In this document: piece after piece, positions 1-64,000 of the stretch
How positions within the stretch are numbered: position 1 is the first letter of the stretch
How the letters are laid out: each line of letters begins with the position of its first letter
Assembly: GCA_964389325.1 (NCBI GenBank)
Contig: CAYMEN010000005.1
Coordinates: forward strand, 31,672 to 95,671
Origin: an uncultured bacterium
GTDB taxonomy: Bacteria; Muiribacteriota; Ozemobacteria; Ozemobacterales; Ozemobacteraceae
DNA length: 64,000 bases
Reading direction: 5' to 3'
Position numbers and translations under genes: made by a program
Notes under the pieces: generated by a model
Told to the model about the DNA's origin: nothing
Seen by the model: only the letters and a program-made list of their open reading frames with translations
The model's database searches: none

Positions 1-273
1 AGATACCGCGCATGCACGATCAACGGAGGGGAACCGGCGGCCGCGCGGGCGGCATGAAACCGTTCGACCGTCTCGTCAGGCCAAGGGCGCATTTCCCAGA
101 CCCTCGGGCTCGAGGTGAAGATCTGGAGCGTCGTGCATGCCCGGACCCGGTATCTCTCGAACAGGGTTTCCGGCCCGGAAGCGATCGAAAGGTGGAACCC
201 CACCCGCAGCCCGTTCGGCCACGGTTCCGAGGACGTTTTTCCCTTCGTTCGCGATCCGGCCCGGCCGGGCTGG

Positions 274-1461
274 TCAGGGTTTCGCATCAGGTGGCGGCGT
301 ATCGCGCACGCACCGGAATCCGACGGTGGTGCTGCGATAGAAGGGCGTCCGATGGACGTCGCGGGCGCTGACCCGGCATCCCTTCGACTCGTCGTCCCAC
401 GAGCCGCCGCGGATGATCGGCTGGCCGAAATGGCCGTTGAAGTCGCGGCCGTCGCGGGCGTCGGGTTCGTAGACGGTCGCCGTCCATTCGGCGACGTTGC
501 CGGCCATGTCGAGCGCGCCCCACGGCGATGCACCGTCCGGGAAGCTCCCGACTTTCACGGGATACCCGCCCGTATTCAGGTTTTCGACGCGGAAGCTGCT
601 GCCCCACGGGTATTCACGACCGTCGCCGCCGCCCGCCGCGATCTCCCACTCGTCCTCGGTCGGAAGCCGCTTGCCAGCCCATTTTGCATACGCCCAGGCA
701 TCGTACCAGTCGACGAGAACGACCGGGCAGTCCTCCATTCCGGCTGGGGGACGGCCTCCAAGCCAGCTGAAACGCAGCGCCCAGGTATACGTATGGTAGG
801 GGACATGATCTTTCTGGATGGGTTCGGAGGGATGGCACCACTTATGGCCTTCGCGTTTCACGGCATTGAGGAACTTCTGGTATTCGGCGCAGGTCACCTC
901 GTGTTTGTCGATCCAGAAGCCCGGGCTCTTGATCTTCCGCAGAGGCCGTTCGTCGGGGTTGCCGCGCTCGTTGCCAAGCATGTAGACACCGCCCTTGATC
1001 TCGATCATTTCGCCTCTGGCATGGCTGTTCGCGGCTGAAGCCGTCGAAGCTGCGGCCGGCGGCGCGGCGACGGGCGCGAGTTCCAGCGACAGTTTCTGCT
1101 CCTGGCCTGATGCGACGCTGAAGCTGATTTTCTGGGAGGCGAAGCCGGGGGCCGCCGCCTCGAGACGGTGCTCTCCGGCGGGAATCTCGAACCGGAGTTC
1201 CGGCCCCGTGCCGCGCGGAAGGCCGTCGATCAGCATCGTCGTTTCCGGCGGCGTCACGCGCACGACGAGAGTTCCCCGCTCTCCGTCGGCTCTCTGTTCG
1301 AGCTTTCCTCCGTCGAAGGGGCAGAAGTTCACCCCGTCGTCGAACGACTTCCCGCAGGTCGGGCACTCCCTGTTCGCCAGGGCCGGCCGGCACAAAAGAG
1401 CCGCAGCCAGAACGAACAGGATGGTGAATCCACGGCGAATCCGCATGTAAGCCCGGGGCAT
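274..1461 (-). CDS. Formylglycine-generating enzyme (FGE/SUMF1/EgtB) family protein with N-terminal zinc-ribbon, signal/TM segment and PEGA-like domain
   Basis: ORF 274..1491 translation has FGE-sulfatase fold hallmarks (GSWDD..RVSARDVHRTPFYRSTTVGFRCV, WEIAAGGG.REYPWG) and CPTCG..CPFDG ribbon. Start chosen at MPRAYMRIRRGF (1461), preceded by GGAGGA RBS on minus strand. Confidence 0.75.
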   Translation of the reverse strand: MPRAYMRIRRGFTILFVLAAALLCRPALANRECPTCGKSFDDGVNFCPFDGGKLEQRADGERGTLVVRVTPPETTMLIDGLPRGTGPELRFEIPAGEHRLEAAAPGFASQKISFSVASGQEQKLSLELAPVAAPPAAASTASAANSHARGEMIEIKGGVYMLGNERGNPDERPLRKIKSPGFWIDKHEVTCAEYQKFLNAVKREGHKWCHPSEPIQKDHVPYHTYTWALRFSWLGGRPPAGMEDCPVVLVDWYDAWAYAKWAGKRLPTEDEWEIAAGGGDGREYPWGSSFRVENLNTGGYPVKVGSFPDGASPWGALDMAGNVAEWTATVYEPDARDGRDFNGHFGQPIIRGGSWDDESKGCRVSARDVHRTPFYRSTTVGFRCVRDTPPPDAKP

Positions 1462-1530
1462 GATTGTTTCCTCCGCCAGACAAGGTATCACGTCATCTTA
1501 ATACATGGTCACCCGCGCCGCAAACCGTTT

Positions 1531-3735
1531 TCAGGCCTTTCCCGAACGCGCGGCAAGCAGTTGCGCGGCACACTGACACAGTTTCTGCAGTTCGGCAGCC
1601 CCTTTTCCCGCAGGCTGCGCAAGAATTTTCGAAACGAGCAGCACCAGGTCGCGATAGGCGACACCGCCGTTCCCCTCGTATGCCATTCCATACGCTATAA
1701 CAAACTGACAGACCAGATCGATCTGCCCGTGTTCGGCTGCCTTTCTTGCTGCGGCAACCGCCTTCGTCGAATCCCCGACGAAAAACGCCGCCCGCGCCAG
1801 CCGCTGGAGGGCGGCGGGGTTGTCCGGAACGAGTTCCGCCAGACGAAGCAGGGCCTTGTAGGCGTCCTGAGGCCGCTGGAGGGCCTCGAGGGCCTCGGCC
1901 AGGAGCAGATAGGCCTGCGGGAGCTTCGGATACAGCCGGATCGTCGTATGGAGCGCCTCGGCCGCCTGTTTCCATTCACCATTGGCGTGGTGGATCTGAC
2001 CGAGGGCATACCGAGCCTTCGGCAGGTTGGGTTCCAGGGCCAGGGCCGACCGGAAACAGTCGGCGGCGCGGCGATGATCGCCTCCCCGGTGCACCAGGTC
2101 ACCCAGCGCCATCCATCCCTGCACATGCCGGGGAACGAGCTTCAGCAGCTGTTCGAGAGCGGCAACCGCCTCGCCGTTGCGACCGGAGCGAATGTGATCG
2201 GCAGCAACGCTCCAAAGCTTCTGGGCATCGGCTTCGACGGCCGACGACCGGCTTTTCTCGAGCTTTGTCCGGTGATTGGCGAGAGCGGATTTCAGCTCGC
2301 CCTCGAACCTGGCAAGAAGCTCGCCGCCCGCACGCGAAACTTCGGCGCAGACTTCCCCGAAGCACAACAGAAACACCTTGCGGACATCCTGGCTCTCATG
2401 ACGGAGTCCCGCGCACACCTCGTCGAGAACGTCGGCAGCCCCGAGTTTCCACAGGATTTCGACGGTTTTCCTCCTGACGCGGACCTCGGGATGTTTCATG
2501 CCCCTCCGGACCGAACCGAGAACCGCGGAGGTCACCGCCGCCTGGTCGATACCGGCGATGACGTTGAGAACGGCGATGGCGACCTGCGCTTCGGCGTTGT
2601 CGAGATAGGGCTCGATGATCGTGAGCGTTTCGGGCTTTCCGCACCGGCCGACCGTTTCGATGATCTGCGCGAGAACCCCGGCCGCCTTTTCCGTGAGGAG
2701 TCGCTTGACGAGAGGCATGAAGCAGTCGCTGCCCATCGTCGCCTCCAGCGCGGTGACGGCCTGGAGCCTGACCGCCGGTTCCTGGTCATCCAGGAGGGGG
2801 AGCACGCTCTCCTTCAGGGTCGCGAGGGCCGGAGCCTGTGCTCCCGCCGTCATTTTCCGGATCGCGATGACGGCGTTTCTCCTGATATCCGCGTCTCCGT
2901 CCCTGAGCGCCGTCAGAACATGCCTCTGGAAACCGCCGAGCCTGATTTCCCCGATCGCATAGAGGGCCGAGACGCGTTGCCGCTTGTCCTTGTCGGCGAG
3001 CATTTCCTTGATCGTGGCGGAAACCTCGAAATCACCGTACTGCCAGATGGCCTTGATGGCATTCGCGCGCACGCGCTGATGCGGATCGTAGAGATATGGT
3101 TGGAGAACGGCAATGTTGGAAGGATTCTTCAGCGCCTGGAGGGCCTCGACGGCATTCGCCCGGACGCGGGGGTCGTCATCCTTGAGAAAGCCGACGACCA
3201 CCGTCTGCATCGTATCGTTCATCCGCGGGATGAGCGCCGCGAGAACCGTCGCACGGATGCGCGGGTTCGTCTCCTTCATGAGAAGCTTGCGCATCAATGC
3301 CATGCAGATGGGTGTGCCAAGCCTGCCGAGCGCCCTGACGGCGCCGGAAATGGCCTCTTCGCTCAGCAGAACGGCTTCAGTGCCCCCTCCCGACCCCGCA
3401 AGATACTGCTCGACCGCATCACTGAGCACCTGGACCGCTTCGTCGGCATTGAGCCGCGACAGGGCGTCGGCCGCGGCGAGCCTGGTCTCGACCTGGGTAT
3501 CGTGAAGCGCCTGCAGCAACAGTTTTGCCGACTTGTCGGCGCTCATTCTGCTGAGCGCACAGGTCAGGTAGTCGTCGAGGTTGTCGCTCTTGAACCGCTC
3601 GAACAGTATTTCGGCGGCGGCTTCCCCTCGCAACCTGCTTACCGCCGTGAGGGCCGCCTTGCGCAACTCGTATTCGGTGCTGGTGAGATTGTCGAGAAGC
3701 AGATGAAAGATGTTGGAAAGGGCGGGAAAATTCAT
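1531..3735 (-). CDS. HEAT-repeat / TPR-repeat protein (734 aa)
   Basis: Repeated HEAT/PBS-lyase-like motifs (PRVRANAVEALQAL, VRLQAVTALEA) and C-terminal TPR-like repeats. The opposite-strand 882-aa ORF is Arg-rich low-complexity and judged spurious. Confidence 0.7.
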   Translation of the reverse strand: MNFPALSNIFHLLLDNLTSTEYELRKAALTAVSRLRGEAAAEILFERFKSDNLDDYLTCALSRMSADKSAKLLLQALHDTQVETRLAAADALSRLNADEAVQVLSDAVEQYLAGSGGGTEAVLLSEEAISGAVRALGRLGTPICMALMRKLLMKETNPRIRATVLAALIPRMNDTMQTVVVGFLKDDDPRVRANAVEALQALKNPSNIAVLQPYLYDPHQRVRANAIKAIWQYGDFEVSATIKEMLADKDKRQRVSALYAIGEIRLGGFQRHVLTALRDGDADIRRNAVIAIRKMTAGAQAPALATLKESVLPLLDDQEPAVRLQAVTALEATMGSDCFMPLVKRLLTEKAAGVLAQIIETVGRCGKPETLTIIEPYLDNAEAQVAIAVLNVIAGIDQAAVTSAVLGSVRRGMKHPEVRVRRKTVEILWKLGAADVLDEVCAGLRHESQDVRKVFLLCFGEVCAEVSRAGGELLARFEGELKSALANHRTKLEKSRSSAVEADAQKLWSVAADHIRSGRNGEAVAALEQLLKLVPRHVQGWMALGDLVHRGGDHRRAADCFRSALALEPNLPKARYALGQIHHANGEWKQAAEALHTTIRLYPKLPQAYLLLAEALEALQRPQDAYKALLRLAELVPDNPAALQRLARAAFFVGDSTKAVAAARKAAEHGQIDLVCQFVIAYGMAYEGNGGVAYRDLVLLVSKILAQPAGKGAAELQKLCQCAAQLLAARSGKA

Positions 3736-3812
3736 TTCAGGTTCACTTCGAAAACAGGTATCATGGATCCTGCAACACTATACCACCGAAACATCTGCGA
3801 AGAGGATGAATT

Positions 3813-5006
3813 TTGAGAGCGAAGACACACCACGTCTTTGCCGGAGTGACGTTTCTCCTGCTGGCTCTCGTCTGGCTCCACGGCGCCCGCATGACAAGCC
3901 TGCCGTCCCTCCGTCCCTCCCCTGCAGGCGATCTTCCGGCGGCATGGGAATCGGCCGCCAGGGCGCTCGGCCCGACCGGCCTCACGTTTCACCCCGCTTC
4001 TCACGGCCCATGCCGTCTGGAAGGCGTCGACGCCTCGGGCATCGTTCGATGGCACGCCGTTTTCAGCGCGTTTCTCTCCCCCCGCCCGGCCGGCTATGCG
4101 GGCCCCGTCGATCTCGTGGCCGGCTTCGACGATGCAGGCCGCATCACCGGCGTGCGGCTCCTTTCACACAACGAAACGCCGACGTTCGTCGCCGGGATCG
4201 ATTCCGATTGGTTTCTCGGGCAGTTCACGGGCAAGACGGCCGATGCCCCCCTCGTTCCAGGCGAGGACATCGAAGGCTTGACACACGCCACCGTCTCGGT
4301 CGAAGCTTTATGCCAGGCTCTTCGCCAGGGCTTTGCCGCCGCGAATCTCTCCTCCGCCCATCCCCGGCCGGAGGCCCCCGCGCCCGATGCACCTCGCAGG
4401 AAAGGCGTGCAGGCCAATCTGATCGCCGTCATCGTCTCCGTCATTGCGGCACTTGTTCAGCGCTTCATCGGAACCGGCCTTGCGGCGGCGATCGTCGTCT
4501 TCTCCCTAGGCTATCTTTCCCCGGCATACGTCTCCCTGTCGCATCTTCGCTTCCTTTCCGGCGGCTCGGTGTCCGTCCAGGCGGGCCTGATTCTCGGTCT
4601 CGCGGCGGCGGCCGTCGTTCTCTCGAGGCGCGGCTACTGCCGGCTTTTCTGTCCCTGTGGCCGCCTCCAGGACGTGATTCACTCGATTTCACCCACGGCG
4701 CCTTCAGGCTCATGCCGGCCCGGAGCAGGTCGGGCGCTTCTCTGGACGATTCTCCTGCTGTTTCCGCTGGTCGGAGAACTCCCCCTGGAGCGGGCGGAAG
4801 TCTTTTCGGCGCTCTTTTTCCGGAATCTCGGAACATGGGGAACGATTTTCGCCCTCTCGGTGCTCGCAGGCGCGGTCCTGGTTCCCCGTTTTTATTGTCG
4901 GAAGCTTTGCCCTCTGAACCCGCTGTTCGCCGACATCGAGACGCTCAAAACAGCTCTGGCCGTTTTTCGGCCGGGGGCGAAACCCGGACCGGGCGGCGCA
5001 TCATGA
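3813..5006 (+). CDS. Membrane-anchored FMN-binding-domain protein with two CxxxCP cysteine clusters (NapH/NosR/MauN-like)
   Basis: TTG start with AAGAGGA RBS. N-terminal TM anchor, FMN_bind-like segment (..AGFDDAGRITGVRLLSHNETP..IEGLTHATVSVEAL), several TM helices, and motifs CRLFCPCG and CRKLCPLNP typical of NapH-type ferredoxin-like membrane proteins. Confidence 0.65.
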   Translation: MRAKTHHVFAGVTFLLLALVWLHGARMTSLPSLRPSPAGDLPAAWESAARALGPTGLTFHPASHGPCRLEGVDASGIVRWHAVFSAFLSPRPAGYAGPVDLVAGFDDAGRITGVRLLSHNETPTFVAGIDSDWFLGQFTGKTADAPLVPGEDIEGLTHATVSVEALCQALRQGFAAANLSSAHPRPEAPAPDAPRRKGVQANLIAVIVSVIAALVQRFIGTGLAAAIVVFSLGYLSPAYVSLSHLRFLSGGSVSVQAGLILGLAAAAVVLSRRGYCRLFCPCGRLQDVIHSISPTAPSGSCRPGAGRALLWTILLLFPLVGELPLERAEVFSALFFRNLGTWGTIFALSVLAGAVLVPRFYCRKLCPLNPLFADIETLKTALAVFRPGAKPGPGGAS

Positions 5007-6217
5007 ACAGGCGGCGGTTTCTCATCGATGCCTGCACCGTGGCGGCAGGGATCAGCCTCGGCGGGCTGCTCCTCGACGGTCGGTCCAAAAGGGGCCCGAC
5101 CCCCGTCTCCCCGGAGCGGGATCATCCGGAAGGAGTTGCCGGCCGCCATGCCTATGACCGTGCGGCCGCCGAGGCGAAGCTGCGCAGTCTCGAGGCGGCG
5201 GGGCTCTCCCCGCGAGATGCGATGTACTGGTCACGCACCCCAGACGGACTGATCCGGTGCGAACTCTGTCCCCGTTTCTGCACGCTGAAACCGTTCGAGC
5301 GGGGTCTCTGCAAGGTGCGTATCAGCCTGGAAAACCGCCTCGGCACCCTCGTATACGGTCGCCCCTGCACGGCGGCGATCGATCCGATCGAAAAAAAGCC
5401 GGTCTTTCATTTTCTGCCCGGCAGCACAGCCTTCTCGATCGCGACGGCCGGCTGCCTCTTCGGCTGCCGCTACTGCCAGAACTGGCAGATCTCGCAAATC
5501 GGGCCCGAAGAGTGCGATTTTTACGATCTTCCTCCCGGGCGGGTCGTCGCGGATGCGGTGTCGAACGGCTGCAGAAGCATCGCCTACACGTACACCGAGC
5601 CAACGATCTTCTACGAGTACATGCTCGATACCTCGAAAGCCGCCCGCGCGGCCGGCCTGGCGAACATCATGATCTCCTGCGGCTACATCAACCCCGAGCC
5701 GCTCAGGGAGCTTCTTCCCTGGCTCGACGTCATGAAAGTCGACCTCAAGGGGTTCACGGAACGCTTCTACCGCTCCGTCTGCGGGGGAAATCTCGCTCCG
5801 GTTCTCTCGACGATCGAGCAGCTTTCCCAAAGCAAGGCCCTCGTCGACATCGTCACGCTCGTCGTTCCGACGCTGAACGACGACCCCGCAATCTGCTCGG
5901 ACATGTTCCGGTGGCTCATGGAGCACGTTGGCCCCGACATCAGCCTGTTCCTCTCCCGCTTCATGCCGACCTACCGCATGCGCGGCCTCCCGCCGACACC
6001 TCTCGACACGCTCGAGCGCCTCCGGGACCTGGCGATGAACACCGGTCTCCGATACGTGTATCTCGGAAACATCCCGGGCCATGAGGGGGAAAGCACCTTC
6101 TGCCCGGGCTGTAAAAAGCGTGTCGTCGAACGCTTCGGGTATTCGGTCGGGGAAATGCATATCAGCAAGGGAGCCTGCGCCTACTGCGGAACCGCCATTC
6201 CCGGCCGCTGGGAGTGA
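5003..6217 (+). CDS. Radical SAM enzyme, AmmeMemoRadiSam-system type (PflA-like), with N-terminal twin-arginine (Tat)-like signal
   Basis: ATG at 5003 overlaps the upstream stop (ATGA). N-terminus MNRRRFLIDACTVAAGISLGG is Tat-like. CxxxCxxC motif (CLFGCRYCQNW). N-terminal CELCPRFC..GLCKVR and C-terminal CPGCKK..GACAYCG clusters are typical of AmmeMemoRadiSam radical SAM enzymes. Confidence 0.8.
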   Translation: MNRRRFLIDACTVAAGISLGGLLLDGRSKRGPTPVSPERDHPEGVAGRHAYDRAAAEAKLRSLEAAGLSPRDAMYWSRTPDGLIRCELCPRFCTLKPFERGLCKVRISLENRLGTLVYGRPCTAAIDPIEKKPVFHFLPGSTAFSIATAGCLFGCRYCQNWQISQIGPEECDFYDLPPGRVVADAVSNGCRSIAYTYTEPTIFYEYMLDTSKAARAAGLANIMISCGYINPEPLRELLPWLDVMKVDLKGFTERFYRSVCGGNLAPVLSTIEQLSQSKALVDIVTLVVPTLNDDPAICSDMFRWLMEHVGPDISLFLSRFMPTYRMRGLPPTPLDTLERLRDLAMNTGLRYVYLGNIPGHEGESTFCPGCKKRVVERFGYSVGEMHISKGACAYCGTAIPGRWE

Positions 6218-6336
6218 GCGCAGCTTTTGCGCGACAACAAGGTTCTTTACCTTCCGGCCGCAATGCATTATATTCATTGCAGGGCTGCACGGGGAGCAAG
6301 GCCGCTCCATACCGCAGCACGAACCGGAGGCACGAC

Positions 6337-6981
6337 ATGACACAGAAGCAGCACGGCGAAGGCCAGGGCGAAACCATTCTCCGCAAGTATCCGAACCGCC
6401 GCATCTATGATGCGACGCGAAACACGCATGTCACGCTCGGCGAGATCGCCGATCGCATCAAGGCCGGCGAACGGATCCGGATCCTCGACCACAAGACGGG
6501 CGAGGACCTCACCCAGGTCACCATGGGGCAAGTTCTCGTGGAAACGCTGAAAACCCGCCCCGACTACCTTCCGCTCGACCTCGTCACGCTGATGATCCGC
6601 GCGCAGGACAACGTCGTCCGCGACTTCCTGTACAACGGTCTTCCCCAGGCCTTCCAGGGATATCTCGACCAGCAGCGGCGCCTGATGTCCGGCATGATGA
6701 TGAACCCCTGGCTTCCCGGAAGCTTCCCGACCATGTCGCCGTTCGGAAGCTTTTTCGGCGCCTCTCCTCAGCCCCAGCAGCCGCCACAGCCCCAGCAGCC
6801 CTATCCCGGCCCGACGGCGGCCCAGCCGGCCCAGCCCCCCACTCCGCCCCATGCGGCTCCCTCCCAGCCCGTCCCGCAGGCGGACGATTCGCTTCGCGAG
6901 GAACTCCAGAGGCTCCGCCGGGAGGTTGAAGCCCTGAAACACGCTGAGAAACCGGGGAAAGGCCGCCACCGCAAGAGCTAG
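6337..6981 (+). CDS. phaR: Polyhydroxyalkanoate synthesis repressor PhaR
   Basis: N-terminal PHB-accumulation-regulator DNA-binding domain (ILRKYPNRRIYDATRNTHVTLGEIADRIKAGERIRILDHKTGEDLT) and Pro/Gln-rich C-terminal tail. The ATG at 6337 is the first Met of the conserved domain. Confidence 0.85.
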   Translation: MTQKQHGEGQGETILRKYPNRRIYDATRNTHVTLGEIADRIKAGERIRILDHKTGEDLTQVTMGQVLVETLKTRPDYLPLDLVTLMIRAQDNVVRDFLYNGLPQAFQGYLDQQRRLMSGMMMNPWLPGSFPTMSPFGSFFGASPQPQQPPQPQQPYPGPTAAQPAQPPTPPHAAPSQPVPQADDSLREELQRLRREVEALKHAEKPGKGRHRKS

Positions 6982-7002
6982 ACTCCACCCGTTCATTCTG
7001 AA

Positions 7003-7035
7003 ACAGCCCGGGAGCTCCCGGGCTGTTCGCTTTCC
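7003..7035 (+). terminator. Rho-independent terminator-like hairpin after phaR
   Basis: ACAGCCCGGGAGCTCCCGGGCTGT stem-loop followed by a T-containing tract. Confidence 0.45.
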
Positions 7036-7158
7036 CTCGTGGCCCTGCAGCGCACGTTTCGGAGCCCATCGTTTCACGCGCTCCGTCTCGCTCACGCTCC
7101 CCGCCAATCCATCTTCCCAGGCAGATCCTGGCATCTCCAGCCCGCTCGGCACGATGAA

Positions 7159-7173
7159 TTTTGCATTGCAAAA
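7159..7173. promoter_or_regulatory. Putative PhaR operator: inverted repeat TTTTGCA-T-TGCAAAA (TGC-N3-GCA core) abutting -35
   Basis: Perfect 7-bp inverted repeat read directly. TGCN3GCA matches the reported PhaR box type. Lies 10 bp upstream of TTGACA. Confidence 0.55.
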
Positions 7174-7182
7174 TAATTTTGC

Positions 7183-7211
7183 TTGACACAATATCGTGCC
7201 GATGATATATT
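7183..7211 (+). promoter_or_regulatory. Sigma70-like promoter of phasin gene (TTGACA-17-TATATT)
   Basis: Consensus -35/-10 with 17-nt spacer, ~65 nt upstream of ATG 7279. Confidence 0.55.
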
Positions 7212-7278
7212 CGTTCATGTGAGACCAGTAAATCAAAAATTGCGAAATCGCATCGCACAATCCCAGGAGAACGAACCC

Positions 7279-7563
7279 ATGAACGCCTTCCACGGAACCA
7301 TGACCCCGTTCGCGGATCTCGCCGACGTATCCATGCACCTGTTCGATGCCTCGATGCGCCTGGCCGCCCAGTTTTCGCACAACGTCGAGAAGATCGCCTC
7401 GATGCAGGTCGAGACCGTGAACGAAGTTCATCGTCGCCAGACCGAGATCTCCAATCTGGTCATCGACGAGTCGCTGAAAGCGGCCCGGATTCTCCGGAAC
7501 CACTGTGAATCGCTCTTCAACCGGGCCATCGACCGCCAGGCCCAGACCGGGACCGACCGATGA
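7279..7563 (+). CDS. Phasin-family PHA granule-associated protein (paralog 1)
   Basis: Small alpha-helical protein, paralogous to the next two ORFs. AGGAGA RBS. Promoter plus PhaR-type box immediately upstream. Confidence 0.6.
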   Translation: MNAFHGTMTPFADLADVSMHLFDASMRLAAQFSHNVEKIASMQVETVNEVHRRQTEISNLVIDESLKAARILRNHCESLFNRAIDRQAQTGTDR

Positions 7564-7599
7564 CCACCCACAGACACAAGACACGAAAGGATCCGACCA

Positions 7600-7872
7600 A
7601 TGACAAACCAGTTGTTCGACCGCGACGAACTGCTCCGGCTCTCGAGGCAGGGGATGGAAAACTCCCTGAGATTCTACATGACGCTGACCGAGAACGCCCT
7701 GAAGCTCGGCGAGGTCCAGAAGGACACGATGAACGAAGCTTCCCGCCGGCAGATCGACCTCGTCAACAAGTCCTTCGAGGAGTATCAGAAGAGCACCCGC
7801 ACAATCACGGCCGGCTTCGAGAGAGAGTTGCGGAAACTGGCGGACCAGATCCAGCCCCAGGCCGCCCGGTAA
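7600..7872 (+). CDS. Phasin-family protein (paralog 2)
   Basis: Shares LFDRDELLRLSRQGMENSLRFYMTLTEN with paralog 3. Tandem arrangement. Confidence 0.6.
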   Translation: MTNQLFDRDELLRLSRQGMENSLRFYMTLTENALKLGEVQKDTMNEASRRQIDLVNKSFEEYQKSTRTITAGFERELRKLADQIQPQAAR

Positions 7873-7943
7873 CGTTCGGTTTCACACAGACGGCGATTCG
7901 AAACGCCTTCTCGATTTTGAATACAATATCAAGGAGAATACCA

Positions 7944-8234
7944 ATGACCCCGACAACCAACAACCCCCTGTTCGACCGCGACGAGATGATCCGCCTTTCC
8001 CGCGAAGGTCTCGAGAACTCCCTCAAGTTCTACACGACCCTCACCGAGAACGTCACCAAGATCGCCGACATGCAGCGCGAAGCCTACAACGAGACCGCCA
8101 AGAAGCAGATCGAGATGGTCAACAAGGCGTATGAGGATTACCAGAAGAACACCCGCGTCGTCATGCACCACTTCGAGAACGTCTGGCGCCAGGTGATCGA
8201 GCAGGCCGCCCCCAAGGCCAAGGCCGCCGAATAA
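7944..8234 (+). CDS. Phasin-family protein (paralog 3)
   Basis: LFDRDEMIRLSREGLENSLKFYTTLTEN. AAGGAGA RBS at 7931. Terminator hairpin follows. Confidence 0.6.
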   Translation: MTPTTNNPLFDRDEMIRLSREGLENSLKFYTTLTENVTKIADMQREAYNETAKKQIEMVNKAYEDYQKNTRVVMHHFENVWRQVIEQAAPKAKAAE

Positions 8235-8254
8235 TCCCGCTCCTGCCCCTGACG

Positions 8255-8292
8255 GCCGCCGGTCTGCCCAGGCAGTTCCGGCGGCTTTTCAT
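8255..8292 (+). terminator. Terminator hairpin after third phasin gene
   Basis: GCCGCCGG..CCGGCGGC stem followed by TTTTC. Confidence 0.5.
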
Positions 8293-8323
8293 TCCCGAAG
8301 GCGCCCCGCTGCCCACCCTCGAT

Positions 8324-8353
8324 TTGACACCTCCAGAGGGGGGCCCCTATACT
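8324..8353 (+). promoter_or_regulatory. Sigma70-like promoter upstream of phaC (TTGACA-18-TATACT)
   Basis: Read directly, ~70 nt upstream of the phaC ATG. Confidence 0.45.
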
Positions 8354-8424
8354 TTCCCGGCCGGTGCCCGCCCCTCACGCACCGGATATCAGATCCGTAC
8401 ACCCCAGGGAGGAACGTCGATATC

Positions 8425-9537
8425 ATGAGCAACCAGCATGGAGCAGCTCCTGCCCAGGATCCCCGTCTCCAGGAAGATCTCGCGAGGGCGCGGAAATTCG
8501 TCGAGTATCTTCAGCATGCCGCCGCCGTCGGCAACCGGGCCAGCGATCAGCAACTCGCCTCCCTCGGCATGGCCCAGACGCCCTGCCGCACGGTCTACAC
8601 CGAAGGCACCTGTCGGCTGTTCGAATTCGAGGTCCTCGGCAAACCTCTCGACGCGCCGCCGATCTTCATGGTGTACTCCTTCATCAACCGATGGTACATC
8701 CTCGATCTCCAGCCTGGCCACAGCTTCATCGAAGCCCTGTCGAAGGCGGGATACAAGGTCTATCTCCTCGACTGGGGCATCCCCGGCCCGGAAAACGCCC
8801 AGCACGGCCTCGCCTACTATCTCGAGAAGGTCGCCCTCCGCGCCGTCCGCCGCGTCCGCCGCGCCGAGGGCGGAACGAAGCTCACCCTGTTCGGCTACTG
8901 CCTCGGCGGCACCTGCGCGGCGATGATGGCCGCCCTGCATCCCGACGAGTACGCGAACCTGGTCCTTCTCGCCACGCCTCTCGAGTTCACCGAGGGCGGC
9001 CTCCTCACGCTCTGGACCAACAAGGACTCGTTCGACCCGAAGAAACTCGCCGACGCGTTCGGCTGCGTGCCGGAAAAGATCCTGCACGCCCCGTTCCCCT
9101 ACCTGCAGGCCAGATCGACGTTCGCGAAGCCGCGCATCCTGTTCGAAAATATTCTTGATGATACATATTTACAGAATTTCAAGGTCCTCGACCGCTGGGC
9201 GACCGACAACGTGCCGTTCCCCGGCCAGACGTTCGTCGAGATCATCCGCGACTGCTACCAGGAAAACCTCCTCTCGCAGAACGCCATGCGCATCGACGGG
9301 AAAACCGTCGACCTGCGGACGATCACCTTCCCGACGCTGAACCTGTATGCGACGAACGACCACGTCGTCTCCGTCGAGTGCGCCGAGCGGAATCCCGACA
9401 TCCTTCCCAACTCGAAAGTGACGAACCGGAAGTACGAAGCCACCCATTTCACCCTGACCGTCGCCCACCCCATCCGGGAAACCGTCTGGAAAGACACGAT
9501 GGCGTGGCTGTCCCGCACCAAGCCTTCCAATATGTGA
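8425..9537 (+). CDS. phaC: Class III-type poly(R)-hydroxyalkanoate synthase catalytic subunit PhaC
   Basis: 370 aa. Lipase-box GYCLGG. ILDLQPGHSFIEALSKAGYKVYLLDWG segment typical of class III/IV PhaC. Size is consistent with a two-subunit synthase. Confidence 0.85.
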   Translation: MSNQHGAAPAQDPRLQEDLARARKFVEYLQHAAAVGNRASDQQLASLGMAQTPCRTVYTEGTCRLFEFEVLGKPLDAPPIFMVYSFINRWYILDLQPGHSFIEALSKAGYKVYLLDWGIPGPENAQHGLAYYLEKVALRAVRRVRRAEGGTKLTLFGYCLGGTCAAMMAALHPDEYANLVLLATPLEFTEGGLLTLWTNKDSFDPKKLADAFGCVPEKILHAPFPYLQARSTFAKPRILFENILDDTYLQNFKVLDRWATDNVPFPGQTFVEIIRDCYQENLLSQNAMRIDGKTVDLRTITFPTLNLYATNDHVVSVECAERNPDILPNSKVTNRKYEATHFTLTVAHPIRETVWKDTMAWLSRTKPSNM

Positions 9538-9553
9538 AGAGGAGACGAATCCC

Positions 9554-9916
9554 GTGACGAACCCGTTTGATTTCGGCCGCAACATGATGGAACTCTGGGA
9601 AAAATCCATGACCGAAACTTTCGAGCGCCTGACGAAGGATGAGCAGTTCCTCAAGTCCATGAGCCAGGTCATGTCCCAGTCCCTCGACGTGCGCAAGCAT
9701 CTCGGCGGCCAGATCGAGTCGTATCTGACTTCGATCAACATGCCTTCCAAATCCGAACTCGACCGAATGCTGTGCTATCTTCAGCGCGTCGAGGCCAAAC
9801 TCCTCGACCTCGAGGATCAGTTTGCCGAGATCCGCGACGAGATTTCTGCGCTCCGCCCGGGGCCGGCGGCGAAGCCGAAGCCGGCCAAACGGTCGCCTTC
9901 CACAAAAAAGGCCTGA
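9554..9916 (+). CDS. Short PhaE-like (PHA synthase class III partner / phasin-like) protein
   Basis: 17 nt downstream of phaC. C-terminal P-S-K-S-E-L-D..L..L..VEAKLLDLE motif resembles the PhaE/PhaF-type segment. At 120 aa it is much shorter than canonical PhaE. Confidence 0.5.
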   Translation: MTNPFDFGRNMMELWEKSMTETFERLTKDEQFLKSMSQVMSQSLDVRKHLGGQIESYLTSINMPSKSELDRMLCYLQRVEAKLLDLEDQFAEIRDEISALRPGPAAKPKPAKRSPSTKKA

Positions 9917-10020
9917 TCTTCTTCCGACCGAGCCGCCCGGGCGACTGCCCGGGCGGCGTATTTTTGCACCATGTTTTCTCTGCCCATCACATTTTCCAAC
10001 GCAAATCCCCGGGCAGGCAT

Positions 10021-10069
10021 TGTGCATTGCAAAATATTTCTTGACTTTTTATTGCATTGCGGGTATCCT
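10021..10069 (+). promoter_or_regulatory. Promoter (TTGACT-17-TATCCT) with two TGCATTGC(A/G) PhaR-type boxes flanking the -35
   Basis: GTGCATTGCAAAATATTTCTTGACTTTTTATTGCATTGCGGGTATCCT. Same box as at 7163. Confidence 0.55.
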
Positions 10070-10105
10070 CTGCTCATACCCCACACGGAATTCGACAAAG
10101 GAGCC

Positions 10106-10456
10106 ATGACGATGGAAGCACTGTTTCAAGAGTATCTCAAGGCCGGCCGCGACGTTCAGACGTTCTGGGAGAACCGGATCGCCCAGGCGATGGACGAGTT
10201 CGCGAAGTCGCAGACGTTCGTCAACACGATGACCCGCTCGCTCGAGCAGGGCCTCGACATGCGCAAGATGTGGGAAACGAACCTCAACCGCTGGGCCGAG
10301 ACCTTCCAGCTCGTCACCAAGCACGAGCTCGACGAGATCAGCCGCCGCCTCTACGACCAGAACGCTTACCTCGACAAGATCACGACCCAGCTCGCCGACA
10401 TCGCCGGCCAGGTTCGCACCCAGACCGAAGCCGTCACCGGTCGGAATACCAACTGA
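10106..10456 (+). CDS. Second short PhaE-like/phasin-like protein
   Basis: Start at MTMEAL (ATG 10106), preceded by AAAGGAG. Shares the HELDEISRRL..LDKITTQL motif type with the 9554 protein. Promoter with two TGCATTGC boxes upstream. Confidence 0.5.
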   Translation: MTMEALFQEYLKAGRDVQTFWENRIAQAMDEFAKSQTFVNTMTRSLEQGLDMRKMWETNLNRWAETFQLVTKHELDEISRRLYDQNAYLDKITTQLADIAGQVRTQTEAVTGRNTN

Positions 10457-10660
10457 AGCCGGTTTCAGGAACGAATCCGCAGATCGAGAGCCGATGGAAG
10501 CAGATGAAGGACAGATGAGATCCGCATCCTGGAAACATTTGATGTTCGATATAATCTGGCAACTCAAGGAAAAACGTGTTCCAGGATTTCATCTGTGTCA
10601 TCTGCGCCATCTGCGGATGGGTTCTCGCAACAGATCCTCAATCGCCAACAGGAGGCGACG

Positions 10661-11746
10661 ATGAACGACACCCTCACGAAAAGCGCGTCCAGGCTTCTTG
10701 AAGCGACGGCCGCCAACATCGACCTCGCCGGCCGCATCATCGAGAAGAACCTCGACTCGCTCCTCTCCGCCTCACCTGCATCGCACGACGAGCCATATCG
10801 CGGTGCAACAATGGTCGAGGAGATCTTCCGGTTCGACTCGATGAAGCTCCTGCGCTACCGCGGCACGGCCCCGATCACCTGCCCGACGCCGCTGGTGCTC
10901 GTCCCGTCTCTGATCAACCGCGCCTACATCATGGACCTGATGCCCTCCGCGACCCTGGCCGGCCATCTTCGCGAGGCGGGCATTCAGGTCTACCTGCTCG
11001 ACTGGGGCACCCCCGGCCCGCAGCACGACCACCTGCCGTTCCGGTTCTTCGTCGACGAGCTCATCGCCATGGCCGTGCGCGAGGCGTGTCGCGATACCGG
11101 CGCCCGGAAAGCGTCGCTGCTCGGCTACTGCATGGGCGGCACCATGCCGCTCCTCCACGCCGCTCTCCATCCTGACCGCATCGAGCGGCTCGTCATGCTC
11201 GCCGCCCCCGTCAACTTCCATGACGAAGGCACTCTCTCTGCCTGGGCGCGCAAGGAGGCCTTCGACGTCGACACGCTCGTCGATGTCCTCGGACATGCCG
11301 ACTGCGCGATGCTCCAGTCGTCCTTCCAGCTGATCAAGCCCTTCTCGGGGTATCAGAAGTGGAAGAACGTGTTCGAGGGCAGTCTCGACTCGAAGGCCGC
11401 CGAAAGCATCGTCGCCCTCGAGGCCTGGCTGAACGACAACGTCAACGTTCCCGGCGAGGCGTATCGCGGCTATGTGAAACTCTGTTACCACGACAACGCC
11501 ATCAGGAACCGGTGCTTCGATTTCGACGGGAGCCGGATCGACCTCGAAAAGCTTTCCATCCCGGTCATGAACGTCATGGCCTCGAAGGACCACATCGTTC
11601 CGATCGAGTCTTCCCGGTTTCTGTCCCAGCTTGTTTCGGGACCGGTCACGGATCTCGTGATCGATGCAGGGCACATCGGCGTCGTCATGGGCCGAAAGGC
11701 CCGCGGCATGTTCGAATCCGTCGCGAAGTTTCACACCAACGCCTGA
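10661..11746 (+). CDS. phaC: Second class III-type PHA synthase PhaC paralog
   Basis: Lipase-box GYCMGG. LINRAYIMDLMPSATLAGHLREAGIQVYLLDWG. GGAGG RBS at 10651. Terminator hairpin follows. Confidence 0.8.
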   Translation: MNDTLTKSASRLLEATAANIDLAGRIIEKNLDSLLSASPASHDEPYRGATMVEEIFRFDSMKLLRYRGTAPITCPTPLVLVPSLINRAYIMDLMPSATLAGHLREAGIQVYLLDWGTPGPQHDHLPFRFFVDELIAMAVREACRDTGARKASLLGYCMGGTMPLLHAALHPDRIERLVMLAAPVNFHDEGTLSAWARKEAFDVDTLVDVLGHADCAMLQSSFQLIKPFSGYQKWKNVFEGSLDSKAAESIVALEAWLNDNVNVPGEAYRGYVKLCYHDNAIRNRCFDFDGSRIDLEKLSIPVMNVMASKDHIVPIESSRFLSQLVSGPVTDLVIDAGHIGVVMGRKARGMFESVAKFHTNA

Positions 11747-11781
11747 GTTCACCAATTTCATCCCACGTTCCTATGTTCTTG

Positions 11782-11818
11782 GGACCGGCTCGCAAGAGCC
11801 GGTCCATTTTGTATTTGA
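11782..11818 (+). terminator. Terminator after phaC paralog
   Basis: GGACCGGCTCGCAAGAGCCGGTCC followed by ATTTTGTATTTG. Confidence 0.6.
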
Positions 11819-11994
11819 TATATAATACGCTATTGTTCTTTCCACGTCCGGACAGGCTCCTTTTCCGGACCCCGACAAAACGAAACTCACGCCGGTCACG
11901 ATCCGTTTCCATTTGCAAAAATTCCTCTATATCGAATATGATCCCTGTCGAAAAAATGAAACTCCCTTCTTTCCATCACCGTCTGGAGGAGCCC

Positions 11995-13341
11995 ATGAGC
12001 CAGGATCTGAAGCAGTGGTCTGTTTTCTTTCTCGTTCTCGTCATCGCCTCCCTGCCCGCCAAAGCCATTGGCGCGGGGTACATGGTGCGTGAGCACGGCA
12101 CGACCGGCATGTCCAGCGCTTTTGCCGGAGTGCACACCGGCGCGCACGATCTCGCCGACACGTATTTCAACCCGGCGGCCCTGGTGCTCCACGCGCCGGG
12201 GGAAGCGATCGTCTCGGTGCTGCAGCTCGATCCGGACGTGCGCTTTTCCCTGAGAGGCGCCACAACGGCCGTCGGCACGGCGGTCGGCGGGTATCCCGGA
12301 GGAGAGGATGGGGCTCCCACGGCCACGATCCCGGCCGTCTACGCCTCCCTTGCCGATTCAAAGGGATGGCGGTTCGGTCTTGCCATGAACGCCCCGTGGG
12401 GCCTCAGCACGAAGTATACGCCGACCTGGGTCGGCCGTTACTATGCGATCGATTCCGAAATGACCTCCCTGGCGGTCATGCCGGTTGCCGGCAGACGGCT
12501 CGATTCGAAGTGGATGTTCGCCGCCGGGCTGAACATCCAGTCCATCGATGCGAAGCTCACCAACGCCGTCGATTACGGAACGATCGCGGCGGGGAGCGGC
12601 ATCCCGGGTGCCGCGCCGGCCACGCAGGACGGCGTCGCGGAAATGACCGGCGATGCCCGGGACGTCGGCTTCGTTCTCGGCTTCATCTGCGACATTTCCC
12701 CCCGGGACCGGGCCGGCCTCTCGTATCGTTCGGCCGTCCGGCACACCCTGAAGGGCGACTGCCGCTTCGGATTCGACGCCGCCGGCATGGCGGGAGCGAT
12801 GAACGCGGCAACGGGGCTTTTCTCCCACACCGGCGCGCGTTCCGACCTCACGACGCCCGAAATTCTCGGCATCGGGTACAGCCGCACCTGCGGCGCCTCC
12901 TGGACCGTGATGCTCGACGCGGCGAAAACGTTCTGGCACCGCTACGGCGGCCTGCGGGTCACTTTCGACAACCCCGCGCAGCCAGATTCCTTCACGGCGG
13001 AAGACTGGAAAGACGTCTGGTATACCTCGCTCGGCGCGATCTACCGGCCGAGTTCGCGGCTCGCCTGGCGCGCCGGCGTGGCCCGCGACCGCTCCCCCAT
13101 CCCCGATTCGCGCCGCACGCCCCGCATCCCTGGTTCCGACAGCCTGCAGATCGCCCTCGGAGCTGAATACCGCACGTCCGACCGCATGGTGATCTCGGCA
13201 GGATTCATGCGGATCTGGTATGACGACGCCCCGATCGATCTCCGGGCGGCTGACCCCGGCAACCTCCTGCGGGGCAACCTCTCCGGCGACTTCACCACCG
13301 GCCTCGACATCTACGGCATCCAGGCTTCATATATTTGGTAA
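11995..13341 (+). CDS. Outer-membrane FadL/TodX (OMPP1) family long-chain fatty acid / hydrophobic compound transporter
   Basis: Signal peptide MSQDLKQWSVFFLVLVIASLPAKA. GYMVREHGTTGMSSAFAGVHTG..NPAAL start motif. C-terminal aromatic end ..SYIW. GGAGGA RBS. Confidence 0.75.
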   Translation: MSQDLKQWSVFFLVLVIASLPAKAIGAGYMVREHGTTGMSSAFAGVHTGAHDLADTYFNPAALVLHAPGEAIVSVLQLDPDVRFSLRGATTAVGTAVGGYPGGEDGAPTATIPAVYASLADSKGWRFGLAMNAPWGLSTKYTPTWVGRYYAIDSEMTSLAVMPVAGRRLDSKWMFAAGLNIQSIDAKLTNAVDYGTIAAGSGIPGAAPATQDGVAEMTGDARDVGFVLGFICDISPRDRAGLSYRSAVRHTLKGDCRFGFDAAGMAGAMNAATGLFSHTGARSDLTTPEILGIGYSRTCGASWTVMLDAAKTFWHRYGGLRVTFDNPAQPDSFTAEDWKDVWYTSLGAIYRPSSRLAWRAGVARDRSPIPDSRRTPRIPGSDSLQIALGAEYRTSDRMVISAGFMRIWYDDAPIDLRAADPGNLLRGNLSGDFTTGLDIYGIQASYIW

Positions 13342-13357
13342 TATTGTATAACGACAA

Positions 13358-13398
13358 GACGCCCCGCCGGCATCGAGCCTGCGGGGCGTCTTTCTTCT
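13358..13398 (+). terminator. Terminator after fadL (between convergent genes)
   Basis: GACGCCCCGC..GCGGGGCGTC stem followed by TTTCTTCT. Confidence 0.6.
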
Positions 13399-13433
13399 CG
13401 CCCTTCGACAAGCGCAGGGCGAACGGGTGGCTT

Positions 13434-14066
13434 TCATTCTGCAGGACAGCAGCTCAGAATATCCCGAACGGCCGGCTTTTTCGGGCATTCCGGCTTCGCC
13501 GCGGGCCAGCCGACGGGAATCACGGCGCCCAGCCGCCAGGGCTTTTCGATGCGCAGGAGCCGTTCGAGCGGATTTTCCGCCACCAGCGGACCGCTCATCC
13601 AGCAGCTTCCGAGGCCGAAGGCATGCAGGCCGAGCAGCAGGGCATGCACCGCTCCGCCGAACGCCTGGATCTCGGCGAGACCTTCGAGCGTCCGGTCATT
13701 CTCGCCGCTCGGCAGGCGGGACGCGAAGCTTCGATACGCCCCGAACAGGACGACGGGCGCGCGATCGAAAAACGTGAACCATTTCGAGTAGTCGCGAAAC
13801 GCCGCGGCCGAAGCCTCGTCGAGCCTGCCGGCGATCTCGTCGATGCGGCGCAGGACGTCCTGGCTCATCGACTGGAGCAGAAGCTGGTCGGAAACGGCAA
13901 TGAACCGAAAACACTGCCGGTTCGTCGGCGCAGGCGAGTACCGAACGGCTTCGATGACGCGTTCGATGATCGCCGGGTCGACGGGATCCGGACGGAACTG
14001 GCGCACGCTCCGCCGTTCCGACATCAGCCCGGCAAAGGCGTCGAATGTCGCGAAAGCGTCACTCAC
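13434..14066 (-). CDS. Nitroreductase-family protein
   Basis: ERRSVRQFRPDPVDPAIIERVIEAVRYSPAPTNRQCFRFIAV is the classic nitroreductase fold signature. Overlaps the upstream gene by 4 nt. Confidence 0.8.
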   Translation of the reverse strand: MSDAFATFDAFAGLMSERRSVRQFRPDPVDPAIIERVIEAVRYSPAPTNRQCFRFIAVSDQLLLQSMSQDVLRRIDEIAGRLDEASAAAFRDYSKWFTFFDRAPVVLFGAYRSFASRLPSGENDRTLEGLAEIQAFGGAVHALLLGLHAFGLGSCWMSGPLVAENPLERLLRIEKPWRLGAVIPVGWPAAKPECPKKPAVRDILSCCPAE

Positions 14067-14365
14067 CTGTATGACTCCTGGACAGCCCGTTTCTTCTCGA
14101 GCTTGCGAATCTCCTCGTCGCGCTTGTTGAGGTAGGTTCGCAGATCCCCGTTCCGTTTGACGAGGATGTCCATCATCTTGTAGGCCTCCTGCCTGTGCTT
14201 GCTGTTCGGGTAATACCGGACGATCCGCTCGAACGCCTCGTATGCGGGGAAGTCATACTGCCAGCCGATCATCAGATTCGCCTGGAAATAGAACACCCTG
14301 TCGCCATAGATGTAGCCCAGGATTCCCAGGATGACGAGAAAGACGAAAATATGCCTGAAAAACAT
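14063..14365 (-). CDS. Small membrane protein (100 aa), hypothetical
   Basis: N-terminal TM helix (FFRHIFVFLVILGILGYIY) then a charged helical tail. GGAGG RBS. Lower-GC codon usage. Confidence 0.55.
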   Translation of the reverse strand: MFFRHIFVFLVILGILGYIYGDRVFYFQANLMIGWQYDFPAYEAFERIVRYYPNSKHRQEAYKMMDILVKRNGDLRTYLNKRDEEIRKLEKKRAVQESYR

Positions 14366-14404
14366 CGTTCAACCTCCGTGCCGATCTGATTCCTCCTCCG
14401 TGCC

Positions 14405-15373
14405 TCAGACTGCCGGCCGCACCTCGCAGCGGTCCCCCGTCGGAAGGGGCATCGGAATGACTTTCGCTTCCCGCGTCCGCCGGGCCGTCTGGCCGGTGGG
14501 CATTCCCAGGGTCGGAATGCACAGGACGACGGCATTGATGAGGCTCACCTGAATCTTCAACGCGTGCTTTTCCTTCAGTTCATCGATTTTCCGCGTCTGC
14601 TCCGACTCGAGTTCGCGCATCATCCTGTCGATTTCCTCCTCCTTCTGGAAGAAATACAGGTGGAAGCAGACGTTTTCACGTTTCTTCTGGAGTTCCCGCT
14701 TCTGGTCTTCGAGATACTCCTGGACCTTGGCGAGCTCCAGCTGGTAAGACTCCTCGGACTCGGCCTGCAGTTCCCGGATATGATCCTCGAGGGAGGATTC
14801 GAGCGTCCTGCATGCCTGGAGATACAAACGGACGAGATCTTCACCGGATTCCTGGATCGGAAGCGCGGGGTCGGGCATTTCGCTGAACTCGTTCAGATCG
14901 ATTCCGCTCAAGCCCTCCTTCAATGATATTTCGCGCTTCGCGGGGTCCGCAAGTGCCGAGTAGAGAAGTTCGCGGCGCTGGTCTGCCGTAACGCTGACCC
15001 GGAAATGGAACAGCACCTGCTGCCGGTAATGCGCCTTGCAGCCGCTGATCACACGCAGGTCGCCGGGCTGTCCGGACGATGAGGGAAGTTCGGGAGCCGC
15101 GGCGCTGAACAATCGGCTGACCTTGGGAATCTCCACGAGCCTGTCGACGATCTTGCGGAGCATGAACGAGCCCGAGCAGATCAGCTCCAGCTCGCGCCGC
15201 CGTTCCGCGATCTCGCGCTCGAAGGTGAAGTGCAGGTGCTCGTAGCCGTTGAAGAAGGCACGTTCCGCCTCGGGGATCTCGGCGCACCAGACGCCTTCGG
15301 AGGTTTCCCACCTGGAAATACCGACCTTATCCATGAACGAGAAGACGAGGGTCTGGATTTTACTCGTTTCCAT
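14405..15373 (-). CDS. Hypothetical coiled-coil protein (322 aa) co-transcribed with SNF2 helicase
   Basis: Overlaps the helicase gene by 14 nt. Central E/K/Q-rich coiled coil (EDHIRELQAESEESYQLELAKVQEYLEDQKRELQKKR). No recognisable catalytic motif. Confidence 0.6.
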   Translation of the reverse strand: METSKIQTLVFSFMDKVGISRWETSEGVWCAEIPEAERAFFNGYEHLHFTFEREIAERRRELELICSGSFMLRKIVDRLVEIPKVSRLFSAAAPELPSSSGQPGDLRVISGCKAHYRQQVLFHFRVSVTADQRRELLYSALADPAKREISLKEGLSGIDLNEFSEMPDPALPIQESGEDLVRLYLQACRTLESSLEDHIRELQAESEESYQLELAKVQEYLEDQKRELQKKRENVCFHLYFFQKEEEIDRMMRELESEQTRKIDELKEKHALKIQVSLINAVVLCIPTLGMPTGQTARRTREAKVIPMPLPTGDRCEVRPAV

Positions 15374-17507
15374 TGAAGATGTCCTCCTGGGCGCGGGTTA
15401 TGTCCTGATGGACCTTGAGAGCCTTTTCGAGCTTGTTGCCGAGCGTCTGGAACTTGCGCTTCATCGCTTCCTGGTTCGGCGACATCGTCACGATATCGAT
15501 GATGATCTGCTCGAGCGTCTTCTTCGAATGCATATTGCCGAGAATCATTTCGAGTTCGCCGATGATGAGGCGGAACATGTTGATCTTCTTGTCGAGTAGC
15601 TCGAGCACGTAGGACTCGATCGTGTCGCTCGCGCTAAGGTTGATGATATGGACGTCGTCTGTCTGGCCGAGGCGGTGGATACGGCCGATTCGCTGTTCGA
15701 TGCGCATCGGGTTCCAGGGGAGATCGTAGTTGACGAGCACCTTGCAGAACTGCAGGTTGCGGCCTTCGCCGCCGGACTCGGTTGAGATCAGGATCTGGTT
15801 CTTGTTCCGGAACGACTCGATGCAGGCATCCTTCTCGACCTGCGACAGCTGGCCGTTGAAGATCGAGACCGAATACCCCCGCTCGCGGAGCAGGTCGGCG
15901 AGATAATCCTGGGTGCCGCGGAACTGCGTGAAAATGATCAGTTTCTCGTTGAGATTGCCGAGCAGTTCCAGCAGGACCTCGGTTTTTCTCGACATGCCGA
16001 CGTTGTTGGCAAGGTGAAGCAGGCGCTTGAGCGAATCGTCGAAATCGTCCTTGTAGAAATTGCTGGAAATCATCTTCGTGAGCGCCCGCTTGAGCGCCTG
16101 CGTCGAGCTGCCCATCAGTTTCTGCAAAAGGATGAGGGTGAGCCGGTTGATGCCGCGTGGATTGTTGTGGGTCGGCAGGGTGAAGTAGCGGCGGCGGATG
16201 AAGTCGGTCAGTTCGCTGTACAGGCGCGCCTCGTCAGGTTTGAGGGTGATCGCCTGGGTATGGACGAACCGCTGGGGGAACTTGATCATCGTGTCGCTGC
16301 GGCGATGCCGGATCATGATCTCCGACAGCATGGCCCGCAGTTTCAGTGAGTTTTTCGGAATACGCTTGTCGCGCTCGGCCAGAAAGTCGCCCTTGAACTT
16401 CTGCAAGGTCGACAGATGGCCCGGCTTGAGGATCGTGATCAGGTTGAACAGCTCGATCAAATCGTTCTGGATCGGCGTCGCGGTGAGCATCAGCAGATAT
16501 TTCGTCTTGATCGAGTTCACGAACTTCCAGTTCTGGGTCTTCTTGTTCTTCAGCTTGTGCGCTTCGTCGATGATCAGCAGGTCATAATTGACCTTCTGGA
16601 CCGACTTCTGGTTCTTCTGGCTTTTCGCGGTGTCGAGCGAGGCGATGACCAGGTCGGACTGCTCCCAGTCGGTGATTTCGTTATGGTTCTTGAAGCTGAG
16701 GTCGAACTTGGTCTTGAGCTCCTGCTGCCACTGCGTGATCAGCGAGGCCGGCGTGAGAATCAGGACCTTGCGCACCATGCCGCGAAGCAGATATTCCTTG
16801 AGAATCAGTCCGGCTTCGATCGTTTTGCCCAAGCCGACCTCGTCCGCGAGCAAAGCACGGCCGTTGTATCGCCCGAGCACGCTGTGGACGGTGTTCAGCT
16901 GGTGCTGATACGCCGAGACGCCGAAGCACGTGGTGAGCGACATCAACTCCTGGTCGTCGCCGCGGGCGTTCATCTCCTCGCCCTGGAGAATCAGGCCGGT
17001 TTCGGCATACGGGGAGAAATCGCCGGCAATCAGCTTGCGAAGGACTTCGAGGTTCCCTGACGTATACTGGATCGGAAGGTCTCCGCCCGAGCGCATCGTC
17101 ATCTTGACCTCGTCTGATTTTGCGGCCAGTTTTTCCGCATCCGGAACGACGCGGTACAGCCGATACCGGCGCTCGGCCAGGCTGATCAGCTCGATGCCGA
17201 TCTGGTCTCCCTCGCGCATCTGGTTCTTTTCCCACCATTCGCCGAACGAGAGGCAGACCATGTAGCCGCGGGCCTTGTGATATATTGCAGAATACACAAC
17301 CTCGGCATCGTCGACGAACAGGATGGAACTGAGGTCTTCCTTGAAGGGGAACAGGCGGAGCATCTCGGGCGTGAGGAACAGGTATCCCTCCTGGAACGCC
17401 TTTCCCTTGACCTGGAACGCGACGCCGGCGTGGCCGACACTGTTGATCTGGACGAGCGGAGACTTGACGCCGCCCCCCCGTTTCACGGTCATCGAGTTCG
17501 TCATCAT
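15360..17507 (-). CDS. SNF2-family (Swi2/Snf2/RapA-like) helicase with ~190-aa N-terminal B3/EcoRII-N-like putative DNA-binding domain
   Basis: Motif I LADEVGLGKT, DEAH box LIIDEAHKLKN, TATPIQN, QRIGRIHRLGQ. N-terminal segment YHKARGYMVCLSFGEWWEKNQMREGDQIGIEL resembles the B3 pseudobarrel C-terminal strand pattern. Start overlaps the LysM gene stop (ATGA). Confidence 0.8.
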   Translation of the reverse strand: MMTNSMTVKRGGGVKSPLVQINSVGHAGVAFQVKGKAFQEGYLFLTPEMLRLFPFKEDLSSILFVDDAEVVYSAIYHKARGYMVCLSFGEWWEKNQMREGDQIGIELISLAERRYRLYRVVPDAEKLAAKSDEVKMTMRSGGDLPIQYTSGNLEVLRKLIAGDFSPYAETGLILQGEEMNARGDDQELMSLTTCFGVSAYQHQLNTVHSVLGRYNGRALLADEVGLGKTIEAGLILKEYLLRGMVRKVLILTPASLITQWQQELKTKFDLSFKNHNEITDWEQSDLVIASLDTAKSQKNQKSVQKVNYDLLIIDEAHKLKNKKTQNWKFVNSIKTKYLLMLTATPIQNDLIELFNLITILKPGHLSTLQKFKGDFLAERDKRIPKNSLKLRAMLSEIMIRHRRSDTMIKFPQRFVHTQAITLKPDEARLYSELTDFIRRRYFTLPTHNNPRGINRLTLILLQKLMGSSTQALKRALTKMISSNFYKDDFDDSLKRLLHLANNVGMSRKTEVLLELLGNLNEKLIIFTQFRGTQDYLADLLRERGYSVSIFNGQLSQVEKDACIESFRNKNQILISTESGGEGRNLQFCKVLVNYDLPWNPMRIEQRIGRIHRLGQTDDVHIINLSASDTIESYVLELLDKKINMFRLIIGELEMILGNMHSKKTLEQIIIDIVTMSPNQEAMKRKFQTLGNKLEKALKVHQDITRAQEDIFNGNE

Positions 17508-18739
17508 GCCTTGTCTCCCTTCTCAGCGGGAATCATCACTTCGGTTCCGATCTTGAGATTCTTCGGGTTCAGTCCGGGATTGGCCTTGATGATGAGGCCA
17601 GCCTTCGACGCCTTGCCGTAGAACCGCTTTGCGATGATCGCAAGCGTGTCGCCATCCTGGATGGTATACCGCTGGACACACGCGGCGGCATCGCCTGCGG
17701 CAACCGTTTCTGACGCCTTTACGGGGGGGCGAACCGCGGCTTCCTTCTTCGTTTCCTTCTTAGCGGTGTTCTGCTTCGCCCCAGAAAGCGGCTTCACGTC
17801 GACGATGATCTCCTCGCCTGGCTTGACCTGGGCGCGGGCTTCGATGAAGTTGAGGTCGGCGATGGTCCTGTCATGGCCGGCATCGCCGTAATACCGCTCC
17901 GCGACGCTCTGGAGGGTGTCTCCCGCCTTCACGACGTAGATCACCAGCTCTTCATCGATGGTGTGGAGGGTCTTGAACTCGTTCAGATTGATCACGCGGG
18001 GCTTCGCCGCGGGCGCCGGGGCGTGGGCCGGAGCAGGATTCTTTGCGATGGCGTCCGTGGAAGGCTTCGCGGATACCGGCACCGGGGTGGCCGGAATCAC
18101 CGGAGCAATCCCGCTCTTCGCCGGCACGGGGGCCACGCCGGCCGTTTTGCCGGCTTTCGCGGCGGGAGCGGCGGCAGTCGCGGGCTTTTTCTGCGTAGCT
18201 GCAGCGGCGGTCTTCGGAGCGGCCGGGCGGACGGATTCATTCTCGAAGGGGATTTCCCGCGGTGGCGTGTCGGAACCTGGTTCCGGAGCGACTTCGGTAT
18301 ACAGGGTCGTGACGACGCCGTCGGGGCTTTTCACGGCTGCCTGGCGGCTGCCGGCAAACGGCTCTGACCAGACTTTCCGGCCGTCGATGCGGGCGAACGC
18401 CCTGACCAGTTCGGGCTTGCCGCCCGCGTTCATCGGAACTTTCAGACGGAACGTCCGCAAGGCCCCGCCCGCGATGTCGCCAGACGGCTTCAGCACATAG
18501 GTCTTGACGCCCCTGGCACCCTGGATTTCGACCCCGACGTCATAGCGGCCGGCTTTGAGAGCTCCGGGATCCTGGTTGAAGACGTGTGCAAGAACGATGT
18601 TCCTGCCGTCGACGACAGCCTTCTTGCCGCCTGGAAGGCGCTCGAGAACGTATCCGCCGACAACCGGTTCCGCCGCGAGAGGGGCACAGAGCGAGAGCAT
18701 TCCGGCCAGCAGGCCGAGATTCCGAATGGTTTGCCTCAT
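17504..18739 (-). CDS. Secreted protein with two C-terminal LysM peptidoglycan-binding domains and Ala/Pro-rich linker
   Basis: Signal peptide MRQTIRNLGLLAGMLSLCAPLAA. LysM motifs (YVVKAGDTLQSVAERYYG, YTIQDGDTLAIIAKRFYG). Stop overlaps the helicase start. Confidence 0.75.
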   Translation of the reverse strand: MRQTIRNLGLLAGMLSLCAPLAAEPVVGGYVLERLPGGKKAVVDGRNIVLAHVFNQDPGALKAGRYDVGVEIQGARGVKTYVLKPSGDIAGGALRTFRLKVPMNAGGKPELVRAFARIDGRKVWSEPFAGSRQAAVKSPDGVVTTLYTEVAPEPGSDTPPREIPFENESVRPAAPKTAAAATQKKPATAAAPAAKAGKTAGVAPVPAKSGIAPVIPATPVPVSAKPSTDAIAKNPAPAHAPAPAAKPRVINLNEFKTLHTIDEELVIYVVKAGDTLQSVAERYYGDAGHDRTIADLNFIEARAQVKPGEEIIVDVKPLSGAKQNTAKKETKKEAAVRPPVKASETVAAGDAAACVQRYTIQDGDTLAIIAKRFYGKASKAGLIIKANPGLNPKNLKIGTEVMIPAEKGDKA

Positions 18740-18830
18740 GTTCGTTCGTCTCCTGAAAGCGAGGTCGCGTATTCTCTGAGAAGCTTATCGGCATGAGGCG
18801 GCCCATGCTTTAGGAGTTCGGCGAATCAGG

Positions 18831-18863
18831 ACGAAAAAACAAAAGAGCCCCCGAGGGGGCTCT
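18831..18863 (-). terminator. Rho-independent terminator after the ispF-region operon (minus strand)
   Basis: Minus strand reads AGAGCCCCCTCGGGGGCTCT followed by TTTGTTTTTTCG. Confidence 0.7.
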
Positions 18864-18879
18864 TGTCGGTGGTCAGGTC

Positions 18880-19455
18880 TCAGTTTTCTTCGTAGACCGT
18901 CACGGGGAACCAGGCGCCCTGCATCAGGACAGGCAGGACGGGATCGGCACGCAGGGAGATCGTGACCTTCGATGTTTCGGCCGTGACGGCTTTGGATGTC
19001 TTCCCCATGCCGTAGAACGGGACGAACGGATTTCGCCCGACACGGAACGGGCTGGATTTGGCAGTGACGATTCTCAGTTTGTCGACAACGAGGGGAAAGC
19101 CTTCCCGGGCCAGCTTATCGATATCGGCCGACGTCAAGCGGACCGGAACCTTCTCGAAGCCCGCTTTGCCGGACGCTCTTTCGGTGCCGGCATAGGTCTG
19201 CATCTCGGTGACCATCTTGCGCATCTCGGTGTTCAGACGGCGTTCTTCCTCGAGTCTTTTCCGCAGGACCTCGGCTTCGCCGAAGTAGTTGCTCATCGCC
19301 ATCTCGCCCGTAACGGCGACGATGCCGCGCGGTTCGCTGCGCTGACCGATATAGTTGATCAGGATGATCCCCGCCACGAACAGGTATCCAACGCCGAGGA
19401 ACAACTGGGATCTCTGCTTTTCACCTGCCACAGCCGACATTCCTCCGGGATTCAA
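18880..19455 (-). CDS. Hypothetical membrane-anchored protein
   Basis: ORF with TM segment (LFLGVGYLFVAGIILINYIG). Overlaps the ispF 3' end. Followed by a strong terminator. Confidence 0.45.
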   Translation of the reverse strand: MNPGGMSAVAGEKQRSQLFLGVGYLFVAGIILINYIGQRSEPRGIVAVTGEMAMSNYFGEAEVLRKRLEEERRLNTEMRKMVTEMQTYAGTERASGKAGFEKVPVRLTSADIDKLAREGFPLVVDKLRIVTAKSSPFRVGRNPFVPFYGMGKTSKAVTAETSKVTISLRADPVLPVLMQGAWFPVTVYEEN

Positions 19456-19924
19456 GTAACACCACGGCGTTGCAAACCATGGCGCGCCGCTCCCCCACCG
19501 CGTCGAAGCCTTCGTTCGTGCCGGCTTTCACCGAAACCCTGCTCATATCGATGCGCAGGCCCCGCGCGAGCGACGCGCGAATGGCTTCACGGTGAGGAGA
19601 AATTTTCGGACTCTCACAATGTATCATAGTATCGATGTTTACAACACAAAAACCGGCTTCATCGATGAGATTCATGACGCGCTCGAGCAGCAGCATCGAC
19701 GAGATGCCGCGATAGGCGGGATCGGTGTCGGGAAACAGCATGCCGATGTCGCCGAGCGCCGCGGCCCCGAGCAGGGAGTCCATGACGGCATGAAGCAGCG
19801 CATCGGCATCCGAGTGGCCCTTGAGACCGCACGAATGGGGAATGCGGACGCCGCCGAGCCACAGCTCCCGATCGGGCACCAGGGCATGAATATCGTGGCC
19901 GAAGCCGATTCTGAGGCTGCTCAT
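19421..19924 (-). CDS. ispF: 2-C-methyl-D-erythritol 2,4-cyclodiphosphate synthase
   Basis: RIGFGHDIHAL..HSDADALLHAVMDSLLGAAALGDIG is the IspF signature. Start taken at MSSLRIG. Confidence 0.85.
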   Translation of the reverse strand: MSSLRIGFGHDIHALVPDRELWLGGVRIPHSCGLKGHSDADALLHAVMDSLLGAAALGDIGMLFPDTDPAYRGISSMLLLERVMNLIDEAGFCVVNIDTMIHCESPKISPHREAIRASLARGLRIDMSRVSVKAGTNEGFDAVGERRAMVCNAVVLLESRRNVGCGR

Positions 19925-19932
19925 CCCATCGT

Positions 19933-21129
19933 TCATGCCGCTGCCTCCCCGCCCTGACGGACGGCTGCCCGCGCAGCGACGCGGACCGCGGCTGCCCCGC
20001 GCGCGAGCTCGTCGTGCCGCAGCAGTGCCTCGAGATCGGGCGAGGCCTCGAACGGCAGTTCATCCATCACGGAGCGGATCACGGCCGGAATATCGGTGAA
20101 CCCGATGTCGCCGCGCAGGAACGCCGCGACGGCGACTTCGTTCGCCGCGTTCATCGCGCAGGGAAGGCTGCCGCCGCGCCGGCCCGCCTCGTAAGCGTAG
20201 GAGATGCAGGGAAAGTCCGCCATCCGCGGCGGTTCGAACGAGAGCGTGCCCAGCTTGAGCAGGTCGAGCCGCTCGCCGCTCGCTTCCCATCGCTCCGGGT
20301 AGCTGAGCGCGTATTGGATCGGCAGGCGCATGTCGGGAGCGCCGAGCTGGCCGAGGAACGAGCCGTCGATGAACTCGACCAGCGAATGGATGATCGACTG
20401 TGGGTGAACGACCACTTCGATGCGGTCGAAATCGATGCCGAACAGCCAGTGGGCCTCGATGACCTCGAGCCCTTTATTCATCAGCGTCGCCGAGTCGATC
20501 GTGATCTTGCCTCCCATGTCCCAGTTCGGGTGTCGCAGGGCTTCGCCGGGCGTCACCCGGGCAAGGCGGCTGGCGTCGGTCATGCGGAACGGACCACCCG
20601 AAGCCGTCAGAACCAGGCGTTTGATCTGGCTTCCGTCCTTGTGGCCGTCGGCCAGGCACTGGAAAATCGCGGAGTGCTCGGAGTCGATCGGGATCAGCGG
20701 AACGCCCTTCCTTTGCGCCGCAGCCGTGACGAGGGCTCCGGCGACGACGAGCGTCTCCTTGTTCGCGAGACAGACGGCCTTTCCCGCATCGATGGCTGCC
20801 ATCACCGGCCGCAGGCCGATCGAGCCGACAAGCGCGGACACGAGGGTGTCGGCGTCCCCGAGGGCGGCCGCCTCGAGCAGGCCCGGCATCCCCTCCCGGA
20901 CGGCGACGTCCGAGCCGCGCATCGCATCCCTGAACCGGGCAGCCGCTTCCGGGTCGTAGATCGCGACGAGCCTGGGACGGAACTCGCGTGCCTGCCCGAC
21001 GAGGCGCTCCCATTGGCGGCCGGCGGCAAGGGCAACAACGGAGAGGCGGTCCGGGTGGGTCCGGATGACGTCGAGCGTGCTCTGGCCGATGGAACCGGTC
21101 GAGCCGAGGAGCGAGATGCGGCGTTTCAT
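19933..21129 (-). CDS. dxr: 1-deoxy-D-xylulose 5-phosphate reductoisomerase
   Basis: ISLLGSTGSIG NADPH-binding motif, LANKETLV, IDSEHSAIFQCL. Confidence 0.9.
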   Translation of the reverse strand: MKRRISLLGSTGSIGQSTLDVIRTHPDRLSVVALAAGRQWERLVGQAREFRPRLVAIYDPEAAARFRDAMRGSDVAVREGMPGLLEAAALGDADTLVSALVGSIGLRPVMAAIDAGKAVCLANKETLVVAGALVTAAAQRKGVPLIPIDSEHSAIFQCLADGHKDGSQIKRLVLTASGGPFRMTDASRLARVTPGEALRHPNWDMGGKITIDSATLMNKGLEVIEAHWLFGIDFDRIEVVVHPQSIIHSLVEFIDGSFLGQLGAPDMRLPIQYALSYPERWEASGERLDLLKLGTLSFEPPRMADFPCISYAYEAGRRGGSLPCAMNAANEVAVAAFLRGDIGFTDIPAVIRSVMDELPFEASPDLEALLRHDELARGAAAVRVAARAAVRQGGEAAA

Positions 21130-21144
21130 TCCGGGAACTTCCTC

Positions 21145-22026
21145 TCAGCGGGGCTGCGAGCGCAGCGTATGCTCGATGAACACATCGACCGTGGCCGGGT
21201 CGAGAGAGCTCGCGGCCTTCACGGCATCGCGACGCTCTTCGAAAAGGCCGAATACGGACGGCCCGCTGCCGGACATGAGAACGACGCCGTCGCCGGTCGC
21301 GGCCAGGCACTCCTTGATGGCGGCGACTTCGGGATGCCGGTGCAGCGTGACGGATTCAAGGTCGTTGAAGACGTTTTTCCTCAGCAGGGGGAGATTCCGC
21401 TCCCGGCAGGCGGGGAGGAGCGTGGCGAACAGCTCTTCCTTGCGGGTGTTGTCGCCCGGCTGGTAGTTTTCGTATGCCCATTTCGTCGAGACGCTGACAT
21501 TCTTCGGAACGGCGACGACAACGGCGTAGGGCGGCTTGGGCGATTCGTAAAATGTCAGGTTCTCGCCCCGGCCCGTCGCGAGAGCGAGGCCGCCGTGCAT
21601 GACGAACGGCACGTCGGACCCGATCGACTGGCTCATCGTCATGAGATCGACCATCGGCAGGGAGGCGTCGTAAAAGCGTGCAAGAGCCATCAGGACGGCG
21701 GCGGCATCGGTGCTTCCGCCGGCGAGGCCTGCGGCGACCGGGATTCGCTTCTCGATCTGGATCAGGAGGCGCGGCGAAATGTCGAGTTTTTTCAGGAGCA
21801 GCATCGCCGACTTGTAGGCGAGATTCTCGGGCCCGGTTGGGACACCGGTGTGATCGCACTCGATCCGGAGGCCGTCTTCGCGGGTTTCCTTGATCGCGAT
21901 CGTGTCGGCGAGCGAGATCGTCTGCATCAGGCTCGCGATCTCGTGATAGCCGTCGGCCCGCTTTCCCTTGACCCAGAGCCCGATATTGATCTTCGCAGGT
22001 GCCTGAACGATCAGTGTTCGTTTCAT
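21145..22026 (-). CDS. ispE: 4-diphosphocytidyl-2-C-methyl-D-erythritol kinase
   Basis: APAKINIGLWV..GYHEI, and GHMP-kinase motif PVAAGLAGGSTDAAAVL. Confidence 0.9.
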   Translation of the reverse strand: MKRTLIVQAPAKINIGLWVKGKRADGYHEIASLMQTISLADTIAIKETREDGLRIECDHTGVPTGPENLAYKSAMLLLKKLDISPRLLIQIEKRIPVAAGLAGGSTDAAAVLMALARFYDASLPMVDLMTMSQSIGSDVPFVMHGGLALATGRGENLTFYESPKPPYAVVVAVPKNVSVSTKWAYENYQPGDNTRKEELFATLLPACRERNLPLLRKNVFNDLESVTLHRHPEVAAIKECLAATGDGVVLMSGSGPSVFGLFEERRDAVKAASSLDPATVDVFIEHTLRSQPR

Positions 22027-22319
22027 TCGTCGCGCGTTCCTCGCTTCCTGGGGCCAAGTCTAGCAATCACACGTATTCCTCGTCAATGCCGGATGCATCG
22101 CCACACGAACCACAACAGCGGAGAACCAATCCGCAGATGGCGCTGATGAAGCAGATGTCGCAGATGAGGATGTTGAAAAACATACATTCACCGCCGAGGT
22201 GCCGAGGAGACCAGATTGGTTTATCCTTTTTGACTCGTTTCACTCTCTGCGTCTCTGCGACTCCGCGGTTCAATCTTCGTATCGTCGTGGATATATATTC
22301 TCTGTGTGCGCTGTTTCTT

Positions 22320-23021
22320 TCAGCGCAGGATCGAAGAGAGCAGGAGCAGGTCTTCGGGGCGGGTGACCTTGATGTTCAGGGGGGAACCCGGGGCGAGGAA
22401 GACGGGGAGGCCAAGACGTCTGACGAGCCCCGCGTCGTCGGTGGCATCGGCGCCGTCGGCGCGCGCACGGGCGAGAGCTTCACGCAGGAGTTTCACGGGA
22501 AAGATCTGCGGCGTCTGCATGGCGAACATCTTCGACCGGTCGACGGCGCCGGTCACGAGACCATCGGTGCTTTCGACGAGGGTGTCGGAGACCGGCACCG
22601 CGCACGAAGCGTTCCCCTTCCCGACCGCCAGGCCGAGACAGGCCCGCACGATCTCCGGGGTGATCGCCGGGCGCGCCCCGTCGTGAACGGCAGCCCAGCC
22701 GTCATCGTCCGGCAGGCTTGAAACGCCCGCCTCGACGGAGTCCTGCCTGCGTATTCCACCACATATATATTTTACTGGATGTTTCGGTTTCCAGCCGGCC
22801 AGGCGTAGTTTTCCCTCTTCGATCCAGGCATCCGGAAGGACCACGGTGATCTCGACCGTTTCGGGGACCGCGTCGAAGCATTCGAGCGACCATTGCAGGA
22901 CCGGCTTCGACCCGATCTCGAGGAACTGCTTCGGGATATCGCTTTTCATGCGCGCTCCCGACCCTCCCGCGACCACGACGGGATACAGTTTCACGGTCAC
23001 CGTTTTCTCCCGTGCAGCCAT
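22320..23021 (-). CDS. ispD: 2-C-methyl-D-erythritol 4-phosphate cytidylyltransferase
   Basis: VVVAGGSGARM..KQFL..G motif of IspD. 233 aa. Confidence 0.85.
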   Translation of the reverse strand: MAAREKTVTVKLYPVVVAGGSGARMKSDIPKQFLEIGSKPVLQWSLECFDAVPETVEITVVLPDAWIEEGKLRLAGWKPKHPVKYICGGIRRQDSVEAGVSSLPDDDGWAAVHDGARPAITPEIVRACLGLAVGKGNASCAVPVSDTLVESTDGLVTGAVDRSKMFAMQTPQIFPVKLLREALARARADGADATDDAGLVRRLGLPVFLAPGSPLNIKVTRPEDLLLLSSILR

Positions 23022-23908
23022 TCGGCGAGTTCCGACATGCGGGAAATCGGCCGCGGAAGGGCCCCGGCCGCTTTCAGCGCCTCGTCGCGCACCCGCGCGG
23101 CTTCCCGTTTCGCCCCGTCCATGCCGAGAAGCGCCGGATACGTGGACTTGCCGAGACGTGCATCGCTTCCCGGCGTCTTTCCGAGAGCGGCGGTGTCGCC
23201 CTCGACGTCTAGTATATCATCAACTATTTGAAACAGAAGGCCGATGTGACGGCCGTATTCGGTGAGATTGCGCATCTCGTCAGGATCGGCGCCGCCCAGA
23301 ATCCCGCCGATCCTGATCGAGGCCGTGAGGAGAGCGCCGGTCTTGAGCCGATGGATACGGCGAAGCTCGTCGATCGTCACCTCCCGGTTCTCGGCGTCGA
23401 CATCGAGCATCTGGCCGCCCACCATGCCGGCATGGCCGGCAGCCTCGGCGAACGCCTTCACCGCGGAGATCGCGCGGCCCGCGGGCACGTCATAGTCCGC
23501 GATGCGCGCCATCCACTCGAACGCCAGCGTCAGCAGGGCGTCTCCGGCGAGGATCGCCGTCGCCTCGCCGAACACCTTGTGGTTCGTGGGCCGGCCGCGG
23601 CGCAGATCGTCGTCATCCATCGCCGGCAGATCATCATGTATCAATGAATATGTATGGAGCAGCTCGAGCGCGCACGCCGCCATCAGGGGGCCGTTTCCCG
23701 AGGCGCCGAAGCCCTCCGCGATCATCAGGCACAGCGCCGGCCTGATCCGTTTTCCGCCCGCGCAGACGCTGTACCGCATCGACTCATGAAGGCGAGCGGG
23801 CACGGCATCGACGGGGGGCAGCCAGCAATCGAGCGCCTCGTCGACGCGCGTCCTGCAGGCGCGCAGCCAGTCTTCCAGCCCCGGCATCGAAGGCCCGTCC
23901 GAGGTCAT
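22997..23908 (-). CDS. ispA: Polyprenyl (farnesyl/geranylgeranyl) diphosphate synthase
   Basis: First DDxxD (LIHDDLPAMDDDDLRRG) and second DDxxD (FQIVDDILD) motifs. Start at MTSDGPS, overlapping the xseB stop by 4 nt. Confidence 0.85.
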   Translation of the reverse strand: MTSDGPSMPGLEDWLRACRTRVDEALDCWLPPVDAVPARLHESMRYSVCAGGKRIRPALCLMIAEGFGASGNGPLMAACALELLHTYSLIHDDLPAMDDDDLRRGRPTNHKVFGEATAILAGDALLTLAFEWMARIADYDVPAGRAISAVKAFAEAAGHAGMVGGQMLDVDAENREVTIDELRRIHRLKTGALLTASIRIGGILGGADPDEMRNLTEYGRHIGLLFQIVDDILDVEGDTAALGKTPGSDARLGKSTYPALLGMDGAKREAARVRDEALKAAGALPRPISRMSELAEWLHGRKR

Positions 23909-24204
23909 GACGGCCTGCCGTCCTTCTCGGGATCGAACGGCTCTTCGCGGGCCGACTCGATGTTCCCGATCAACTGCAGCATGCGCGCCTCGGCAGCGTC
24001 GAGCACGTTTCCGCATCGGCGGCTCAGCCCGGTGCCGACTTCATACAGGCGCAGGCCGAGCTCGAGCGCGGTCCCCTCCTGTTCGAGGGCCTCGACGGTC
24101 TGCTCGAGACGCTCCATGGCGTCTTCATACGACAGTTTCTCGATCATCTCGGGAGTGAGAGCCGCGAGCTCCTCGAGTTCTTTCCGATCGAACACCTTTT
24201 TCAT
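23905..24204 (-). CDS. xseB: Exodeoxyribonuclease VII small subunit
   Basis: FEEAMERLEQTVEALEQEGTALELGLRLYEVG typical of XseB. Start at MKKVFD. Confidence 0.8.
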   Translation of the reverse strand: MKKVFDRKELEELAALTPEMIEKLSYEDAMERLEQTVEALEQEGTALELGLRLYEVGTGLSRRCGNVLDAAEARMLQLIGNIESAREEPFDPEKDGRPS

Positions 24205-25526
24205 GAACGCGTGCCTCCCGGGATTTTGATTTCGACATCCTCGACGGCCACGCGGGCCCGGCCGTCGACCATCTGCAGATCGAGCTTTCGTCCGGCTTTC
24301 AGAGCCGCGGCGGAGGTGACGACCACGCCGTCTTCGTCCGTCGCCATCATGTAGCCTCTCGAGAGCACCGCCCGCGGATCGAGCGCCGTCAGCCGCGCGG
24401 CCGCCATTTCCCACGCGTGGCGGCACCGGCGCCTGAAAGCCTCGCAGGCGGTTTCCAGGTCGCGGGCCGTGTTCGCGACGTGCGTCCGGCGTTCGGCGAC
24501 GAGCAGAGCCGGCTTCCGCAGGAACCGGCAGGAGCGGGCATGTTCCAGCCGCCCGGCCAGGAAGACGATCATGTGTTTCAGGGCGCGGCCGAGCCTGTTG
24601 CGCCTGTCCGCGATCGCCTTCACCAGCTCGTCCTTGAGGGGAACGACCAGCTCGCCCGCCACCGACGGCGTGGCCGCGCGCTGGTCCGCGACGAAGTCGG
24701 CGATCGTGAAATCCGTCTCGTGGCCGATCGCCGAAATGACGGGGGTCTCCGCCGCCGCGATCGCGCGGGCGACGCGCTCGTCGTTGAACGTCCAGAGGTC
24801 CTCGAGACTGCCGCCGCCGCGCGCGACGATGATCACGTCGACCCGCGGATCGGCATCGAGCCGCCGGATTCCCGCCACGACCTCTTCCGCCGCGCCCTCC
24901 CCCTGCACCTTCACCGGCACGAGATACAACGGCATGTTCGGGAAACGTCTGCGTATCACACGATATATATCCTGCACGACGGCGCCCTTCGGCGAGGTCA
25001 CGACCCCGACGCCGCGCGGCAGGAACGGCAGGAGCACCTTCCGGTCGGCGTCGAACAGGCCTTCTTCCTGGAGTTTCGCCTTGAGCTTCTCGAACGCCTC
25101 ATACAGCGCTCCAAGGCCTGCCGGACGCAGGTCGGTGATGATGATCTGGTATTCGCCCCGCGGTTCGTAGACCGAGATGGAACCGTAGGCGACGATCTGG
25201 TCGCCGTTCTTGAAATCATGCTTGATCCTGCGCCTGTTGCCGGCCCAGACGGCGGCTTTCAGAACCGACGACGCATCTTTCAGGGAAAAATAGCAGTGGC
25301 CCGACGCGGCTTTGACAAGGTTCGACACCTCGCCCTGGACCCAGACGCCCTCGAGCAGGCTGTCTTTTTCGAGAAGCCGCTTGATGTGGCGTGTGACTTC
25401 CCCGACGGAGAGAACCCCGCGCGTCAGCTCACCGGACTCGTTTTCCGACTCGTCCGGGACGTCGTCGAACAGGGTCCGTTTCGGTTCAGGCTCTTCCCGT
25501 GGCGTTCTGGTCCTGAGTTTTGCCAT
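24201..25526 (-). CDS. xseA: Exodeoxyribonuclease VII large subunit
   Basis: OB-fold N-term (GVWVQGEVSNLVKAASGHCYFSLKD). VGVVTSPKGAVVQDI, GGGSLEDLWTFNDERVARAI. N-terminus overlaps the accC 3' end. Confidence 0.85.
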   Translation of the reverse strand: MAKLRTRTPREEPEPKRTLFDDVPDESENESGELTRGVLSVGEVTRHIKRLLEKDSLLEGVWVQGEVSNLVKAASGHCYFSLKDASSVLKAAVWAGNRRRIKHDFKNGDQIVAYGSISVYEPRGEYQIIITDLRPAGLGALYEAFEKLKAKLQEEGLFDADRKVLLPFLPRGVGVVTSPKGAVVQDIYRVIRRRFPNMPLYLVPVKVQGEGAAEEVVAGIRRLDADPRVDVIIVARGGGSLEDLWTFNDERVARAIAAAETPVISAIGHETDFTIADFVADQRAATPSVAGELVVPLKDELVKAIADRRNRLGRALKHMIVFLAGRLEHARSCRFLRKPALLVAERRTHVANTARDLETACEAFRRRCRHAWEMAAARLTALDPRAVLSRGYMMATDEDGVVVTSAAALKAGRKLDLQMVDGRARVAVEDVEIKIPGGTRS

Positions 25527-26943
25527 GTTCGGCCGCCTTTCCGCCGGCTCCGTTCGCGCGCTCACGAGCTTCCTCGTCGGTCCGCTGCATGTAGGCGATC
25601 ATCGACACCTGGTGTTTGTCGACGAAGCCCGTGGTCAGCAGCCCCGACCGGAACTCCTCATGCGAAAACGCCCACTGGTGGAACGGGATCGTCGTTTTGA
25701 TCCCCTCGACCCGGAACTCGTGCAGGGCCGCCTGCATACGGTCCATCGCCGTCTCGCGGTCGGGGCCCCAGGAGATCAGCTTGGCGACCATCGAGTCGTA
25801 ACTCGGGCTCACTGCGTATCCCGTATAGGCCGCCGAGTCGACGCGGACCCACGGCCCGCCGGCGGGCAGATAATCGTTGATGTGGCCCGGGCACGGCGCG
25901 AAGCCGTTCGCGGGATCTTCCGCATTGATGCGGCACTCGAAGGCCCAGCCGTGGGGGGTTATGTCTTCCTGTCTGAAGGGAAGGGGCTCGCCCGAGGCGA
26001 CGCGCAGCTGCATCTCGACGAGATCGTAGCCGGTGACCAGCTCGGTGACGGGGTGTTCGACCTGGAGCCGGGTGTTCATCTCCATGAAGAAAAAGTTGCC
26101 ATCAGCGTCGAGCAGGAACTCGATCGTGCCGGCGTTCACGTAGTCGATCGCCTTCGCGGCCTTCACGGCGGTTTCGCACAGCCGCCGGCGCAGGTCGGCG
26201 TTCACGGCCGGGGATGGAGACTCCTCGATCAGTTTCTGGTGACGGCGCTGGATCGAACACTCGCGCTCGCCCAGGGCGACGACATTGCCGTGATGGTCGC
26301 CCATGATCTGAACTTCGATGTGGCGCGGATTCCGAAGATACTTCTCGACGTAGACGCGGCCGTCGCCGAACGCCGACTGGGCCTCGGCCTGCGCCATGCT
26401 GAACAGCGTCCGGAACCGATCTTCCGTCTCGACCAGGCGCATGCCGCGGCCGCCACCGCCGGCGGAGGCCTTCACGAGGACGGGGAAACCGACCTTGTGG
26501 GCGATCTTCAGCCCCTCTTCGGGGTCCTCAACGCTGCCGGTCGAACCGGGCATCACGGGAACGCCGGACCGGATCATCAGGTCGCGCGCGACGGACTTCT
26601 GGCCCATCCGCTCCATCGCCCGATGGCTTGGGCCGATGAACACGAAACCGCATTTCTGGGTGATCTCGGCGAACGTCGGGTTTTCCGACAGGAAGCCGTA
26701 CCCGGGATGAATCGCGTCGCACTGGGTGGCATGGGCGACGGAAAGGATGTTCGGAATATTCAGATACGACAGGTCGGGACGGGCCGGCCCGATGCAGTAG
26801 GCTTCATCGGCGAGCCTGACATGCAGCGCCTGGCGGTCGACTTCCGAGAAGACCGCGACCGTCCTGATGCCGAGCCGGCGGCAGGTTCTGATGACACGAA
26901 CCGCGATTTCCCCGCGGTTCGCGATGAGAATCTTGTTGAACAT
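25486..26943 (-). CDS. accC: Acetyl-CoA carboxylase biotin carboxylase subunit, with ~40-aa C-terminal extension
   Basis: MFNKILIANRGEIAVRVIRT, ATP-grasp motifs, HIEVQIMGDHHGNVVALGERECSIQRRHQK. GAGGTG RBS. Start at 26943. Confidence 0.9.
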   Translation of the reverse strand: MFNKILIANRGEIAVRVIRTCRRLGIRTVAVFSEVDRQALHVRLADEAYCIGPARPDLSYLNIPNILSVAHATQCDAIHPGYGFLSENPTFAEITQKCGFVFIGPSHRAMERMGQKSVARDLMIRSGVPVMPGSTGSVEDPEEGLKIAHKVGFPVLVKASAGGGGRGMRLVETEDRFRTLFSMAQAEAQSAFGDGRVYVEKYLRNPRHIEVQIMGDHHGNVVALGERECSIQRRHQKLIEESPSPAVNADLRRRLCETAVKAAKAIDYVNAGTIEFLLDADGNFFFMEMNTRLQVEHPVTELVTGYDLVEMQLRVASGEPLPFRQEDITPHGWAFECRINAEDPANGFAPCPGHINDYLPAGGPWVRVDSAAYTGYAVSPSYDSMVAKLISWGPDRETAMDRMQAALHEFRVEGIKTTIPFHQWAFSHEEFRSGLLTTGFVDKHQVSMIAYMQRTDEEARERANGAGGKAAEHGKTQDQNATGRA

Positions 26944-26992
26944 GGTTACACCTCGCGTAAGGCTGTCACGCTGCATCGGCAGCGGCCGTGCG

Positions 26993-27424
26993 TCAATCGG
27001 GAAGGATCGAAAACAGTGCGCGGCCGAAATCGATGATCTCGCCTTCCTGAGCGAAAACGGTATCGACGGTTCCGGTGACGGGGGCGATCACCTGGTCCTG
27101 GATGCTGATTCCCCTGATGATCCCGAGCGTCTGGCCCTTGGCGACCTTCGCTCCGGCCTCGATCCGTAGTTTTCCGAAGGAGAACACGCCTACCCGCTCG
27201 GCCGTCACGGAAACAGGCTTCGGTGCTGCATCTTCGGCAACTCCGCCTTCCTGTTCGGAATCCGGGGCCGATGCCACGGCCGAAGCAGGCGTGGAACCCA
27301 GCACCATGCGCACGCTCACGTCCGCCGATTCGATTTCCAGTTCGGCAAAGCCGGCATTGCGCATTTCACCGATGAGCATCCGCAGTCGTGCGGCCAGTTC
27401 CTGTTTATCTGACATGTTTGCCAT
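26993..27424 (-). CDS. accB: Biotin carboxyl carrier protein-like (AccB homolog) with the biotinyl-lysine replaced (EAMKM -> RGISI)
   Basis: Aligns with E. coli BCCP (AELEIES.., ..GQTLGIIRGISIQDQVIAPVTGTV..). Serine sits at the position of the conserved biotin-attachment Lys. Confidence 0.65.
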   Translation of the reverse strand: MANMSDKQELAARLRMLIGEMRNAGFAELEIESADVSVRMVLGSTPASAVASAPDSEQEGGVAEDAAPKPVSVTAERVGVFSFGKLRIEAGAKVAKGQTLGIIRGISIQDQVIAPVTGTVDTVFAQEGEIIDFGRALFSILPD

Positions 27425-27727
27425 CCGTCTGTCCTGATTTGCAAGGTGGGGCGAAGCCGGTGAATGGTAGCATGACGCCGCCGAAGGCGCAAGACAGGCT
27501 CAGGGCGAACGGGCGTTATTCAAACTTCGAAGGGGGAAGAACACGTTTCCGTTTCCCGACAATCCATCGCCGATGTCGTCCGTTTGATGGCGAGGATGCA
27601 TCCGTCACGCGATACGACCGAGCAGGCTTGACTTTCCCCGGACTCGCGTCTATCATTCCGAAATCCGGCCGCACCCCATGAGGGAAGCGACCGAATGACG
27701 AAATCATGAGGAGAAAGGGATCGACCG

Positions 27728-28765
27728 ATGTTGACCAAACGTTTTCTGGTAACCGTACTTTTGCTGGCTGCCACTGCGATGAGCGCCATGGCCGGCGACC
27801 TGATGCAGCTCGTTCCTGAGAACACCGCGTTCCTGCTGAACCTGAATCTGGGCAAGATGTTCTCGACCGAAGCGATCAAGAAGCAGATCGACGACGGCAT
27901 GGCCAAGCAGTCGCCCGATCAGAAGAAAGCCTACGACGAGTTCGTCACCAAGACCGGCATCGACCCCTTCAAGCACCTGAAGAACGTCGTCGTGTTCGCC
28001 GCCCCCAAATCGGACCCCAAGTCCGAGAAGCAGGATGCCGGCGTCCTCATCGATGGCACCTTCGAAGTCGCCAAGATTCTTGAATCCATCAAGAGCGACA
28101 AGAAAGCCGCCGAAGACGTCTCCATCGAGAAGTATGAAGGCTTCGACGCCGTGAAGGGCAAGAAGGATGCCGACGGCATGGGCGTGTTCCTCGACAACAC
28201 CACTGCCGTCGTCGGAACGCTCCCGGCGATCAAGACCGTCGTCGACGTGAAGAACGCCAAGGGCAAGAACATCGCCGCCAACGCCGCTCTCGGCGGTCTT
28301 CTGAAGAAGGTCGACACCGGCGCCACCCTCTGGGGCGTGGGAATCATTCCGCAGACCCTGAAGGACCAGGCCAAGGCCAATCCGCAGGCCGCCCCCCTCG
28401 CCGCCGTCAACTCCCTGTTCTTCTCCTTCAACTATGATGCCGACCTCACCTTCAACTTCACCGGCGAAGTCGACAAGAAGGAAAACATGGACCAGGTCAT
28501 GACCGCCCTCAACGGCTTCCTCGCCATGATCAAGATGCTCGCCGGCCAGACCCCCGAAGCCGCCGAGGTTCTCAACCTGATCAAGGTCGAAGCCGTCGAC
28601 ACCGCCGCCAAGATCACCCTCAACGTGCCCAAGGCCAAGCTCGACGAAGTCAAGAAGAAGATCGAAGAGCGCATGAAGGCCGCCCCGGCACCGGCCGCCG
28701 GCGAAAAGCCCGCCGAAGAGAAGGCCCCCGAAGCCCCCGCGGCTCCGGCCCCGACCGGCAACTGA
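27728..28765 (+). CDS. Secreted Lys-rich hypothetical protein
   Basis: Signal peptide MLTKRFLVTVLLLAATAMSAMAG. Lower-GC, Lys/Asp-rich. Terminator follows at 28784. Confidence 0.6.
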   Translation: MLTKRFLVTVLLLAATAMSAMAGDLMQLVPENTAFLLNLNLGKMFSTEAIKKQIDDGMAKQSPDQKKAYDEFVTKTGIDPFKHLKNVVVFAAPKSDPKSEKQDAGVLIDGTFEVAKILESIKSDKKAAEDVSIEKYEGFDAVKGKKDADGMGVFLDNTTAVVGTLPAIKTVVDVKNAKGKNIAANAALGGLLKKVDTGATLWGVGIIPQTLKDQAKANPQAAPLAAVNSLFFSFNYDADLTFNFTGEVDKKENMDQVMTALNGFLAMIKMLAGQTPEAAEVLNLIKVEAVDTAAKITLNVPKAKLDEVKKKIEERMKAAPAPAAGEKPAEEKAPEAPAAPAPTGN

Positions 28766-28783
28766 ACCGAATCACGGTGAACG

Positions 28784-28818
28784 ACCGCTCCCCGTTCGCG
28801 GGGGGCGGTTTTCTTTTG
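28784..28818 (+). terminator. Terminator after secreted Lys-rich protein gene
   Basis: ACCGCTCCCCGTTCGCGGGGGGCGGT followed by TTTCTTTTG. Confidence 0.6.
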
Positions 28819-28921
28819 CCCGTCTCCCGAAGGGAATAACGAACTCCCCGCCTCCTGCCGATAATGGGGGGTGATGTGTCGCCAGCTCGGGTTTGCACAG
28901 GATTTCCGGCGTTTTTCCAGG

Positions 28922-30232
28922 ATGTTCGTCATTCCGATCCTGGCGATTGCGCTATTTCTCGCATCTCCGGAGCCTGCCGGCGCCCAACCGTTCGATCTGA
29001 TGATCCCTGACGAGCAGACGGGAGATTCGCTGACCACCGAACTCCGACGCCTCCAGAGCATCGAGCGTGATATCCAGCTCGAGCGCCTGACACAGCCCCC
29101 GCACAAGTTCGACGCTCTGGTCGAGATCGGGAACCTCCGGCTTGAGCAGGGCCGGCTCGAGGAGGCCCAGCGCTTCTTCGAGCAGGCGCTCGAGGTTCAG
29201 CCCGACAACATGCGGGCGAACGAGGGCCTCGCGGCGGTTTTTCTGCGGCAGGGAAGATTCAGCGACACGAAAGCGATCTACGACCGGCTGACGCTCCTGT
29301 ATCCGCTCAGCGACAAGCTTCGCGAGAACCTGGAACACGTCCGCTCACGCCTCAGCTCGGTCGCGGAGATCGGCGTCCGGCTCCACGAGGACAACGCCGG
29401 CCAGACCGAGTTCATCTCGAGTCTCGAGGCGTATTTCCCGTCCTTCACGTATCCGAAGCTGTCGGCCCGGTACCGGCTCGAAACCTGGGCCTACGAGGAC
29501 CGGAACCTCGACGAGACGACCGACAGCCGGATCCTGTCGGGAACCTTCGAATACAGCCTCGATCATCGCACGCGCATCGCCGCGACATTCGCCCCCGAGC
29601 GGTTTTCCGACGAAGACACGATCAACGGGTATTCGTTCCAGGGTGTGACGGGAAACGGCCAGCTCAATCTCGCTGCCTTCGCCGGCCATGGTTCCTACAA
29701 GGAAAATCTCGAGACGGCGCGCCGGCTGCTTTCCGAAGATTACGCGACACTGACCGTCTTTGGAGACCTGCACGAACAGACGCGCATCCAGCAGTCGTTC
29801 ACCACGGGCGACATCTCGGACGGCAACGCCCGGCGAAGGTTCGATACCGAGATCCTGCATTACATCAAGCGCCGCGGCATCCCGTTCCTGTCGCTCCAGC
29901 TCAAGCTTTCCCAGGCGAGCTTCGAGAACCAGCTCGATGCGGGCGGCGCGGCGTACACCTACTGGGCGCCCCGCGATTTTCGCGGCGCCGAGCTGGTCGC
30001 CGGCTGGGAGCGGGCCGTCGGCTCGAACTGGTGGTGGGGCTTCGACACCCGCCTCATCTCGAACTTCTGGCGCGACACGAGCCCGGAAACACGGCGGGAA
30101 AGCGGCCTGGGAGTGACCCTGCACGCCAGCTACCGGTTCGACACCGGCCGGCTGCATGCCGAGTTCGGCAACACCCTCCGCGACTTCACCCGGGAGCGCA
30201 TGCTGGGCGTGTACGGCAGCTTCGATTTCTGA
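28922..30232 (+). CDS. TPR-containing putative outer-membrane beta-barrel protein
   Basis: Signal peptide (MFVIPILAIALFLASPEPAGA). TPR-like segment (LEQGRLEEAQRFFEQALEVQPDNMRANEGLAAVFLRQGR). Alternating hydrophobic beta-strand pattern with C-terminal ..YGSFDF. Confidence 0.55.
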   Translation: MFVIPILAIALFLASPEPAGAQPFDLMIPDEQTGDSLTTELRRLQSIERDIQLERLTQPPHKFDALVEIGNLRLEQGRLEEAQRFFEQALEVQPDNMRANEGLAAVFLRQGRFSDTKAIYDRLTLLYPLSDKLRENLEHVRSRLSSVAEIGVRLHEDNAGQTEFISSLEAYFPSFTYPKLSARYRLETWAYEDRNLDETTDSRILSGTFEYSLDHRTRIAATFAPERFSDEDTINGYSFQGVTGNGQLNLAAFAGHGSYKENLETARRLLSEDYATLTVFGDLHEQTRIQQSFTTGDISDGNARRRFDTEILHYIKRRGIPFLSLQLKLSQASFENQLDAGGAAYTYWAPRDFRGAELVAGWERAVGSNWWWGFDTRLISNFWRDTSPETRRESGLGVTLHASYRFDTGRLHAEFGNTLRDFTRERMLGVYGSFDF

Positions 30233-30236
30233 CGCC

Positions 30237-30473
30237 CTACCAGATCAGCGCGGCAATCCAGCTGATCACGTATCCGCTGATGAACCCGTCGGCGAACGCC
30301 CACGCGGCGCCGTGGATGATGCCGCGCGGCGTCAGGTCGAAGCCCTCGTAGACGATCGCAACGACCAGCAGCCACGGGCTGGGCTCGCCGCTGGTGATCT
30401 CCGCGAGAGCCCAGACCGTCAGAACGGCGGCCCACGCCATCCCGACCAGGATGCCGATCTCGAACGGGGTCAC
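30237..30473 (-). CDS. Small integral membrane protein (78 aa)
   Basis: Two predicted TM helices. ORF tightly between flanking genes. Confidence 0.4.
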   Translation of the reverse strand: MTPFEIGILVGMAWAAVLTVWALAEITSGEPSPWLLVVAIVYEGFDLTPRGIIHGAAWAFADGFISGYVISWIAALIW

Positions 30474-30485
30474 GGTTCTCCTTGA

Positions 30486-31334
30486 TTATATATGTTCGAA
30501 TATAACCGATGCGTATCCGACACCGCGCGGGTGTGCCATGACGTCCATGGAGGTGGCGTAGGCCAGTTTCGTCGCGCGGACGCTCTTTCCCGCCAGCGAG
30601 GCGAGAAAGACGGTGATGGGGATGACGCCGCAGATGCTGCGGTCTTCCCCCACGACCAGCTCGTGAAAGGCCTTCGCGTCGAGCGACAGGATGACGTCGA
30701 GCGCCTCGCCGTCGATCCGGTAGGCTTCGTCGCGCGGCGTTTCATGGGAGAAGTCGGAACTGATGATGCAGACCGTGTCGGTGAACTCGGGTTTCGCGAG
30801 GACGCCGGCGATTGCCTTTCCCCACCGTTCGCACCGGGCATAATCGGCGAAACCGAGGGCGAGGGGTACGATCTTCGGCGGTGTCGCGTGCATGATCTGC
30901 TGGACGAACGGGATCTGGACCTCGATCGAATGTTCGAAGGCATGCGCCGAGTCGTCCCTCGCGAACAACCCCGTCTGCTCGAGAGCGGATCGCAGAGTCT
31001 CGTCGGTTTCGATGCTTCCGAGGGGCGTCATCCAGGTGTCTTCGGCGCTCAGCGCCGCCGAGGCGCCATACGGCGTGTGTTTCGGTCCGAGCATCAGGAG
31101 CCGCTTCGGCGCCGGCTTCTCATCGCCGAGCCGTCGGAACGACCAGCTTGCGACGGGGCCGCTGAACACATACCCGGCATGGGGCACGATCATGCCGGCC
31201 AGTCGCCCGGCCTGGGTGTGATGACGGTCCCGGACGCCAAGCCTGTGCTCGTAGCACTTCCTGATCATCTGGTACAGTTCGGTCGGTTCGTCGGGATAAA
31301 AGCGACCACTTACCGCAGGTTCTCTCACATGCAT
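30486..31334 (-). CDS. AmmeMemoRadiSam system protein B (MEMO1-like)
   Basis: VSGRFYPDEP..MIVPHAGYVFSGPVA..SSDFSHE..VGYASV motifs of the Memo/AmmeMemoRadiSam B family. Start at MHVREPAV. Confidence 0.8.
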   Translation of the reverse strand: MHVREPAVSGRFYPDEPTELYQMIRKCYEHRLGVRDRHHTQAGRLAGMIVPHAGYVFSGPVASWSFRRLGDEKPAPKRLLMLGPKHTPYGASAALSAEDTWMTPLGSIETDETLRSALEQTGLFARDDSAHAFEHSIEVQIPFVQQIMHATPPKIVPLALGFADYARCERWGKAIAGVLAKPEFTDTVCIISSDFSHETPRDEAYRIDGEALDVILSLDAKAFHELVVGEDRSICGVIPITVFLASLAGKSVRATKLAYATSMDVMAHPRGVGYASVIFEHI

Positions 31335-31415
31335 CCTCCTGAGAAAAAATCCTCTCCTCAATTCTACCACCATTTTCGGCCCTCATCGTTGTATAATCCC
31401 TTTGAGGACTCGATC

Positions 31416-32660
31416 ATGATACTGACAAGACACCTTCTTCGAACCATTTTTCTGGCGATCTTCGTGTTCGTGGCCGGCTCGGCCGTTTCGGCTTCCGATC
31501 GGCTGTCGATCGGTCTGGAAGTCCTTGCGACCGGCCACCCCGACCTCGTCGCCGGGAAAAAAATCGCCCTTCTCGTCGGTCTCGCCTCCTACGATCAGAG
31601 CATGCGCCACACGGTCGATCGGCTCGCCCGCGCAACCACGATCAAGTCCATCTTTTCCGGCGATCCGTGGCCCCGCAGGCTGATCGAGTCCGCCTCCGGA
31701 ACGATACAGATCGACGCTCTCACGCAAGCGCCCGTCCGCATCATCCGAGACCCCCTGGAAAAGCCCCGGCCGGAGCAGCTGAACGGCGCCGAATTAATAG
31801 TCATTGATATACAAGACATTGGCATCCGGTTTTTCCAGGCCGTGACTCTTCTCGCCCAGTTTCTCGAACTCGGCAAGCAGGCGGGAATTCCCGTCATCGT
31901 CCTCGACCGTCCGAATCCGATCGGCGCCTCGAAAATTTCGGGGCCGCTTCTCGACGTCCAGTATCGGAGCAGGTTCGGCGTGTATCCGATCCCCCTGGTC
32001 TACGGCATGACGTTCGGGGAGCTCGCTCTTTTCTTCAACAGGGTTTTCGGGCTGAATGCCGATCTCACGGTCGTCGGCATGGAAAACTACCGCCGGAACG
32101 ACACCTACCGGGCCATCGGGCTCCACTGGGCGCTGCCGTCGGAGCATCTTCCCGACCCCGAATCGCCGGTTTACTACGCGACGACGGGGTTTCTGGGCGA
32201 GATGGGCATTTTTTCGACCGGCGTCGGAACGACGCGGCCGTTCCACTATGTCCTCGCGCCCTGGATCGACCCCGATGCGCTGATTTCGAAACTCGCCGTG
32301 CAGAACCTGCCGGGCGTCGCCTTCCTTCCGACCGCGGCACGGCCATATTACGGGCTGTTCCAGCAAAAGCGGGTGCCCGGCATCGAGATCGTCGTGACGG
32401 ACCACCAGGTCTATGATCCCGTGATGACGGGCATTGCCATTCTTCACGCCCTCTGGGCCCTGTATCCCGATAACATTCCGCTCTCGAACCAGACGGCGGC
32501 GGAAGGCGTCGACATTCTGCTGGGCGGTTCCACCATACGGACGGCAATCATCCAGGGCAAAGGGATAGACGAGATCCGCGGCCTCGTCAAAGCGCCCCTC
32601 ACGGATTTCCTGGCGAAACGGAAGCAGTTTCTCATATATCCGGAGGGGCACAAGCCATGA
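31416..32660 (+). CDS. DUF1343-family protein (NamZ-like exo-beta-N-acetylmuramidase family), secreted
   Basis: Signal peptide, then GKKIALLVGLASYD..IVIDIQDIGIRFFQAVTLLAQFLE..IPVIVLDRPNPIG typical of DUF1343. Confidence 0.75.
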   Translation: MILTRHLLRTIFLAIFVFVAGSAVSASDRLSIGLEVLATGHPDLVAGKKIALLVGLASYDQSMRHTVDRLARATTIKSIFSGDPWPRRLIESASGTIQIDALTQAPVRIIRDPLEKPRPEQLNGAELIVIDIQDIGIRFFQAVTLLAQFLELGKQAGIPVIVLDRPNPIGASKISGPLLDVQYRSRFGVYPIPLVYGMTFGELALFFNRVFGLNADLTVVGMENYRRNDTYRAIGLHWALPSEHLPDPESPVYYATTGFLGEMGIFSTGVGTTRPFHYVLAPWIDPDALISKLAVQNLPGVAFLPTAARPYYGLFQQKRVPGIEIVVTDHQVYDPVMTGIAILHALWALYPDNIPLSNQTAAEGVDILLGGSTIRTAIIQGKGIDEIRGLVKAPLTDFLAKRKQFLIYPEGHKP

Positions 32661-33139
32661 GTGTTCCTGCCCGTTCCGTCCGGCCGGGGATGTCGATGGT
32701 CGAGATCATGATCGGCGTCATCATCCTGGCACTGGTTCTGATCCCCTCTTTGAACGTCATCATTTCCGAGACGAAAATCGTCAACGCCACGCGTGACCAT
32801 ACGCAGGCGTCGTTCTTCGCCCAGAAAATTCTCGAGTCGGCCCATGCCTGCAACTTCGATCTGCTCGATGCCAACCAGTATAAAGATGATCCCGCAACCC
32901 AGAAGACCACCTTCGAATATGCCCTGCAGAACAACGAAGACTTCCGCACGGAAACCATCAACGGGATCAAATACGAAGTTGTCAAAAAGGACGATGATCT
33001 CGTCAAGTATGCCGCCGACAAGAACGACCCGGATGTCAGGCCAAACATGGTCTTTCTCTCTTTCACCGTCAAATATATCGGTCAAGATAAGAATCCGCAC
33101 ACGCTCGATATCCATACGGCCATCAACAGGCGCCAGTAA
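32657..33139 (+). CDS. Prepilin-type N-terminal cleavage/methylation domain protein (pseudopilin-like)
   Basis: G-MSMVEIMIGVIILALVL class III signal motif. Start overlaps the NamZ-like stop (ATGA). Confidence 0.7.
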   Translation: MSVPARSVRPGMSMVEIMIGVIILALVLIPSLNVIISETKIVNATRDHTQASFFAQKILESAHACNFDLLDANQYKDDPATQKTTFEYALQNNEDFRTETINGIKYEVVKKDDDLVKYAADKNDPDVRPNMVFLSFTVKYIGQDKNPHTLDIHTAINRRQ

Positions 33140-33159
33140 TCCGAAAGGAAGGGTATTCC

Positions 33160-33804
33160 ATGAGACGTGAAGGTGTGACGCTCATCGAGGTCATGATGGC
33201 GGTCATCGTTCTCGCCCTGCTCCTGACGGCCCTCTATCATACGTTCTCCTCATCCCGCAGGCAGGCGCAGGTGGTCATGCAGGCACACCAGACGAACGAC
33301 GAACTGCAGCGGCTGTTCGACAAGATCACCGACGACATCCGCGAGTCGAACTTCGTTCTCGAAGGAACGCCCCCCAAGGCGAGCCTGGAGCAGTCGAAGA
33401 CGCTGAACTCCGGAGACCCCGCGAATTATATCTCGTTCCATAAAGTGACGTATGATTTTTCCCTTCAACCGAAAAGTCTCGGAGACAACCAGTACAACTA
33501 CACACAGTTGCGCGTCACCTACAAACTCGAGAAGGTCGATCCCGACCAGGCGACGGGCCCGTATATTCTCTGGCGTGAGACGCTGCCGTTCGATGACCGT
33601 CGTCAGGAAGTCACGGCCCAGCGCGCGCGCAAGGTCATGATGGAGAACATCGACGAACTTATTTTCTTCAGGCTCAATGAACCGAACCTGCCGCACCATG
33701 ACAGCGTCTGTATTCGTGCGAGGCTGACAGGCCGTGGCAAAGACAGCACATACGACTCGACGCTTCTGACATCGATCAGGCAAAGGGGGGCCGAACCGCA
33801 ATGA
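33160..33804 (+). CDS. Prepilin-type N-terminal domain protein (minor pseudopilin-like)
   Basis: G-VTLIEVMMAVIVLALLL motif. Confidence 0.7.
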   Translation: MRREGVTLIEVMMAVIVLALLLTALYHTFSSSRRQAQVVMQAHQTNDELQRLFDKITDDIRESNFVLEGTPPKASLEQSKTLNSGDPANYISFHKVTYDFSLQPKSLGDNQYNYTQLRVTYKLEKVDPDQATGPYILWRETLPFDDRRQEVTAQRARKVMMENIDELIFFRLNEPNLPHHDSVCIRARLTGRGKDSTYDSTLLTSIRQRGAEPQ

Positions 33805-36113
33805 ATACCTGTGGGCGCAAAGGATCGGCGATCATCATCTCCGTGGGGCTCGGCTTCGTTCTCCTGATCGTCATTGCCTCGCTCAGGTCGTTCACCTCGT
33901 ATCGCGTGCAGAACACGATCATGGAAAACAGGAACCTCAAGGCCCTCGCCCTGGCCGAAGCCGGGATTTCCTTTGCCATGACGGAGCTGAGCCTGAACAG
34001 CTCGTTCAGGACCCACAAGGTCAAGATCGATGCGGCGCAGAAAAAGCTCCTCTGGGATGAAACCAACCTCCCCACCTGGCAACCGTCCATTGCGAACGAC
34101 AGCGATTTCACCTTCGCCCAGCAGAACACCTCCGGGAAAGGGTCCTACCAGGGCACGCTCGGCGACGGGCAGTTCCGGTTCCGCGTCGGGCTGGTCGAGT
34201 ATGAGGACGACGACCGGACGAAGAACATCGACGAAAGCAAATGCTTTTTCAAGATCGATTCGATCGGCCGGGTCGGAGATACGATGCGCAGCATCTCGTG
34301 CGTGGCGCAGCGCCGGTTCCCGGGCCGCGAGTTCCTGATGTTCGACATGGAGTTTCTCTCGATCGTGTATGGGGAACCCGGCGAGAACAACGTGAACAAG
34401 TTCTCGACCGGCAATCTCTACGGACACCATGGCGTCGAGGTCGGTCAGATTCTTCTTGATGGTCACAGCCCGCTTTCCAACCCCGGAACGAAGCAGGAGC
34501 TCTTCGACATTCACAGCATCATCAGCGGAGCAGGCGGAATTTTCTTCTGGCAGCCGACGAAGGTCACGTTCCGGGCAAGGCCCGGCATGCCCGAAGAAAC
34601 GATCACGATGCCTCAAAGCAACATTCCGTTCCCTCAGCATGGGACGTATTCATCGGCTGAAGGGGAAAAATACGGTGAGGTGCCGGCAGAAATCCGTGGC
34701 AAAACGCCGGCGATTCCCGACACCCTGAAAGAGAAACTCAAGGGGCGTATTCTGGACAAAACCTCTCAGATCAGCCTTTCGCCCGGCGAGCCGCGGTTCG
34801 GCGACCTCAAGAAACAGGCCCAGAGCGGGGGGTATATTCCCGAGAACGACGGATCGAATCCCGCACTGGCATACAAGGTTACCAGCGGCTGGGCGCCTTC
34901 CAACGGAGGGTCGGTGGACGCGCGAGTCCTCGATTTCGGAACGGGGCTTCGCAAGGGCAACCTGACGCTCCCGGCGAATTTCAACGGTGTGATCTACTCC
35001 GACACGAATCTCGTCATCAAGGGAAACCCGCCCCGCGACGTCAAGATCGTCTCGAAGAAGAGCATCTTCGTCGCCGGCGATTTCAATCAGCGAAACAACA
35101 AGTCGAAGAAAGAGGAAAAATACAGTTTTCCCCAGGACTACGAGCAAAGCGCCCTTCTCAGCGACGACTACAAGGAGAAGTCCAGAACCCTGTTGTCGGA
35201 CGACCTGAAGGCAGGCGCCAACCCGGACGACACGGGCAACTACAAGCATCATTTCGCGGCGAACGTGATCGCGAACGAGCGCGTGGTCTACGATTACCGC
35301 AGCCCGGTGGACTGTTTCGAAAACGAAATGTACCCCATCATGAAGTTCGCCCTCGCGAAGGAGTTCATGTCCGAGGCCGACGCCGAGACGAGCATGCTCA
35401 CCCATGCCGGAGACGGGAAAATCACGGCCGACCTGAGCGACGAGGATGCCACGAAAAATAAAATAGCATCGTATTTTGAAAAATTTCCTCTCGCGGACGG
35501 AACCGACAAGTCAGCCCAGGAGGCGATCGCAGATGGCTTCGCGAAGAAGTACAACTCTGCCGACGGCATCAGCGAGGCCGACTTCGAGAAGTTCTGCAAC
35601 GAAGAGATCTGGCCCGCCCACAGGGCGGGGTATGAGGCGAATGTTCTGTCCGGGAACAACGGCGCGTATCAGCTGTTCAACAAGCTCCTCGAAAAGGTCG
35701 AGGGAAAGACCGACAAGGACAACGACTACCTGTATTTTCCCGAGATGACGACGAACGGCATTTTCCAGAGCTGCGGCGTCAGGTCCAACGTTTTCTATAT
35801 GGGTCCGGATTATAGCAAGCGATATGACGAGATCGGACGGTCGCCGTCCTGCCAGGCCGCGGGCGTGGGCCGCGCCTATTGCACGATGGAGCAGATGGTT
35901 CACCGGGTGTATGGCTCCGAGGTCCGGTATGCCACGAACAAGACGCTTCCCAGAATCACCGGCTCGTCCTACCGGCCGCCCACGCGCAGAAAGCTGTACG
36001 ATCCGACGCTTCCATCGCTCGACATCGGCGACGGCAGCGGCGACATGGCTGCGTTCGTGATCCTCACCTGGAAGGACCTGCGCGCCTCTTCCGACGAATT
36101 CACGAATTTCTGA
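33801..36113 (+). CDS. Large (770 aa) PilX/GspK-like N-terminal-domain protein, putative pilus/pseudopilus tip component
   Basis: N-terminal RKGSAIIISVGLGFVLLIVIAS resembles the PilX_N/GspK hydrophobic segment. Long Ser/Asn/Gly-rich beta-rich body. Overlaps the upstream gene by 4 nt. Hairpin downstream. Confidence 0.6.
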   Translation: MNTCGRKGSAIIISVGLGFVLLIVIASLRSFTSYRVQNTIMENRNLKALALAEAGISFAMTELSLNSSFRTHKVKIDAAQKKLLWDETNLPTWQPSIANDSDFTFAQQNTSGKGSYQGTLGDGQFRFRVGLVEYEDDDRTKNIDESKCFFKIDSIGRVGDTMRSISCVAQRRFPGREFLMFDMEFLSIVYGEPGENNVNKFSTGNLYGHHGVEVGQILLDGHSPLSNPGTKQELFDIHSIISGAGGIFFWQPTKVTFRARPGMPEETITMPQSNIPFPQHGTYSSAEGEKYGEVPAEIRGKTPAIPDTLKEKLKGRILDKTSQISLSPGEPRFGDLKKQAQSGGYIPENDGSNPALAYKVTSGWAPSNGGSVDARVLDFGTGLRKGNLTLPANFNGVIYSDTNLVIKGNPPRDVKIVSKKSIFVAGDFNQRNNKSKKEEKYSFPQDYEQSALLSDDYKEKSRTLLSDDLKAGANPDDTGNYKHHFAANVIANERVVYDYRSPVDCFENEMYPIMKFALAKEFMSEADAETSMLTHAGDGKITADLSDEDATKNKIASYFEKFPLADGTDKSAQEAIADGFAKKYNSADGISEADFEKFCNEEIWPAHRAGYEANVLSGNNGAYQLFNKLLEKVEGKTDKDNDYLYFPEMTTNGIFQSCGVRSNVFYMGPDYSKRYDEIGRSPSCQAAGVGRAYCTMEQMVHRVYGSEVRYATNKTLPRITGSSYRPPTRRKLYDPTLPSLDIGDGSGDMAAFVILTWKDLRASSDEFTNF

Positions 36114-36143
36114 GGCACCGGATTTTCCCTCCCGTACATGGCA

Positions 36144-36170
36144 AACCGGATGGATCCCTTCCATCCGGTT
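36144..36170 (+). terminator. Hairpin after the large PilX-like gene (possible terminator; no T-tract)
   Basis: AACCGGATGG-atccctt-CCATCCGGTT perfect 10-bp stem. Confidence 0.35.
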
Positions 36171-36686
36171 GCGCAGGATATCCTGACTTGTGCCGTTCAG
36201 ACGAAGTTCAGGACACCATTTCCCCGCGGAGCGCCTCTTAGCGTCCCCGCACCCAGGGGCCATTCGTGCGGCACGGAACGTGAGCGTTCGTCGTTTCCCA
36301 CAACGGCGTTTCGGCCACCCGGGATTTTGCGATCATCCGTGTTCGCACCATATGCCTGCCTCCTTGTTTTCGGGCCGGGAGGGGGGTTATCCCCAACTCC
36401 TTATCTCTACAAATTACATCGTCAGAACCCCCACCCGACTTTCGTCAGATAATTTCAAGTTTTTCTATTAAAGCGGCCCCTTTTCGCAGCTGTTCTTTTG
36501 TTTTCTATCATAGATAGCTGAAATGAATTTTTTTTCTGATCAAAGACAGGGTTGAACAGCCGCCACCGGGCGGGGTTGAGCGGTTCGCGAACCGCCCCCA
36601 CGGTTTGTCGGGCGATACAGAAACGCGTTTTCGATCCTGAAAAACAGGGTCGCGCTTCCTCTGTGGTCCGTATTATCATCCGATTC

Positions 36687-38243
36687 ATGGACACCAACCA
36701 TACGGGCTTGCCGTCTTTCCTGCGGGAGGCCGTTTCGCACAGGGCTGGCCGGCTTGCATTCCTGGCCATCTGGCTTCTGCTTCACATCTTTTTTCGGACG
36801 TCCTTCTTCAATGATTGCGGCACGTATTCCCACACGATGTACGGGAACGTCATGCTTCACTCGGGAAGCCTGATCAGGACCGACCCGTTCACCTGTTCCC
36901 GGTTCGGCCACCCCTGGATCGCCCAGCAGTGGCTGAGCGAAGTCGGAATGGCGCTTCTGAGCATGATCGGCGGGTTCGACACGCTGCTTCTGGCCGCCAC
37001 GCTTCTGGCCGCCCTCACCTTCACGGGGGTCTGGGTCAGGCTGTACAACTCTGGAATGCACCCACTGATCTCGGTTCTCATCATGGCCATGGTGTTTTCG
37101 GCCGCCTCGATGCAGTTTCTCATCCGGCCGCTTCTCATCACGATGGCCGCGCTTGCGCTTCTCTTCTCGATGCTCGTCGATATAGAAGCAGGCCGGCGCC
37201 CGGTCAGCCATCTCCTGCTTCTGCTCCCCATCTTCTGGGTCTGGTCCAACAGCCACGGCGGGTATCTTGCGGGCATCGGAACGTTCGGTTTGGCTGTTGC
37301 CGGCTGGACCGCCCTGCGCCTGGCGAACGCTCCCACGCCGCTTTCATCGCCCCGCAGGGTGTTCATCGCCTGGATTTCCCTCTTCTTTGCCGGGGCCATG
37401 TCGTTTCTCGGCCCATACGGCACCGAGCTTCCGAAGACGTGGGCCACCATCATGGACTCTTCGGAAGTCAGAACCCTGATCATCGAACATTTGCCTCTCT
37501 ATGCTTCTCCTGAAGGGGCCGTCCCGATACTCCTGTTTTTGGGATATATCGCGTTTCTGGTGAAGTTTGCCGAGCGCCCCGTGCGAATCACCTGGCTCAT
37601 CCCCGTCGTCTGGTTTCTCCTTTCCTGGAGCCGCGTGCGGAATACGCCGCTGTTCGCGATCACGGCCGCCATCGCTTTTGCCGAGATGTATGCCCGTTCT
37701 TCCCGGCTGAAGATCGTTGCGCAGACGAAGCCGCTCTATGGCCTTGCGAACGACCGCCCCCCCGCGAGACTTCCGATCAGAACGGCGACCGTTCTTCTCC
37801 TTGCCGGACTCTGGCTTCAAACGAGCGGCTCGGTGATGCCGCTGTTCGGAACCGGCTGGGCAAAGCCCGATCATGCGCGCTGGCCGTTCGAGCTGGTCCC
37901 GGCCATCCGTGAATACGCCGAACGGAAGACGCCGAACAAAGCAGTGTTCACCGAGTTCAACCTCGGCTCCTGGGCCGTCGGCGTCGATCCGCGGCTGCGC
38001 GTCACGATCGACGATCGGTGCGAGCTGTTCGGCGACCGACTCATGCGGGAACACTACGAATCGGCTTCTGACACGCAGCTGATCGCCTCATGGGTGAAGG
38101 CGTTCTCCACGAACGCCGCCCTCACCTCACCCAACTCCGCGTTCGATCGCTGGTTCCGCGCCGCGCCGGGATGGCGCGTCGTGGCGACGGCACCGGCGGG
38201 AGTCTGGCACGAGCTCGACACGGGCGGGACGACTGAGCCGTAA
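36687..38243 (+). CDS. Polytopic membrane protein (>=10 TM), possibly glycosyltransferase-like; function unknown
   Basis: Many hydrophobic helices. Start (ATG 36687) uncertain. Preceded by a 570-bp intergenic region. Confidence 0.5.
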   Translation: MDTNHTGLPSFLREAVSHRAGRLAFLAIWLLLHIFFRTSFFNDCGTYSHTMYGNVMLHSGSLIRTDPFTCSRFGHPWIAQQWLSEVGMALLSMIGGFDTLLLAATLLAALTFTGVWVRLYNSGMHPLISVLIMAMVFSAASMQFLIRPLLITMAALALLFSMLVDIEAGRRPVSHLLLLLPIFWVWSNSHGGYLAGIGTFGLAVAGWTALRLANAPTPLSSPRRVFIAWISLFFAGAMSFLGPYGTELPKTWATIMDSSEVRTLIIEHLPLYASPEGAVPILLFLGYIAFLVKFAERPVRITWLIPVVWFLLSWSRVRNTPLFAITAAIAFAEMYARSSRLKIVAQTKPLYGLANDRPPARLPIRTATVLLLAGLWLQTSGSVMPLFGTGWAKPDHARWPFELVPAIREYAERKTPNKAVFTEFNLGSWAVGVDPRLRVTIDDRCELFGDRLMREHYESASDTQLIASWVKAFSTNAALTSPNSAFDRWFRAAPGWRVVATAPAGVWHELDTGGTTEP

Positions 38244-38306
38244 GCCGCTCAAACCGGCTTGCGGACGGCCTCTGGCCGTGATACCATTAAAACACGGACA
38301 CACCAT

Positions 38307-38498
38307 ATGCAGGAAGAACGTTGCCCGCTCTGCTTGCGGATCAAACAGTATGACATATCCAACAAGACGTATTACCGCTTCCAGAACACCGAACGTCTGG
38401 TGTGCGAGCCATGTGCGAAGGAAGTCGAGAACCGTCTCCGCCCGACGTGGCAGATCGTCGCGGGCAGGGTATTTCCCCGGAGCACGAAGCATGACTGA
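38307..38498 (+). CDS. Small zinc-ribbon protein (63 aa)
   Basis: CPLC..(24 aa)..CEPC four-Cys pattern. 9 nt upstream of cheR. Confidence 0.45.
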   Translation: MQEERCPLCLRIKQYDISNKTYYRFQNTERLVCEPCAKEVENRLRPTWQIVAGRVFPRSTKHD

Positions 38499-38507
38499 GC
38501 GGCGCCG

Positions 38508-39563
38508 ATGAGCCGCTCGTTCACTCCCAACGAGTATGCCCAGCTGCGCGATTTCCTTTCGCGCGAGTTTGGCCTCTTCTTCGACACGAACAAGGTCACA
38601 TATCTCGAAAACCGCGTTCTCCCCCTCATCGAGAAATACCGGTGCCCCGACATGAACGGGCTGATTTCCGTCATCCAGTCGGATCAGGCACGGAGAATCG
38701 AGCTGCTGGACATCATCACGACGAACGAGACCTGGTTTTTCAGACATCCCCGGCATTTCGACATCCTCCGGGACGAGGTGCTCACTCCCCTGGTTCGTTC
38801 CCGCGACCAGGAAGGCCAACGCAGGCTTTCGATCTGGTCCGCCGGCTGTTCGATCGGTGCCGAGGCATTTTCTCTAGCAATAACGATTCTCGAAACGCTC
38901 CGCGACCCGGCCCGCTGGAAAATCACCATCATCGGCAGCGACATCTCCACGTCTGCCCTCGAACGCGCCCGCGCGGGCGTTTACACCTCGACCGAACTGA
39001 AGCTGCTCTCGAACATGCTGCTCACCCGGTATTTCGTGCCGACCGGTTCCGGCGAGTTCCGCGTCAAACCCGAACTCGCCGCGATGGTCCGGTATGAACA
39101 CCTCAACCTGCTCGACATCTGGCCCGATCGGAAATTCGACGTCATCTTCTGCCGGAACACGATGATCTATTTCAAGGAAGCGACCAAGGCTGCCCTGACC
39201 GAACGGATCTACAAAGCCCTCGAGCCGGGCGGCATGTTCTTCACGAGCGCGACAGAAATCCTCCACTGGAAGGGTGACGACGAGTTCGAGAAGCTGTTTC
39301 TTCACGGCGAATACGTCTATCACAAGCGGCCGGCGACGAAGACCTACATCCTCTACCGTTTTCAGACCCCCTCCGACCTGCTGCGGGCGCTCAACCTTCT
39401 CGTCAAGTTCAACCACGAGTATCAGTTGATGAACATCCCGCAGGCATCCCCGTCTTCCCCCCGAAAGGCGCTCTTCGTCCCCAAGCGTCTGCAACCGACG
39501 ATCGACAGGCTGTTCGACGAGGCGCACCTGCGCAACGTCGGCTCCGAGGAGTTTCGAAAATAG
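38508..39563 (+). CDS. cheR: CheR-type protein-glutamate O-methyltransferase
   Basis: CheR N-terminal domain and SAM-binding motifs (RIWSAGCSIGAEAFSLAI, FDVIFCRNTMIYF). Confidence 0.8.
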   Translation: MSRSFTPNEYAQLRDFLSREFGLFFDTNKVTYLENRVLPLIEKYRCPDMNGLISVIQSDQARRIELLDIITTNETWFFRHPRHFDILRDEVLTPLVRSRDQEGQRRLSIWSAGCSIGAEAFSLAITILETLRDPARWKITIIGSDISTSALERARAGVYTSTELKLLSNMLLTRYFVPTGSGEFRVKPELAAMVRYEHLNLLDIWPDRKFDVIFCRNTMIYFKEATKAALTERIYKALEPGGMFFTSATEILHWKGDDEFEKLFLHGEYVYHKRPATKTYILYRFQTPSDLLRALNLLVKFNHEYQLMNIPQASPSSPRKALFVPKRLQPTIDRLFDEAHLRNVGSEEFRK

Positions 39564-39611
39564 GACTGCACACCTTCCCCCAGCCTGCCGATAACAGGAA
39601 GGGGGGAACAT

Positions 39612-40070
39612 ATGCTCGATTCGTCCGCACCTGTCGTCCGCGTCCGCGTGACCGTCGCCCTGCGCCATCCTGACGGACGCCTCTGTTTCGTCCGCCATCT
39701 CAAGAACGGCCGCCGCTACTGGCTGCTCCCGGGAGGCGGACAGGACGCATTCGAACCCCTCGAGGAAACGGCCCGCCGCGAGCTGCGGGAAGAGCTCCGC
39801 ATCACCGTTTCCGGGCTGACGTTTCTCGGTCTTCGCGAGTCGATGAGCCGCGAAGCCGGCCGGCACATCCAGTTCCCCATCTTCGAGGCCGTGAACCCCG
39901 ATCTTTCGACGCTTGGAACCGGGGACGACCCCCGTGTCGAAGGCGTCGATTTCTTCACGGCCGATGAACTGGCCGGCCGCCCGATCTTCCCGAACATGGG
40001 CGATGACATCCTGAAAATCGCCCGAGGCGAGCGTATCGAACCGTTCCGAACCCTGGAATGGGTCCCCTGA
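39612..40070 (+). CDS. NUDIX hydrolase
   Basis: Nudix box GGGQDAFEPLEETARRELREELRI. Confidence 0.8.
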   Translation: MLDSSAPVVRVRVTVALRHPDGRLCFVRHLKNGRRYWLLPGGGQDAFEPLEETARRELREELRITVSGLTFLGLRESMSREAGRHIQFPIFEAVNPDLSTLGTGDDPRVEGVDFFTADELAGRPIFPNMGDDILKIARGERIEPFRTLEWVP

Positions 40071-40089
40071 CAATACCCTGGAGGCGCGT

Positions 40090-42660
40090 ATGATCGACAA
40101 AAAATACGATCAGATCATCAACGACTGCAAGAAGCGCATCGCGGCCAATCCCCGCGACTTTTTCGCGTATTACCAGCTCGCGCGGGCGGTCGAGATGACC
40201 GGTGAGACCGACACGTCGATCGGTATTTATCGCGAGGCCCTCGCGATCAATCCCAAGGATGCGTACGCGCACAACTTCCTCGGGCTCGCGTTCAAGAACA
40301 AGGGCATGCTCAACGAGGCCATCACCGAGTTCAAAAAGGCGATCATGTTCAACACGAACTACGCCTTCCCCTACTCGAATCTCGGCATCATCTACAAGCA
40401 GAAGGGCATGTACGACGAGGCGATCATCCGCTTCAAGAAGGCGATCTCGCTCAAGCCCGACTTCGCATTCGCGCACCTGCAGCTCGGCCTCATCTACAAG
40501 CTCAAGAAGCTGTATGACGAGGCGATCATCCGGTTCCGCAACGCCATCGACCTGAACCACGATTACGCTTACGCCCATTTCGCGCTCGGCTCGACCTATC
40601 TCGAGATCGGAAGGCCGCGCAAAGCCATCGTCGAATTCAAGAAGGCGATCATCCTCAATCCGCAGGATTCGCATGCCCTGAGCCAACTCGGCCGGGCCAT
40701 GATCTCGATGAAGCAGTATGATGAAGCCGTCACGATCCTGCGAAACTCGATCGAGCTGAACCCGGACAACGCGTTCACGTTCCTGAACGTCGGTCTCGCC
40801 CACTTTCACGCCGGCCGCAATGACGAGGCGATCGAGGCATTGAAGCGGGTTCTCGACATCAGCCCCGACATGACCGAAGCGCGCGTGCTGCTCGGCCAGT
40901 CGTTCTTCCGGAAATCGATGGATGATGCCGCCCTGCAGGAGTTCCGGAGGGCTCTCAAGACGGACCCGAAGTATCCGCGGCTCCATTTCCACATTGGAAC
41001 CGTTCTGCGGAAAAAGACGGAGACTCAGAAGGCGATCGACGAGTTCAAGCTGGAAAACGGCCTGAACCCGAATGACGCCGAGCTGCATTTCAATCTCGGC
41101 CTCGCCTACAAGGACCGCGGCATGCTCGACGAGGCCGTCGGCGAGCTGAAGCGGGCGCTGTATCTCGACGCGGGCCTGTCGCGCTGTCACGACATGCTCG
41201 GCGAGATCTACGACGTGAAGGGCCAGAACGACCAGGCCGTCACGCACTGGCGCAAGGCCGCGGAGCTCCGCAAGAAGGGCGAGGCCCGCGACATGGCCGA
41301 AAAAGTCGCCCCCCCGGTGCGGACGCGTTCGGAGATGGACCTCATGATCGAGCGGTACCGCGTCGAGGTCGCCGCCCACCCCGACAACGCGGAAGCTCAC
41401 TACAAGCTCGCCTCGGCGTACAAGAACAAGGAAATGTATGACGAAGCGATCATCGAGTTTCGCAAGGTCCTCGTCCTGAACCCCTACGATTCGTTCGCGC
41501 ATTATAATCTTGAAGTTATATATCGTTTGAAAGGCATCGACGACCAGAACCTCGTCCGGTGGAAGCGGTCGGTCGCGATCAATCCCGAGAACGCCGGCGC
41601 CCATTACCGGCTCGGCCTCGCCTACAAGGAAAAAGGCATGCTCGACGAGGCGATCCGCGAGTGGGAAAAGGCGGTCGCGCTTGACCCCGACTTCTCGCAC
41701 GCCCATCTGCAGCTCGGCATCGCCTACAAGAGCACGGGCCATTCCGACGAGGCGCTGAAGGCCTGGAACCGCACGATCGAGATCGATCCCGAGTTCCAGG
41801 AAGCGTTCATGCACCTGGGGAAAGCCTACCTGAACCAGGGAATGCTCGACGAGGCCGTCGCTGCGATCAAGAAGACGATCCGGCTGAAGCCCGACGACGT
41901 CGAGTGCCGGTTCGTCCTCGGGCTGATCTACAAGAACAACGGGATGCTCGAGCAGGCCCGAGACACCTTCGAAACCCTGCTTTCCGTGAAAGAAGACCAT
42001 GTGGCCGGGCTGGTGAACCTGGGAGCCGTCTACAAGAACCTGAACCAGCTCGAAAACGCCCTCAGTTGCCTGATGATGGCGATCCGGCTCGACGAACGGC
42101 AGTTCTTCGCCCATTATCTGCTCGGAACCGTGTATCGGGCGCTGGGCAGCTTCGAACAGGCCGAGGAATCGTTCAAGAAGTCGATCACGCTGAACCCGGA
42201 CGACGCCTTCTCGCAGTACAGCCTCGGCGTGATCTACAAAAATTCGGGTCGCCTTCCGCTCGCGATCAAGGCGTTTTCCAAGGCGATCGAGCTCGATTCC
42301 GACGACGGGTATTCGTATTCCCATCTCGCGCTGTCGCTGTACGAGCAGGGGCAGCTGCACGACGCCATCAATGCGTTCCGGCGCTCGGTCGAAATCAATC
42401 CCGAAGACACCTACGCGCTGTACAACCTCGGCATGGTGCTGATGGACAATCACGATACCGACTCGGCAATCGAGGTTCTGGTGAAGGCCGTCAACCTCGC
42501 GCCGGAAGACCCATATGCCTGCTTCAACCTCGGTCAGGCCTATGAAGAGAAGCGTCTGATGCCCGAAGCGAAGGCATGCTACCAACGCGCCGGCCAGCAT
42601 GCGCCCAAGAACAGCCAGATTTCGCGGTTCGTCCAGGAAGCGATGGCCCGACTGAAATAA
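40090..42660 (+). CDS. Giant TPR-repeat protein (856 aa, >20 TPR units)
   Basis: Regular 34-aa repeats (AxxxLGxxYxxxGxxDEAIxxFKKAIxLNP). Confidence 0.8.
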   Translation: MIDKKYDQIINDCKKRIAANPRDFFAYYQLARAVEMTGETDTSIGIYREALAINPKDAYAHNFLGLAFKNKGMLNEAITEFKKAIMFNTNYAFPYSNLGIIYKQKGMYDEAIIRFKKAISLKPDFAFAHLQLGLIYKLKKLYDEAIIRFRNAIDLNHDYAYAHFALGSTYLEIGRPRKAIVEFKKAIILNPQDSHALSQLGRAMISMKQYDEAVTILRNSIELNPDNAFTFLNVGLAHFHAGRNDEAIEALKRVLDISPDMTEARVLLGQSFFRKSMDDAALQEFRRALKTDPKYPRLHFHIGTVLRKKTETQKAIDEFKLENGLNPNDAELHFNLGLAYKDRGMLDEAVGELKRALYLDAGLSRCHDMLGEIYDVKGQNDQAVTHWRKAAELRKKGEARDMAEKVAPPVRTRSEMDLMIERYRVEVAAHPDNAEAHYKLASAYKNKEMYDEAIIEFRKVLVLNPYDSFAHYNLEVIYRLKGIDDQNLVRWKRSVAINPENAGAHYRLGLAYKEKGMLDEAIREWEKAVALDPDFSHAHLQLGIAYKSTGHSDEALKAWNRTIEIDPEFQEAFMHLGKAYLNQGMLDEAVAAIKKTIRLKPDDVECRFVLGLIYKNNGMLEQARDTFETLLSVKEDHVAGLVNLGAVYKNLNQLENALSCLMMAIRLDERQFFAHYLLGTVYRALGSFEQAEESFKKSITLNPDDAFSQYSLGVIYKNSGRLPLAIKAFSKAIELDSDDGYSYSHLALSLYEQGQLHDAINAFRRSVEINPEDTYALYNLGMVLMDNHDTDSAIEVLVKAVNLAPEDPYACFNLGQAYEEKRLMPEAKACYQRAGQHAPKNSQISRFVQEAMARLK

Positions 42661-42676
42661 CGCCGGAGAAGACTCG

Positions 42677-44665
42677 ATGCGCTCACTCCTACGCAACAAC
42701 GCCATGGCAGCTGTACTCTTCTGCCTCGGCGCGCTCGCGGCGCTGATCGGATGCGAGGCGGACAACAGCGTCACGCCGCGCGAAGGCGAGCTCCAGGGAA
42801 CCGTGTATTCGAAGAGCGGCACGGTCCTGAGCAACGTGCTCGTGAGCTGGACATACGATCCGACCCGCTGGGGACGGAGCGGGGACGACGGGGTGTTTCA
42901 CATCGCCGGCATCGGCTTCGGCGAGCAGGAGTTCGTCGCGACGAGATCCGGTTACCGCGCAACAACGTTCCGCGCGGCCGTCTATTCCAATGCCGTTTCC
43001 GTGATCTCGAACGTCACCATGGAAACCTCCTCGTTCGATTACCAGGACATCACGGTCGCGGAATACTCCTCCACCCACGCGGTGATCACCTGGAAGACGA
43101 CCGATTACACGAACGGCCTCGTCGAATACGGCACCACCGACAGCTTCGGAAGCTACGTCAACGAGCCCTCCGGCCAGTATGCGACGACCCACAGCGTAAC
43201 AATTTCGGGCCTCAAGCCCGATCAGCAGTATTATTTCAGGATCGTGGCTTCCCGCCAGGGCCGCGAATCCGAGACATCGCCGAGCGGCACCTTCTCGACG
43301 CTGGCGCCGCTCGACGACTCGACCGTGCCCGCCCCGCCGTCGGGGACATCGATCGCGGTCGACGGAACCCCGAACCAGGTCGTCGTTTTCTGGGCGCCGA
43401 ATGTGGAGAATGACCTGAAAGGATACCGGATCTACCGTTCCGAGCTTCCCTCGAGCGGGTACGACATGGTTTCCGACACGCTGATCGCGAAGGGCCAGGA
43501 ACGGTACACGGACACGTTGGTCAGGACCGGCATGAAATACTATTACCGCGTTTCGGCCGTCGACCAGGCGGGCAACGAGAGCGGGCCGTCCGAGATCGTG
43601 TCGATGCTGGTTCCCGGCGAAATCACCGGCACCGTCACCTGGACGCTCGCCAACAGTCCGTTCGTCGTTCCGGGCGATATTACAGTGACAGATATAGGAA
43701 CTTTGAAGATCGACCCCGGCGTCGTCGTGAAGATGTCCGATTCCGACGTTCTGAGAGCGAACGATACGGCGAAGGTCGAGATCCTCGTCACCGGCGGCGT
43801 TCTGATCGCCAGCACGAGTTCCGACCAGCCCATCATTTTCACATCCGAGCGGCCTACACCTTCTGCGGGAGACTGGGGCGGAATAAGCATTTCCGACTCG
43901 GCAGACACCACGACGGCTCTTTGCGGCGTCACGATCGCGTATGCAGCCACGGGGCTGAAACTGGAAAAAGCCGCGGGGCATTTCCAGAAAATGATCCTGG
44001 ATCATTGTTCTGTCGGCGCCCGGATCGTCTCATGCACCGATCTGACCGTCGATGCGTCGAGGGTTTTATTCACACCGGACGGAGTGAAAGCCACGGGAAA
44101 CACCCGGCTTTCGATAACGAACAGTACATTTTCACACGGCGTCACCGGGATCGATGCGAGCGGGAACGACGCCTCGAGCTACTCCGGCAACAACTTCTTC
44201 GATCTTTCCGGCTTCGGACTGTCCTGTGCCGACACGGCGGGCTCGATCAGCATCACGAACAACCTGTTCGTCGCGAAGACGGGCCTGGGCCTGCGAATTT
44301 CCGACCAGCCGCCGACCGTTGATTACAATACGTTTGACGCGGCATACGGCATCCAGGTCGTCAGCGGCGTTCCGACGATCCGAAAAAACATTCTCGTCGC
44401 GGGCACAAGTTTCACGGGCCAGGGCTTCAAGGGAATCGAGAATCTCGGGGGCCAGAGCACGCCACCGGTTTTCGGGCCGAACAGCGTCTACGGATTTCCG
44501 GCCGGGAAAGACTATGTCGATTGCGCGTCGGCATCGGGAAGCCTCGCCTCGTCACCGCTTTTCGTCAGAGACTTCACGGGCGACACGTATGATTACCGCC
44601 TCCAGCAGGCTTTTCCGAGCACTGGCGACCAGTGGGGCATCCAGCGCTCCGACATGCCGGAGTGA
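42677..44665 (+). CDS. Lipoprotein with carboxypeptidase-regulatory-like, fibronectin-III-like and right-handed parallel beta-helix domains
   Basis: Lipobox LIGC. FN3-like segments (YYFRIVA, YYYRVSAVDQAGNES). Beta-helix-type repeats in the C-terminal half. Confidence 0.65.
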   Translation: MRSLLRNNAMAAVLFCLGALAALIGCEADNSVTPREGELQGTVYSKSGTVLSNVLVSWTYDPTRWGRSGDDGVFHIAGIGFGEQEFVATRSGYRATTFRAAVYSNAVSVISNVTMETSSFDYQDITVAEYSSTHAVITWKTTDYTNGLVEYGTTDSFGSYVNEPSGQYATTHSVTISGLKPDQQYYFRIVASRQGRESETSPSGTFSTLAPLDDSTVPAPPSGTSIAVDGTPNQVVVFWAPNVENDLKGYRIYRSELPSSGYDMVSDTLIAKGQERYTDTLVRTGMKYYYRVSAVDQAGNESGPSEIVSMLVPGEITGTVTWTLANSPFVVPGDITVTDIGTLKIDPGVVVKMSDSDVLRANDTAKVEILVTGGVLIASTSSDQPIIFTSERPTPSAGDWGGISISDSADTTTALCGVTIAYAATGLKLEKAAGHFQKMILDHCSVGARIVSCTDLTVDASRVLFTPDGVKATGNTRLSITNSTFSHGVTGIDASGNDASSYSGNNFFDLSGFGLSCADTAGSISITNNLFVAKTGLGLRISDQPPTVDYNTFDAAYGIQVVSGVPTIRKNILVAGTSFTGQGFKGIENLGGQSTPPVFGPNSVYGFPAGKDYVDCASASGSLASSPLFVRDFTGDTYDYRLQQAFPSTGDQWGIQRSDMPE

Positions 44666-44953
44666 TGTACACCGCTGTGGAAATTCTTCGTGGTTCGAGG
44701 TAAAAAAACCTCGCGGGTCATTTGGCTCACTTCTCCCTTTTCCCGCCTCTTTGCCTCTTAAGGGCAGTTACGAACCGTTCGCCCTGAGCCTGTCGAAGGG
44801 CGAGAGCATTCGTGCTTTGTCAGGCTCAGAGCGCAAGGGAACGCAAAATTGGCTTATCCAGCCGCTTCTCCAATGTGTAAATAGTATTTGCATTCCCGGC
44901 GTCGATGTGTGATATACTACGCGGTGAGAGGGGTAATTTGCATAGTCGAAGGT

Positions 44954-44969
44954 TGGCATGCGGATTGCA
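44954..44969 (+). promoter_or_regulatory. Sigma54 (-24/-12) type promoter TGGCAT-N5-TTGCA upstream of flp
   Basis: GG and GC elements with canonical spacing, 48 nt upstream of ATG 45018. Confidence 0.55.
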
Positions 44970-45017
44970 CTGACTCAAAGTGGCACACAGCCAAAAAATT
45001 CTTGCAGGAGGAACCAT

Positions 45018-45188
45018 ATGAACCTGATTCAGCGCTTTGTGAGAGAAGAAGAAGGCCAGGGTCTTGTCGAGTACGCCCTCATCATCGGCCTCATCGCCGT
45101 TCTCGCCATCGTGGCTCTCACCTTCGCCGGCGGCAAGGTCAGCGGCATGCTCGGCTACATCGGCGACCAGATGGTCACCGGTTCGTAA
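45018..45188 (+). CDS. flp: Flp/Fap-family type IVb (Tad) pilin
   Basis: GQGLVEYALIIGLIAVLAIVALTF is the Flp motif (G^xxxxEY). AGGAGG RBS. Sigma54-type promoter upstream. Terminator downstream. Confidence 0.8.
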   Translation: MNLIQRFVREEEGQGLVEYALIIGLIAVLAIVALTFAGGKVSGMLGYIGDQMVTGS

Positions 45189-45214
45189 TCGCGAACAAGG
45201 TCGTAAGACCAAAT

Positions 45215-45250
45215 ACAGGAGAGGAGAAATCCTCTCCTGTTTTGTTTTTC
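45215..45250 (+). terminator. Bidirectional terminator between flp and the DUF362 gene
   Basis: ACAGGAGAGGAGAAATCCTCTCCTGT followed by TTTGTTTTTC. Confidence 0.7.
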
Positions 45251-45254
45251 CGGA

Positions 45255-46220
45255 TCACCAGAATGGACCTCCCTGCCAGGAACGAAATGCATCGACACAG
45301 GCGAATTTCGACGCAAACGTGCGCGGATGCTCCGCCAGATAATCGTTCATTTCGTCCAGCATTCCCGGGAGATGCGGCATTGCGAGAGACATATACGGAA
45401 TATTCCCAGGTTCGAATCCCATCATCCGGGCGCATGTCGCATCGACAGCCAAGGGATCCTTTCCCATGACAATCGTTTTCACGGTCTTCGCGGTTCCCAT
45501 GATGGGCCCGTCCCCTTCCATGGCCGTAATCCCGTCTACAACGACAAAAGCCGGCGGCATCGAAAGGGTGAGATCGACAATGGATTTGGCTATTCCCTGC
45601 ATGTGAAGAAGATTTTTCGGCCAGCCATAGACGATTCCAGGAAGGTTTCCGAACAGGTTTTTCATGGAAAGCGTCACACCCATCCAATGATGAGTTTTCA
45701 TTTTTGGCATACCGATGACAACGTCTGCCTCGGCAAGCGGCGTTGCAACATAAAAATTCTTGAATTTTGTGTACCAACCCTTATTTGGGACTTTCACAAG
45801 ATCGCCGTGGTTGAGGTCAATACACCTCACCTGGGATGGTAATGCCGCACGAAGAGACGAGTGATAAATTGAGTACCAAGGATCGCGCCTGTGTCCGGGG
45901 GCTTCCCCTACAGCGACTGAAGCTGCTCCAAGCCTGAAACAGGCATCCACGACTTGGGCGATCAGCCTTGCATCTGTGTTGATCGGCCTTCCCGGATGGC
46001 ATTCAACAAAGTTGGGCTTGATGAGAACTCTTTTTCCCTTCAGGAAGACGTCCTCCTGAAGCATCACGCCAGCGACATCTCGAGAGATATCCTGCTGATA
46101 ATCGCGGACAGGAAGGATCCAGACACGACACCGCCTGTGCCAATAGCGTCCGATGAGAGCCCCGAGGCCCGCAGCGCCGACTGCGGCGATGGACCATTTG
46201 ACAAACTGTCTGCGATTCAT
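45255..46220 (-). CDS. DUF362-domain protein with Tat signal
   Basis: MNRRQFVKWSIAAVGAAGLGALIG Tat motif. DUF362-like core (LIKPNFV.., VVVDGITAMEGDGP). Confidence 0.6.
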   Translation of the reverse strand: MNRRQFVKWSIAAVGAAGLGALIGRYWHRRCRVWILPVRDYQQDISRDVAGVMLQEDVFLKGKRVLIKPNFVECHPGRPINTDARLIAQVVDACFRLGAASVAVGEAPGHRRDPWYSIYHSSLRAALPSQVRCIDLNHGDLVKVPNKGWYTKFKNFYVATPLAEADVVIGMPKMKTHHWMGVTLSMKNLFGNLPGIVYGWPKNLLHMQGIAKSIVDLTLSMPPAFVVVDGITAMEGDGPIMGTAKTVKTIVMGKDPLAVDATCARMMGFEPGNIPYMSLAMPHLPGMLDEMNDYLAEHPRTFASKFACVDAFRSWQGGPFW

Positions 46221-47083
46221 TCCCAGAGAACTCCCCGTTCACCCAATGCCTGGAGCGCCAAGGCTACATGCACAACATTCAGACGCTCCCCCGCCATCAA
46301 GGACATTTTTTCTTCAAGGCGTGCGCATGTTGCCCCGGCAATTGGACGATGGCACCTTCTGAGTGCGAGAGAAGACAATGCCAGGGCATAAGGTGACTCT
46401 TCGGTCGCCGAAGCATCTTCAAGGAATTTCAGGGAGGAGGTAATGGAATGTTCCGATACCCTCCCATACAAGGCCAGAAGAGCGAGAGCCGTGGTGTCGA
46501 CGAAAGGGATCAGCTCCTGGCCGTAGACACTTTTATTTCCGTAGTTCCAGCCCCCACAAGGGATTTGCCTGTCAATCAATACTCTTCGTCCTTCTTCAGC
46601 TCTGGGATGCTCTCCTTTCCCAGCCGCTTCAAGCGCAAGCACTCCCCAGGCCGTAGGCTCAACCCAGGAAAAAGCCCCTGTTCCCCATGGCCAGCCTACG
46701 AGCGAACCATCGAGGTCGTTAATTTTCGTGTTGTTGACGGTTATCGAGACAAACGAGAGGAGAAAATCAACGCCGGCTGAAGCGGCTCGCGTATCTCCGG
46801 CTTTTGCCATTGCGATGATGTAGGGGGCAGTGACCCAAAGTCCCTGATCGGGTGATTCCGATGAACATGGAAGGGAGCCGTCCTGGTTTCGCTTCCCAGA
46901 AAGCCACGTGATCGACGAGGTCAGTTCGTCCAGGTTCACTCCCCCGGCCAAACCAGCCAGAACAGCATGTACTGTCGGTTCGACGGCCGAACGTAATCCC
47001 GGAGCATAGGGAAAGCCTCCGTCGGGGAGACGCATTTTCGAAAACGATCTCCATCGACCCATCCATTCATCGGCTTTCATCAT
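46217..47083 (-). CDS. Prenyltransferase/squalene-oxidase-repeat (terpenoid-cyclase-like alpha/alpha toroid) protein
   Basis: Repeated QxxDGGW-like motifs (RLPDGGFPY, RNQDGSLP, QIPCGGWNY). Overlaps the DUF362 gene by 4 nt. Confidence 0.55.
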   Translation of the reverse strand: MMKADEWMGRWRSFSKMRLPDGGFPYAPGLRSAVEPTVHAVLAGLAGGVNLDELTSSITWLSGKRNQDGSLPCSSESPDQGLWVTAPYIIAMAKAGDTRAASAGVDFLLSFVSITVNNTKINDLDGSLVGWPWGTGAFSWVEPTAWGVLALEAAGKGEHPRAEEGRRVLIDRQIPCGGWNYGNKSVYGQELIPFVDTTALALLALYGRVSEHSITSSLKFLEDASATEESPYALALSSLALRRCHRPIAGATCARLEEKMSLMAGERLNVVHVALALQALGERGVLWE

Positions 47084-47216
47084 TATTCCAGTTTCCCCGG
47101 AGAGAGTATATCACACAGGAGAACCAATCCCGGAAAGGAGTTCCGTTCGTGGGGAATCAGTTTGCCAAATTGGATGAGAATTCTGGTAGAATACTCCGAA
47201 GACCTAGAAAACAAAT

Positions 47217-47232
47217 TGGCATGAGGTTTGCT
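47217..47232 (+). promoter_or_regulatory. Sigma54-type promoter TGGCAT-N5-TTGCT upstream of second flp
   Basis: Same architecture, 22 nt upstream of ATG 47255. Confidence 0.5.
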
Positions 47233-47254
47233 GTTTAACAGGGGGGGGATTTAT

Positions 47255-47464
47255 ATGAACAGATACTGTCTTCATAGGCTCAATCGCCGATCGGGCCAGG
47301 GTCTCGTGGAATATACTCTTGTCATAAGCCTGGTGGCGATTGCATTGCTCGTCGTCCTCTCCCTCGTCGGGCAGCTCATCCGCGATAATTATCTCGGAAA
47401 CTTTCAGCGGGTGGCCGACTCCGTTCTTCCGTCCACTTCTTCGCCGCCCCCCTCCGGAGGTTGA
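47255..47464 (+). CDS. flp: Flp-family pilin (second copy)
   Basis: GQGLVEYTLVISLVAIALLVVLSLVG. G-rich RBS. Sigma54-type promoter upstream. Confidence 0.75.
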   Translation: MNRYCLHRLNRRSGQGLVEYTLVISLVAIALLVVLSLVGQLIRDNYLGNFQRVADSVLPSTSSPPPSGG

Positions 47465-47564
47465 GCGTTCACAGGCGTTATCCCTTTCATGACGATGAAA
47501 GGGGCTTGACACCCCCCGGCCCCGGTACTAGAATCGAGGTCAATTTCTGGGGGGAATTTTTTTT

Positions 47565-48515
47565 GTGAAAATTATCAAGATTATCTCCGTTCTCGTGATC
47601 ATCGCCTCCGTCATCGCCCTCGGCATTTTTGCGGGCAAGCAGATGTTCCGCATGCTGGAAGAGAAAAGCCAGACGCCATCTGCATCGGCACCGCCCTCCC
47701 TGGACACGCCCGCCACAACGGCGCAGTCATCCGCGCCACCCGCGGCCGAGACGGGGAGCACATCCCCGGAAATCGTGCTGACGGCTTCATCCGCAATCAC
47801 CCCATCCGCCGGTGGTACGTCCGTATCCCCAGCACCAGCCCGTCCTGCCGGAAGTTCCGCCCCGGCAACGGTCTCAGAAAAACCTCTTCTCGGAAACGAG
47901 GTTGCATACGCGCTGACGAACGGCGTGAAGGTTCGTGAAGAGGCCACCACCGAGTCGAAAGAGCTGATGCGGGTCAACCAGGGGACGAAGGGTTTCGTCC
48001 TCGAGCACAGGAACGGGTGGACGAAAATCAAATGGGACTTCAACAAGAAGATCGGCTGGACCCGCGACGATCTTGTACTCATGGGGCCCCAGGAAGTCCT
48101 CTCGACGATGGTCGACCATAACGGGAAACTGATCAGCGACCAGAGCGTCGCAAGCATGACGGCTTCCGCCGTTGCCAGTATGACAGCTTCGCGGATCCAG
48201 GCGGCAGCGAAAAAAGCCAAGACCATCGCGATGACCGTCAGCACCGCCGTTGCAAAACCGGCGGCTCCGGCTGACACGGTGAAGGGCTACGTGGCCGGCG
48301 GCAAACTTCCCGAAGAGGGAACGATCGTCGCCGATCCCCTCGCGAAAGTCCGGAGCAGCCCCGACGTGAAGTCTCAGCTGATCGGGAAGGTTCCGAAGGG
48401 CCTCACCGTGAAGGTCCTGTCCGCCCAGCAGGCCGGGAAATACATGTGGTTCCGCATTTCCTACAACAACGGCAGAAAAGAGGGCTGGACGCGGGAGGAC
48501 AACCTCCAGTTCTGA
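47565..48515 (+). CDS. Membrane-anchored protein with two SH3b (bacterial SH3-like) domains
   Basis: GTG start. N-terminal TM, Ala/Pro/Ser linker, two SH3b-like units (..GTKGFVLEHRNGWTKIKW.., ..KVLSAQQAGKYMWFRISYNNGRKEGWTRE). Confidence 0.55.
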   Translation: MKIIKIISVLVIIASVIALGIFAGKQMFRMLEEKSQTPSASAPPSLDTPATTAQSSAPPAAETGSTSPEIVLTASSAITPSAGGTSVSPAPARPAGSSAPATVSEKPLLGNEVAYALTNGVKVREEATTESKELMRVNQGTKGFVLEHRNGWTKIKWDFNKKIGWTRDDLVLMGPQEVLSTMVDHNGKLISDQSVASMTASAVASMTASRIQAAAKKAKTIAMTVSTAVAKPAAPADTVKGYVAGGKLPEEGTIVADPLAKVRSSPDVKSQLIGKVPKGLTVKVLSAQQAGKYMWFRISYNNGRKEGWTREDNLQF

Positions 48516-49346
48516 TCAGGGCTCGGCGCCACCTTCTCCGAGGACGATCCCACGCCATTCCCAGCCGCCCGGAATACGGTGGATGGCGAACTGGACGTTT
48601 TTGAATCCGCCTTCCATCTCGGTCCAGCCGTGGGTGTTCGCATACAGCACCTGTTCATCAGCCTTTTTGCTGAGCGACGCGATTTCCGCTTCATTCGACC
48701 AGGAAATCCGGGCTTCCCGATGCTTCGCCAGGAACGCGATCAGATCTTCGCGCGCGGTCGGCTCGAGTTCGCTCTGCCACCACCCGACGTAGATATCCGT
48801 CGCGGCAAGAAGGGTCTCGAGGTGTGACGTTCCGCTCGCTGCAACCGCCGCCACGATCTCCCGGGCAAGATTGACGGCGTCTGGTCGAGACCAGGGGCGC
48901 TTCCCGCCGCTGCGAATCCATTCGAGCTTTCCCTGGATCACGTCGCGGAAGGTTTTCTGGCCGTCTTCATCGGCGATCTGGGTGCCAAACTCGTTATCGA
49001 TGCGCTCGTACCATGGCCGGGCAGCTTCGAGATCGCCGATCTCGCACAGGTGGTTGGCGAGGGCCAGCATGAGCTGAGGAATGTTGACGAGAGCCGTCGA
49101 CGTCTTGTCGTTCAGGGTTCCGGTCAGAATCGACTCGGCCTCTGAAGCCTGGCCGCGCGCGAGGGCATCGTAGAACCCGTTTTCGATGACGGTCGTGACA
49201 TCCTGGGATTCCTGCGTGGGATCATCCGGTGCATCCTGACCGAAGACGGGAGCCAGGAACGCCGTTCCGACGGCGAACGCCCCCGCGAGGGCAGCTGTCC
49301 GCCAGGGCTGGCCCACAAACGTTCTCAGAGACATATCAAAAGACAT
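48516..49346 (-). CDS. Secreted hypothetical protein
   Basis: Signal peptide MSFDMSLRTFVGQPWRTAALAGAFAVGTAFLAPVFG. GGAGG RBS. Start at internal Met 49346. Confidence 0.5.
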   Translation of the reverse strand: MSFDMSLRTFVGQPWRTAALAGAFAVGTAFLAPVFGQDAPDDPTQESQDVTTVIENGFYDALARGQASEAESILTGTLNDKTSTALVNIPQLMLALANHLCEIGDLEAARPWYERIDNEFGTQIADEDGQKTFRDVIQGKLEWIRSGGKRPWSRPDAVNLAREIVAAVAASGTSHLETLLAATDIYVGWWQSELEPTAREDLIAFLAKHREARISWSNEAEIASLSKKADEQVLYANTHGWTEMEGGFKNVQFAIHRIPGGWEWRGIVLGEGGAEP

Positions 49347-49428
49347 ACACCTCTCCTCCGAACCCCCTTCTTGGGGATCGGCCGGCGCCATATTACCCGT
49401 GCTGTTCGGGCCTGTCAAAGTATTTCGC

Positions 49429-51657
49429 TCACGGTGTGCGATATGCCTGCCAAATGCTCGAGAAGGTGTCGCTCCAGGCGAATCCGGGGGGTCCGGCCTT
49501 CGTCGCTCGCCAGGCGGAGTCACGCGCCAGCTGCCCGAAATGCTCTTTTTTCGATGCGATCAGCATCCATTTCGAGCCGAAGACATACCGCACATCCGAT
49601 TCGTAATGCAGGGCCTCATCGTCACCCGGGTCGTAGAAGGCCGTCATCGAAACCAGCCGATGGCGTTCGGCAACGGCTCCGAGAACCGGTTCGAGATCGA
49701 GATACCGGTTGGAGATATGGAACAGGAGGAGGCCGGACGGCGACAGTTTTCTCATGTACAGGCCGATCGCTTCGCGTGTCAGCAGATGCATCGGAATCGC
49801 ATCCGAGGAATAGGCGTCGAGAATGATCAGATCATACGCGCCATCCGGGGCTTTTTCCAGGTTCACTCTCGCATCGCCCGTGACGATGCGCGTTCGCGCG
49901 GCGGTATCGTGAAGGAAACTGAACAGGTCGGGATTCTGGGCGATCCGGACGATAAGCGGATCGATCTCGTAAAAATCGAACTTCTGCCAGGGTCGGCCGT
50001 AGGCGGCGATTCCGCCGGTCCCGAGGCCGACCACGGCCACCCGTCCGGCACGTCTTCCGATGGCCATTTCCCGGAACACCCTGCCGACCGGGCTCTCGCG
50101 GGAATAGTAGAACATCGGCACGTTCCGTCTGCCGGCCTCGCGAAGCTGCCCGCCGTGATGGATGTTCCCGTGCTGGAGGAGATGGTATCTGCCGCCGCCG
50201 GTCTCGACGACCTGGAATGCGCCGTAGAAACTTCGGGCGCGCAGAATCGTCGTCTGGTCGTGAACTGCCGGCCCGGCGCCGCCGATGATGCCGACGGCGA
50301 AGACGGCACCCCAGAACGCCGGCTGCCGCAACGCCATCGCCGTCATCACGAGACCGCTCGCGATGGGCATGAAACGGACACCTGCCGATGGCGCCACTCC
50401 GAATGATCCGATATTATAGAGATATATATAGATCATGGACACCCCGACGCCGATGAACAGGGTTCGCGAAAACGATCGTTCTTCCGAACGAATCCGTGAC
50501 GCGGGAAAGAGCAGTGCCGCGGCGACGAGCATCAGGGGATACTCGCTGATATCGGAAAACAGGAAGGGGGCGAGGATGCCGTTGAACACCCCTCCGGCGG
50601 CGCCCCCTGCGGCGAGGGTCAGGTAGAACGTCGTGAGCCGGCCGGCCGGCGGGCGGGTGGAGGCCAGCATGCCGTGGAACGCCAGGCACGTCGCGAAGAA
50701 CGCGGCCAGATGGACGATGAGCCGGATGAAAATCGGGCCCGACCCGCCCAGCAGGAACACGGGGAGAAGAACGGCGTATGCGACCGGCATGCAGATGAGA
50801 ACCGGCCAGGATGCCGACCGGATGCCCGGCGCGAAGACGATCACGAAGGACAGCAGATACACGGCGAGGGGAACGACCCAGAACAGCGGCAGAGGCGCGA
50901 CATCCGTCGTGATATGCGTCGTCATCCCCGCGAGAAGACTCGCTGGAACGGCGCTCCAGACGAACCACATCCATCCCGGGCAGGATTCCGCCGTTTCACC
51001 CCGATCAGGCTCGCAGGCACCGGGGCGGTCCGTGCGGAAGGCTGGCGGCGCAGCCGCCATGGCAAGCATGCAGGCGAAGACGGACAGGATGAAGGTAACA
51101 AAGCCGATGCTCCACCAGCGGGCCTGGACGGCGAGCGGGAAAGAAGGCTCGATGACGAACGGATAAGCGAGCAACGCGGCGAAACTTCCTATATTGCTTG
51201 CACTATACAAAGGATACGGGTCCGTGCGACTGTCGCCGCGGGCGACGAGAAACCAGCCCTGAAGGAGAGGCGCCGTCGCCGCCAGAACGATGCACGGCAG
51301 GCCGAGCGTCCGCATCAGCCGGAACACCAGGATCCACTCCGGCCGTGCGGCACCTCCCCCACCGTCCACGGTCTCCTGAAGGCGGGCGATATCGAGCGGG
51401 AGCAGGGGCAGGACCCCAAGCAGCAGCAGGAGATGCACCGGCGCGCCCCGTTGCGGGCCAACTTCTGCGATTCCAAGGTGAGCGTAGCCGTATCCGGCGA
51501 GCAGTGCCGTCTGGAAAAACGCGAGGCAGACGGCCCAGACGGCTGGAGCCCCGCCGAAGGCCGGCAGGAGGGCCTTCCCGGCCATCGGCTGGACCAGGAA
51601 CGTCAGGAAGGCTCCGAGCCCGCTCGTGATCGCGAAGAGAAGCACGACCGGTCTCAT
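49429..51657 (-). CDS. Fused polytopic membrane domain + spermidine-synthase-like (polyamine aminopropyltransferase fold) protein
   Basis: ~450-aa N-terminal TM-rich domain. C-terminal GRVAVVGLGTGGIA..YEIDPLIV..LIILDAYSSDAIP matches the spermidine synthase fold. Confidence 0.7.
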   Translation of the reverse strand: MRPVVLLFAITSGLGAFLTFLVQPMAGKALLPAFGGAPAVWAVCLAFFQTALLAGYGYAHLGIAEVGPQRGAPVHLLLLLGVLPLLPLDIARLQETVDGGGGAARPEWILVFRLMRTLGLPCIVLAATAPLLQGWFLVARGDSRTDPYPLYSASNIGSFAALLAYPFVIEPSFPLAVQARWWSIGFVTFILSVFACMLAMAAAPPAFRTDRPGACEPDRGETAESCPGWMWFVWSAVPASLLAGMTTHITTDVAPLPLFWVVPLAVYLLSFVIVFAPGIRSASWPVLICMPVAYAVLLPVFLLGGSGPIFIRLIVHLAAFFATCLAFHGMLASTRPPAGRLTTFYLTLAAGGAAGGVFNGILAPFLFSDISEYPLMLVAAALLFPASRIRSEERSFSRTLFIGVGVSMIYIYLYNIGSFGVAPSAGVRFMPIASGLVMTAMALRQPAFWGAVFAVGIIGGAGPAVHDQTTILRARSFYGAFQVVETGGGRYHLLQHGNIHHGGQLREAGRRNVPMFYYSRESPVGRVFREMAIGRRAGRVAVVGLGTGGIAAYGRPWQKFDFYEIDPLIVRIAQNPDLFSFLHDTAARTRIVTGDARVNLEKAPDGAYDLIILDAYSSDAIPMHLLTREAIGLYMRKLSPSGLLLFHISNRYLDLEPVLGAVAERHRLVSMTAFYDPGDDEALHYESDVRYVFGSKWMLIASKKEHFGQLARDSAWRATKAGPPGFAWSDTFSSIWQAYRTP

Positions 51658-51708
51658 GACGGCGCCCCCACCAATTTCACACGATGCCGGAAGCAGGGGA
51701 GCCGATGA

Positions 51709-52446
51709 TCACCGGGAAAAAACCCATGCATCGTAGGGGGACTTCACGCCGTACGACGAGCGTATCGCGTCGAGGCGCTGAACGACGAACGATACCGAGA
51801 CCTTCCCCCGCTTGAGGCGGAATTTTTCGAGGCCCCACGGCGTGTTGGGAACGGAGCGCCGGAAAAAGAACTTCCCCTCGACGGGAGGCTTGCCGGGACG
51901 CGTGACCGTGACTTCCCGCTTTTTCCCGCGCTCCTTCGTCGTGGTGGAAAGGTGCATCCTGATGCGGTTGATCTCGATCGAGTCCGCCGGCTTCGGTTCG
52001 AAATCGGACCGCCGGAGTTCAGAGAGCAGCAGCAGAAAATCCTTGGCTGCTTCCTGGTGCGACGGTTCGAACCCCTCGAACCGCGAGTAGATTTCCGACG
52101 TCCTGCTGATGACGGCGTCTGCCCGGCGGCCCGTTTCGTTCACCCTGAACGCGTAGTAGGTTCGCGCCTTCTCGGGATCCTGGACGCAGGCGTGAAAGAT
52201 CACCTGGTTCTGGCCGTCACCGAGCCCCTGGAAATACCCGATCGCGCAGCCGAGGCGCTCGGAAGCCTGCTTCACCGACCCGCGATACTGCGCGTTGATC
52301 TCGAACGCCTCCCATTCACCGGCCGCCGAAATAGTATTCGGTTCAATACATATCAGGCAGAGCAGAAGAGCGATAAATTTCACCAACCCGCTACAGGAGC
52401 GTTTTCTCAACGTCCCTCCGTTGTCCGTCACGACGCATTTTGTCAT
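51709..52446 (-). CDS. Hypothetical secreted protein
   Basis: ORF with hydrophobic N-terminal segment (LVKFIALLLCLICI). No recognisable domain. Confidence 0.45.
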   Translation of the reverse strand: MTKCVVTDNGGTLRKRSCSGLVKFIALLLCLICIEPNTISAAGEWEAFEINAQYRGSVKQASERLGCAIGYFQGLGDGQNQVIFHACVQDPEKARTYYAFRVNETGRRADAVISRTSEIYSRFEGFEPSHQEAAKDFLLLLSELRRSDFEPKPADSIEINRIRMHLSTTTKERGKKREVTVTRPGKPPVEGKFFFRRSVPNTPWGLEKFRLKRGKVSVSFVVQRLDAIRSSYGVKSPYDAWVFSR

Positions 52447-52576
52447 TCGATACCTCCCGGGCCGTTCGATGTTCGCACGTCTCTCTTCCGGCCGACCACA
52501 CGATTACTTTACCACAGGGCAGACGCAGACGTTTTTCAGCTGGAAAATTCCACCATGCATCGGATATAGTAATCAC

Positions 52577-53125
52577 ATGTTGAAAGCTCTCCGGACTCCT
52601 CTTCATGCCGTTTCCAGGCGCGCAAATGGCGCCCGCCGGGGCCTGTCGCTGATCGAGATGATCATCGTCGTCTCGGTCATTTCGATTCTCGCCCTGATGG
52701 CCCTTCCGACCGTCGAGCTGTTCGACATGAAGACCCGGGAACGCTTGCTCCGCGATCGCCTGTACGACATGCGTCTCGCGATCGACCGGTACAGGAACGC
52801 CCGCATGGACAACCTGCCGCCGAAATCCATCCGGACGCTCCTGGACGTCATCCCCGAGGCCGAAACCCGCTCCCGCGCGACCGAAGGGCCGTTTCTCACG
52901 CTCGGCCAGACACAGAACCCGTTCACGCCGAACGACGATATGTTCCGGTGGGACCTTCGGTTCGTAGCCACCTCGCCGGCGGCAAGCACATGGGTAACGA
53001 ACGTCGCCAGCATCGAGCACCAACTGACCAACGCGCGCGTGTTCGATATCCGGTTTCCGGCAGATAAGTCTTTCATCGGCGGCTGGGAGACCGGGTTTGA
53101 CGATACGCTCTTCAAAGACTGGTGA
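52577..53125 (+). CDS. Prepilin-type N-terminal domain protein (type IV pilin/pseudopilin-like)
   Basis: RRG-LSLIEMIIVVSVISILALMALP motif. Confidence 0.65.
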   Translation: MLKALRTPLHAVSRRANGARRGLSLIEMIIVVSVISILALMALPTVELFDMKTRERLLRDRLYDMRLAIDRYRNARMDNLPPKSIRTLLDVIPEAETRSRATEGPFLTLGQTQNPFTPNDDMFRWDLRFVATSPAASTWVTNVASIEHQLTNARVFDIRFPADKSFIGGWETGFDDTLFKDW

Positions 53126-53145
53126 AACAAGTAGGGGAATATATA

Positions 53146-53562
53146 ATGTTTATTTTATACAACAGATTTGCCGTCGGTTCATACGCATGTCGTTCGGAAC
53201 ATTCCGGCTTTTCGCTCGTCGAGCTTCTCATCGTCGTCGGCGTCATGGCGGCGCTCGTCGGCCTGGCGATGCCGTTCTATACCGATTACGTCGCCCAGAG
53301 CGAAGTCGCCGTCATGAAGACGAATCTCAAGGCCCTGCGCAAGGCGCTGATGGAGTATCGCACCGATCACGGAAGATACCCCAACACGGCCGATGTCGGC
53401 ATCCTCGCAACGACGACGCTCGGCAAGGGGTATCTCCTCGACTTCCCGAAAGATCCGATGAAAGAGCACCAGTCGATCGCAACGTGGGGCTACAAGTATC
53501 CTCCGACAAGCGGGACCGAGTATGAGCTCGATCCAGTCTACAACAGCGTGATCAACGAGTGA
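53146..53562 (+). CDS. Type IV pilin / GspG-like major pseudopilin
   Basis: G-FSLVELLIVVGVMAALVGLAMPFYTDY. AGGGGAA RBS before ATG 53146. Confidence 0.7.
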   Translation: MFILYNRFAVGSYACRSEHSGFSLVELLIVVGVMAALVGLAMPFYTDYVAQSEVAVMKTNLKALRKALMEYRTDHGRYPNTADVGILATTTLGKGYLLDFPKDPMKEHQSIATWGYKYPPTSGTEYELDPVYNSVINE

Positions 53563-53563
53563 C

Positions 53564-54829
53564 TCACGTTCTGAACCCGGCGACTCGGGAAAGAAACGTC
53601 TTGGGAAGATCCGCGCGAAGCTGAACCGCCCCTTCCAGCCATTCTTCCCTGAGAATCCGGCCCAGGAGCCTGATGTCCTTCAGGATCGGCGTGCTCGAAG
53701 GCACCGTGAGTTCGACCGTCTCGAACGATGCCCGCATCTTTTCCTCCATCGCCCGCCTGAGTTCCTCGAGATTTTCTCCGGTTCGGGCCGAGAGGAAGAT
53801 CGCGCCGGGGAACATCGCGGAGAGAGCCTCGCGGTTGTGGGGAACGCCTCGGTCGATCTTGTTGAAAACGATGATCCGATCGGGGTCTTCGAGCTCCATT
53901 TCCTGAAGCACGCGTTCGACGGCGGCCAGATGGTCGCGCGCCTGGACGTTCGACACGTCGCAGACGTGGATCAGGACCTGCGAATGCCGGACGCTCTCGA
54001 GGGTGGCGCGGAATGCCTGCACGAGTCCGTGCGGGAGTTTTCTGATGAAGCCGACCGTGTCGGAGAGGATGCCCCGGAGGCCGCCGGCCAGCTCGACGCG
54101 GCGCGCCGTCGGATCGAGGGTCGTGAACAGCCCGTCGCAGACCCGGACGGCCGAGCCGCTCAGGGCGTTGAGAAGGGTCGATTTGCCGGCGTTCGTGTAG
54201 CCGACCAGCGCGAACAGCGGCGCATACCGGTCGGTGCGCTTGCGGCGCTGGAGATCGCGATCCTGCACGACCTTGTCGAGCTCGTCGTTCAGTCGCTTGA
54301 GCCGCATTTTCAGAACGCGCCGATCGGTCTCGATCTTGGTCTCGCCCGGCCCTTTCAGGCCGATGCCGCCGCGCTGTCTCGACATCCCTTTGTATCCGCC
54401 GGCCAGCCTGAGCAGTGAATACTGGACGGCGGCCAGCTCGACCTGCAGTTTTCCCTCGCGCGTCGAGGCGTGGGCGGAAAATATATTTAATATTATACCG
54501 GTTCGATCCAGGACCTCGCAGCCGATGCCCTCTTCGAGACGGCGCACCTGGAGCGATGTCAGCTCGTCATCCGCCACGGCCTGGACGGCGCCGGTCGATT
54601 CGATAAGTTCGGTGACCTCCTTCATCTTCCCCGTTCCCAGGTAGCTCGAGCGGTCGTACCGCTGCCGTTTCTGGACGACGGAACCGACGACGACGCCTCC
54701 TGCCGTCTTGACGAGCTCTGAAAGTTCGGCGAGAGAGTCCTCGATATCCGCGTCGGATTGTTCGGGGAGCTGGACCGCGATGGCGATGATGCCGGGTTTT
54801 TCGGGTTTTGTCGCGTGGGTGGGGCTCAT
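53564..54829 (-). CDS. hflX: GTPase HflX
   Basis: HflX N-domain, then G-domain motifs (GYTNAGKSTLLNALS, DTVGF, NKID). Confidence 0.9.
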   Translation of the reverse strand: MSPTHATKPEKPGIIAIAVQLPEQSDADIEDSLAELSELVKTAGGVVVGSVVQKRQRYDRSSYLGTGKMKEVTELIESTGAVQAVADDELTSLQVRRLEEGIGCEVLDRTGIILNIFSAHASTREGKLQVELAAVQYSLLRLAGGYKGMSRQRGGIGLKGPGETKIETDRRVLKMRLKRLNDELDKVVQDRDLQRRKRTDRYAPLFALVGYTNAGKSTLLNALSGSAVRVCDGLFTTLDPTARRVELAGGLRGILSDTVGFIRKLPHGLVQAFRATLESVRHSQVLIHVCDVSNVQARDHLAAVERVLQEMELEDPDRIIVFNKIDRGVPHNREALSAMFPGAIFLSARTGENLEELRRAMEEKMRASFETVELTVPSSTPILKDIRLLGRILREEWLEGAVQLRADLPKTFLSRVAGFRT

Positions 54830-55653
54830 CTGATGGATCTCCTGGCGCCGCAGCGGGCGCAGAAACGGCCGCGGGAATCGAGCGGAAGCGCTCCGCAGGC
54901 GTGGCAGGGCGCATCACATCCGCTTTCGGCCCTGTCGAGAACGAGAACGTGCATCCATCCCTCGCGAAGCAGGGAGATGCCGAACACGAGCATGACGGCG
55001 AGCATCGGAACGGTCGTCGACGCCGCGGACCGCATCGCGATCATGTTGAATCCTCCGTGAAGGACCGCCGAGACCAGCAGGCCGGCCAGGAACAGGCCGT
55101 ATCCGCGCCACGTCACCGCCCGCTCGCCCTCTTTCTGCTGCCGGCAAAGGGCCACAGCTGCGGCCCAGCCGGCAATGCCGGAAAACAGGACATGACCGGT
55201 CGTGCTGAGAGGAACCCTGGCAAACAGGACCTCGGTCCCGAAGAGGGAAATATAGTCCAGGCTTTCCGTCGCCGCGAAACCGAGGCCGGCGGCAAGCGCC
55301 GCGAGGAAGACGGCGGTCGAGCGGCGCATGGCGCCCATCCAGCCGGCTCCCGCCAGGGCCGCTCCGAGCTTGGCGGACTCTTCGAGACACCCGACCAGGA
55401 TGACGGCGACGCAAAAGCGCATCCAGAAATCCTCGGATTCGGCGATCACCGAGCGCAAATCGATTCCGAGGGCGACCTGTATCATCGGGTATAGAACATA
55501 CTTTATCGGATAGATCGAAAGGGCTCCGGCGACGCCTCCAGCGACGGCGGCTTCGCGGAGCGCCGGGTCGCCGAGAGCCGACCGGAACAGCCAGGCAAAG
55601 ACGGCGATCGGAAGCAGGGTGAGCAGCACGCCGCCCAGCGAGCCCGTGATCAA
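54826..55653 (-). CDS. PrsW-family intramembrane metalloprotease with C-terminal zinc-ribbon
   Basis: EESAK and HGGFN motifs within TM helices. C-terminal CHACG..CARCG. Confidence 0.7.
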   Translation of the reverse strand: MITGSLGGVLLTLLPIAVFAWLFRSALGDPALREAAVAGGVAGALSIYPIKYVLYPMIQVALGIDLRSVIAESEDFWMRFCVAVILVGCLEESAKLGAALAGAGWMGAMRRSTAVFLAALAAGLGFAATESLDYISLFGTEVLFARVPLSTTGHVLFSGIAGWAAAVALCRQQKEGERAVTWRGYGLFLAGLLVSAVLHGGFNMIAMRSAASTTVPMLAVMLVFGISLLREGWMHVLVLDRAESGCDAPCHACGALPLDSRGRFCARCGARRSIR

Positions 55654-57131
55654 GGTCGGGGGGTCTTCTTCAGCGTGACCAGATACAAGCTTTTCCGGCC
55701 TTCGCGGTCGGCATGGGCGACGAACCCGCCGCCATCGTTCGTCCAGACGGGCCGGAAGGCGTCGGCGCCGCCGAACGCCGTGACCGTGAACTCCTTTCCG
55801 GAGTCGATCCGCCTGACGCGAATCTCGTTATCACTGCCGTCCGTGCTCTTCGACCGGACGTAGGCGATCCACCGCCCGTCGGGCGAGGGGTCGGCCAGCC
55901 AGCTGCGCGCCTGATCGCCGACGAGGGATTCAGGCTTCCCGAGAGGATTCACGGAAAGCTTCATGATGTGCGACACTTTCATTTTCTGCACGATCCGGGT
56001 GAACACGATTGCCTTTCCGTCCGGCCACCACCGGGGTTCCCGATCGTCTTCGGGGCCCGACGTCAGCTGTGTGAGCCCTTTTCCGTCGATCCCGACCATC
56101 CAGATATCGTTCGAGCCGCCCCGGTTCGAGGTGAATACGACCCATTCGCCGTCGGGGGAAAGCGCCGGCATCATGTTTTTTCCGCCGGTTCCTGTCAGGT
56201 TCCGGTGCTGTTGCGTCACGCGGTCGAAGACAAACACCTGCTCGGACTTCTCACTGTCGCTCGAAAAGACGAGCCGGTTCCCGTCGCGCGTCGACTCGGG
56301 CGTCCAGACGTTGCCGGGCCAGGGGAAGAGGCGGACGGCGCCCCCCTTCGCCTTCAACGACCTGAAATAACACTGATATTTCGAGTCGGCCCCGCCCGTC
56401 GGGCGGTTCGACGAAAAGATCAGACTGTCCCCGTCGGCGGCCAGGCTGCCGTGGTAGTTGTTCCCGGCCCCGGTTTCGAGCTTCTCGAGCCCTCCGGGAG
56501 CGAGGTCCGCGTCCGGAAGATCGGCGGGCGGCACCTCGACGGCGGTTCCGGTTGCGGAAGCGGTCTCAGCCGTTGCCGTCGCGGCGGAAGGTTCGGCGGC
56601 CGAGACCTCGGCGACCTCGTCGAAACCGGCGGCTGCCGGGCCAGTTGCAACGTTCGGCACGCCGGATGCGGACGCAGCCGCTTCACCGGCCGGGCGGTCG
56701 AGCGCCGGAAGCTGGGCCATCGACGGCGCATCGGGCTGGCCGGGTTTGAAAGCCACGGCGGCGGGCGGCACCGTCCCCTTGCCGCTCCCCGACGGCAGCG
56801 CCGGGAGTTCGACGGCGGGCGAGGAAACCGTTTCCCATTTCGGGCCGGCCGGGATCTGCGCCGGCTCGCTCGCCTGCCGGCCGCCTCCCGTCAAAAGATC
56901 GATGAGGGAGTGATCCCATGAGCGCCCCCGAAATACAATACTATCGAATATACTTCCAGTGAAAGCGCCGGCGAGAAAAATGAACAGGCCGAGCAGAAGC
57001 CGCTGGCGATGGCGCTGGCGCCGTTTCTGCGGCGTGTCGCAGGTGGGGCAGACGGCGGAGCGGGGCTGGAGTTCGTGACCGCATCGGAAACAATACATGC
57101 AGAATCTCCTGGAGAATATGCCCCGCATCAT
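55650..57131 (-). CDS. Zinc-ribbon / TM / TolB-like WD40 (PD40) beta-propeller protein
   Basis: N-term CFRCG..CPTCD, one TM, and C-terminal repeated PD40 motifs (S.DG..I.F.S.R.G...I). Confidence 0.7.
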   Translation of the reverse strand: MMRGIFSRRFCMYCFRCGHELQPRSAVCPTCDTPQKRRQRHRQRLLLGLFIFLAGAFTGSIFDSIVFRGRSWDHSLIDLLTGGGRQASEPAQIPAGPKWETVSSPAVELPALPSGSGKGTVPPAAVAFKPGQPDAPSMAQLPALDRPAGEAAASASGVPNVATGPAAAGFDEVAEVSAAEPSAATATAETASATGTAVEVPPADLPDADLAPGGLEKLETGAGNNYHGSLAADGDSLIFSSNRPTGGADSKYQCYFRSLKAKGGAVRLFPWPGNVWTPESTRDGNRLVFSSDSEKSEQVFVFDRVTQQHRNLTGTGGKNMMPALSPDGEWVVFTSNRGGSNDIWMVGIDGKGLTQLTSGPEDDREPRWWPDGKAIVFTRIVQKMKVSHIMKLSVNPLGKPESLVGDQARSWLADPSPDGRWIAYVRSKSTDGSDNEIRVRRIDSGKEFTVTAFGGADAFRPVWTNDGGGFVAHADREGRKSLYLVTLKKTPRP

Positions 57132-57372
57132 ACATCACGCAGGGAACCTCACACAATATCCCCCCTGTGTGAAAGCTATTCCTCGGCTCACAAGAGACAC
57201 GACAATCACATGCATTCGCGATACCGTTCGTGCCGAGCCTGTCGAAGCACGAGCGCTCTTGATTCACGTCGCCTGATGCGACAAGGAGTGATCCCCGCGC
57301 GCGGGGGCGGATCGCGAACCGCACGAGCCCAGCCCCTTGCGGAATTCCAGGAACGGCATTTATCATCACGGC

Positions 57373-58926
57373 ATGAATACGTTGCGGCAGAAAATCGGAC
57401 AGCTGTTCGTCATCGGGTATCAGGGCCTCGAGCCTTCTTCGGACGTCCTCCGGTTCGTCGGGGAGTGGGGCATCGGCGGGCTCATCGTCTTCGCGCGCAA
57501 CCTCGAAGACCCGCTCGCGCTCGGCCCTGTGCTGAAACGCTTCGAGACGGCTTCGGGGGTCCGCATGTTCGCCTCCATCGACCAGGAGGGCGGGCTCGTG
57601 ATGAGAATTCTCCGCCACGGAAGCCTCTTCCCCGGCGCGATGGCGCTGTCGGCGACCGGCGACCCGGACCTCGCGCGGCGCATCGGAACCGCCATGGGCG
57701 CAGAAATGCGGTCTATCGGCCTGACCTGGAACCTGGCGCCCGTGCTCGACATCAACCATGCAGGCAACCCGGGCATTGGCGCACGCTCCTTCGGTGACAC
57801 CCCGGAAACCGTCATCCGATACGCCATTCCCTTCGCGAACGGTCTCCGCGAAGGCGGCGTCCTCGCTTGCGCAAAGCACTTCCCGGGCAAGGGCCACGCG
57901 AAAGTCGATTCCCACCTCACGCTTCCGGTCATCCCTTACGACCGGGAACGCCTGCTATCGTTCGAGCTCGCCCCCTTCAAGGCTGCCATAGACGCTGGAA
58001 TCGACGCCGTCATGACGGCGCACGTTTTCTTCCCCGCGTTCGAGCCCTCCCCCAACCTGCCGGCGACCCTTTCCGAGAACGTTCTCACCGGCCTCCTGCG
58101 GCGTGAGCTCGGTTTCGATGGTCTGTTGATAACCGACGACCTCGAGATGGGCGCAATCACCGAGAAATACGGCGTGGCCGAAGCCTCCCGCCTCGCCTTT
58201 CTCGCCGGGGCCGACCTTCTGCTCATCTGCCATGATCTCGAGCGCCAGAAGGCCGCGGCCGAAGCCATTCTCCGCGAAGTCGAGACATCGCCGGCTGCGG
58301 CCCGCAGGCTCGACGAAAGCCTCGAGCGCATCGCCCGGGCCCGCGCGAAACTCTCTGCCACGAACCCCTCCGCTTCCCTGACCGATCTGGCGCGTTCGCA
58401 CGAAGCGCTGGTGCGCGAGGCCCACGACAAGGCCGTTCTCACGTCACGCGCGCAGGCGGGCGACCTGCCGTTTGCCCCGGAAACGAATCTCGTCGTTGCG
58501 TGCCCCCACATCGCCTCGCTCGTGCAGGTCGAGGAAGACCATGCCGATGCCGGTCCGGCCCACCAGATCCAGAAAGCGTTCAAGAACGCCCGCTGCGTCA
58601 TGTACCACCCGAAGGATGCCGCCGAGACCATCGCGACGCCGGTTCGCGCGGCTCTCGACGCGACGGAAAAACCGGCGAAACTGCTGATCCTCTCCTACAA
58701 CGCTCACCTGTTTCCCGGGCAGAAAGAGGCCTTCCGCAGTCTCGCGGCCGCCACACCGGGAACGGTTCTCGCGGCTCTCCGCAATCCCTACGATCTCGAC
58801 TGCGTCCCCGAAGCCACGACCGGCCTCGCGACCTTCGGCTTCCGCTCGCCCGATATCGATAGCCTGATCTCGGTTCTCGAAGGGAAACTCCCTGCCGATG
58901 TCTCCCGTTGGCCCGTGATGCTCTGA
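57373..58926 (+). CDS. nagZ: Beta-N-acetylhexosaminidase (glycoside hydrolase family 3)
   Basis: IGQLFVIGY..G, KHFPGKGHAKVDSHLTLPVI, ITDDLEMGAI. Confidence 0.85.
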   Translation: MNTLRQKIGQLFVIGYQGLEPSSDVLRFVGEWGIGGLIVFARNLEDPLALGPVLKRFETASGVRMFASIDQEGGLVMRILRHGSLFPGAMALSATGDPDLARRIGTAMGAEMRSIGLTWNLAPVLDINHAGNPGIGARSFGDTPETVIRYAIPFANGLREGGVLACAKHFPGKGHAKVDSHLTLPVIPYDRERLLSFELAPFKAAIDAGIDAVMTAHVFFPAFEPSPNLPATLSENVLTGLLRRELGFDGLLITDDLEMGAITEKYGVAEASRLAFLAGADLLLICHDLERQKAAAEAILREVETSPAAARRLDESLERIARARAKLSATNPSASLTDLARSHEALVREAHDKAVLTSRAQAGDLPFAPETNLVVACPHIASLVQVEEDHADAGPAHQIQKAFKNARCVMYHPKDAAETIATPVRAALDATEKPAKLLILSYNAHLFPGQKEAFRSLAAATPGTVLAALRNPYDLDCVPEATTGLATFGFRSPDIDSLISVLEGKLPADVSRWPVML

Positions 58927-59014
58927 CCGACCAGGCGAAACTTTCTCTTCGACCTCCGTCGTCCGGTGCCGATAGGTATCGGAGAAAAATATTCGATCGA
59001 CGGAGGCATCAGCC

Positions 59015-59458
59015 ATGCTGGAACTCGAATTCAAGATTCTGCTCCTGACGATGGTGTATTTCGCGGGATGGTTCATTTTCGAGAAGGTTTTCTCCGCTGC
59101 CTGGGACCGCTGGACGGCACAGCCTTCGACCGGTTCCCGGCCGGCGAACAGAACCCGCGTCCCCACGCTGGCGTCCGTCACGCCGCTCGATCAGACGTTT
59201 CGCTACATCCGGGGCCTGAAGAACCCCGACTGGCGCGTCCGCCGCATCTCCTGCATCCAACTCGGCGACAAGCGCGGCACGGCTGTCGTCCAGGCCCTCA
59301 TCGCCGCCCTCAGCGATCCCAAGGAGGAAGTCAGCATGGCCGCCGGCGAAGCGCTGGCCAAGATCGGCGATCCCGTCGCCATCAACGCCATGCAGGAGCA
59401 TCTGCAGAAGCTCGACAGCCGCCTCGACGGCACCTGGGAGCAGTACCGGGCCGCATGA
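59015..59458 (+). CDS. Membrane-anchored HEAT/PBS-lyase-repeat protein
   Basis: TM, then DWRVRRISCIQLGDKRGTAVVQALIAALSDPKEEVSMAAGEALAKIGD. Confidence 0.55.
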   Translation: MLELEFKILLLTMVYFAGWFIFEKVFSAAWDRWTAQPSTGSRPANRTRVPTLASVTPLDQTFRYIRGLKNPDWRVRRISCIQLGDKRGTAVVQALIAALSDPKEEVSMAAGEALAKIGDPVAINAMQEHLQKLDSRLDGTWEQYRAA

Positions 59459-59462
59459 TCGC

Positions 59463-59906
59463 GTGACCGAATCTTCAAAAAACAGACCTGAAGCTGCCGC
59501 TCCCGATGGAACGGCGGCTTCAGCCGCTTCACCGGCATCCGGCCCGGCGGCCCCGGCAGGCCGAAGCCTGATAAAGGCGATCCTGCTCAGCCTTTTCGTC
59601 TGCCCCGGCATGGGGCATCGGGCCATGGGTCGCGCTCTCGCCGGCTGGGTCGTGATGGTCCTGTTTCTTCTCGCGTTCCTGTATCTGGGCGTATCGCTGA
59701 ACCACCTCGTCCAGGACGTCGTGGCGCAGATGCAGTCGCCGAGATCCACCGATCTGCTTCGGATCGTCAGCCGCGTTGAAGCGGCATGCAAAAACGCTCC
59801 GGACGTTTCCCAGGCACTGGAGCTTCTGCTGATCGTCTACTTCGGCGCCCCGGCGGAGTTGGTTCTCACCTGGCTCTGTACCCCTGCGGGGAAGTCGGAA
59901 GCTTGA
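59463..59906 (+). CDS. Hypothetical membrane protein
   Basis: Two TM helices after an Ala/Pro-rich N-terminus. Confidence 0.4.
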   Translation: MTESSKNRPEAAAPDGTAASAASPASGPAAPAGRSLIKAILLSLFVCPGMGHRAMGRALAGWVVMVLFLLAFLYLGVSLNHLVQDVVAQMQSPRSTDLLRIVSRVEAACKNAPDVSQALELLLIVYFGAPAELVLTWLCTPAGKSEA

Positions 59907-59991
59907 AGGTTGAAGGTTGAAATGAGAAGGCCGGTCCGGGCGCGTTGACTGAGGGAGTTCTCGGGGTGTAGAGTGACGGGACGGAAGTCCT

Positions 59992-61575
59992 ATGCGCACC
60001 TACCTGAAACGATATCCGTTCATCCTGTTCACGGCCGGCATTCTGCTGGTCGTGGGCGGCATCGCGCTCACGCTGAACCGCATTCCCGGGGAGGTACGGT
60101 ATTCGGCGGAGAACCTGCTGAGTCTCGGGTTTCTCGTCTTCACGTCTCTCCTGCTCGGGATCATCAGCTTCTGGTGGAACACCATCAGGAACCTCGCGAC
60201 CGATCACATCGACGGCTCGCCACTTCCCGAAGCCCCCTCGGCGGACCTGACGGACCTGTTCTTCCAGTCGAACGCCCTCATCGACTGGTATAAGAACAGC
60301 ATTTCCCGGCTGCACAACCGGTGCGTCGATCTCGAGCGTATCTCGCACCTGCTCGGCTACATGAACTACGCGGCCGAGCTCGGCCGCCAGCTGCATGTCG
60401 CGCTTCAGCTCTGTCAGGAGCTGTTTCCCACGATGACGATCCTCATCTACACGCGCGAGGCGTCGTCCCTCCAGTATGCCTGCGGCACGAAGCCCCGCAC
60501 CGGCGAGGTTCTCCCGCTGATTCCAAAAGACGACCCGCTCGCCCGCAAGACGCTCGAAATCATCCGCCAGGAAATCGACATCGAGCGGTTGAACTCGGAC
60601 GACTGGAAGAACTTCTCCCTGCCCCTCCGGGGGCGCCAGGAACCGCGCGACCTGACGATCCTCCCTCTCATGGTCTGGAACCGCATTCTCGGGCTCGTCG
60701 TTTTCATGAGCCCCGACCGGCGCGCCCTCGCGGCTGACGAGAAGGTGATGGCAACCCTGTTCAACAAGCACATCGCCATCTGCATCGAGAACCACCGGCT
60801 GTTCAAGGAGAACCTCCGCCAGGACCGCCTGATCCACGAGGTCGACATCGCCCGGACGCTGCAGACATCGACGCTCCCGCAGCAGTCGCCGATTCAGCAG
60901 GGTCTCGACGTTCACGGCTCCTGCGTTCCCTGCAACGAAATTTCGGGCGATTACTACGATCTGATCCCGCTTTCCAACGACCGCCTGCTTGCAACGATTG
61001 CCGACGTCTCCGGCAAGGGGCTCCCCGCGGCCCTCTTCCTGTCCAAAATCCAGGCGCTGGTCCGCGCCATGGCCGACAAGTTCGCCGGGCCGGGCGCGTT
61101 CCTGCTGTTCCTTTCGGAACAGCTCGCCAAGGAGCAGATGGGGCCGCTGTTCGCGACGATGATCATCGCTGTTTTCGACCCGAAGAAACGCACCGTGACC
61201 TGCGCCAGCGCCGGCCATTGCAAGCCGCTCGTGGTGCGCACCGGCACCGGGTTCGTCGAGGAGATCGACTTCGACGCGGGCATCCCGCTCGGCCTGTTCG
61301 AGCAGGAGGAGAACGCCTATTCGGAGCGCACGGTCGACCTCCTGCCCGGCGACGGCGTCTTCCTCTACACCGACGGCGTGCTCGACCTTCTCAACAAGAA
61401 GCGCGAACGGTTCGGCCTCGAGCGGCTCAAGACGGCACTCGACACGGCGCCCGCCGGAAAAGCGGCGTCGGTGGTGTATCATGTGATGAACGAGATGAAC
61501 AGGTTCAAGGAAACCATCCCTCATGATGATGACATCACGATGGTATATGTGAAATCGGAAAAGGCAGCCCCATGA
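59992..61575 (+). CDS. Membrane-anchored GAF + PP2C-type (SpoIIE/RsbU family) serine phosphatase
   Basis: Two N-terminal TM helices. GAF-like middle region. PP2C motifs (DYYDLIP, IADVSGKGLPAALF, LYTDGVLD, HDDDITMV). Confidence 0.8.
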   Translation: MRTYLKRYPFILFTAGILLVVGGIALTLNRIPGEVRYSAENLLSLGFLVFTSLLLGIISFWWNTIRNLATDHIDGSPLPEAPSADLTDLFFQSNALIDWYKNSISRLHNRCVDLERISHLLGYMNYAAELGRQLHVALQLCQELFPTMTILIYTREASSLQYACGTKPRTGEVLPLIPKDDPLARKTLEIIRQEIDIERLNSDDWKNFSLPLRGRQEPRDLTILPLMVWNRILGLVVFMSPDRRALAADEKVMATLFNKHIAICIENHRLFKENLRQDRLIHEVDIARTLQTSTLPQQSPIQQGLDVHGSCVPCNEISGDYYDLIPLSNDRLLATIADVSGKGLPAALFLSKIQALVRAMADKFAGPGAFLLFLSEQLAKEQMGPLFATMIIAVFDPKKRTVTCASAGHCKPLVVRTGTGFVEEIDFDAGIPLGLFEQEENAYSERTVDLLPGDGVFLYTDGVLDLLNKKRERFGLERLKTALDTAPAGKAASVVYHVMNEMNRFKETIPHDDDITMVYVKSEKAAP

Positions 61576-62291
61576 ACGAGACATGCGACATTTTTGAGAA
61601 ATACGTCTTTTTCAGCAGCCGCAAGGACCGCGAAATCCTGACGAACGTTCTGGAGACGATCCTGGCGATGCCCCTCGAGCGACTCACCATCACCCGCTCC
61701 GACCGGCCCGACGAGGAGTTTTCGACGTTCAACGACCGCACCCGCAAGATCCTGCAGAACCTCGAAAAGCTCGAGCGCATCGAGGTCATCAGGGGCGATT
61801 TCGAGCTTGGCGGCATGTTCGAGCTGCGCGGTGGCGAGCTCGCGATCACGATTCCGGCCGAGCAGTACAATTACGAGGTCGTCGACGCGATGAAGCGGTT
61901 CCTGTCGCCGATCTTCCCGATGTGCGTGTTCAAGAACCCCTATATCTGGGGTGTCGACCTGTACGAGGATTACGAGCGTGAGCACTTTTTCGCGGTCCGA
62001 CGGTTCGGCTCGCGCAGCCAGCACCTCGAAGACCCCGAGGTCGACATCTTCCGGCGCGACGACGGGATCGTCTACAAGCTGCGGTTCCATCTGCGCGAGG
62101 AAGAGCAGGTCGAGCCGGGCATCCATCACCTCGCCCCGCTCTTCGAAGGCCTGCTCGATTCTCTCGGAAAGCGCGCCTATGAAGGTCTCGAGGTGCTCCA
62201 CCGCTACTGCACCGATCGCCCGTCGTTCCGGCTGGTCGAGCCCCGCACGAAGCTCGGCCGCGACATCAAGTCGGTCCTTTCCCAGCGCTGA
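61572..62291 (+). CDS. Hypothetical protein (239 aa) translationally coupled to the phosphatase
   Basis: ATGA overlap at 61572-61575. No recognisable motif. Confidence 0.5.
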   Translation: MNETCDIFEKYVFFSSRKDREILTNVLETILAMPLERLTITRSDRPDEEFSTFNDRTRKILQNLEKLERIEVIRGDFELGGMFELRGGELAITIPAEQYNYEVVDAMKRFLSPIFPMCVFKNPYIWGVDLYEDYEREHFFAVRRFGSRSQHLEDPEVDIFRRDDGIVYKLRFHLREEEQVEPGIHHLAPLFEGLLDSLGKRAYEGLEVLHRYCTDRPSFRLVEPRTKLGRDIKSVLSQR

Positions 62292-62292
62292 C

Positions 62293-63042
62293 GTGGCCCC
62301 CGTCGAAAGCTACAACACGGGCCTGATCGACGAACTGGTCGACGCCTGCATCAAGTTTCTGCGGGTGCACCCCAGGCATCACGAGGTGCTGTTTCATCTC
62401 GGGAACGCGTTCTTCATCAAGGAACAATACGACAAGGCATCGTTCTGCTTCGTAAAAGCAGTCAATATACATCCGAAGAACCCCGTCTATTACCTCCACA
62501 TGGGTCACGCTTACCGGCGCATCGGCGACAGGGAACAGGCGATCGCGGCGTACGAGTCGGTGCTGACGCTGAACCCGCGCTTCGCCGACGCCCATTTCAA
62601 CATCGGCCTCCTGTTCTACGACAATCGTTCGCTCGACAAGGCGATGGCGAGCTTCTCGAACGCTCTGGCCATCAACCCCCGCTACGCGGCGGCACGGTAC
62701 TACGTGGGCCGCATCCTCCAGGACCAGGGAGCCTTCAACAAGGCGATGATCGAGTACCGGCGCGTCGTCGAAGACCATCTCGCCGGCCGGCTGGACAAGA
62801 GCAGCATCACCATCGATTTCGGCCTCATCTTCACCGACCTCGGCCTGCTCGACGTTGCCGAACGCGAATACAAGCGCCTGTTGAAGGAGCACCCCGAATA
62901 TGCCGACCTGCATTACCACCTCGGGATGGTCCTGAAGAAACAGGGCCGCACGGATGAAGCCATGGACGAGTTCCAGCAGGCGATCAAGCTCAACCCCCAC
63001 TACATGGACGCCCGCCGCAAATACTGGGAATCAGCCCGCTGA
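62293..63042 (+). CDS. TPR-repeat protein
   Basis: TPR units (AYESVLTLNPRFADAHFNIGLLFYD.., ..AIKLNPHYMDA). Start uncertain (GTG 62293 directly after the upstream stop). Confidence 0.55.
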   Translation: MAPVESYNTGLIDELVDACIKFLRVHPRHHEVLFHLGNAFFIKEQYDKASFCFVKAVNIHPKNPVYYLHMGHAYRRIGDREQAIAAYESVLTLNPRFADAHFNIGLLFYDNRSLDKAMASFSNALAINPRYAAARYYVGRILQDQGAFNKAMIEYRRVVEDHLAGRLDKSSITIDFGLIFTDLGLLDVAEREYKRLLKEHPEYADLHYHLGMVLKKQGRTDEAMDEFQQAIKLNPHYMDARRKYWESAR

Positions 63043-63137
63043 GAAACGAAACGCACCACAGAGGCATAGAGTCTGGAATCCATGCATCAACAATATCATT
63101 CTTTATCATTATGAACGATATATTGAAAATCCTTGAT

Positions 63138-63253
63138 TCACCACAAAGACACAAAGTCACAAAGGAAAAACATGCGGCTGTCAGGATTTTTTTGTGTCTT
63201 CGTGTCTTTGTGGTGCAATTATCTCAGTGTCTCTGTGACTCTGTGGTGAATGG
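63138..63253. repeat. Three copies (one inverted) of a ~25-nt TGTG(T/A)CT(T/C)TGTGGTG-containing element upstream of gspE/pilB
   Basis: CACCACAAAGACACAAAGTCACAAAGG (63139-63165), TTTGTGTCTTCGTGTCTTTGTGGTG (63191-63215), GTGTCTCTGTGACTCTGTGGTG (63227-63248), read directly. Confidence 0.6.
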
Positions 63254-63293
63254 TATCTCCGTCGGATAACCTGGCAGGATAGAGGAAAAAGCG

Positions 63294-64000
63294 ATGTTCA
63301 AACGCAAGAAAATCGGCGAGATGCTGATCGAAGCCGGCCATATCACGGACAAGGAGCTGAACATCGCCCTCGCCGAGCAGAAGAAGCGCGGCAAGCGCCT
63401 CGGCCAGGTGCTGATCGAGCTCGGGTATCTCACCGACGCGAAGCTTCTGCCGGTGCTGGGAAAGCAGCTGAAGGTGCCGTTCGTCGACCTGAACAAGGTC
63501 GATATAAAGCCAGAGATATTGAAAATGGTGCCCGAGAAGATCGCGCGCAAGCACATGCTCGTGCCGATCAACTTCGACGGCAAGAGTCTGATGATCGGCA
63601 TGGCCGACCCGCTCGACGTGTTCATCATCGACGAGATCCAGTTCCAGAACAACTGCGAGGTCGTCCGCTCGATCTGTTCCGAAGTCCAGATCAACGAGAC
63701 GCTCGACAAACTGTACGTCGCCGGCGCCATGGCCGACGCCCTGAGCCAGATCACGGCCGACGGCCCGGAGGGCGACAAGAAAGGCGACATGGACAGCCTG
63801 AAGAAGGCCAGCGAGGAAACCCCGATCATCAAGCTGGTCAACCTGATCCTCACGCAGGCCGTCCAGAAGGGTGCCTCCGACATCCATATCGAGCCCGACG
63901 AAGGCGAGCTGCGCATCCGCTACCGCATCGACGGAACGCTCCAGATCGCGATGACCCTCCAGCCCGAAGCCCAGGCATCGGCCGTCTCCCGCCTCAAGAT
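63294..64000 (+). CDS. Type II secretion / type IV pilus assembly ATPase (GspE/PilB family), N-terminal part; continues past window end
   Basis: Two GSPII_E N-terminal-type repeats (IGEMLIEAGHITDKELNIALAEQKK.., LGQVLIELGYLTDAKLLPVL..) and PIIKLVNLILTQAVQKGASDIHIEP. Confidence 0.8.
   Translation, partial: MFKRKKIGEMLIEAGHITDKELNIALAEQKKRGKRLGQVLIELGYLTDAKLLPVLGKQLKVPFVDLNKVDIKPEILKMVPEKIARKHMLVPINFDGKSLMIGMADPLDVFIIDEIQFQNNCEVVRSICSEVQINETLDKLYVAGAMADALSQITADGPEGDKKGDMDSLKKASEETPIIKLVNLILTQAVQKGASDIHIEPDEGELRIRYRIDGTLQIAMTLQPEAQASAVSRLK

Follow-up and report, generated by a model that had tools for sequence, protein, structure and literature searches.

Two adjoining genes in a 64,000-nucleotide stretch of DNA (the window, meaning the whole stretch analysed) from a member of the Ozemobacteraceae (Riflebacteria) appear, judged from sequence alone, to form a bicistronic, translationally coupled operon. 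The upstream ORF (3813..5006, +) has a TTG start, which matches that of the database proteins P0121 and P0122, and a TGA stop at 5004-5006. Its product of 397 aa was recognized by ORF, Pfam, hydropathy and AlphaFold analysis as a membrane FMN_bind and NapH-like protein with two CX3CP motifs. The downstream ORF (5003..6217, +), starting with an ATG at 5003, encodes a radical SAM enzyme of the AmmeMemoRadiSam type with 404 aa (TIGR04337, AlphaFold). According to the ORF calls, the start codon of the radical SAM gene and the stop codon of the membrane-protein gene overlap in an ATGA (5003..5006, +), and overlaps of 4-26 nt are also found in loci L081, L083, L085, L088, L089 and L091. A preliminary description of the window had given this gene pair with its coordinates, its features and the overlap, and all of these held in the ORF and domain searches.

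The product of 5003..6217 is a member of the AmmeMemoRadiSam radical SAM family. It matches TIGR04337 (AmmeMemoSam_rS) with 357 bits, above the curated NCBIfam cutoff of 220 bits, the catalytic region at aa 74-404 (5222..6214, +) aligning to positions 2-334 of the 349 of the model, and it also matches Pfam Radical_SAM. The family cysteines are intact: those of an N-terminal motif (CELCPRFC, aa 86-93; C86/C89/C93/C103), of the radical SAM CX3CX2C motif (CLFGCRYC, aa 151-158; C151/C155/C158; 5453..5476) and of a C-terminal motif (CPGC...CAYCG, aa 367-395; C367/C370/C392/C395) are all invariant across 37 aligned homologues, the window protein included. The family identity and the three motifs had been named in the preliminary description and are confirmed. 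The AlphaFold model of the enzyme has a pLDDT of 88.7, and its best solved structural match is the PFL activating enzyme 3cb8 (target-normalised TM-score 0.81, rmsd 2.8 Å).

The domain content and the topology plan of the partner are shown. It matches Pfam FMN_bind with 43.3 bits and Fer4_5 with 25.2 bits (cutoff 22 bits for each), and hydropathy together with AlphaFold secondary structure gives six TM helices, the FMN domain being placed after TM1 and before TM2; AlphaFold models the membrane portion with low confidence (pLDDT 50-65). The N-terminal TM anchor (aa 5-27; 3825..3893, +) is seen as a hydropathy peak at aa 8-24 and as an AlphaFold helix at aa 5-27, and a hydrophobic stretch is found at this place in all aligned relatives. 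This anchor is predicted to put the FMN domain outside the cytoplasm. The FMN-binding domain itself (aa 94-172; 4092..4328, +) is supported by the Pfam match and modelled with a pLDDT of 85-89; anchor included, it resembles RnfG (9eri_G/7zc6_G) and NqrC in Foldseek. According to a motif scan CX3CP occurs just twice, at aa 276 and aa 362, each time preceded by an Arg. The first (C276-R-L-F-C280-P281; 4638..4655, +) comes just past TM4 with SRRGY before it, and the second (C362-R-K-L-C366-P367; 4896..4913, +) just past TM6 with PRFY before it. Among relatives C276, C280 and P281 are invariant or nearly so, and C362, C366 and P367 are invariant. The extracytoplasmic FMN domain and the two cytoplasmic CxxxCP clusters, as first described, are thus upheld by Pfam and by the topology prediction for this protein.

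The putative flavinylation site is T160, in EGLTHATVS (codon 4290..4292). A159-T160 is invariant among 17 relatives, most of which read DG[IV]SGAT, and relatives from outside Riflebacteria read SGAT or TGAT. The window protein has T-H-A-T (aa 157-160) and not the usual S/T-G-A-T, with His at the Gly position. An ApbE flavin transferase, which the preliminary description had thought worth looking for nearby, was not found: a tblastn search of limited sensitivity, with E. coli Ftp/ApbE as query, gave nothing significant for the window (where the best E was 0.09), for the Riflebacteria loci or for 80 genome loci. With no ApbE in the window, flavinylation of T160 is only an inference.

Conservation and neighbourhood of the pair

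The coupling of the two genes and their recurrent co-occurrence across lineages are shown. In the window, L081, L083, L085/86, L088, L089 and L090 the radical SAM gene is immediately preceded by a FMN_bind+Fer4_5 gene that overlaps its start, and such an overlapping FMN/NapH-like gene was present in every Riflebacteria contig examined, with differing flanking genes. The pair is kept in seven Riflebacteria contigs and indirectly inferred, from shared contig sizes, in four more. It persists where all other neighbours differ (L081, L083, L089), and down to 54% identity of the enzyme and ~30-40% of the partner. In a reciprocal metagenome scan, 3/3 close relatives of the membrane protein had a radical SAM gene in their locus. 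All stand-alone FMN/NapH-like and radical SAM pairs come from one candidate phylum. Lack of conservation of the neighbouring gene, which would have refuted the preliminary description, was not borne out, and the co-occurrence it suggested in other genomes was found in Riflebacteria and in other lineages.

HEAT/TPR and FGE-sulfatase neighbours are common to the window, L085 and L088.

Neither AMMECR1 nor Memo adjoins the radical SAM gene of the window, as had been noted before. A tblastn search with 37 neighbour proteins revealed no AMMECR1 in the window, and a signal-less Memo (TIGR04336, 244 bits) is encoded 24 kb away at 30486..31373 (-).

In the wider family, FMN_bind/NapH modules were found beside the enzyme in three further architectures, DsbD_2 fusions among them. 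Fusions of DsbD_2, FMN_bind and Fer4_5 lie directly upstream of the enzyme in L010, L011 and L013; fusions of a SpdSyn-like protein with FMN_bind and NapH occur in L038 and L062; and the gene row of L091 consists of NifS-like, permease, FMN_bind/NapH, leader-bearing radical SAM and DsbD_2 genes. Memo-AMMECR1 genes adjoin the enzyme in many related loci, these fusions mostly having lipoprotein or Sec signals, and the upstream DUF362 proteins often carry RRxFL. In L038, L062, L004 and L036 the radical SAM enzyme is leaderless, yet the Memo-AMMECR1 protein bears a leader; therefore the FMN/NapH link is not strictly tied to an exported enzyme. Moreover about 45 of the 50 loci with a Tat-leader radical SAM enzyme have no nearby FMN/NapH gene, and 10 have a DUF362 gene instead.

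The N-terminal leader and linker

The N-terminus of the radical SAM enzyme reads MNRRRFLIDACTVAAGISLGGLLLDGRSKRG. A leader at aa 1-24 (5003..5074, +) was delimited by motif, hydropathy, conservation and AlphaFold, and consists of an MNRRRFL n-region and a weakly hydrophobic, Gly-rich h-region: N-R-R-R-F-L-I is followed by DACTVAAGISLGGLLL and then by the basic DGRSKRG, the maximum hydropathy of the h-region being 1.77. AlphaFold predicts a helix at aa 3-24, disorder at aa 25-48 and then a confidently folded domain. The disordered part is a Pro/Ser-rich, variable linker (5075..5146, +) with pLDDT <50 and low conservation, whose length varies among orthologues; we propose, by inference, that it acts as a tether.

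The conservation of the motif and of the leader is shown. The RR pair is kept in 20/20 Riflebacteria orthologues (54-89% identical), and in the Riflebacteria orthologue columns residues 1-8 are conserved at 0.77, as is the catalytic core (0.77), with only 0.25 for the linker. Since the RR is invariant and the first residues are conserved like the core while the linker is not, the extension is judged, from sequence alone, to be translated and selected as a targeting-type element. The twin-arginine motif and hydrophobic h-region of the preliminary description therefore held (RR-x-F-L), and the readings that would have refuted it, an unrelated N-terminal domain or a downstream start without RRxFL, were not borne out. 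Its estimate of ~45 aa for the extension is corrected to 73 aa beyond the family model, about 50 aa of which precede the folded domain. That the extension is extra was confirmed by archaeal homologues (L073, L076), which are without it, as are the 324-aa bacterial homologues. The 'AAAEA' first described as closing the Tat signal was rejected as a c-region or cleavage site: it lies at aa 53-57, ~30 aa beyond the h-region, within a folded helix that AlphaFold packs on the core with pLDDT ~95.

The Pfam TAT_signal model (PF10518, cutoff 22.7 bits) did not match the leader of the window enzyme even at E<=10, and the leaders of its homologues scored only 9.4-21.3 bits, below the cutoff; a DUF362 leader of the window, used as positive control, scored 26.7 bits. 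The assignment to Tat is thus founded on the motif, on the character of the h-region and on conservation. In neither the window protein nor the Riflebacteria orthologues is the h-region followed by an AxA or lipobox site. This does not rule out Tat targeting, because uncleaved Tat anchors exist. The window covers only 64 kb of the genome, and those of its genes that were scanned included none for the Tat translocase (TatA/TatC).

The 120 closest database homologues comprise 50 with RR leaders, 16 with KR leaders, 26 with strongly hydrophobic non-RR (Sec-like) leaders and 22 with none. The hydropathy of the h-region is 1.7 for RR leaders versus 2.97 for non-RR leaders, in agreement with the way in which Tat signals are known to differ from Sec signals. 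Of the two flanks, the N-flank carries the more positive charge in 41/44 RR leaders and in 21/24 of the non-RR ones, and an N-in/C-out orientation is therefore predicted. Many RR leaders from other phyla end in AQA/ASA or lipobox-like sites.

Proposed mechanism and rival explanations

We are inclined, by a narrow margin and by inference only, to suggest that the enzyme is targeted by Tat to the outer face of the membrane and stays tethered there, and that the FMN of the partner would reduce its cluster as a flavodoxin surrogate. In this view the enzyme would fold and receive its Fe-S clusters in the cytoplasm, and the twin-arginine-type leader would carry it across the membrane via the Tat pathway. 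As no signal-peptidase site follows the h-region, the leader would probably be retained as an N-terminal anchor, and the flexible linker of ~25 residues would tether the catalytic domain to the outer membrane face. The partner would be a PceC/RdhC-like protein with six TM helices, whose CX3CP motifs on the cytoplasmic side may bind an electron-accepting Fe-S centre. The electrons could come from a cytoplasmic protein (perhaps a flavoprotein of the nitroreductase family) or from quinol with the help of the membrane potential. Electrons would then move to the covalently bound FMN on the RnfG/NqrC-like outer domain, and this FMN, as an extracytoplasmic stand-in for flavodoxin, would reduce the [4Fe-4S]2+ cluster of the enzyme, leading to SAM cleavage. 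Flavodoxin, an FMN protein, is the physiological reductant of the PFL activating enzyme. The target may possibly lie in the cell envelope or among membrane lipids, since in other phyla the enzyme adjoins exported Memo-AMMECR1 lipoproteins and a membrane spermidine-synthase-like protein; this too is only inferred.

The transmembrane electron-supply module for a possibly exported radical SAM enzyme, as put forward in the preliminary description, is thus supported, with actual export, the direction of electron flow, flavinylation and the arrival of SAM at the enzyme remaining inferences without experimental data. SAM is not known to be available outside the cytoplasm, and it speaks against export that no SAM exporter was identified and that an extracytoplasmic SAM supply is unexplained. 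Without help, quinol is much too oxidising to serve as the reductant of a radical SAM cluster, and the partner has no cytoplasmic ferredoxin domain. In addition, the Sec-type leaders of 26/120 homologues could not carry a folded Fe-S enzyme, so that clusters would have to be inserted outside or these leaders do something else; to our knowledge, insertion of Fe-S clusters outside the cytoplasm has not been described in bacteria.

A possible alternative is that the catalytic domain stays in the cytoplasm and that the N-terminal helix only anchors or docks the enzyme at the cytoplasmic CX3CP Fe-S site of the partner. Electrons would then pass from outside via the FMN domain, or from quinol, to the cluster inside the cell, where SAM is available. 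This does away with the problems of SAM supply and Fe-S assembly, and it is favoured by the absence of a TAT_signal match and of a cleavage site, by the Sec-like leaders, which are hard to square with export of an Fe-S enzyme, and by L038 and L062, which combine leaderless radical SAM enzymes with FMN/NapH fusions. Against it, the flanking charges of both RR and non-RR leaders predict N-in/C-out, and an invariant RR-x-F-L ahead of an h-region that is weakly hydrophobic and contains Asp is typically seen in a signal and not in a reverse (N-out) anchor. Moreover the AQA/ASA or lipobox-like ends of many relatives' leaders are those of cleavable export signals, the Memo-AMMECR1 and DUF362 partner proteins bear export signals, and the co-occurring DsbD_2 thiol-reductant modules make sense for Cys-rich proteins on the extracellular side.

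It is unlikely, in our opinion, that the pairing is functional but that the FMN/NapH-like protein serves another redox step of the same envelope pathway, such as reduction or oxidation of a substrate, a product or a Memo-like metalloprotein, or the removal of turnover electrons, with the enzyme receiving its electron from elsewhere. In its favour, Pirellulales loci have the FMN/NapH module fused to a spermidine-synthase-like membrane protein after an exported Memo-AMMECR1, with a leaderless radical SAM enzyme; most Tat-leader loci lack the FMN/NapH gene, as given above; and NapH-like systems serve both reductases and oxidases (PMC8238504). However, of the partners found in Riflebacteria only the radical SAM gene is constant, and it is translationally coupled; Memo, AMMECR1 and SpdSyn-like genes do not adjoin the pair there. 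All radical SAM enzymes depend on a low-potential one-electron donor, and the canonical donors are FMN proteins.

That adjacency and RR motif are meaningless (inherited synteny and a chance motif in an ordinary cytoplasmic AmmeMemoRadiSam enzyme) is very unlikely: although all stand-alone examples are from one candidate phylum, and the HEAT/TPR and FGE-sulfatase neighbours shared with L085 and L088 mean that some synteny is simply inherited, the pair survives amid different neighbours and at low identity, the FMN/NapH module recurs in unrelated phyla with differing fusion architectures, and the leader is conserved when the adjoining linker is not.

The relatives found in many phyla point to an enzyme family that often acts outside the cytoplasm, which, if true, would be unprecedented for radical SAM chemistry; no report of exported radical SAM enzymes was found in the literature searched. 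A bolder reading, which we consider rather doubtful though not remote, would make the window one case of a class of radical SAM systems that is widespread, acts outside the cytoplasm and has not yet been described. It would place the AmmeMemoRadiSam machinery of many phyla in the periplasm or on the outer membrane face, made up of a radical SAM enzyme targeted by Tat or Sec, a Memo-AMMECR1 fusion in the form of a lipoprotein and a spermidine-synthase-like protein of the membrane, and powered by dedicated transmembrane conduits (FMN/NapH-like proteins, their DsbD_2-fused versions, or Tat-exported DUF362 proteins). SAM would then have to be delivered to, or retained in, the extracytoplasmic space, and the versions with Sec leaders would imply Fe-S cluster insertion outside the cytoplasm.

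Comparison with known systems

The window enzyme agrees with the AmmeMemoRadiSam system (TIGR04337; archaeal AmrS) in its full-length match above the cutoff and in all family cysteines. It differs in the additional 73-residue leader and linker and in being paired with an FMN/NapH-like gene, not with AMMECR1 and Memo. Burroughs et al. (2019, J Biol Chem 294:10211) reportedly tied this system by context to the modification of nucleotide bases or isoprenoids.

The logic proposed for the pair, an FMN protein as one-electron donor, is that of the PFL activating enzyme and flavodoxin. However, the PFL activating enzyme is cytoplasmic and soluble, is without the extra Cys motifs and has only E=4e-5 in sequence similarity to the window enzyme, and its donor is a soluble flavodoxin where the donor proposed here would be a membrane-anchored covalent flavoprotein. 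The Rieske protein offers a precedent for a Tat-inserted Fe-S protein with an uncleaved twin-arginine leader as N-terminal anchor and its cofactor domain on the outer face, as proposed here; its fold and function are unrelated, and for the window enzyme Tat dependence and non-cleavage are only inferred.

NapH, NosR and the window partner are all polytopic membrane Fe-S proteins with CX3CP motifs, and NapH and NosR link a periplasmic enzyme with the electron pool of the membrane or of the cytoplasm. NosR, like the window partner, has a periplasmic FMN domain, which in NosR is flavinylated. The partner lacks the C-terminal 2x[4Fe-4S] ferredoxin domain of NapH and NosR, a domain present in the L091 relative, and no nap or nos genes were found nearby. 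Membership of the NapH, NosR or RnfG families was rejected, the likeness being at the domain level only: the partner scored 17.7 bits against TIGR02163 napH (cutoff 213), 22.3 against NosR NF046105 (cutoff 1000) and 46.3 against RnfG TIGR01947 (cutoff 102).

NapH-like proteins with an N-terminal FMN domain have been described as inside-to-outside electron conduits whose clients are mostly unknown, in a module that recurs in combination with various oxidoreductases (Meheust et al. 2021, eLife, PMC8238504). The window partner meets their definition, a multi-TM PF12801 (Fer4_5) protein with an N-terminal extracytosolic FMN domain, except for ApbE, which was not detected in its cluster. The main text of their paper names no radical SAM client, and the part of its supplement examined contained only unrelated radical SAM genes.

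PceC/RdhC, the membrane C subunit encoded in reductive dehalogenase gene clusters, differs from the window system in its client, which here is a radical SAM enzyme and not a reductive dehalogenase: no rdhA or rdhB was found nearby, and neither the operon nor the window as scanned contained a gene for a reductive dehalogenase. Moreover the partner has THAT where PceC/RdhC has SGAT, and the sequence relationship seen between the two is at the domain level only (Pfam FMN_bind, Fer4_5). PceC/RdhC, for which the topology of PceC was experimentally determined (Buttet et al. 2018, PMC5928378), has the same plan of a TM anchor, an exoplasmic FMN domain with a flavinylation threonine (putative in the window partner), five more TMs and two cytoplasmic CX3CP motifs, equally without a C-terminal ferredoxin domain. 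The client proposed for it is an Fe-S (and corrinoid) enzyme that is exported by Tat and sits on the outer membrane face, as we propose for the radical SAM enzyme.

Genomic context and family of the radical SAM enzyme

The radical SAM enzyme is encoded by window 5003..6217 (+ strand; ATG start at 5003, 404 aa) and directly follows, on the same strand, the gene of a 397-aa membrane protein (3813..5006, +; TTG start, TGA at 5004-5006), the stop codon of the latter and the start codon of the former being joined in an ATGA overlap. The unit is likely to be bicistronic, since a divergent gene encoding a 734-aa HEAT+TPR protein (1531..3735, -) lies 77 nt upstream of the membrane protein gene and the PhaR gene downstream of the radical SAM gene is preceded by a promoter-like site; a scan for promoters and terminators yielded nothing informative. 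The closest matches in the databases are to Candidatus Ozemobacteraceae/Riflebacteria MAGs, at 100% and 89% identity. That the cell is diderm and has a periplasm is indicated by a gene of the window for a FadL-type outer-membrane protein.

Immediately 3' of the operon there is a polyhydroxyalkanoate (PHA) gene cluster (6334..11746, +) which includes PhaR (PHB_acc_N), small phasin-like ORFs, two class III PhaC-like synthases (8425..9537 and 10595..11746) and a PhaE-like gene (9554..9916), all on the + strand, and which is followed by the FadL/TodX outer-membrane protein gene (within 11359..13341). A link to the PHA genes was rejected, as these are absent at the orthologous Riflebacteria loci L081, L083, L085, L088 and L089. 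The HEAT/TPR gene is also found upstream in L085/86 (within L085 1642..5402) and L088 (1472..3709), and the radical SAM stop codon of L083 is followed after 4 bp by the start of a gene for an 883-aa Sulfatase-domain protein. A connection with sulfatase maturation was weighed, given this downstream gene and the presence of an FGE-sulfatase gene upstream in L085 and in the window, where a divergent FGE-sulfatase/PEGA/zinc-ribbon protein gene occupies 274..1491 (-). The enzyme does not, however, belong to the anSME/SPASM type, nor is the association constant. An isoprenoid-precursor gene cluster (IspF (YgbB), IspD and polyprenyl synthetase) is placed at 19421..24016 (-).

The enzyme matches TIGR04337, the AmmeMemoRadiSam system radical SAM enzyme, with 357 bits against a cutoff of 220, the match being restricted to residues 74-404. 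Every cysteine found invariant in an alignment of 37 homologues is kept (C86/C89/C93/C103, C151/C155/C158 and C367/C370/C392/C395), C151/C155/C158 being the radical SAM triad. There is no solved structure for any member of the family; the nearest one is that of the pyruvate formate-lyase (PFL) activating enzyme (sequence E=4e-5), with a fold match of TM-score 0.81 normalised to the target and an rmsd of 2.8 A. In the AlphaFold model (mean pLDDT 88.7) residues 3-24 form a helix, residues 25-48 are disordered (pLDDT <50), and the globular domain is confident from about residue 50 on, beginning with a helix at 53-65. In some genomes a second, leaderless radical SAM paralogue (335-338 aa, about 42% identical) is found near the leader-bearing copy (L021 8601..9617, L033 3898..4905).

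The N-terminal leader and its distribution in the family

The leader, MNRRRFL-IDACTVAAGISLGGLLL-DGRSKRG, is composed of an n-region of twin-arginine type, an h-region that is Gly-rich and weakly hydrophobic, its hydropathy peaking at 1.77, and a basic stretch. In 20 Riflebacteria orthologues (54-89% identical) the RR pair is invariant and conservation over residues 1-8 equals that of the catalytic core (0.77 in both), whereas the linker varies in sequence and length (0.25), which shows that the extension is translated and under selection. A downstream start at Met74 was excluded, as conservation at the protein level covers the first 25 residues in these orthologues. A cysteine at aa 11 (codon 5033..5035), in the early h-region (RRxFLxxxC-T), is kept in 19 of the 20, although its position is not that of a lipobox.

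Neither the full protein nor its isolated leader was matched by the Tat profiles of Pfam and NCBIfam. The leaders of its relatives also fell below the Pfam TAT_signal threshold, and a DUF362 protein of the window rose above it. The latter starts with a genuine Tat leader (MNRRQFVKW..., scoring 26.7 bits when taken alone), and the DUF362 gene shares a 4-bp overlap with a gene weakly resembling prenyltransferase/squalene-hopene-cyclase repeats (45255..46220 and 46217..47083, both -). No AxA site was found in the Riflebacteria radical SAM proteins. The preliminary description had set AAAEA after the h-region, and a cleavage site there did not hold: the motif lies about 30 aa past the h-region, within the confidently folded helix 53-65. 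We infer, without support from any profile, that the leader is a Tat-type signal which is probably kept as an anchor.

The extension is absent in archaeal homologues (L073, L076) and in 324-aa bacterial ones, which start directly at the CxLCP motif. Among the 120 closest database proteins 50 have an RR leader, 16 a KR leader, 26 a hydrophobic non-RR leader and 22 none, the other 6 being likely truncated N-termini; in 79 loci of species-representative genomes the leader is of RR/KR type in 50 (KR pooled with RR), hydrophobic non-RR in 13 and absent in 16. These classes fall into largely coherent sequence neighbourhoods. The hydropathy of the h-region is 1.7 in the RR class versus 2.97 in the non-RR class, a difference of the kind known to distinguish Tat from Sec signals. 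Many RR leaders of other phyla end in AQA/ASA or in lipobox-like motifs.

The membrane partner and the wider AmmeMemoRadiSam context

The membrane protein matches the Pfam families FMN_bind (aa 94-172) and Fer4_5, while its scores against the NapH, NosR and RnfG family models are far under the cut-offs, and it is not a member of these families. Hydropathy and AlphaFold secondary structure place six transmembrane helices at 5-27, 197-214, 221-235, 255-270, 305-319 and 341-356, with the FMN domain between the first and the second. Two CX3CP motifs directly follow the fourth and sixth helices, and the arginines ahead of each are compatible with a cytoplasmic position. AlphaFold has low confidence for the membrane part and is confident for the FMN part, which in fold resembles RnfG and NqrC, two subunits that face the periplasm and carry covalent flavin. 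Invariant positions in 17 relatives are the GYAGP glycines, A159-T160 at the putative site of flavinylation and the cysteines and prolines of CX3CP, the flavinylation motif being THAT in the window versus SGAT or TGAT in the others. A search with E. coli Ftp as query detected no ApbE, either in the window or in the compared loci.

In Riflebacteria an FMN_bind+Fer4_5 gene is placed directly upstream of the radical SAM gene, overlapping its start, in L081/82, L083/84, L085/86, L088, L089 and L090, and for four further homologue pairs this arrangement is implied by shared contig sizes. The remaining neighbours vary (RND efflux and nitroreductase; SpoIIE/GDSL and Sulfatase-domain; HEAT/TPR; lipoate-protein ligase-like). 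Beyond Riflebacteria the FMN/NapH module occurs in three other architectures. In MAGs of UBP3, Auribacterota and Chlamydiae, DsbD_2+FMN_bind+Fer4_5 fusions (L010 8015..9760, L011 1744..3435 and L013 5585..7252) immediately precede radical SAM enzymes whose leaders are hydrophobic and non-RR. In the Pirellulales loci L038 and L062 parts resembling RnfG and NapH are joined to a spermidine-synthase-like membrane protein in a fusion of about 1300 aa. The metagenomic locus L091 contains, in order, a NifS-like cysteine desulfurase, a Cys-rich permease, an FMN_bind/NapH protein bearing a 2x[4Fe-4S] domain at its C-terminus, a leader-bearing radical SAM gene (again with an ATGA overlap) and a DsbD_2/CcdA-like gene (7661..8365). 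DsbD_2 modules, which are CcdA-like thiol-disulfide transporters supplying thiol reductant, were found specifically with Sec-like non-RR leaders (L010, L011, L013, L091). This association, though unexplained, would suit a Cys-rich protein that is held in a reduced state outside the cell. Together with the NifS-like protein and the Cys-rich permease of L091, it hints that a Cys-rich or Fe-S protein is maintained beyond the cytoplasm.

A reciprocal scan of metagenomes with a membrane-protein profile recovered only three close relatives, and each of their loci contains the radical SAM gene; a further 77 matches were distant NapH-like proteins, aligned over the C-terminal part only, and lacked a radical SAM gene. 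Since tblastn placed the membrane protein upstream in only 3 of 80 genome loci, the FMN/NapH partner is a minority solution among leader-bearing homologues, most of their loci being without it.

The commonest neighbour in the 79 genome loci is a polytopic protein of about 710 aa with a spermidine-synthase domain (about 42 loci), the membrane sidedness of which could not be decided by crude hydropathy. Genes for fusions of Memo and AMMECR1, the usual partners of this radical SAM family, adjoin in 34 of the 79, and in 10, from other phyla, the leader-bearing radical SAM gene is immediately preceded by a DUF362 gene. Sec or lipoprotein-type signals (e.g. ...LLVCCIGSS, ...VFLCSCSNS) start nearly all the Memo-AMMECR1 fusions of about 500 aa (genes taken from L004, L017, L027, L033, L034, L036, L038, L055-L057, L060-L068, L077 and L079), and several of the neighbouring DUF362 proteins begin with RRxFL. 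Because of these export-type signals the whole AmmeMemoRadiSam system appears to be envelope-directed in many phyla, which suggests a substrate in the membrane or envelope.

The window itself carries a stand-alone Memo homologue without signal peptide (30486..31373, -; TIGR04336 AmmeMemoSam_B, 244 bits; Pfam Memo), 24 kb from the radical SAM gene; a NamZ-like call on the opposite strand (30492..32660) covers this region, so that the calls partly overlap. No AMMECR1 was detected within the window. A 742-aa polytopic protein (49429..51657, -; NCBIfam 'fused MFS/spermidine synthase' NF037959, 52.6 bits against a cutoff of 40), 44 kb from the radical SAM gene, is distant kin of the spermidine-synthase-like neighbours.

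Proposed mechanism and comparison with known systems

Radical SAM enzymes, which make up one of the largest superfamilies of enzymes, are regarded as confined to the cytoplasm; they depend on SAM, on Fe-S clusters that are sensitive to oxygen and on a donor of low potential, for instance flavodoxin. The preliminary description saw in this locus a possibly exported enzyme with a dedicated transmembrane electron supply. Its observation of a leader-bearing enzyme coupled to a membrane protein held, with corrections; its interpretation is supported by the comparative evidence and is still unproven. The domain content, the topology plan, the conservation of motifs and leader, the translational coupling and the recurrent co-occurrence are shown, and the working of the pair is inferred. 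The enzyme would be assembled in the cytoplasm, translocated by Tat and kept tethered by its leader and a linker of about 25 residues. It would then be reduced by the covalent FMN of its partner, itself fed by a cytoplasmic donor or by quinol through an Fe-S site bound at the CX3CP motifs, with the membrane potential assisting.

A nitroreductase-family protein is a possible cytoplasmic donor, although the hint is weak. In L081 its gene (6156..6785) runs into the start of the FMN/NapH-like gene, so that the operon has three genes, and the product is 56% identical to the window homologue (13443..14048, -). In the window and in L085 (13662..14294) the gene is found 4.5-7 kb downstream in a syntenic block with a 100-aa ORF, an ORF of about 322 aa and an SNF2 helicase, and this proximity reflects shared synteny.

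The main rival holds that the catalytic domain stays in the cytoplasm, docked at the inner face of the partner. Two observations fit poorly with a scheme in which Tat simply exports a folded Fe-S enzyme: many homologues bear classical Sec leaders, and leaderless radical SAM enzymes are combined with exported Memo-AMMECR1 in L004, L036, L038 and L062. On the other side, the flanking charges predict an N-in/C-out orientation for 41 of 44 RR leaders and 21 of 24 non-RR leaders. We consider this rival unlikely. Export with reduction by FMN is the reading to which we lean, as slightly more likely than not, with the supply of SAM, the redox gap should quinol be the donor, the missing ApbE and the substrate all unsolved.

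If export with FMN reduction is true, a Tat-targeted radical SAM enzyme with its own flavin-based transmembrane feeder would bring radical chemistry to the cell envelope, and one branch of the orphan 'NapH-like' flavinylated conduits would gain its first client and function. Concrete, testable questions on extracytoplasmic SAM and Fe-S supply would arise, along with a new handle on the unexplained Memo/AMMECR1/radical SAM triad, the eukaryotic members of which are disease-linked. No exported, periplasmic, secreted or Tat-dependent radical SAM enzyme was found in the literature searched, which did not cover Burroughs et al. 2019; that study reportedly ties the Memo-AMMECR1 system to base or isoprenoid modification and may note signal peptides. 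The main text of the flavinylation survey names no radical SAM client (PMC8238504), and in the HXS work cytoplasmic radical SAM enzymes mature an exported effector (PMC13128918).

By score and motifs the enzyme belongs to the TIGR04337 system, but it fails the context of that system, AMMECR1 and Memo not being adjacent. The partner fits, except for ApbE, the class of 'NapH-like' flavinylated inside-to-outside conduits, most clients of which are unknown (PMC8238504). It also has the same ground plan as the experimentally determined PceC/RdhC (PMC5928378), to which its working may be likened by analogy. Similarly, the FMN donor proposed here would mirror flavodoxin, the physiological reductant of the PFL activating enzyme. 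The components are of known kinds, and it is possible that the location of the chemistry would prove new, should the localisation be confirmed.

Follow-up and report, generated by a model that had tools for sequence, protein, structure and literature searches.

A probable PhaR-controlled PHA-storage regulon with two short class III/IV-type synthases in Candidatus Ozemobacteraceae (Riflebacteria)

The short PHA synthases of classes III and IV are built around a catalytic subunit, PhaC, of ~40 kDa that requires a second subunit. In class III PhaC-PhaE systems, such as those of Allochromatium vinosum and Synechocystis, the canonical gene order is E-C, and in the class IV PhaC-PhaR systems of Bacillus megaterium and B. 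cereus the genes are arranged phaR-phaB-phaC. The granule proteins PhaF/PhaI of Pseudomonas and PhaM of Cupriavidus necator possess basic DNA-binding tails. A haloarchaeal subtype of class III has a shorter PhaE of 20 kDa (PMC7137286), and the class IV subunit PhaR is reportedly confined to Bacilli (bioRxiv 10.1101/693432). Haloferax mediterranei has several phaC paralogues that were at one time regarded as cryptic (PMC12863089, PMC2939530). With regard to regulation, operators for the regulator PhaR flank the -35 element of phaP promoters in S. meliloti (PMC12542648).

The window analysed here, a stretch of 64 kb in total from an uncultured bacterium of Candidatus Ozemobacteraceae (Riflebacteria), contains nine intact genes on the plus strand between positions 6337 and 13341, in the order phaR, three small ORFs, phaC1-E1, E2-phaC2 and fadL. 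None of the ORFs is interrupted by a frameshift or an internal stop codon, and a GGAGG-type RBS can be identified ahead of each of the nine genes. The locus is probably a PHA-storage regulon, controlled by PhaR, that encodes two two-component synthases of a short class III/IV type.

The first catalytic subunit, PhaC1 (370 aa, 8425-9537), matches the class III PhaC model TIGR01836 with E = 9.4e-67 and 225 bits, and the second, PhaC2 (361 aa, 10661-11746, with an alternative GTG start at 10595), does so with E = 2.5e-72 and 244 bits, both under the cut-off of 365. The preliminary description of this DNA, in which the two were regarded as class III paralogues, is supported in that both are class III-like, and they are divergent. 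The intact lipase boxes noted there in the arrangement C1-E1 ... E2-C2 are confirmed (FGYCLGG in PhaC1 and LGYCMGG in PhaC2) and are accompanied by a full catalytic triad, C159, D312 and H341 in PhaC1, with the Cys, Asp and His invariant in an alignment of both proteins and their orthologues. The same description had named a pseudogene or frameshifted copy as a possibility, and had called for a phylogeny of the two copies; both ORFs proved to be free of lesions, and the phylogeny resolves PhaC1 and PhaC2, which are 34% identical, into two separate deep clades. A recent mirror duplication is thereby ruled out as the origin of the pair. PhaC1 has orthologues, 59-95% identical to it, in both Riflebacteria and Wallbacteria.

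Each phaC gene forms an operon with a gene for a small protein, the two operons being bounded by terminators and with short gaps. For phaC1-E1, a plus-strand promoter-like site at 8324-8353 (TTGACA-18-TATACT, 11/12 consensus matches) precedes the genes, which are separated by 16 bp, and an intrinsic terminator with 11 G-C pairs in its stem and a T-run behind it lies 3' of E1 (9932-9966, plus strand). In the case of E2-phaC2, the consensus scan places a promoter at 10041-10069 and the operon ends in an intrinsic terminator with a 10-pair stem and a T-run (11782-11815, plus strand); the gap between the two genes is 204 bp in the window, a point against the proposed reading. The C1-E1/E2-C2 core is also present in three further Riflebacteria genomes (L002, L004 and L007), and in the more distant of these loci, L007, the intergenic distance is 27 bp in one unit and 10 bp in the other, the latter being that of E2-phaC2. 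The pairing of phaC with a small neighbour that had been proposed is thus upheld by the 16-bp gap and terminator here and the 10-bp gap in L007.

Whether both synthases function may be questioned, as both PhaCs fall well under the class III trusted cut-off, most of the class III motif RMExWIxDxxD is missing from both, and in the PhaC1 clade the residues surrounding the catalytic His are atypical, THFTL/GHLTV in place of GHVG. It could be envisaged that there is a single working synthase, the other PhaC (and its small neighbour) being cryptic or silent, for which the extra phaC copies of H. mediterranei are a precedent, or being a PHA-related transacylase or depolymerase. This is highly improbable given the intact ORFs with complete triad and lipase box, and the separate promoter-like sites, RBSs and terminators of the two units. 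Moreover, Riflebacteria retain PhaC1 together with PhaC2 even where identity falls to 49-59%, implying purifying selection.

The small partner E1 (9554-9916, GTG start) is a protein of 120 aa and 13.8 kDa that exceeds the threshold of the PhaE family PF09712 (30.8 bits versus 25.7), aligning to profile positions 233-306 of 311, and matches TIGR01834 at positions 235-321 of 324. It also matches the class IV model TIGR02132 (PhaR_Bmeg) at positions 23-105 of 189 (E = 1.6e-6, 28 bits, the cut-off being 148). Three helices are followed by a K/P/A-rich basic tail, in which 35% of the last 20 residues are K/R; AF2 models E1 with low confidence (pTM 0.30), and the model gave no hit in a structural comparison. 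E2 (10112-10456; 114 aa and 13.4 kDa, or 116 aa if an ATG at 10106 is used) is acidic and lacks the basic tail. On its own it reaches just 16.8 bits against PF09712, under the PhaE threshold, and its best NCBIfam match, about level with its PhaE score, is PHA_granule_1 (TIGR01837, a phasin model of the PhaF/PhaI type; E = 3e-4). The two proteins are 24% identical (E = 2e-11) and an hhalign comparison of their families gives a probability of 97.8% (E = 6.6e-13), which marks E2 as a divergent homologue, or paralogue, of E1. The assignment of the small neighbours to a PhaE lineage, and not to plain phasins, accordingly stands, directly for E1 and through E1 for E2.

A profile search shows that these proteins belong to a family of 373 clusters at 50% identity, with a median length of 141 aa and most members between 100 and 190 aa. 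Family members adjoin phaC in nearly all of 17 related loci, including loci of Riflebacteria, Wallbacteria and Nannocystis, and a 120-aa homologue of E1, HOT26862.1, has already been named PhaE by NCBI. The miniature E subunit of the preliminary description is therefore not restricted to this locus, as such proteins occur beside phaC in several phyla. PhaR of class IV is the model matched by 101 of the top 150 members (best E = 1.2e-28), against 55-58 for PhaE, and in two Desulfobacterales loci (L016 and L018) a full-length PhaE encoded beside phaC bears an E1-type module at its C-terminus. The 13-14 kDa partner is probably a stand-alone form of a conserved module that Bacillus PhaR (class IV) has in its N-terminal half and class III PhaE at its C-terminus. 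Each ~40 kDa PhaC would team with its own helical partner of this type, with E1 and E2 predicted to bind and activate their cognate PhaC.

Some of the same data are suggestive of a different role, in which E1 and E2 are granule-associated proteins of the phasin or PhaM/PhaF type, and not synthase subunits, and the PhaCs are homo-oligomeric. Phasin models match part of the top 150 members (26 for PF05597, the PhaF/PhaI phasin, and 32 for TIGR01837), such that granule-coat and subunit roles are inseparable by sequence; the best NCBIfam match of E2 is a granule-protein model, and E2 shares its type of PhaR operator with the phasin-like operon. In addition, 135 of the 150 have at least 20% K/R in the last 25 residues, and we take these basic tails, like that of E1, to resemble those with which PhaF and PhaM bind DNA. 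The tail of E1 could then tether granules to the nucleoid, and the two proteins could shape, segregate or mildly stimulate granules. This is unlikely, however, given that E1 clears the PhaE threshold, that the class IV subunit model matches most of the family, and that an E1-type module forms part of full-length PhaE. The small-protein genes are also tightly and conservedly coupled to phaC (gaps of 10-27 bp), short PhaCs need a second subunit, and the phasin position is already filled by a separate three-gene family.

That family consists of three tandem genes for helical proteins of ~90 aa, Phs1 (94 aa, 7279-7563), Phs2 (90 aa, 7600-7872) and Phs3 (96 aa, 7944-8234). Phs2 and Phs3 are 50% identical, whereas Phs1 is a more divergent paralogue, 27-28% identical to the other two and with no Pfam family. 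Homologues of the trio are restricted to Riflebacteria, where they are annotated just as Ozemobacteraceae or Riflebacteria hypothetical proteins. The preliminary description listed three tandem phasins; the three ORFs are there, but the phasin label is unconfirmed by any family model, and the Pfam/TIGRFAM comparison proposed for the small proteins was positive for E1 with PF09712, stayed below threshold for E2 and gave no significant family for the trio. The best phasin-family match is Phasin_2 for Phs3, at a below-threshold E = 0.015, and Phasin_2 is also the commonest match among the relatives of the trio (11/37, best E = 0.0055, likewise sub-threshold). The three proteins are candidates for a granule coat.

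The regulatory gene phaR (6337-6981, RBS ggagg) was correctly recognised at the outset. Its 214-aa product has the DNA-binding domain PHB_acc_N (PF07879, E = 4.5e-18) at the N-terminus, behind which come a linker rich in Q and P, a coiled coil and lastly a basic tail; Pfam gave no match to PHB_acc, and TIGR01848 scores 70.7 bits, under its cut-off of 109. Putative operators were sought as a YGCRNYGCR core with AT-rich arms, a consensus taken from the PhaR motif established by experiment in S. meliloti (PMC12542648). The core occurs 24 times in the 64 kb, and AT-rich arms are found on only three of these, all at the phasin-like and E2-phaC2 promoters. One of them, AATTTTGCATTGCAAAATA (7162-7175), is directly 5' of the -35 of the sigma-70-like promoter of the phasin-like operon (7183-7211, plus strand; TTGACA-17-TATATT, 11/12 matches), and the exact 14-mer recurs in the window only at 10023. 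There, two operators, TGCATTGCA (10023) and TGCATTGCG (10053), spanning 10023-10063, are located on either side of the -35 of the E2 promoter, a placement that matches the one at the S. meliloti phaP promoters. A second, weaker candidate, CGCATCGCA, is present at 7249 in the promoter region of the phasin-like operon, and a weak match, CGCAATGCA, at 6259 between the -35 and -10 of a phaR promoter-like site (6246-6274, plus strand, 9/12 matches), through which phaR may be autoregulated. The 7162-type site is kept in L003, L004 and L008 and that 5' of E2 in L002 and L007, the operator being invariant at six promoters in four genomes.

The phaC1-E1 promoter has no PhaR-type operator, as no YGCRNYGCR match exists from 8071 to 10023. 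The presence of predicted operators at the phasin-like and E2-phaC2 promoters, and of none at phaC1, suggests one constitutive and one PHA-induced synthase. In such a scheme, PhaR, predicted to bind these sites, would occupy operators at three promoters, those of phaR, the phasin-like trio and E2-phaC2. PhaC1-E1 would be made constitutively and begin granule formation, nascent PHA would titrate PhaR off the DNA, and production of the granule coat and of E2-PhaC2, as the second synthase, would in turn be switched on.

The last gene, fadL (11995-13341), encodes a 448-aa outer-membrane transporter of the FadL family (PF03349, E = 7.5e-65), and was initially considered a possible link between fatty acid uptake and PHA synthesis. 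It is positioned directly 3' of phaC2 on the same strand, an adjacency preserved in the 95%-identical locus L002, and near phaC in a Wallbacteria locus (L005) there are genes for an acyl-CoA synthetase and for an SDR reductase. FadL might then belong to the island, with imported fatty acids feeding one synthase via beta-oxidation, but we regard this as improbable and the proposed link as weak. A terminator separates fadL from phaC2, a promoter-like site without a PhaR operator serves fadL separately (11913-11942, consensus scan), and in L007 the gene is absent beside the module. In a gene scan that extended to ~45 kb of the window, no phaA, phaB, phaJ (MaoC) or beta-oxidation gene was found; for phaA, phaB and phaJ this also counts against the regulon reading. 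FadL is probably a mere neighbour of the pha module.

In comparison with known systems, the locus resembles class III in its short ~40 kDa PhaCs with a GxCxGG box and Cys-Asp-His triad, and in the non-catalytic helical protein encoded beside phaC, which for E1 passes the PhaE threshold of Pfam. Unlike class III, the partners are of only 13-14 kDa and span just the last ~75-90 of 311 PhaE positions, both PhaCs are under the TIGR01836 cut-off with a degenerate RMExWIxDxxD motif, and unit 1 is ordered C-E and not E-C, with two units side by side. The likeness to class IV lies in the small size of the partner (~20-22 kDa in Bacillus), the GYCMGG box of PhaC2, the alignment of E1 to PhaR, and a family that matches PhaR_Bmeg over PhaE (101 versus 55 of 150). 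Here the differences are the low score of E1 relative to the class IV cut-off, its size of about two-thirds that of Bacillus PhaR, the lack of phaB between the partner gene and phaC, and a phylum that is not that of Bacilli.

On the regulatory side, the PhaR/AniA-phasin circuit of Alpha- and Betaproteobacteria likewise has a PHB_acc_N regulator and palindromic YGCRNYGCR sites with AT-rich arms around the -35 of small granule-protein genes, and also at the regulator's own promoter (PMC12542648). It differs in that the regulator described here lacks a PHB_acc match and falls under the TIGR01848 cut-off, that a putative operator is also found at a synthase operon, and that the target "phasins" are a lineage-specific family. 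A resemblance to PhaF/PhaI and PhaM is seen in E2 and many of the family, which match PF05597 and TIGR01837 weakly, and in the K/A/P-rich C-terminal tails of E1 and most members, but the similarity is sub-threshold and the proteins are tightly coupled to short PhaC genes, not to synthases of class II or class I. Two divergent synthases, each with a putative 13-14 kDa partner, constitute a so far undescribed variant of the class III/IV PHA synthases.

The PHA island comprises nine intact genes, all on the + strand between 6337 and 13341 and each preceded by a GGAGG-type ribosome-binding site, bearing out the gene content given in the preliminary description. In order, these are phaR (6337-6981, 214 aa, with a PF07879 N-terminal domain), the genes for the phasin-like proteins Phs1 (7279-7563, 94 aa), Phs2 (7600-7872, 90 aa) and Phs3 (7944-8234, 96 aa), phaC1 (8425-9537, 370 aa, TIGR01836), the small PhaE-like genes E1 (9554-9916, 120 aa, PF09712) and E2 (10112-10456, 114 aa, an E1 homologue), phaC2 (10661-11746, 361 aa, TIGR01836) and fadL (11995-13341, 448 aa, PF03349). 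The window is assigned to a Candidatus Ozemobacteraceae (Riflebacteria) genome, and the genes on either side of the island are unrelated housekeeping genes, coding upstream for a radical SAM enzyme and downstream for a nitroreductase and an SNF2 helicase; the window genes scanned, to ~45 kb, included no phaA, phaB or phaJ. The radical SAM enzyme (~5006-6217, +), encoded directly upstream of phaR, has a twin-arginine-like N-terminus (MNRRRFLIDACTVAAG...), an unusual feature in radical SAM proteins. On the other side, the 715-aa SNF2-family helicase gene overlaps by 14 bp the gene for a 322-aa protein without a Pfam match (14405-17507, - strand), and the two may belong together as a two-gene module.

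Both synthases are ~40 kDa alpha/beta hydrolases with an intact lipase box of the form G-X-C-X-G-G (GYCLGG in PhaC1, GYCMGG in PhaC2), as had been described. The catalytic triad of C159, D312 and H341 (PhaC1 numbering) is invariant in a nine-sequence alignment that took in orthologues and annotated class III PhaCs from Haloarcula and Rhizobium, and with both ORFs intact a pseudogene or frameshift in either gene is ruled out. The Haloarcula and Rhizobium comparators came from a tblastn search of PhaC2 against plasmids, and no annotated phaE was found beside these plasmid phaC genes. On the class III model TIGR01836, PhaC1 and PhaC2 cover positions 29-348 of 350, scoring 225.5 and 243.8 bits, respectively, both below the curated cut-off of 365.3. 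The conserved class III motif R-M-E-x-W-I-x-D-x-x-D (PMC7137286) is kept in two comparator loci (RMERWVRDGVD in L020, RMENWLADRPD in L021) and is degenerate in both window proteins, reading VLDRWATDNVP in PhaC1 (exact only at W and one D) and ALEAWLNDNVN in PhaC2 (exact at E, W and one D). Because the two PhaCs are only 34% identical and fall on separate deep branches of a neighbour-joining tree without support values, one a clade of Riflebacteria and Wallbacteria (PhaC1) and the other of Riflebacteria only (PhaC2), they are old paralogues or separate acquisitions. The phylogeny that had been proposed as a check thus separates the two copies, and a recent tandem (mirror) duplication of the synthase-partner unit is ruled out by this divergence together with that of the partners, as E1 and E2 are only 24% identical (E = 2e-11).

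For the small partners, the assignments differ in strength. E1 passes the gathering threshold of the PhaE model PF09712 (30.8 vs 25.7 bits), covering only positions 233-306 of 311; at 13.8 kDa it does not have the architecture of a full-length PhaE, which is 20-40 kDa and spans most of the profile. E1 also matches TIGR02132, the model of class IV PhaR (the Bacillus synthase subunit, unlike the regulator encoded by the window phaR), at 28.2 bits over positions 23-105 of 189, without reaching the curated cut-off of 148.4. E2 scores 16.8 bits on PF09712, below the 25.7 threshold, and has no match to TIGR02132 at E ≤ 1, nor in the family run at E ≤ 0.01; three other E2-family members do match this model (best E = 4.4e-5). 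On the PhaF/PhaI phasin model, E2 alone is sub-threshold. The two orthologue groups are nonetheless homologous when aligned as profiles (hhalign probability 97.8%, E = 6.6e-13), so that the earlier view of the partners as PhaE relatives rather than plain phasins is upheld. On this profile evidence, E1 and E2 are predicted to be stand-alone versions of a module common to PhaE and class IV PhaR.

At 13.4-13.8 kDa, E1 and E2 are smaller than any PhaE or PhaR subunit in the literature found, in which PhaE is 20-40 kDa and class IV PhaR about 20-22 kDa (PMC8312272, PMC8146576, PMC7137286). For PHA genes in Ozemobacter or Riflebacteria, the only mention in the literature searched was a count given by a genome-mining survey (PMC8312272). 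Among NCBI annotations, PhaE is already the name of one 120-aa E1 homologue, and E2 homologues are labelled hypothetical. An AF2 model of E1 consists of three helices and a disordered K/P/A-rich tail (pLDDT 71, pTM 0.30); this low-pTM model gave no Foldseek match in the PDB, and sequence searches of the PDB with E1 gave only chance coiled-coil matches and no solved PhaE or PhaR relative. The C-terminus of E1 (9860-9916) is a basic tail rich in K, R, P and A, as in most family members, and is absent from E2. Among the top 150 members of the E family, the wider set of relatives of E1 and E2, the last 25 residues are at least 20% K or R in 135 (P0025-P0174). PhaF and PhaM carry DNA-binding tails, and by analogy the basic tails of E1 and its family may tether granules to the nucleoid.

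Word-indexed homologue searches reached close Riflebacteria relatives only; the wider family came into view when 1.84 billion representative proteins were searched exhaustively with a profile (E ≤ 1e-3), which returned relatives in 373 clusters. The top 150 have a median length of 141 aa, with 106 of them 160 aa or shorter; 101 match class IV PhaR (TIGR02132, best E = 1.2e-28), 55-58 match PhaE models, and 26-32 match a PhaF/PhaI-type phasin model. With a family HMM, nearly all of the related loci retrieved were seen to have an E-family gene directly adjoining phaC, among them loci of Riflebacteria, Wallbacteria, Nannocystis, a further Myxococcales MAG and an uncultured bacterium. In two Desulfobacterales loci, the module instead forms the C-terminus of a canonical PhaE of 300-350 aa, the PhaE profile being covered at positions 140-310 (L016) and 25-311 (L018). 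Judging from these matches, the small E proteins are members of a widespread, uncharacterised family and are not unique to the window locus. The preliminary description had called dual synthases with miniature E subunits non-standard; this stands in that no description of sub-15 kDa PhaE or PhaR subunits was found in the literature searched, and has to be qualified in that the miniature family is widespread. A few members carry three to five tandem PhaE/PhaR-type modules in one long protein (P0034, 371 aa; P0073, 1751 aa), and in a locus from an uncultured bacterium a single phaC is followed directly downstream by a cluster of three E-family genes, two on the + and one on the - strand (L015:11002-12346).

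The transcriptional arrangement of the island is suggestive of separate units. phaC1 and E1 are 16 bp apart and followed by a strong terminator at 9932-9957, E2 has a promoter-like site of its own at 10041-10069, and a further terminator lies 3' of phaC2 (11782-11805). The core of phaC1-E1 followed by E2-phaC2 recurs in L002 (95% identity), in L004 (81%) and in L007, a distant Riflebacteria MAG whose PhaC1 and PhaC2 are 59% and 49% identical to those of the window and in which the gaps are 27 bp (phaC1-E1) and 10 bp (E2-phaC2). Wallbacteria loci have the phaC1-E1 type only. The conserved core, the short gaps and the separate promoter-like sites and terminators support phaC1-E1 and E2-phaC2 as two predicted cognate pairs, and argue against FadL as part of the module. 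FadL itself is a full-length match to PF03349 (E = 7.5e-65, positions 6-419 of 421) scoring below the E. coli FadL equivalog cut-off. Its gene has a promoter-like site of its own, and in L007 neither fadL nor phaR nor phasin-like genes adjoin the core; the link between FadL and PHA synthesis drawn earlier is therefore weak.

Some related loci, from other Ozemobacteraceae and from Wallbacteria, carry additional genes. In L004 (3226-4611) and L005 (5437-6795), a gene for a lipase-like alpha/beta hydrolase of ~450 aa, with Lipase_2 and PGAP1-like matches and an N-terminus that is signal-peptide-like by eye, lies between phaC1 and E1, a position at which the window has only the 16-bp gap. Its product may act in PHA depolymerisation or in lipid hydrolysis. 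The Wallbacteria locus L005 also encodes an acyl-CoA synthetase (713-2395), a short PhaR of 149 aa (2467-2916) and an SDR reductase, perhaps PhaB-like (7319-8050), three genes that do not lie beside the window island.

The window PhaR has the DNA-binding domain of its family (PF07879, PHB_acc_N; E = 4.5e-18, positions 1-58 of 61), and scores 70.7 bits on TIGR01848, below the cut-off of 109. The PHB_acc domain gave no match; in its place come a long low-complexity linker rich in Q and P, a short coiled-coil stretch and a basic C-terminus. Beyond what the preliminary description covered, the 64 kb window contains predicted PhaR operators: the 14-mer TGCATTGCAAAATA has exactly two copies there, at 7162-7175 and 10023-10036, which precede the -35 elements of the Phs1 and E2 promoters by 7 and 4 bp, respectively. 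Both sites are palindromic (TTTTGCA-T-TGCAAAA) and fit the experimentally supported PhaR motif of S. meliloti, YGCRNYGCR with AT-rich arms, which flanks the -35 of phasin promoters (PMC12542648). The window has 24 such cores, 11 of them in the 7.4-kb island, and only three of the 24 have AT-rich arms, at 7162, 10023 and 10053. The last (10053-10061), together with the site at 10023, is predicted to flank the E2 -35 element, and two weaker sites are predicted, one within the phaR promoter (6259) and one in the stretch from the Phs1 -10 element to the Phs1 start codon (7249). Across six promoters from four genomes the PhaR-type site does not vary; L007, where the surrounding DNA is unconserved, is one of the four. 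The core scan of the window found none in the phaC1 promoter (8324-8353) or the fadL promoter. Predicted sites at the phasin-like promoter and at that of phaR itself are the operator pattern of PhaR/AniA regulators, and the E2-phaC2 pair is apparently under PhaR control as well.

The phasin-like proteins had been taken for phasins, an identification that the profiles do not sustain. No significant phasin-family match was found (PF09361, Phasin_2; the best in the window is Phs3, E = 0.015), and Phasin_2, the commonest match in the Phs family, is always sub-threshold (11 of 37 members, best E = 0.0055). Thus the proposed Pfam/TIGRFAM assignment of the small proteins favours PhaE for E1, is sub-threshold for E2 and gives no phasin among Phs1-3. 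Phs2 and Phs3 are 50% identical, with Phs1 ~27% identical to each; a word-indexed search found homologues in Riflebacteria only, all annotated hypothetical and none with a precomputed Pfam domain. A single family uniting Phs1-3 with E1 and E2 was ruled out, the two being unrelated (hhalign probability 9%). A granule-coat role for Phs1-3 is a reasonable inference because of their size and helicity, their genes' location in the cluster after phaR and before phaC, and the predicted PhaR operator.

If the predicted sites are operators, PhaR would repress its own gene, the phasin-like operon and E2-phaC2, and phaC1-E1 would be expressed independently of PhaR. On the pattern of the established PhaR titration model, nascent PHA would in turn lift the repression of the coat proteins and of the second synthase. 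A more far-reaching reading, which we consider rather improbable and put forward only tentatively, is that E1/E2-type proteins of ~100-190 aa represent the minimal ancestral PhaC-activating module, of which PhaE and class IV PhaR would be elaborations. In that case they would define a subclass of two-component PHA synthases, widespread but uncharacterised, with members in Riflebacteria, Wallbacteria, Nannocystis and others, and Riflebacteria would combine a constitutive 'starter', PhaC1-E1, with a PhaR-derepressed, PHA-induced 'amplifier', E2-PhaC2.

If E1 and E2 are true subunits, these 13-14 kDa proteins delimit the minimum of PhaE or PhaR required by a short PhaC, and could provide compact two-gene synthases for engineering as well as a handle for structural work, since no solved structure matching the module was found. 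The boundary between class III and class IV would likewise be blurred. A PhaR-controlled second synthase would clearly exemplify product-induced amplification of polymer synthesis, here in Riflebacteria, an uncultured phylum of anaerobic digesters and groundwater. What is new is that two divergent short PhaCs are combined, each having a minimal partner of its own and one pair being apparently PhaR-controlled; this arrangement is conserved across Riflebacteria and is a variant of the class III/IV system. As all components are relatives of known PHA proteins, the E1/E2 locus extends the known PHA system and does not overturn it.

Follow-up and report, generated by a model that had tools for sequence, protein, structure and literature searches.

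The gene directly upstream of the biotin carboxylase gene accC in the window (the whole 64-kb stretch of DNA analysed here) encodes a protein that is homologous to BCCP (biotin carboxyl carrier protein) along its full length, but has lost both the biotinyl-lysine and the 'thumb' of that protein. We refer to the gene as accB* and to its product as AccB*. The gene is kept under purifying selection, and the loss of the lysine is ancient and phylum-wide in Ca. Riflebacteria. Few features of biotin enzymology vary as little as the covalent biotinyl-lysine of BCCP, and accB-accC is the textbook example in bacteria of an operon for acetyl-CoA carboxylase's first half-reaction. We consider it probable that AccB* acts as a non-catalytic subunit resembling the BADC proteins of plants, which would bind AccC as a scaffold or regulator, with biotin carried by a protein encoded elsewhere. 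Features of the locus are listed in Table 1.

Table 1. Features of the accB* locus, in window coordinates.
Feature	Position	Strand	Description
accB*	26993–27424	−	143 aa, full-length BCCP homologue without biotinyl-Lys; stop codon 26993–26995
accB* N-terminal domain	27299–27424	−	residues 1–42; helix and beta-hairpin; matches the BCCP N-terminal segment
accB* linker	27218–27298	−	residues 43–69; rich in Ala, Pro, Ser and Glu, flexible
accB* pseudo-biotinyl domain	26996–27217	−	residues 70–143; flattened beta-barrel without the 5-residue 'thumb'
accB* hairpin L-G-I-I-R-G-I-S-I-Q-D-Q-V	27089–27127	−	residues 100–112
accC	25486–26943	−	biotin carboxylase; 485 aa, counting from M-F-N-K; possible ORF start at 26976
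xseA	24201–25565	−	exonuclease VII large subunit; Pfam Exonuc_VII_L 8.7e-87; ORF overlaps the accC 3' end
xseB	about 23905–24204	−	limits inferred from the called genes of the related locus L002
ispA	about 22997–23908	−	Pfam polyprenyl_synt; limits likewise deduced from gene calls in L002
ispD, ispE, dxr, ispF	after ispA, down to 19421	−	Pfam IspD, GHMP kinase, DXP reductoisomerase, YgbB
Intergenic region	27425–27727		303 nt, divergent, upstream of accB*; presumed promoter region of the operon

Relationship of AccB* to BCCP is evident at the level of profiles as well as of structures. AccB* passes the Pfam Biotin_lipoyl profile PF00364 (E 2.9e-6, 27.4 bits against a cut-off of 22.1), while it stays below the cut-off of the NCBIfam BCCP equivalog TIGR00531 (38.7 against 115.2 bits). 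It fails as a carrier of the lipoyl-domain or GcvH type, since it reaches only 12.6 bits with the GCV_H profile, whose cut-off is 22.2, and the tip carries no lysine. Among solved structures, the top match is E. coli BCCP (4hr7_B), to which residues 82 to 138 of AccB* align without a gap and whose biotinyl motif is paired with GQTLGIIRGISIQDQVIAPVTGTV. A weaker second stretch places the N-terminus of AccB* on residues 25 to 60 of E. coli BCCP. An hhalign comparison of 33 family members with 20 lysine-bearing BCCPs gives a probability of 99.9% (E 4.9e-33). It aligns 146 columns, those of the N-terminus among them, with I-K-G-I-S set on I-E-A-M-K so that Ser107 occupies the biotinyl-lysine column. 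These alignments agree with the first-pass annotation, which had matched the protein to the biotinyl domain of E. coli BCCP and had noticed that the attachment lysine is replaced by serine and the flanking methionines are changed (R-G-I-S-I on E-A-M-K-M). That annotation gave 27030–27080 as the stretch for a re-check of the reads; the motif is actually located at the hairpin coordinates of Table 1.

The hairpin of AccB* reads I-I-R-G-I-S-I-Q-D as against I-V-E-A-M-K-M-M-N in canonical BCCP. Ser107, standing in the place of the biotinyl-lysine, is encoded by AGC (27104–27106, minus strand), and Arg104, encoded by AGG (27113–27115, minus strand), takes the place of the conserved glutamate at the −3 position. 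Residues 97 to 143, hairpin included, contain no lysine at all. Alignment of the accB* family to E. coli BCCP, and equally to its nearest lysine-bearing relatives, leaves a gap of five columns at the position of the thumb. In BCCPs of the acetyl-CoA carboxylase type the thumb contacts biotin, and the mutation E119K in BCCP reportedly impairs recognition by BirA. With the lysine, the −3 glutamate (changed to Lys or Arg) and the thumb all missing, three biotin-related features have been lost together.

An AlphaFold2 model of AccB*, with 15 homologues as input and a mean pLDDT of 77.8, predicts an N-terminal domain composed of a helix (residues 3 to 24) and two strands (28 to 32 and 37 to 41) at pLDDT 68–84. 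The linker is modelled as disordered between residues 45 and 65 (pLDDT below 50), and the C-terminal barrel reaches a pLDDT of 89–94. The turn is formed by residues 105 to 108 (G-I-S-I) in the register of A-M-K-M, and residue 104 is placed in a strand. Foldseek superimposes the C-terminal domain on 1bdo (TM 0.82, rmsd 2.2 Å) and on 4hr7_G (rmsd 1.7 Å), and also puts it on Pyrococcus BCCP and on Arabidopsis BCCP1. The alternative start of the gene is Met4 at 27415. AccB* thus shares with AccB/BCCP (E. coli P0ABD8; TIGR00531) an N-terminal domain, a flexible linker and a C-terminal beta-barrel of the biotinyl type, as well as the slot directly upstream of accC, and differs from it in having [KR]-G-I-S-I in place of E-A-M-K-M and in the deletion of the thumb.

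The first-pass annotation had considered that a sequencing or assembly error could hide a true lysine codon. Nothing was found in favour of this, and its chance is practically nil. An independent assembly, that of run SRR11845625 in Logan, is identical to the window across 1138 nt (26900–28037). Two substitutions separate AGC from either lysine codon (AAA or AAG), every flanking residue of the motif differs as well, and in ten orthologous loci from separate assemblies the tip serine is encoded by AGC or AGT. Retention of the lysine in relatives, which had been named as a sign of such an error, is the reverse of what is found: all orthologues examined, at 23–88% identity, lack it, with the tip always Ser or Asn and the reading frame always intact.

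The substitution is embedded in a strongly conserved segment. All 15 closest homologues (44–88% identity) carry [KR]-G-I-S-I, and 29 columns are invariant in them, G105, I106, S107, I108 and D110 among these. Position 104 is lysine in most relatives, and is arginine in the window protein, P0023, P0034 and P0036; at the codon level it is AAG or AAA in the relatives and AGG in the window alone among the ten orthologous loci. In close pairs, dN/dS is 0.15–0.20 for the whole gene, and by segment it is 0.09–0.15 for the N-terminal domain, 0.07–0.26 for the C-terminal domain and 0.04–0.20 for the hairpin. The linker has the highest dN of all segments and varies among orthologues in length and sequence, and the hairpin is the most conserved segment of AccB*. 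This degree of hairpin conservation goes beyond the needs of a passive scaffold and hints at a specific interaction or chemistry at this site.

The absence of the lysine and the thumb, together with a score far under the BCCP equivalog cut-off, is what might be expected from a decaying relic, in which a useless accB is simply carried along upstream of accC. However, the frame is open in every orthologue across the phylum, even at 23% identity, and the variation seen in the serine codon is synonymous. The low dN/dS of the gene and of its C-terminal domain in close pairs, as well as the invariant columns that include G-I-S-I and the aspartate of the hairpin, also argue against decay, making this explanation very improbable.

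A spacer of 49 nucleotides lies between accB* and accC, with GAGGTG directly before the accC ATG (26943), and the two genes are probably co-transcribed. In ten related loci accB* is situated directly upstream of accC. The order accB*-accC-xseA-xseB-ispA is kept in loci L002, L004/L005, L011, L012, L015 and L020, and genes of the MEP pathway come next in each locus that was checked that far downstream. Locus L020, on a contig of 2.25 Mb, keeps the gene string although its protein cluster is only about 23% identical to AccB* of the window; overall, synteny holds down to 23–38% identity. The nearest lysine-bearing relatives (P0038 with E-A-M-K-V, P0046 and P0165) are encoded in the arrangement efp-accB-(small ORF)-accC-nusB, followed downstream by xseA-xseB-ispA in L013 and L017, where the contig reaches. 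The lysine-bearing genes therefore share the wider xseA-xseB-ispA neighbourhood with accB*, but have efp and nusB in their operon, both of which are missing from that of accB*. The small ORFs between accB and accC in these relatives were considered as lysine-less duplicates and rejected, as they belong to a prepilin-like small protein family.

The shared gene neighbourhood marks accB* as the positional orthologue of accB rather than as an additional paralogue. The first-pass annotation had proposed a pseudo-BCCP or a regulatory paralogue. A pseudo-BCCP or regulatory role is still the best reading of the locus, and the paralogue part of the proposal is at odds with the synteny.

The intergenic region upstream of accB* holds no ORF with coding-type GC3 and matches no Rfam family. 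An accB* promoter was not identified in it, the sole sigma-70-like match (27628–27656) being on the plus strand and directed toward the divergent gene, and the terminator scan was equally uninformative. This region bears on the possibility that AccB* works outside the carboxylase and chiefly regulates gene expression; it might, for instance, autoregulate accB*-accC through its N-terminal domain. E. coli BCCP is said to autoregulate its operon through this domain, as James and Cronan reportedly described in 2004. The N-terminal domain of AccB* is conserved and under purifying selection, and accB* is still the first gene of its operon with 303 nt upstream of it. Nevertheless, a role of this kind does not account for a C-terminal pseudo-biotinyl domain and hairpin that are so strongly conserved, and no operator-like repeat and no DNA- or RNA-binding feature was detected in the upstream region. 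We regard it as unlikely to be the main function of AccB*. It is also compatible with a non-catalytic subunit of the BADC kind and does not exclude it.

When 1.84 billion cluster representatives were searched with a profile, 6380 matched, of which the top-ranked are lysine-less and carry the same motif as AccB*. In a neighbour-joining tree built with the hairpin columns masked, 36 lysine-less representatives at 50% identity form one clade, with serine at the tip in 33 and asparagine in 3. Members with a named organism are assigned to Ca. Riflebacteria, Ca. Ozemobacteraceae or Ca. Rifleibacterium, apart from one record named only 'bacterium CG2_30_54_10'. A genome scan with the pattern IKGISIQD recovered seven loci, five of them titled Ozemobacteraceae or Riflebacteria. 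Proteins of the family are labelled 'hypothetical' or 'biotin/lipoyl-containing protein' at NCBI and often 'acetyl-CoA carboxylase biotin carboxyl carrier protein' in IMG. With the latter label, metabolic reconstructions can assign to these genomes a carrier that is perhaps absent at the accB* locus.

The partner enzyme encoded by the next gene is complete, as the first-pass annotation had also concluded. AccC passes TIGR00514 (690 bits, with the cut-off at 626.5) and is 51% identical to E. coli biotin carboxylase, with catalytic and biotin-pocket motifs intact. The E. coli motifs G-D-K, K-A-S-G-G-G-G-G-R-G-M-R, N-P-R-H-x-E-x-Q, R-R-H-Q-K and E-F-L are kept, and so are E-M-N-T-R-x-Q-V-E-H-P-V-T-E, E-C-R-I-N-A-E-D-P and H-P-G-Y-G-F-L-S-E-N. 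The dN/dS of accC is 0.03–0.07 in pairs of at least 86% identity and is at most 0.12 when the most distant orthologue is compared. The C-terminal tail of AccC is variable and so holds no hidden extra domain. That the biotin carboxylase is intact implies that it has a biotinylated substrate.

A six-frame scan of the 64-kb window for [AVSCG]-M-K-[MLIVA], combined with a phmmer search with E. coli BCCP, brought up accB* alone; no [A/S]-M-K motif stands in a plausible context elsewhere in the window, and no homologue of AccA or AccD was found there. About 40 ORFs of the window were scanned with Pfam at E up to 1e-5, and none matched a biotin-related family, be it a carboxyltransferase, a biotin ligase/BirA or another biotinyl domain. 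Flanks of up to 10 kb on each side of the loci of Riflebacterial relatives contained no second accB with A-M-K-M, and phmmer searches of roughly 250 kb of related loci with E. coli BCCP, AccA and AccD as queries gave neither a carboxyltransferase nor a further carrier. In the profile search, no lysine-bearing paralogue is found near the AccB* family; the nearest lysine-bearing protein, P0038, occupies the accB slot in a different operon layout. Among the homologues of P0038, those with a named organism (Planctomycetes, Ca. Aureabacteria) are all distant.

The lack of another carrier near the locus, and near the family in sequence space, could be understood if AccB* were itself still a carboxyl carrier with a non-canonical attachment. 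Biotin might then be carried on K104, three residues before the tip; alternatively, a different prosthetic group might be attached to Ser107, or biotin might be bound tightly but non-covalently. The outstanding conservation of the [KR]-G-I-S-I-Q-D hairpin and the biotin pocket kept in AccC are in line with such an attachment. A lysine at position 104, however, is not required, as shown by the arginine present there in four proteins including that of the window, whose hairpin has no lysine to offer. Moreover, residue 104 lies in a strand and off the turn in the AlphaFold2 model, and the thumb is deleted. BirA is not known to tolerate any shift of its target lysine, and no precedent is known for a serine-linked cofactor on a biotinyl fold. 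Taken with these points, a non-canonical attachment has little probability.

A more far-reaching idea is that Riflebacteria have no covalently biotinylated BCCP for AccC whatsoever, and that AccB* and AccC work by a new chemistry at the G-I-S-I-Q-D hairpin. Another swinging-arm cofactor may be attached to Ser107, or free biotin may be presented non-covalently. We think it very unlikely that this is the case; if true, it would be a previously unknown route for the first step of fatty-acid synthesis.

The reading that we favour, a non-catalytic subunit comparable to the BADC proteins, is best explained in terms of the domains of AccB*. AccB* would be the Riflebacterial orthologue of AccB in which the ability to carry biotin has been permanently lost. 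The conserved N-terminal domain would hold it on AccC, as it does in canonical BCCP. The pseudo-biotinyl domain might dock, through the [KR]-G-I-S-I-Q-D hairpin, on the active-site region of biotin carboxylase, on the carboxyltransferase or on the true carrier. In this way AccB* could aid the assembly of the biotin carboxylase complex or tune its activity. Biotin itself would be carried on a second BCCP, or on a biotinyl domain fused to the carboxyltransferase, encoded elsewhere in the genome. The failure to find a second carrier in the window or in the approximately 250 kb of related loci, a BirA family among the scanned window ORFs, or a lysine-bearing paralogue near the family in the profile search counts against this arrangement, and so does a hairpin more conserved than a passive scaffold would call for.

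Precedents for such a subunit exist in the literature. Plant BADCs are without the A-M-K-L motif, are not biotinylated and bind both biotin carboxylase and BCCP (PMC11926652, PMC12706156), and the roles reported for them are inhibition of the enzyme as well as that of a 'glue' in its assembly (PMC11926652, PMC12706156). In a bacterial BCCP domain, mutation of the lysine to alanine has been reported to abolish biotinylation as well as binding to the carboxyltransferase (PMC11077971). Both precedents are counted here in support of a non-catalytic role. Being derived from BCCP and without the biotinylation motif, plant BADC is the closest functional analogy to AccB*, and as part of the favoured reading it is likely that AccB* would functionally be the bacterial counterpart of these proteins. 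There are differences between the two: plant BADCs are extra paralogues beside BCCP1/2, whereas the Riflebacterial accB* fills the accB slot itself; the replacement motif is not the same; and AccB* comes from a bacterial phylum. BADC has been called 'unique to the plant htACCase' (PMC11926652). Since the Riflebacterial clade is nearest to bacterial syntenic accB genes, an origin independent of plant BADC is likely. The passages on epsilon subunits in PMC11926652 describe AccE/PccE of actinobacteria as small non-catalytic proteins that promote biotin carboxylase-carboxyltransferase assembly or activity. These 'glue' subunits are similar to AccB* in the role proposed for it; however, their sequence and fold are unrelated and they are not derived from BCCP.

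AccB* is not the only metagenomic BCCP-like protein without a tip lysine. The lysine is missing in 88 of the 148 best-scoring representatives of up to 300 aa (Ser 33, Gly 23, Arg 13, Asn 12, others), a share which is inflated because the search profile was built from lysine-less sequences. The lysine-less representatives fall into several separate clades, and about 15 state changes are counted by parsimony on the rough neighbour-joining tree. One such clade contains P0169 and P0050, with I-Q-A-L-G-I-G-N-D-V at the corresponding place, and P0169 is encoded in the accB slot upstream of accC-nusB. The proteins of the P0169/P0050 clade and those of the E-A-M-R-L types are full-length and lack the tip lysine, like AccB*, but they belong to clades apart from it and have other replacement residues (Gly, Arg, Asn, others). 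Our literature searches returned no description of bacterial lysine-less AccB orthologues, nor of the P0169/P0050 or E-A-M-R-L types. The share of lysine-less representatives, even if inflated, suggests that such BCCP-like proteins are an overlooked class of pseudo-carriers.

Against expectation, a whole candidate phylum carries in the slot of accB a protein that is under selection and yet is predicted not to accept biotin. If AccB* is indeed a non-catalytic subunit of the BADC kind, non-catalytic mimics of BCCP would be a recurrent solution and not an invention of plants, and the Riflebacterial AccB*-AccC pair would provide a simple bacterial system for asking if subunits of this kind serve to assemble the enzyme or to inhibit it.

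In the protein encoded by accB*, the Riflebacterial BCCP homologue that occupies the accB slot and carries Ser107 at the biotinyl-lysine column (the hairpin tip), the residue three positions before the tip is Arg104, encoded by AGG (window 27113-27115), whereas nearly all close relatives have a lysine codon (AAG or AAA) at this position. The two states differ by a single transition. The presence of Arg in the window protein shows that a lysine at this position is dispensable.

Downstream of accB*, the ORFs of accC and xseA share up to 80 nt (window 25486-25565), and in three related loci (L002, L004 and L005) the overlap between the called genes amounts to 41 nt. Spacing between accC and xseA is tight in all of the related loci, with an overlap in some and a gap of a few nucleotides in others, so these functionally unrelated genes may be coupled in translation.

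Upstream of the accB* neighbourhood lies a block of large proteins conserved throughout the Ozemobacteraceae (window 32657-38243; equivalents in L002, L004 and L020). None of the four proteins of the block in the window (160, 214, 770 and 563 aa) has a Pfam family, and one block protein of the relatives gives an N_methyl prepilin signal that is faint or weak. The window also contains a polyhydroxyalkanoate cluster together with a FadL-type outer-membrane transporter (6214-13341).

Features of the window and of other loci
Feature	Sequence	Coordinates	Context
PhaR-like regulator	window	6214-6981	polyhydroxyalkanoate cluster
PhaC-like alpha/beta hydrolase	window	8425-9537	polyhydroxyalkanoate cluster
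PhaC-like alpha/beta hydrolase	window	10595-11746	polyhydroxyalkanoate cluster
FadL-type outer-membrane transporter	window	inside ORF 11359-13341	
P0169 (138 aa, Gly at tip)	L018/L019	8001-8417	accB position
Small ORF	L013	10434-10856	between accB and accC
Small ORF	L016	8476-8865	between accB and accC
Small ORF	L017	8444-8851	between accB and accC
Small ORF	L018	8468-8752	between accB and accC

The accB position is also taken by another Lys-less protein, P0169, with a small ORF, accC and nusB after it; its 90%-identity cluster occurs on more than 46 contigs, the largest of 980 kb. An ORF of 94-140 aa likewise separates accB from accC in the Lys-bearing relatives, and Riflebacterial operons are without it. 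This ORF has no Pfam match on record. Translations from L013, L017 and L018 share a conserved C-terminus, L-x-L-[PS]-x-x-[ML]-L-x-[CD]-P-[VI]-x-x-x-P-Y-x-Y-D-P-x-T-G-x-V-x-C-x-x-P-G-H; the N-terminus is prepilin-like in two of the three.

Tandem arrangements of biotinyl-like domains were also observed: P0040 (546 aa) has four, only one with E-A-M-K-M, and P0032 (233 aa) has two Lys-less domains (R/K-A-L-G-V-S).

Among the 148 best-scoring full-length BCCP-like representatives of up to 300 aa, 88 are missing the biotinyl-lysine, a share inflated by the Lys-less query profile. The Lys-less representatives considered here (within P0017-P0162 of the profile-search list) include a 12-member clade with A-L-G-I-x-N-E-V, and P0087 and P0113 carry an exact Lys-to-Arg change within an otherwise canonical motif (E-A-M-R-L). 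Loss of the lysine from BCCP-like proteins appears to be recurrent in environmental bacteria.
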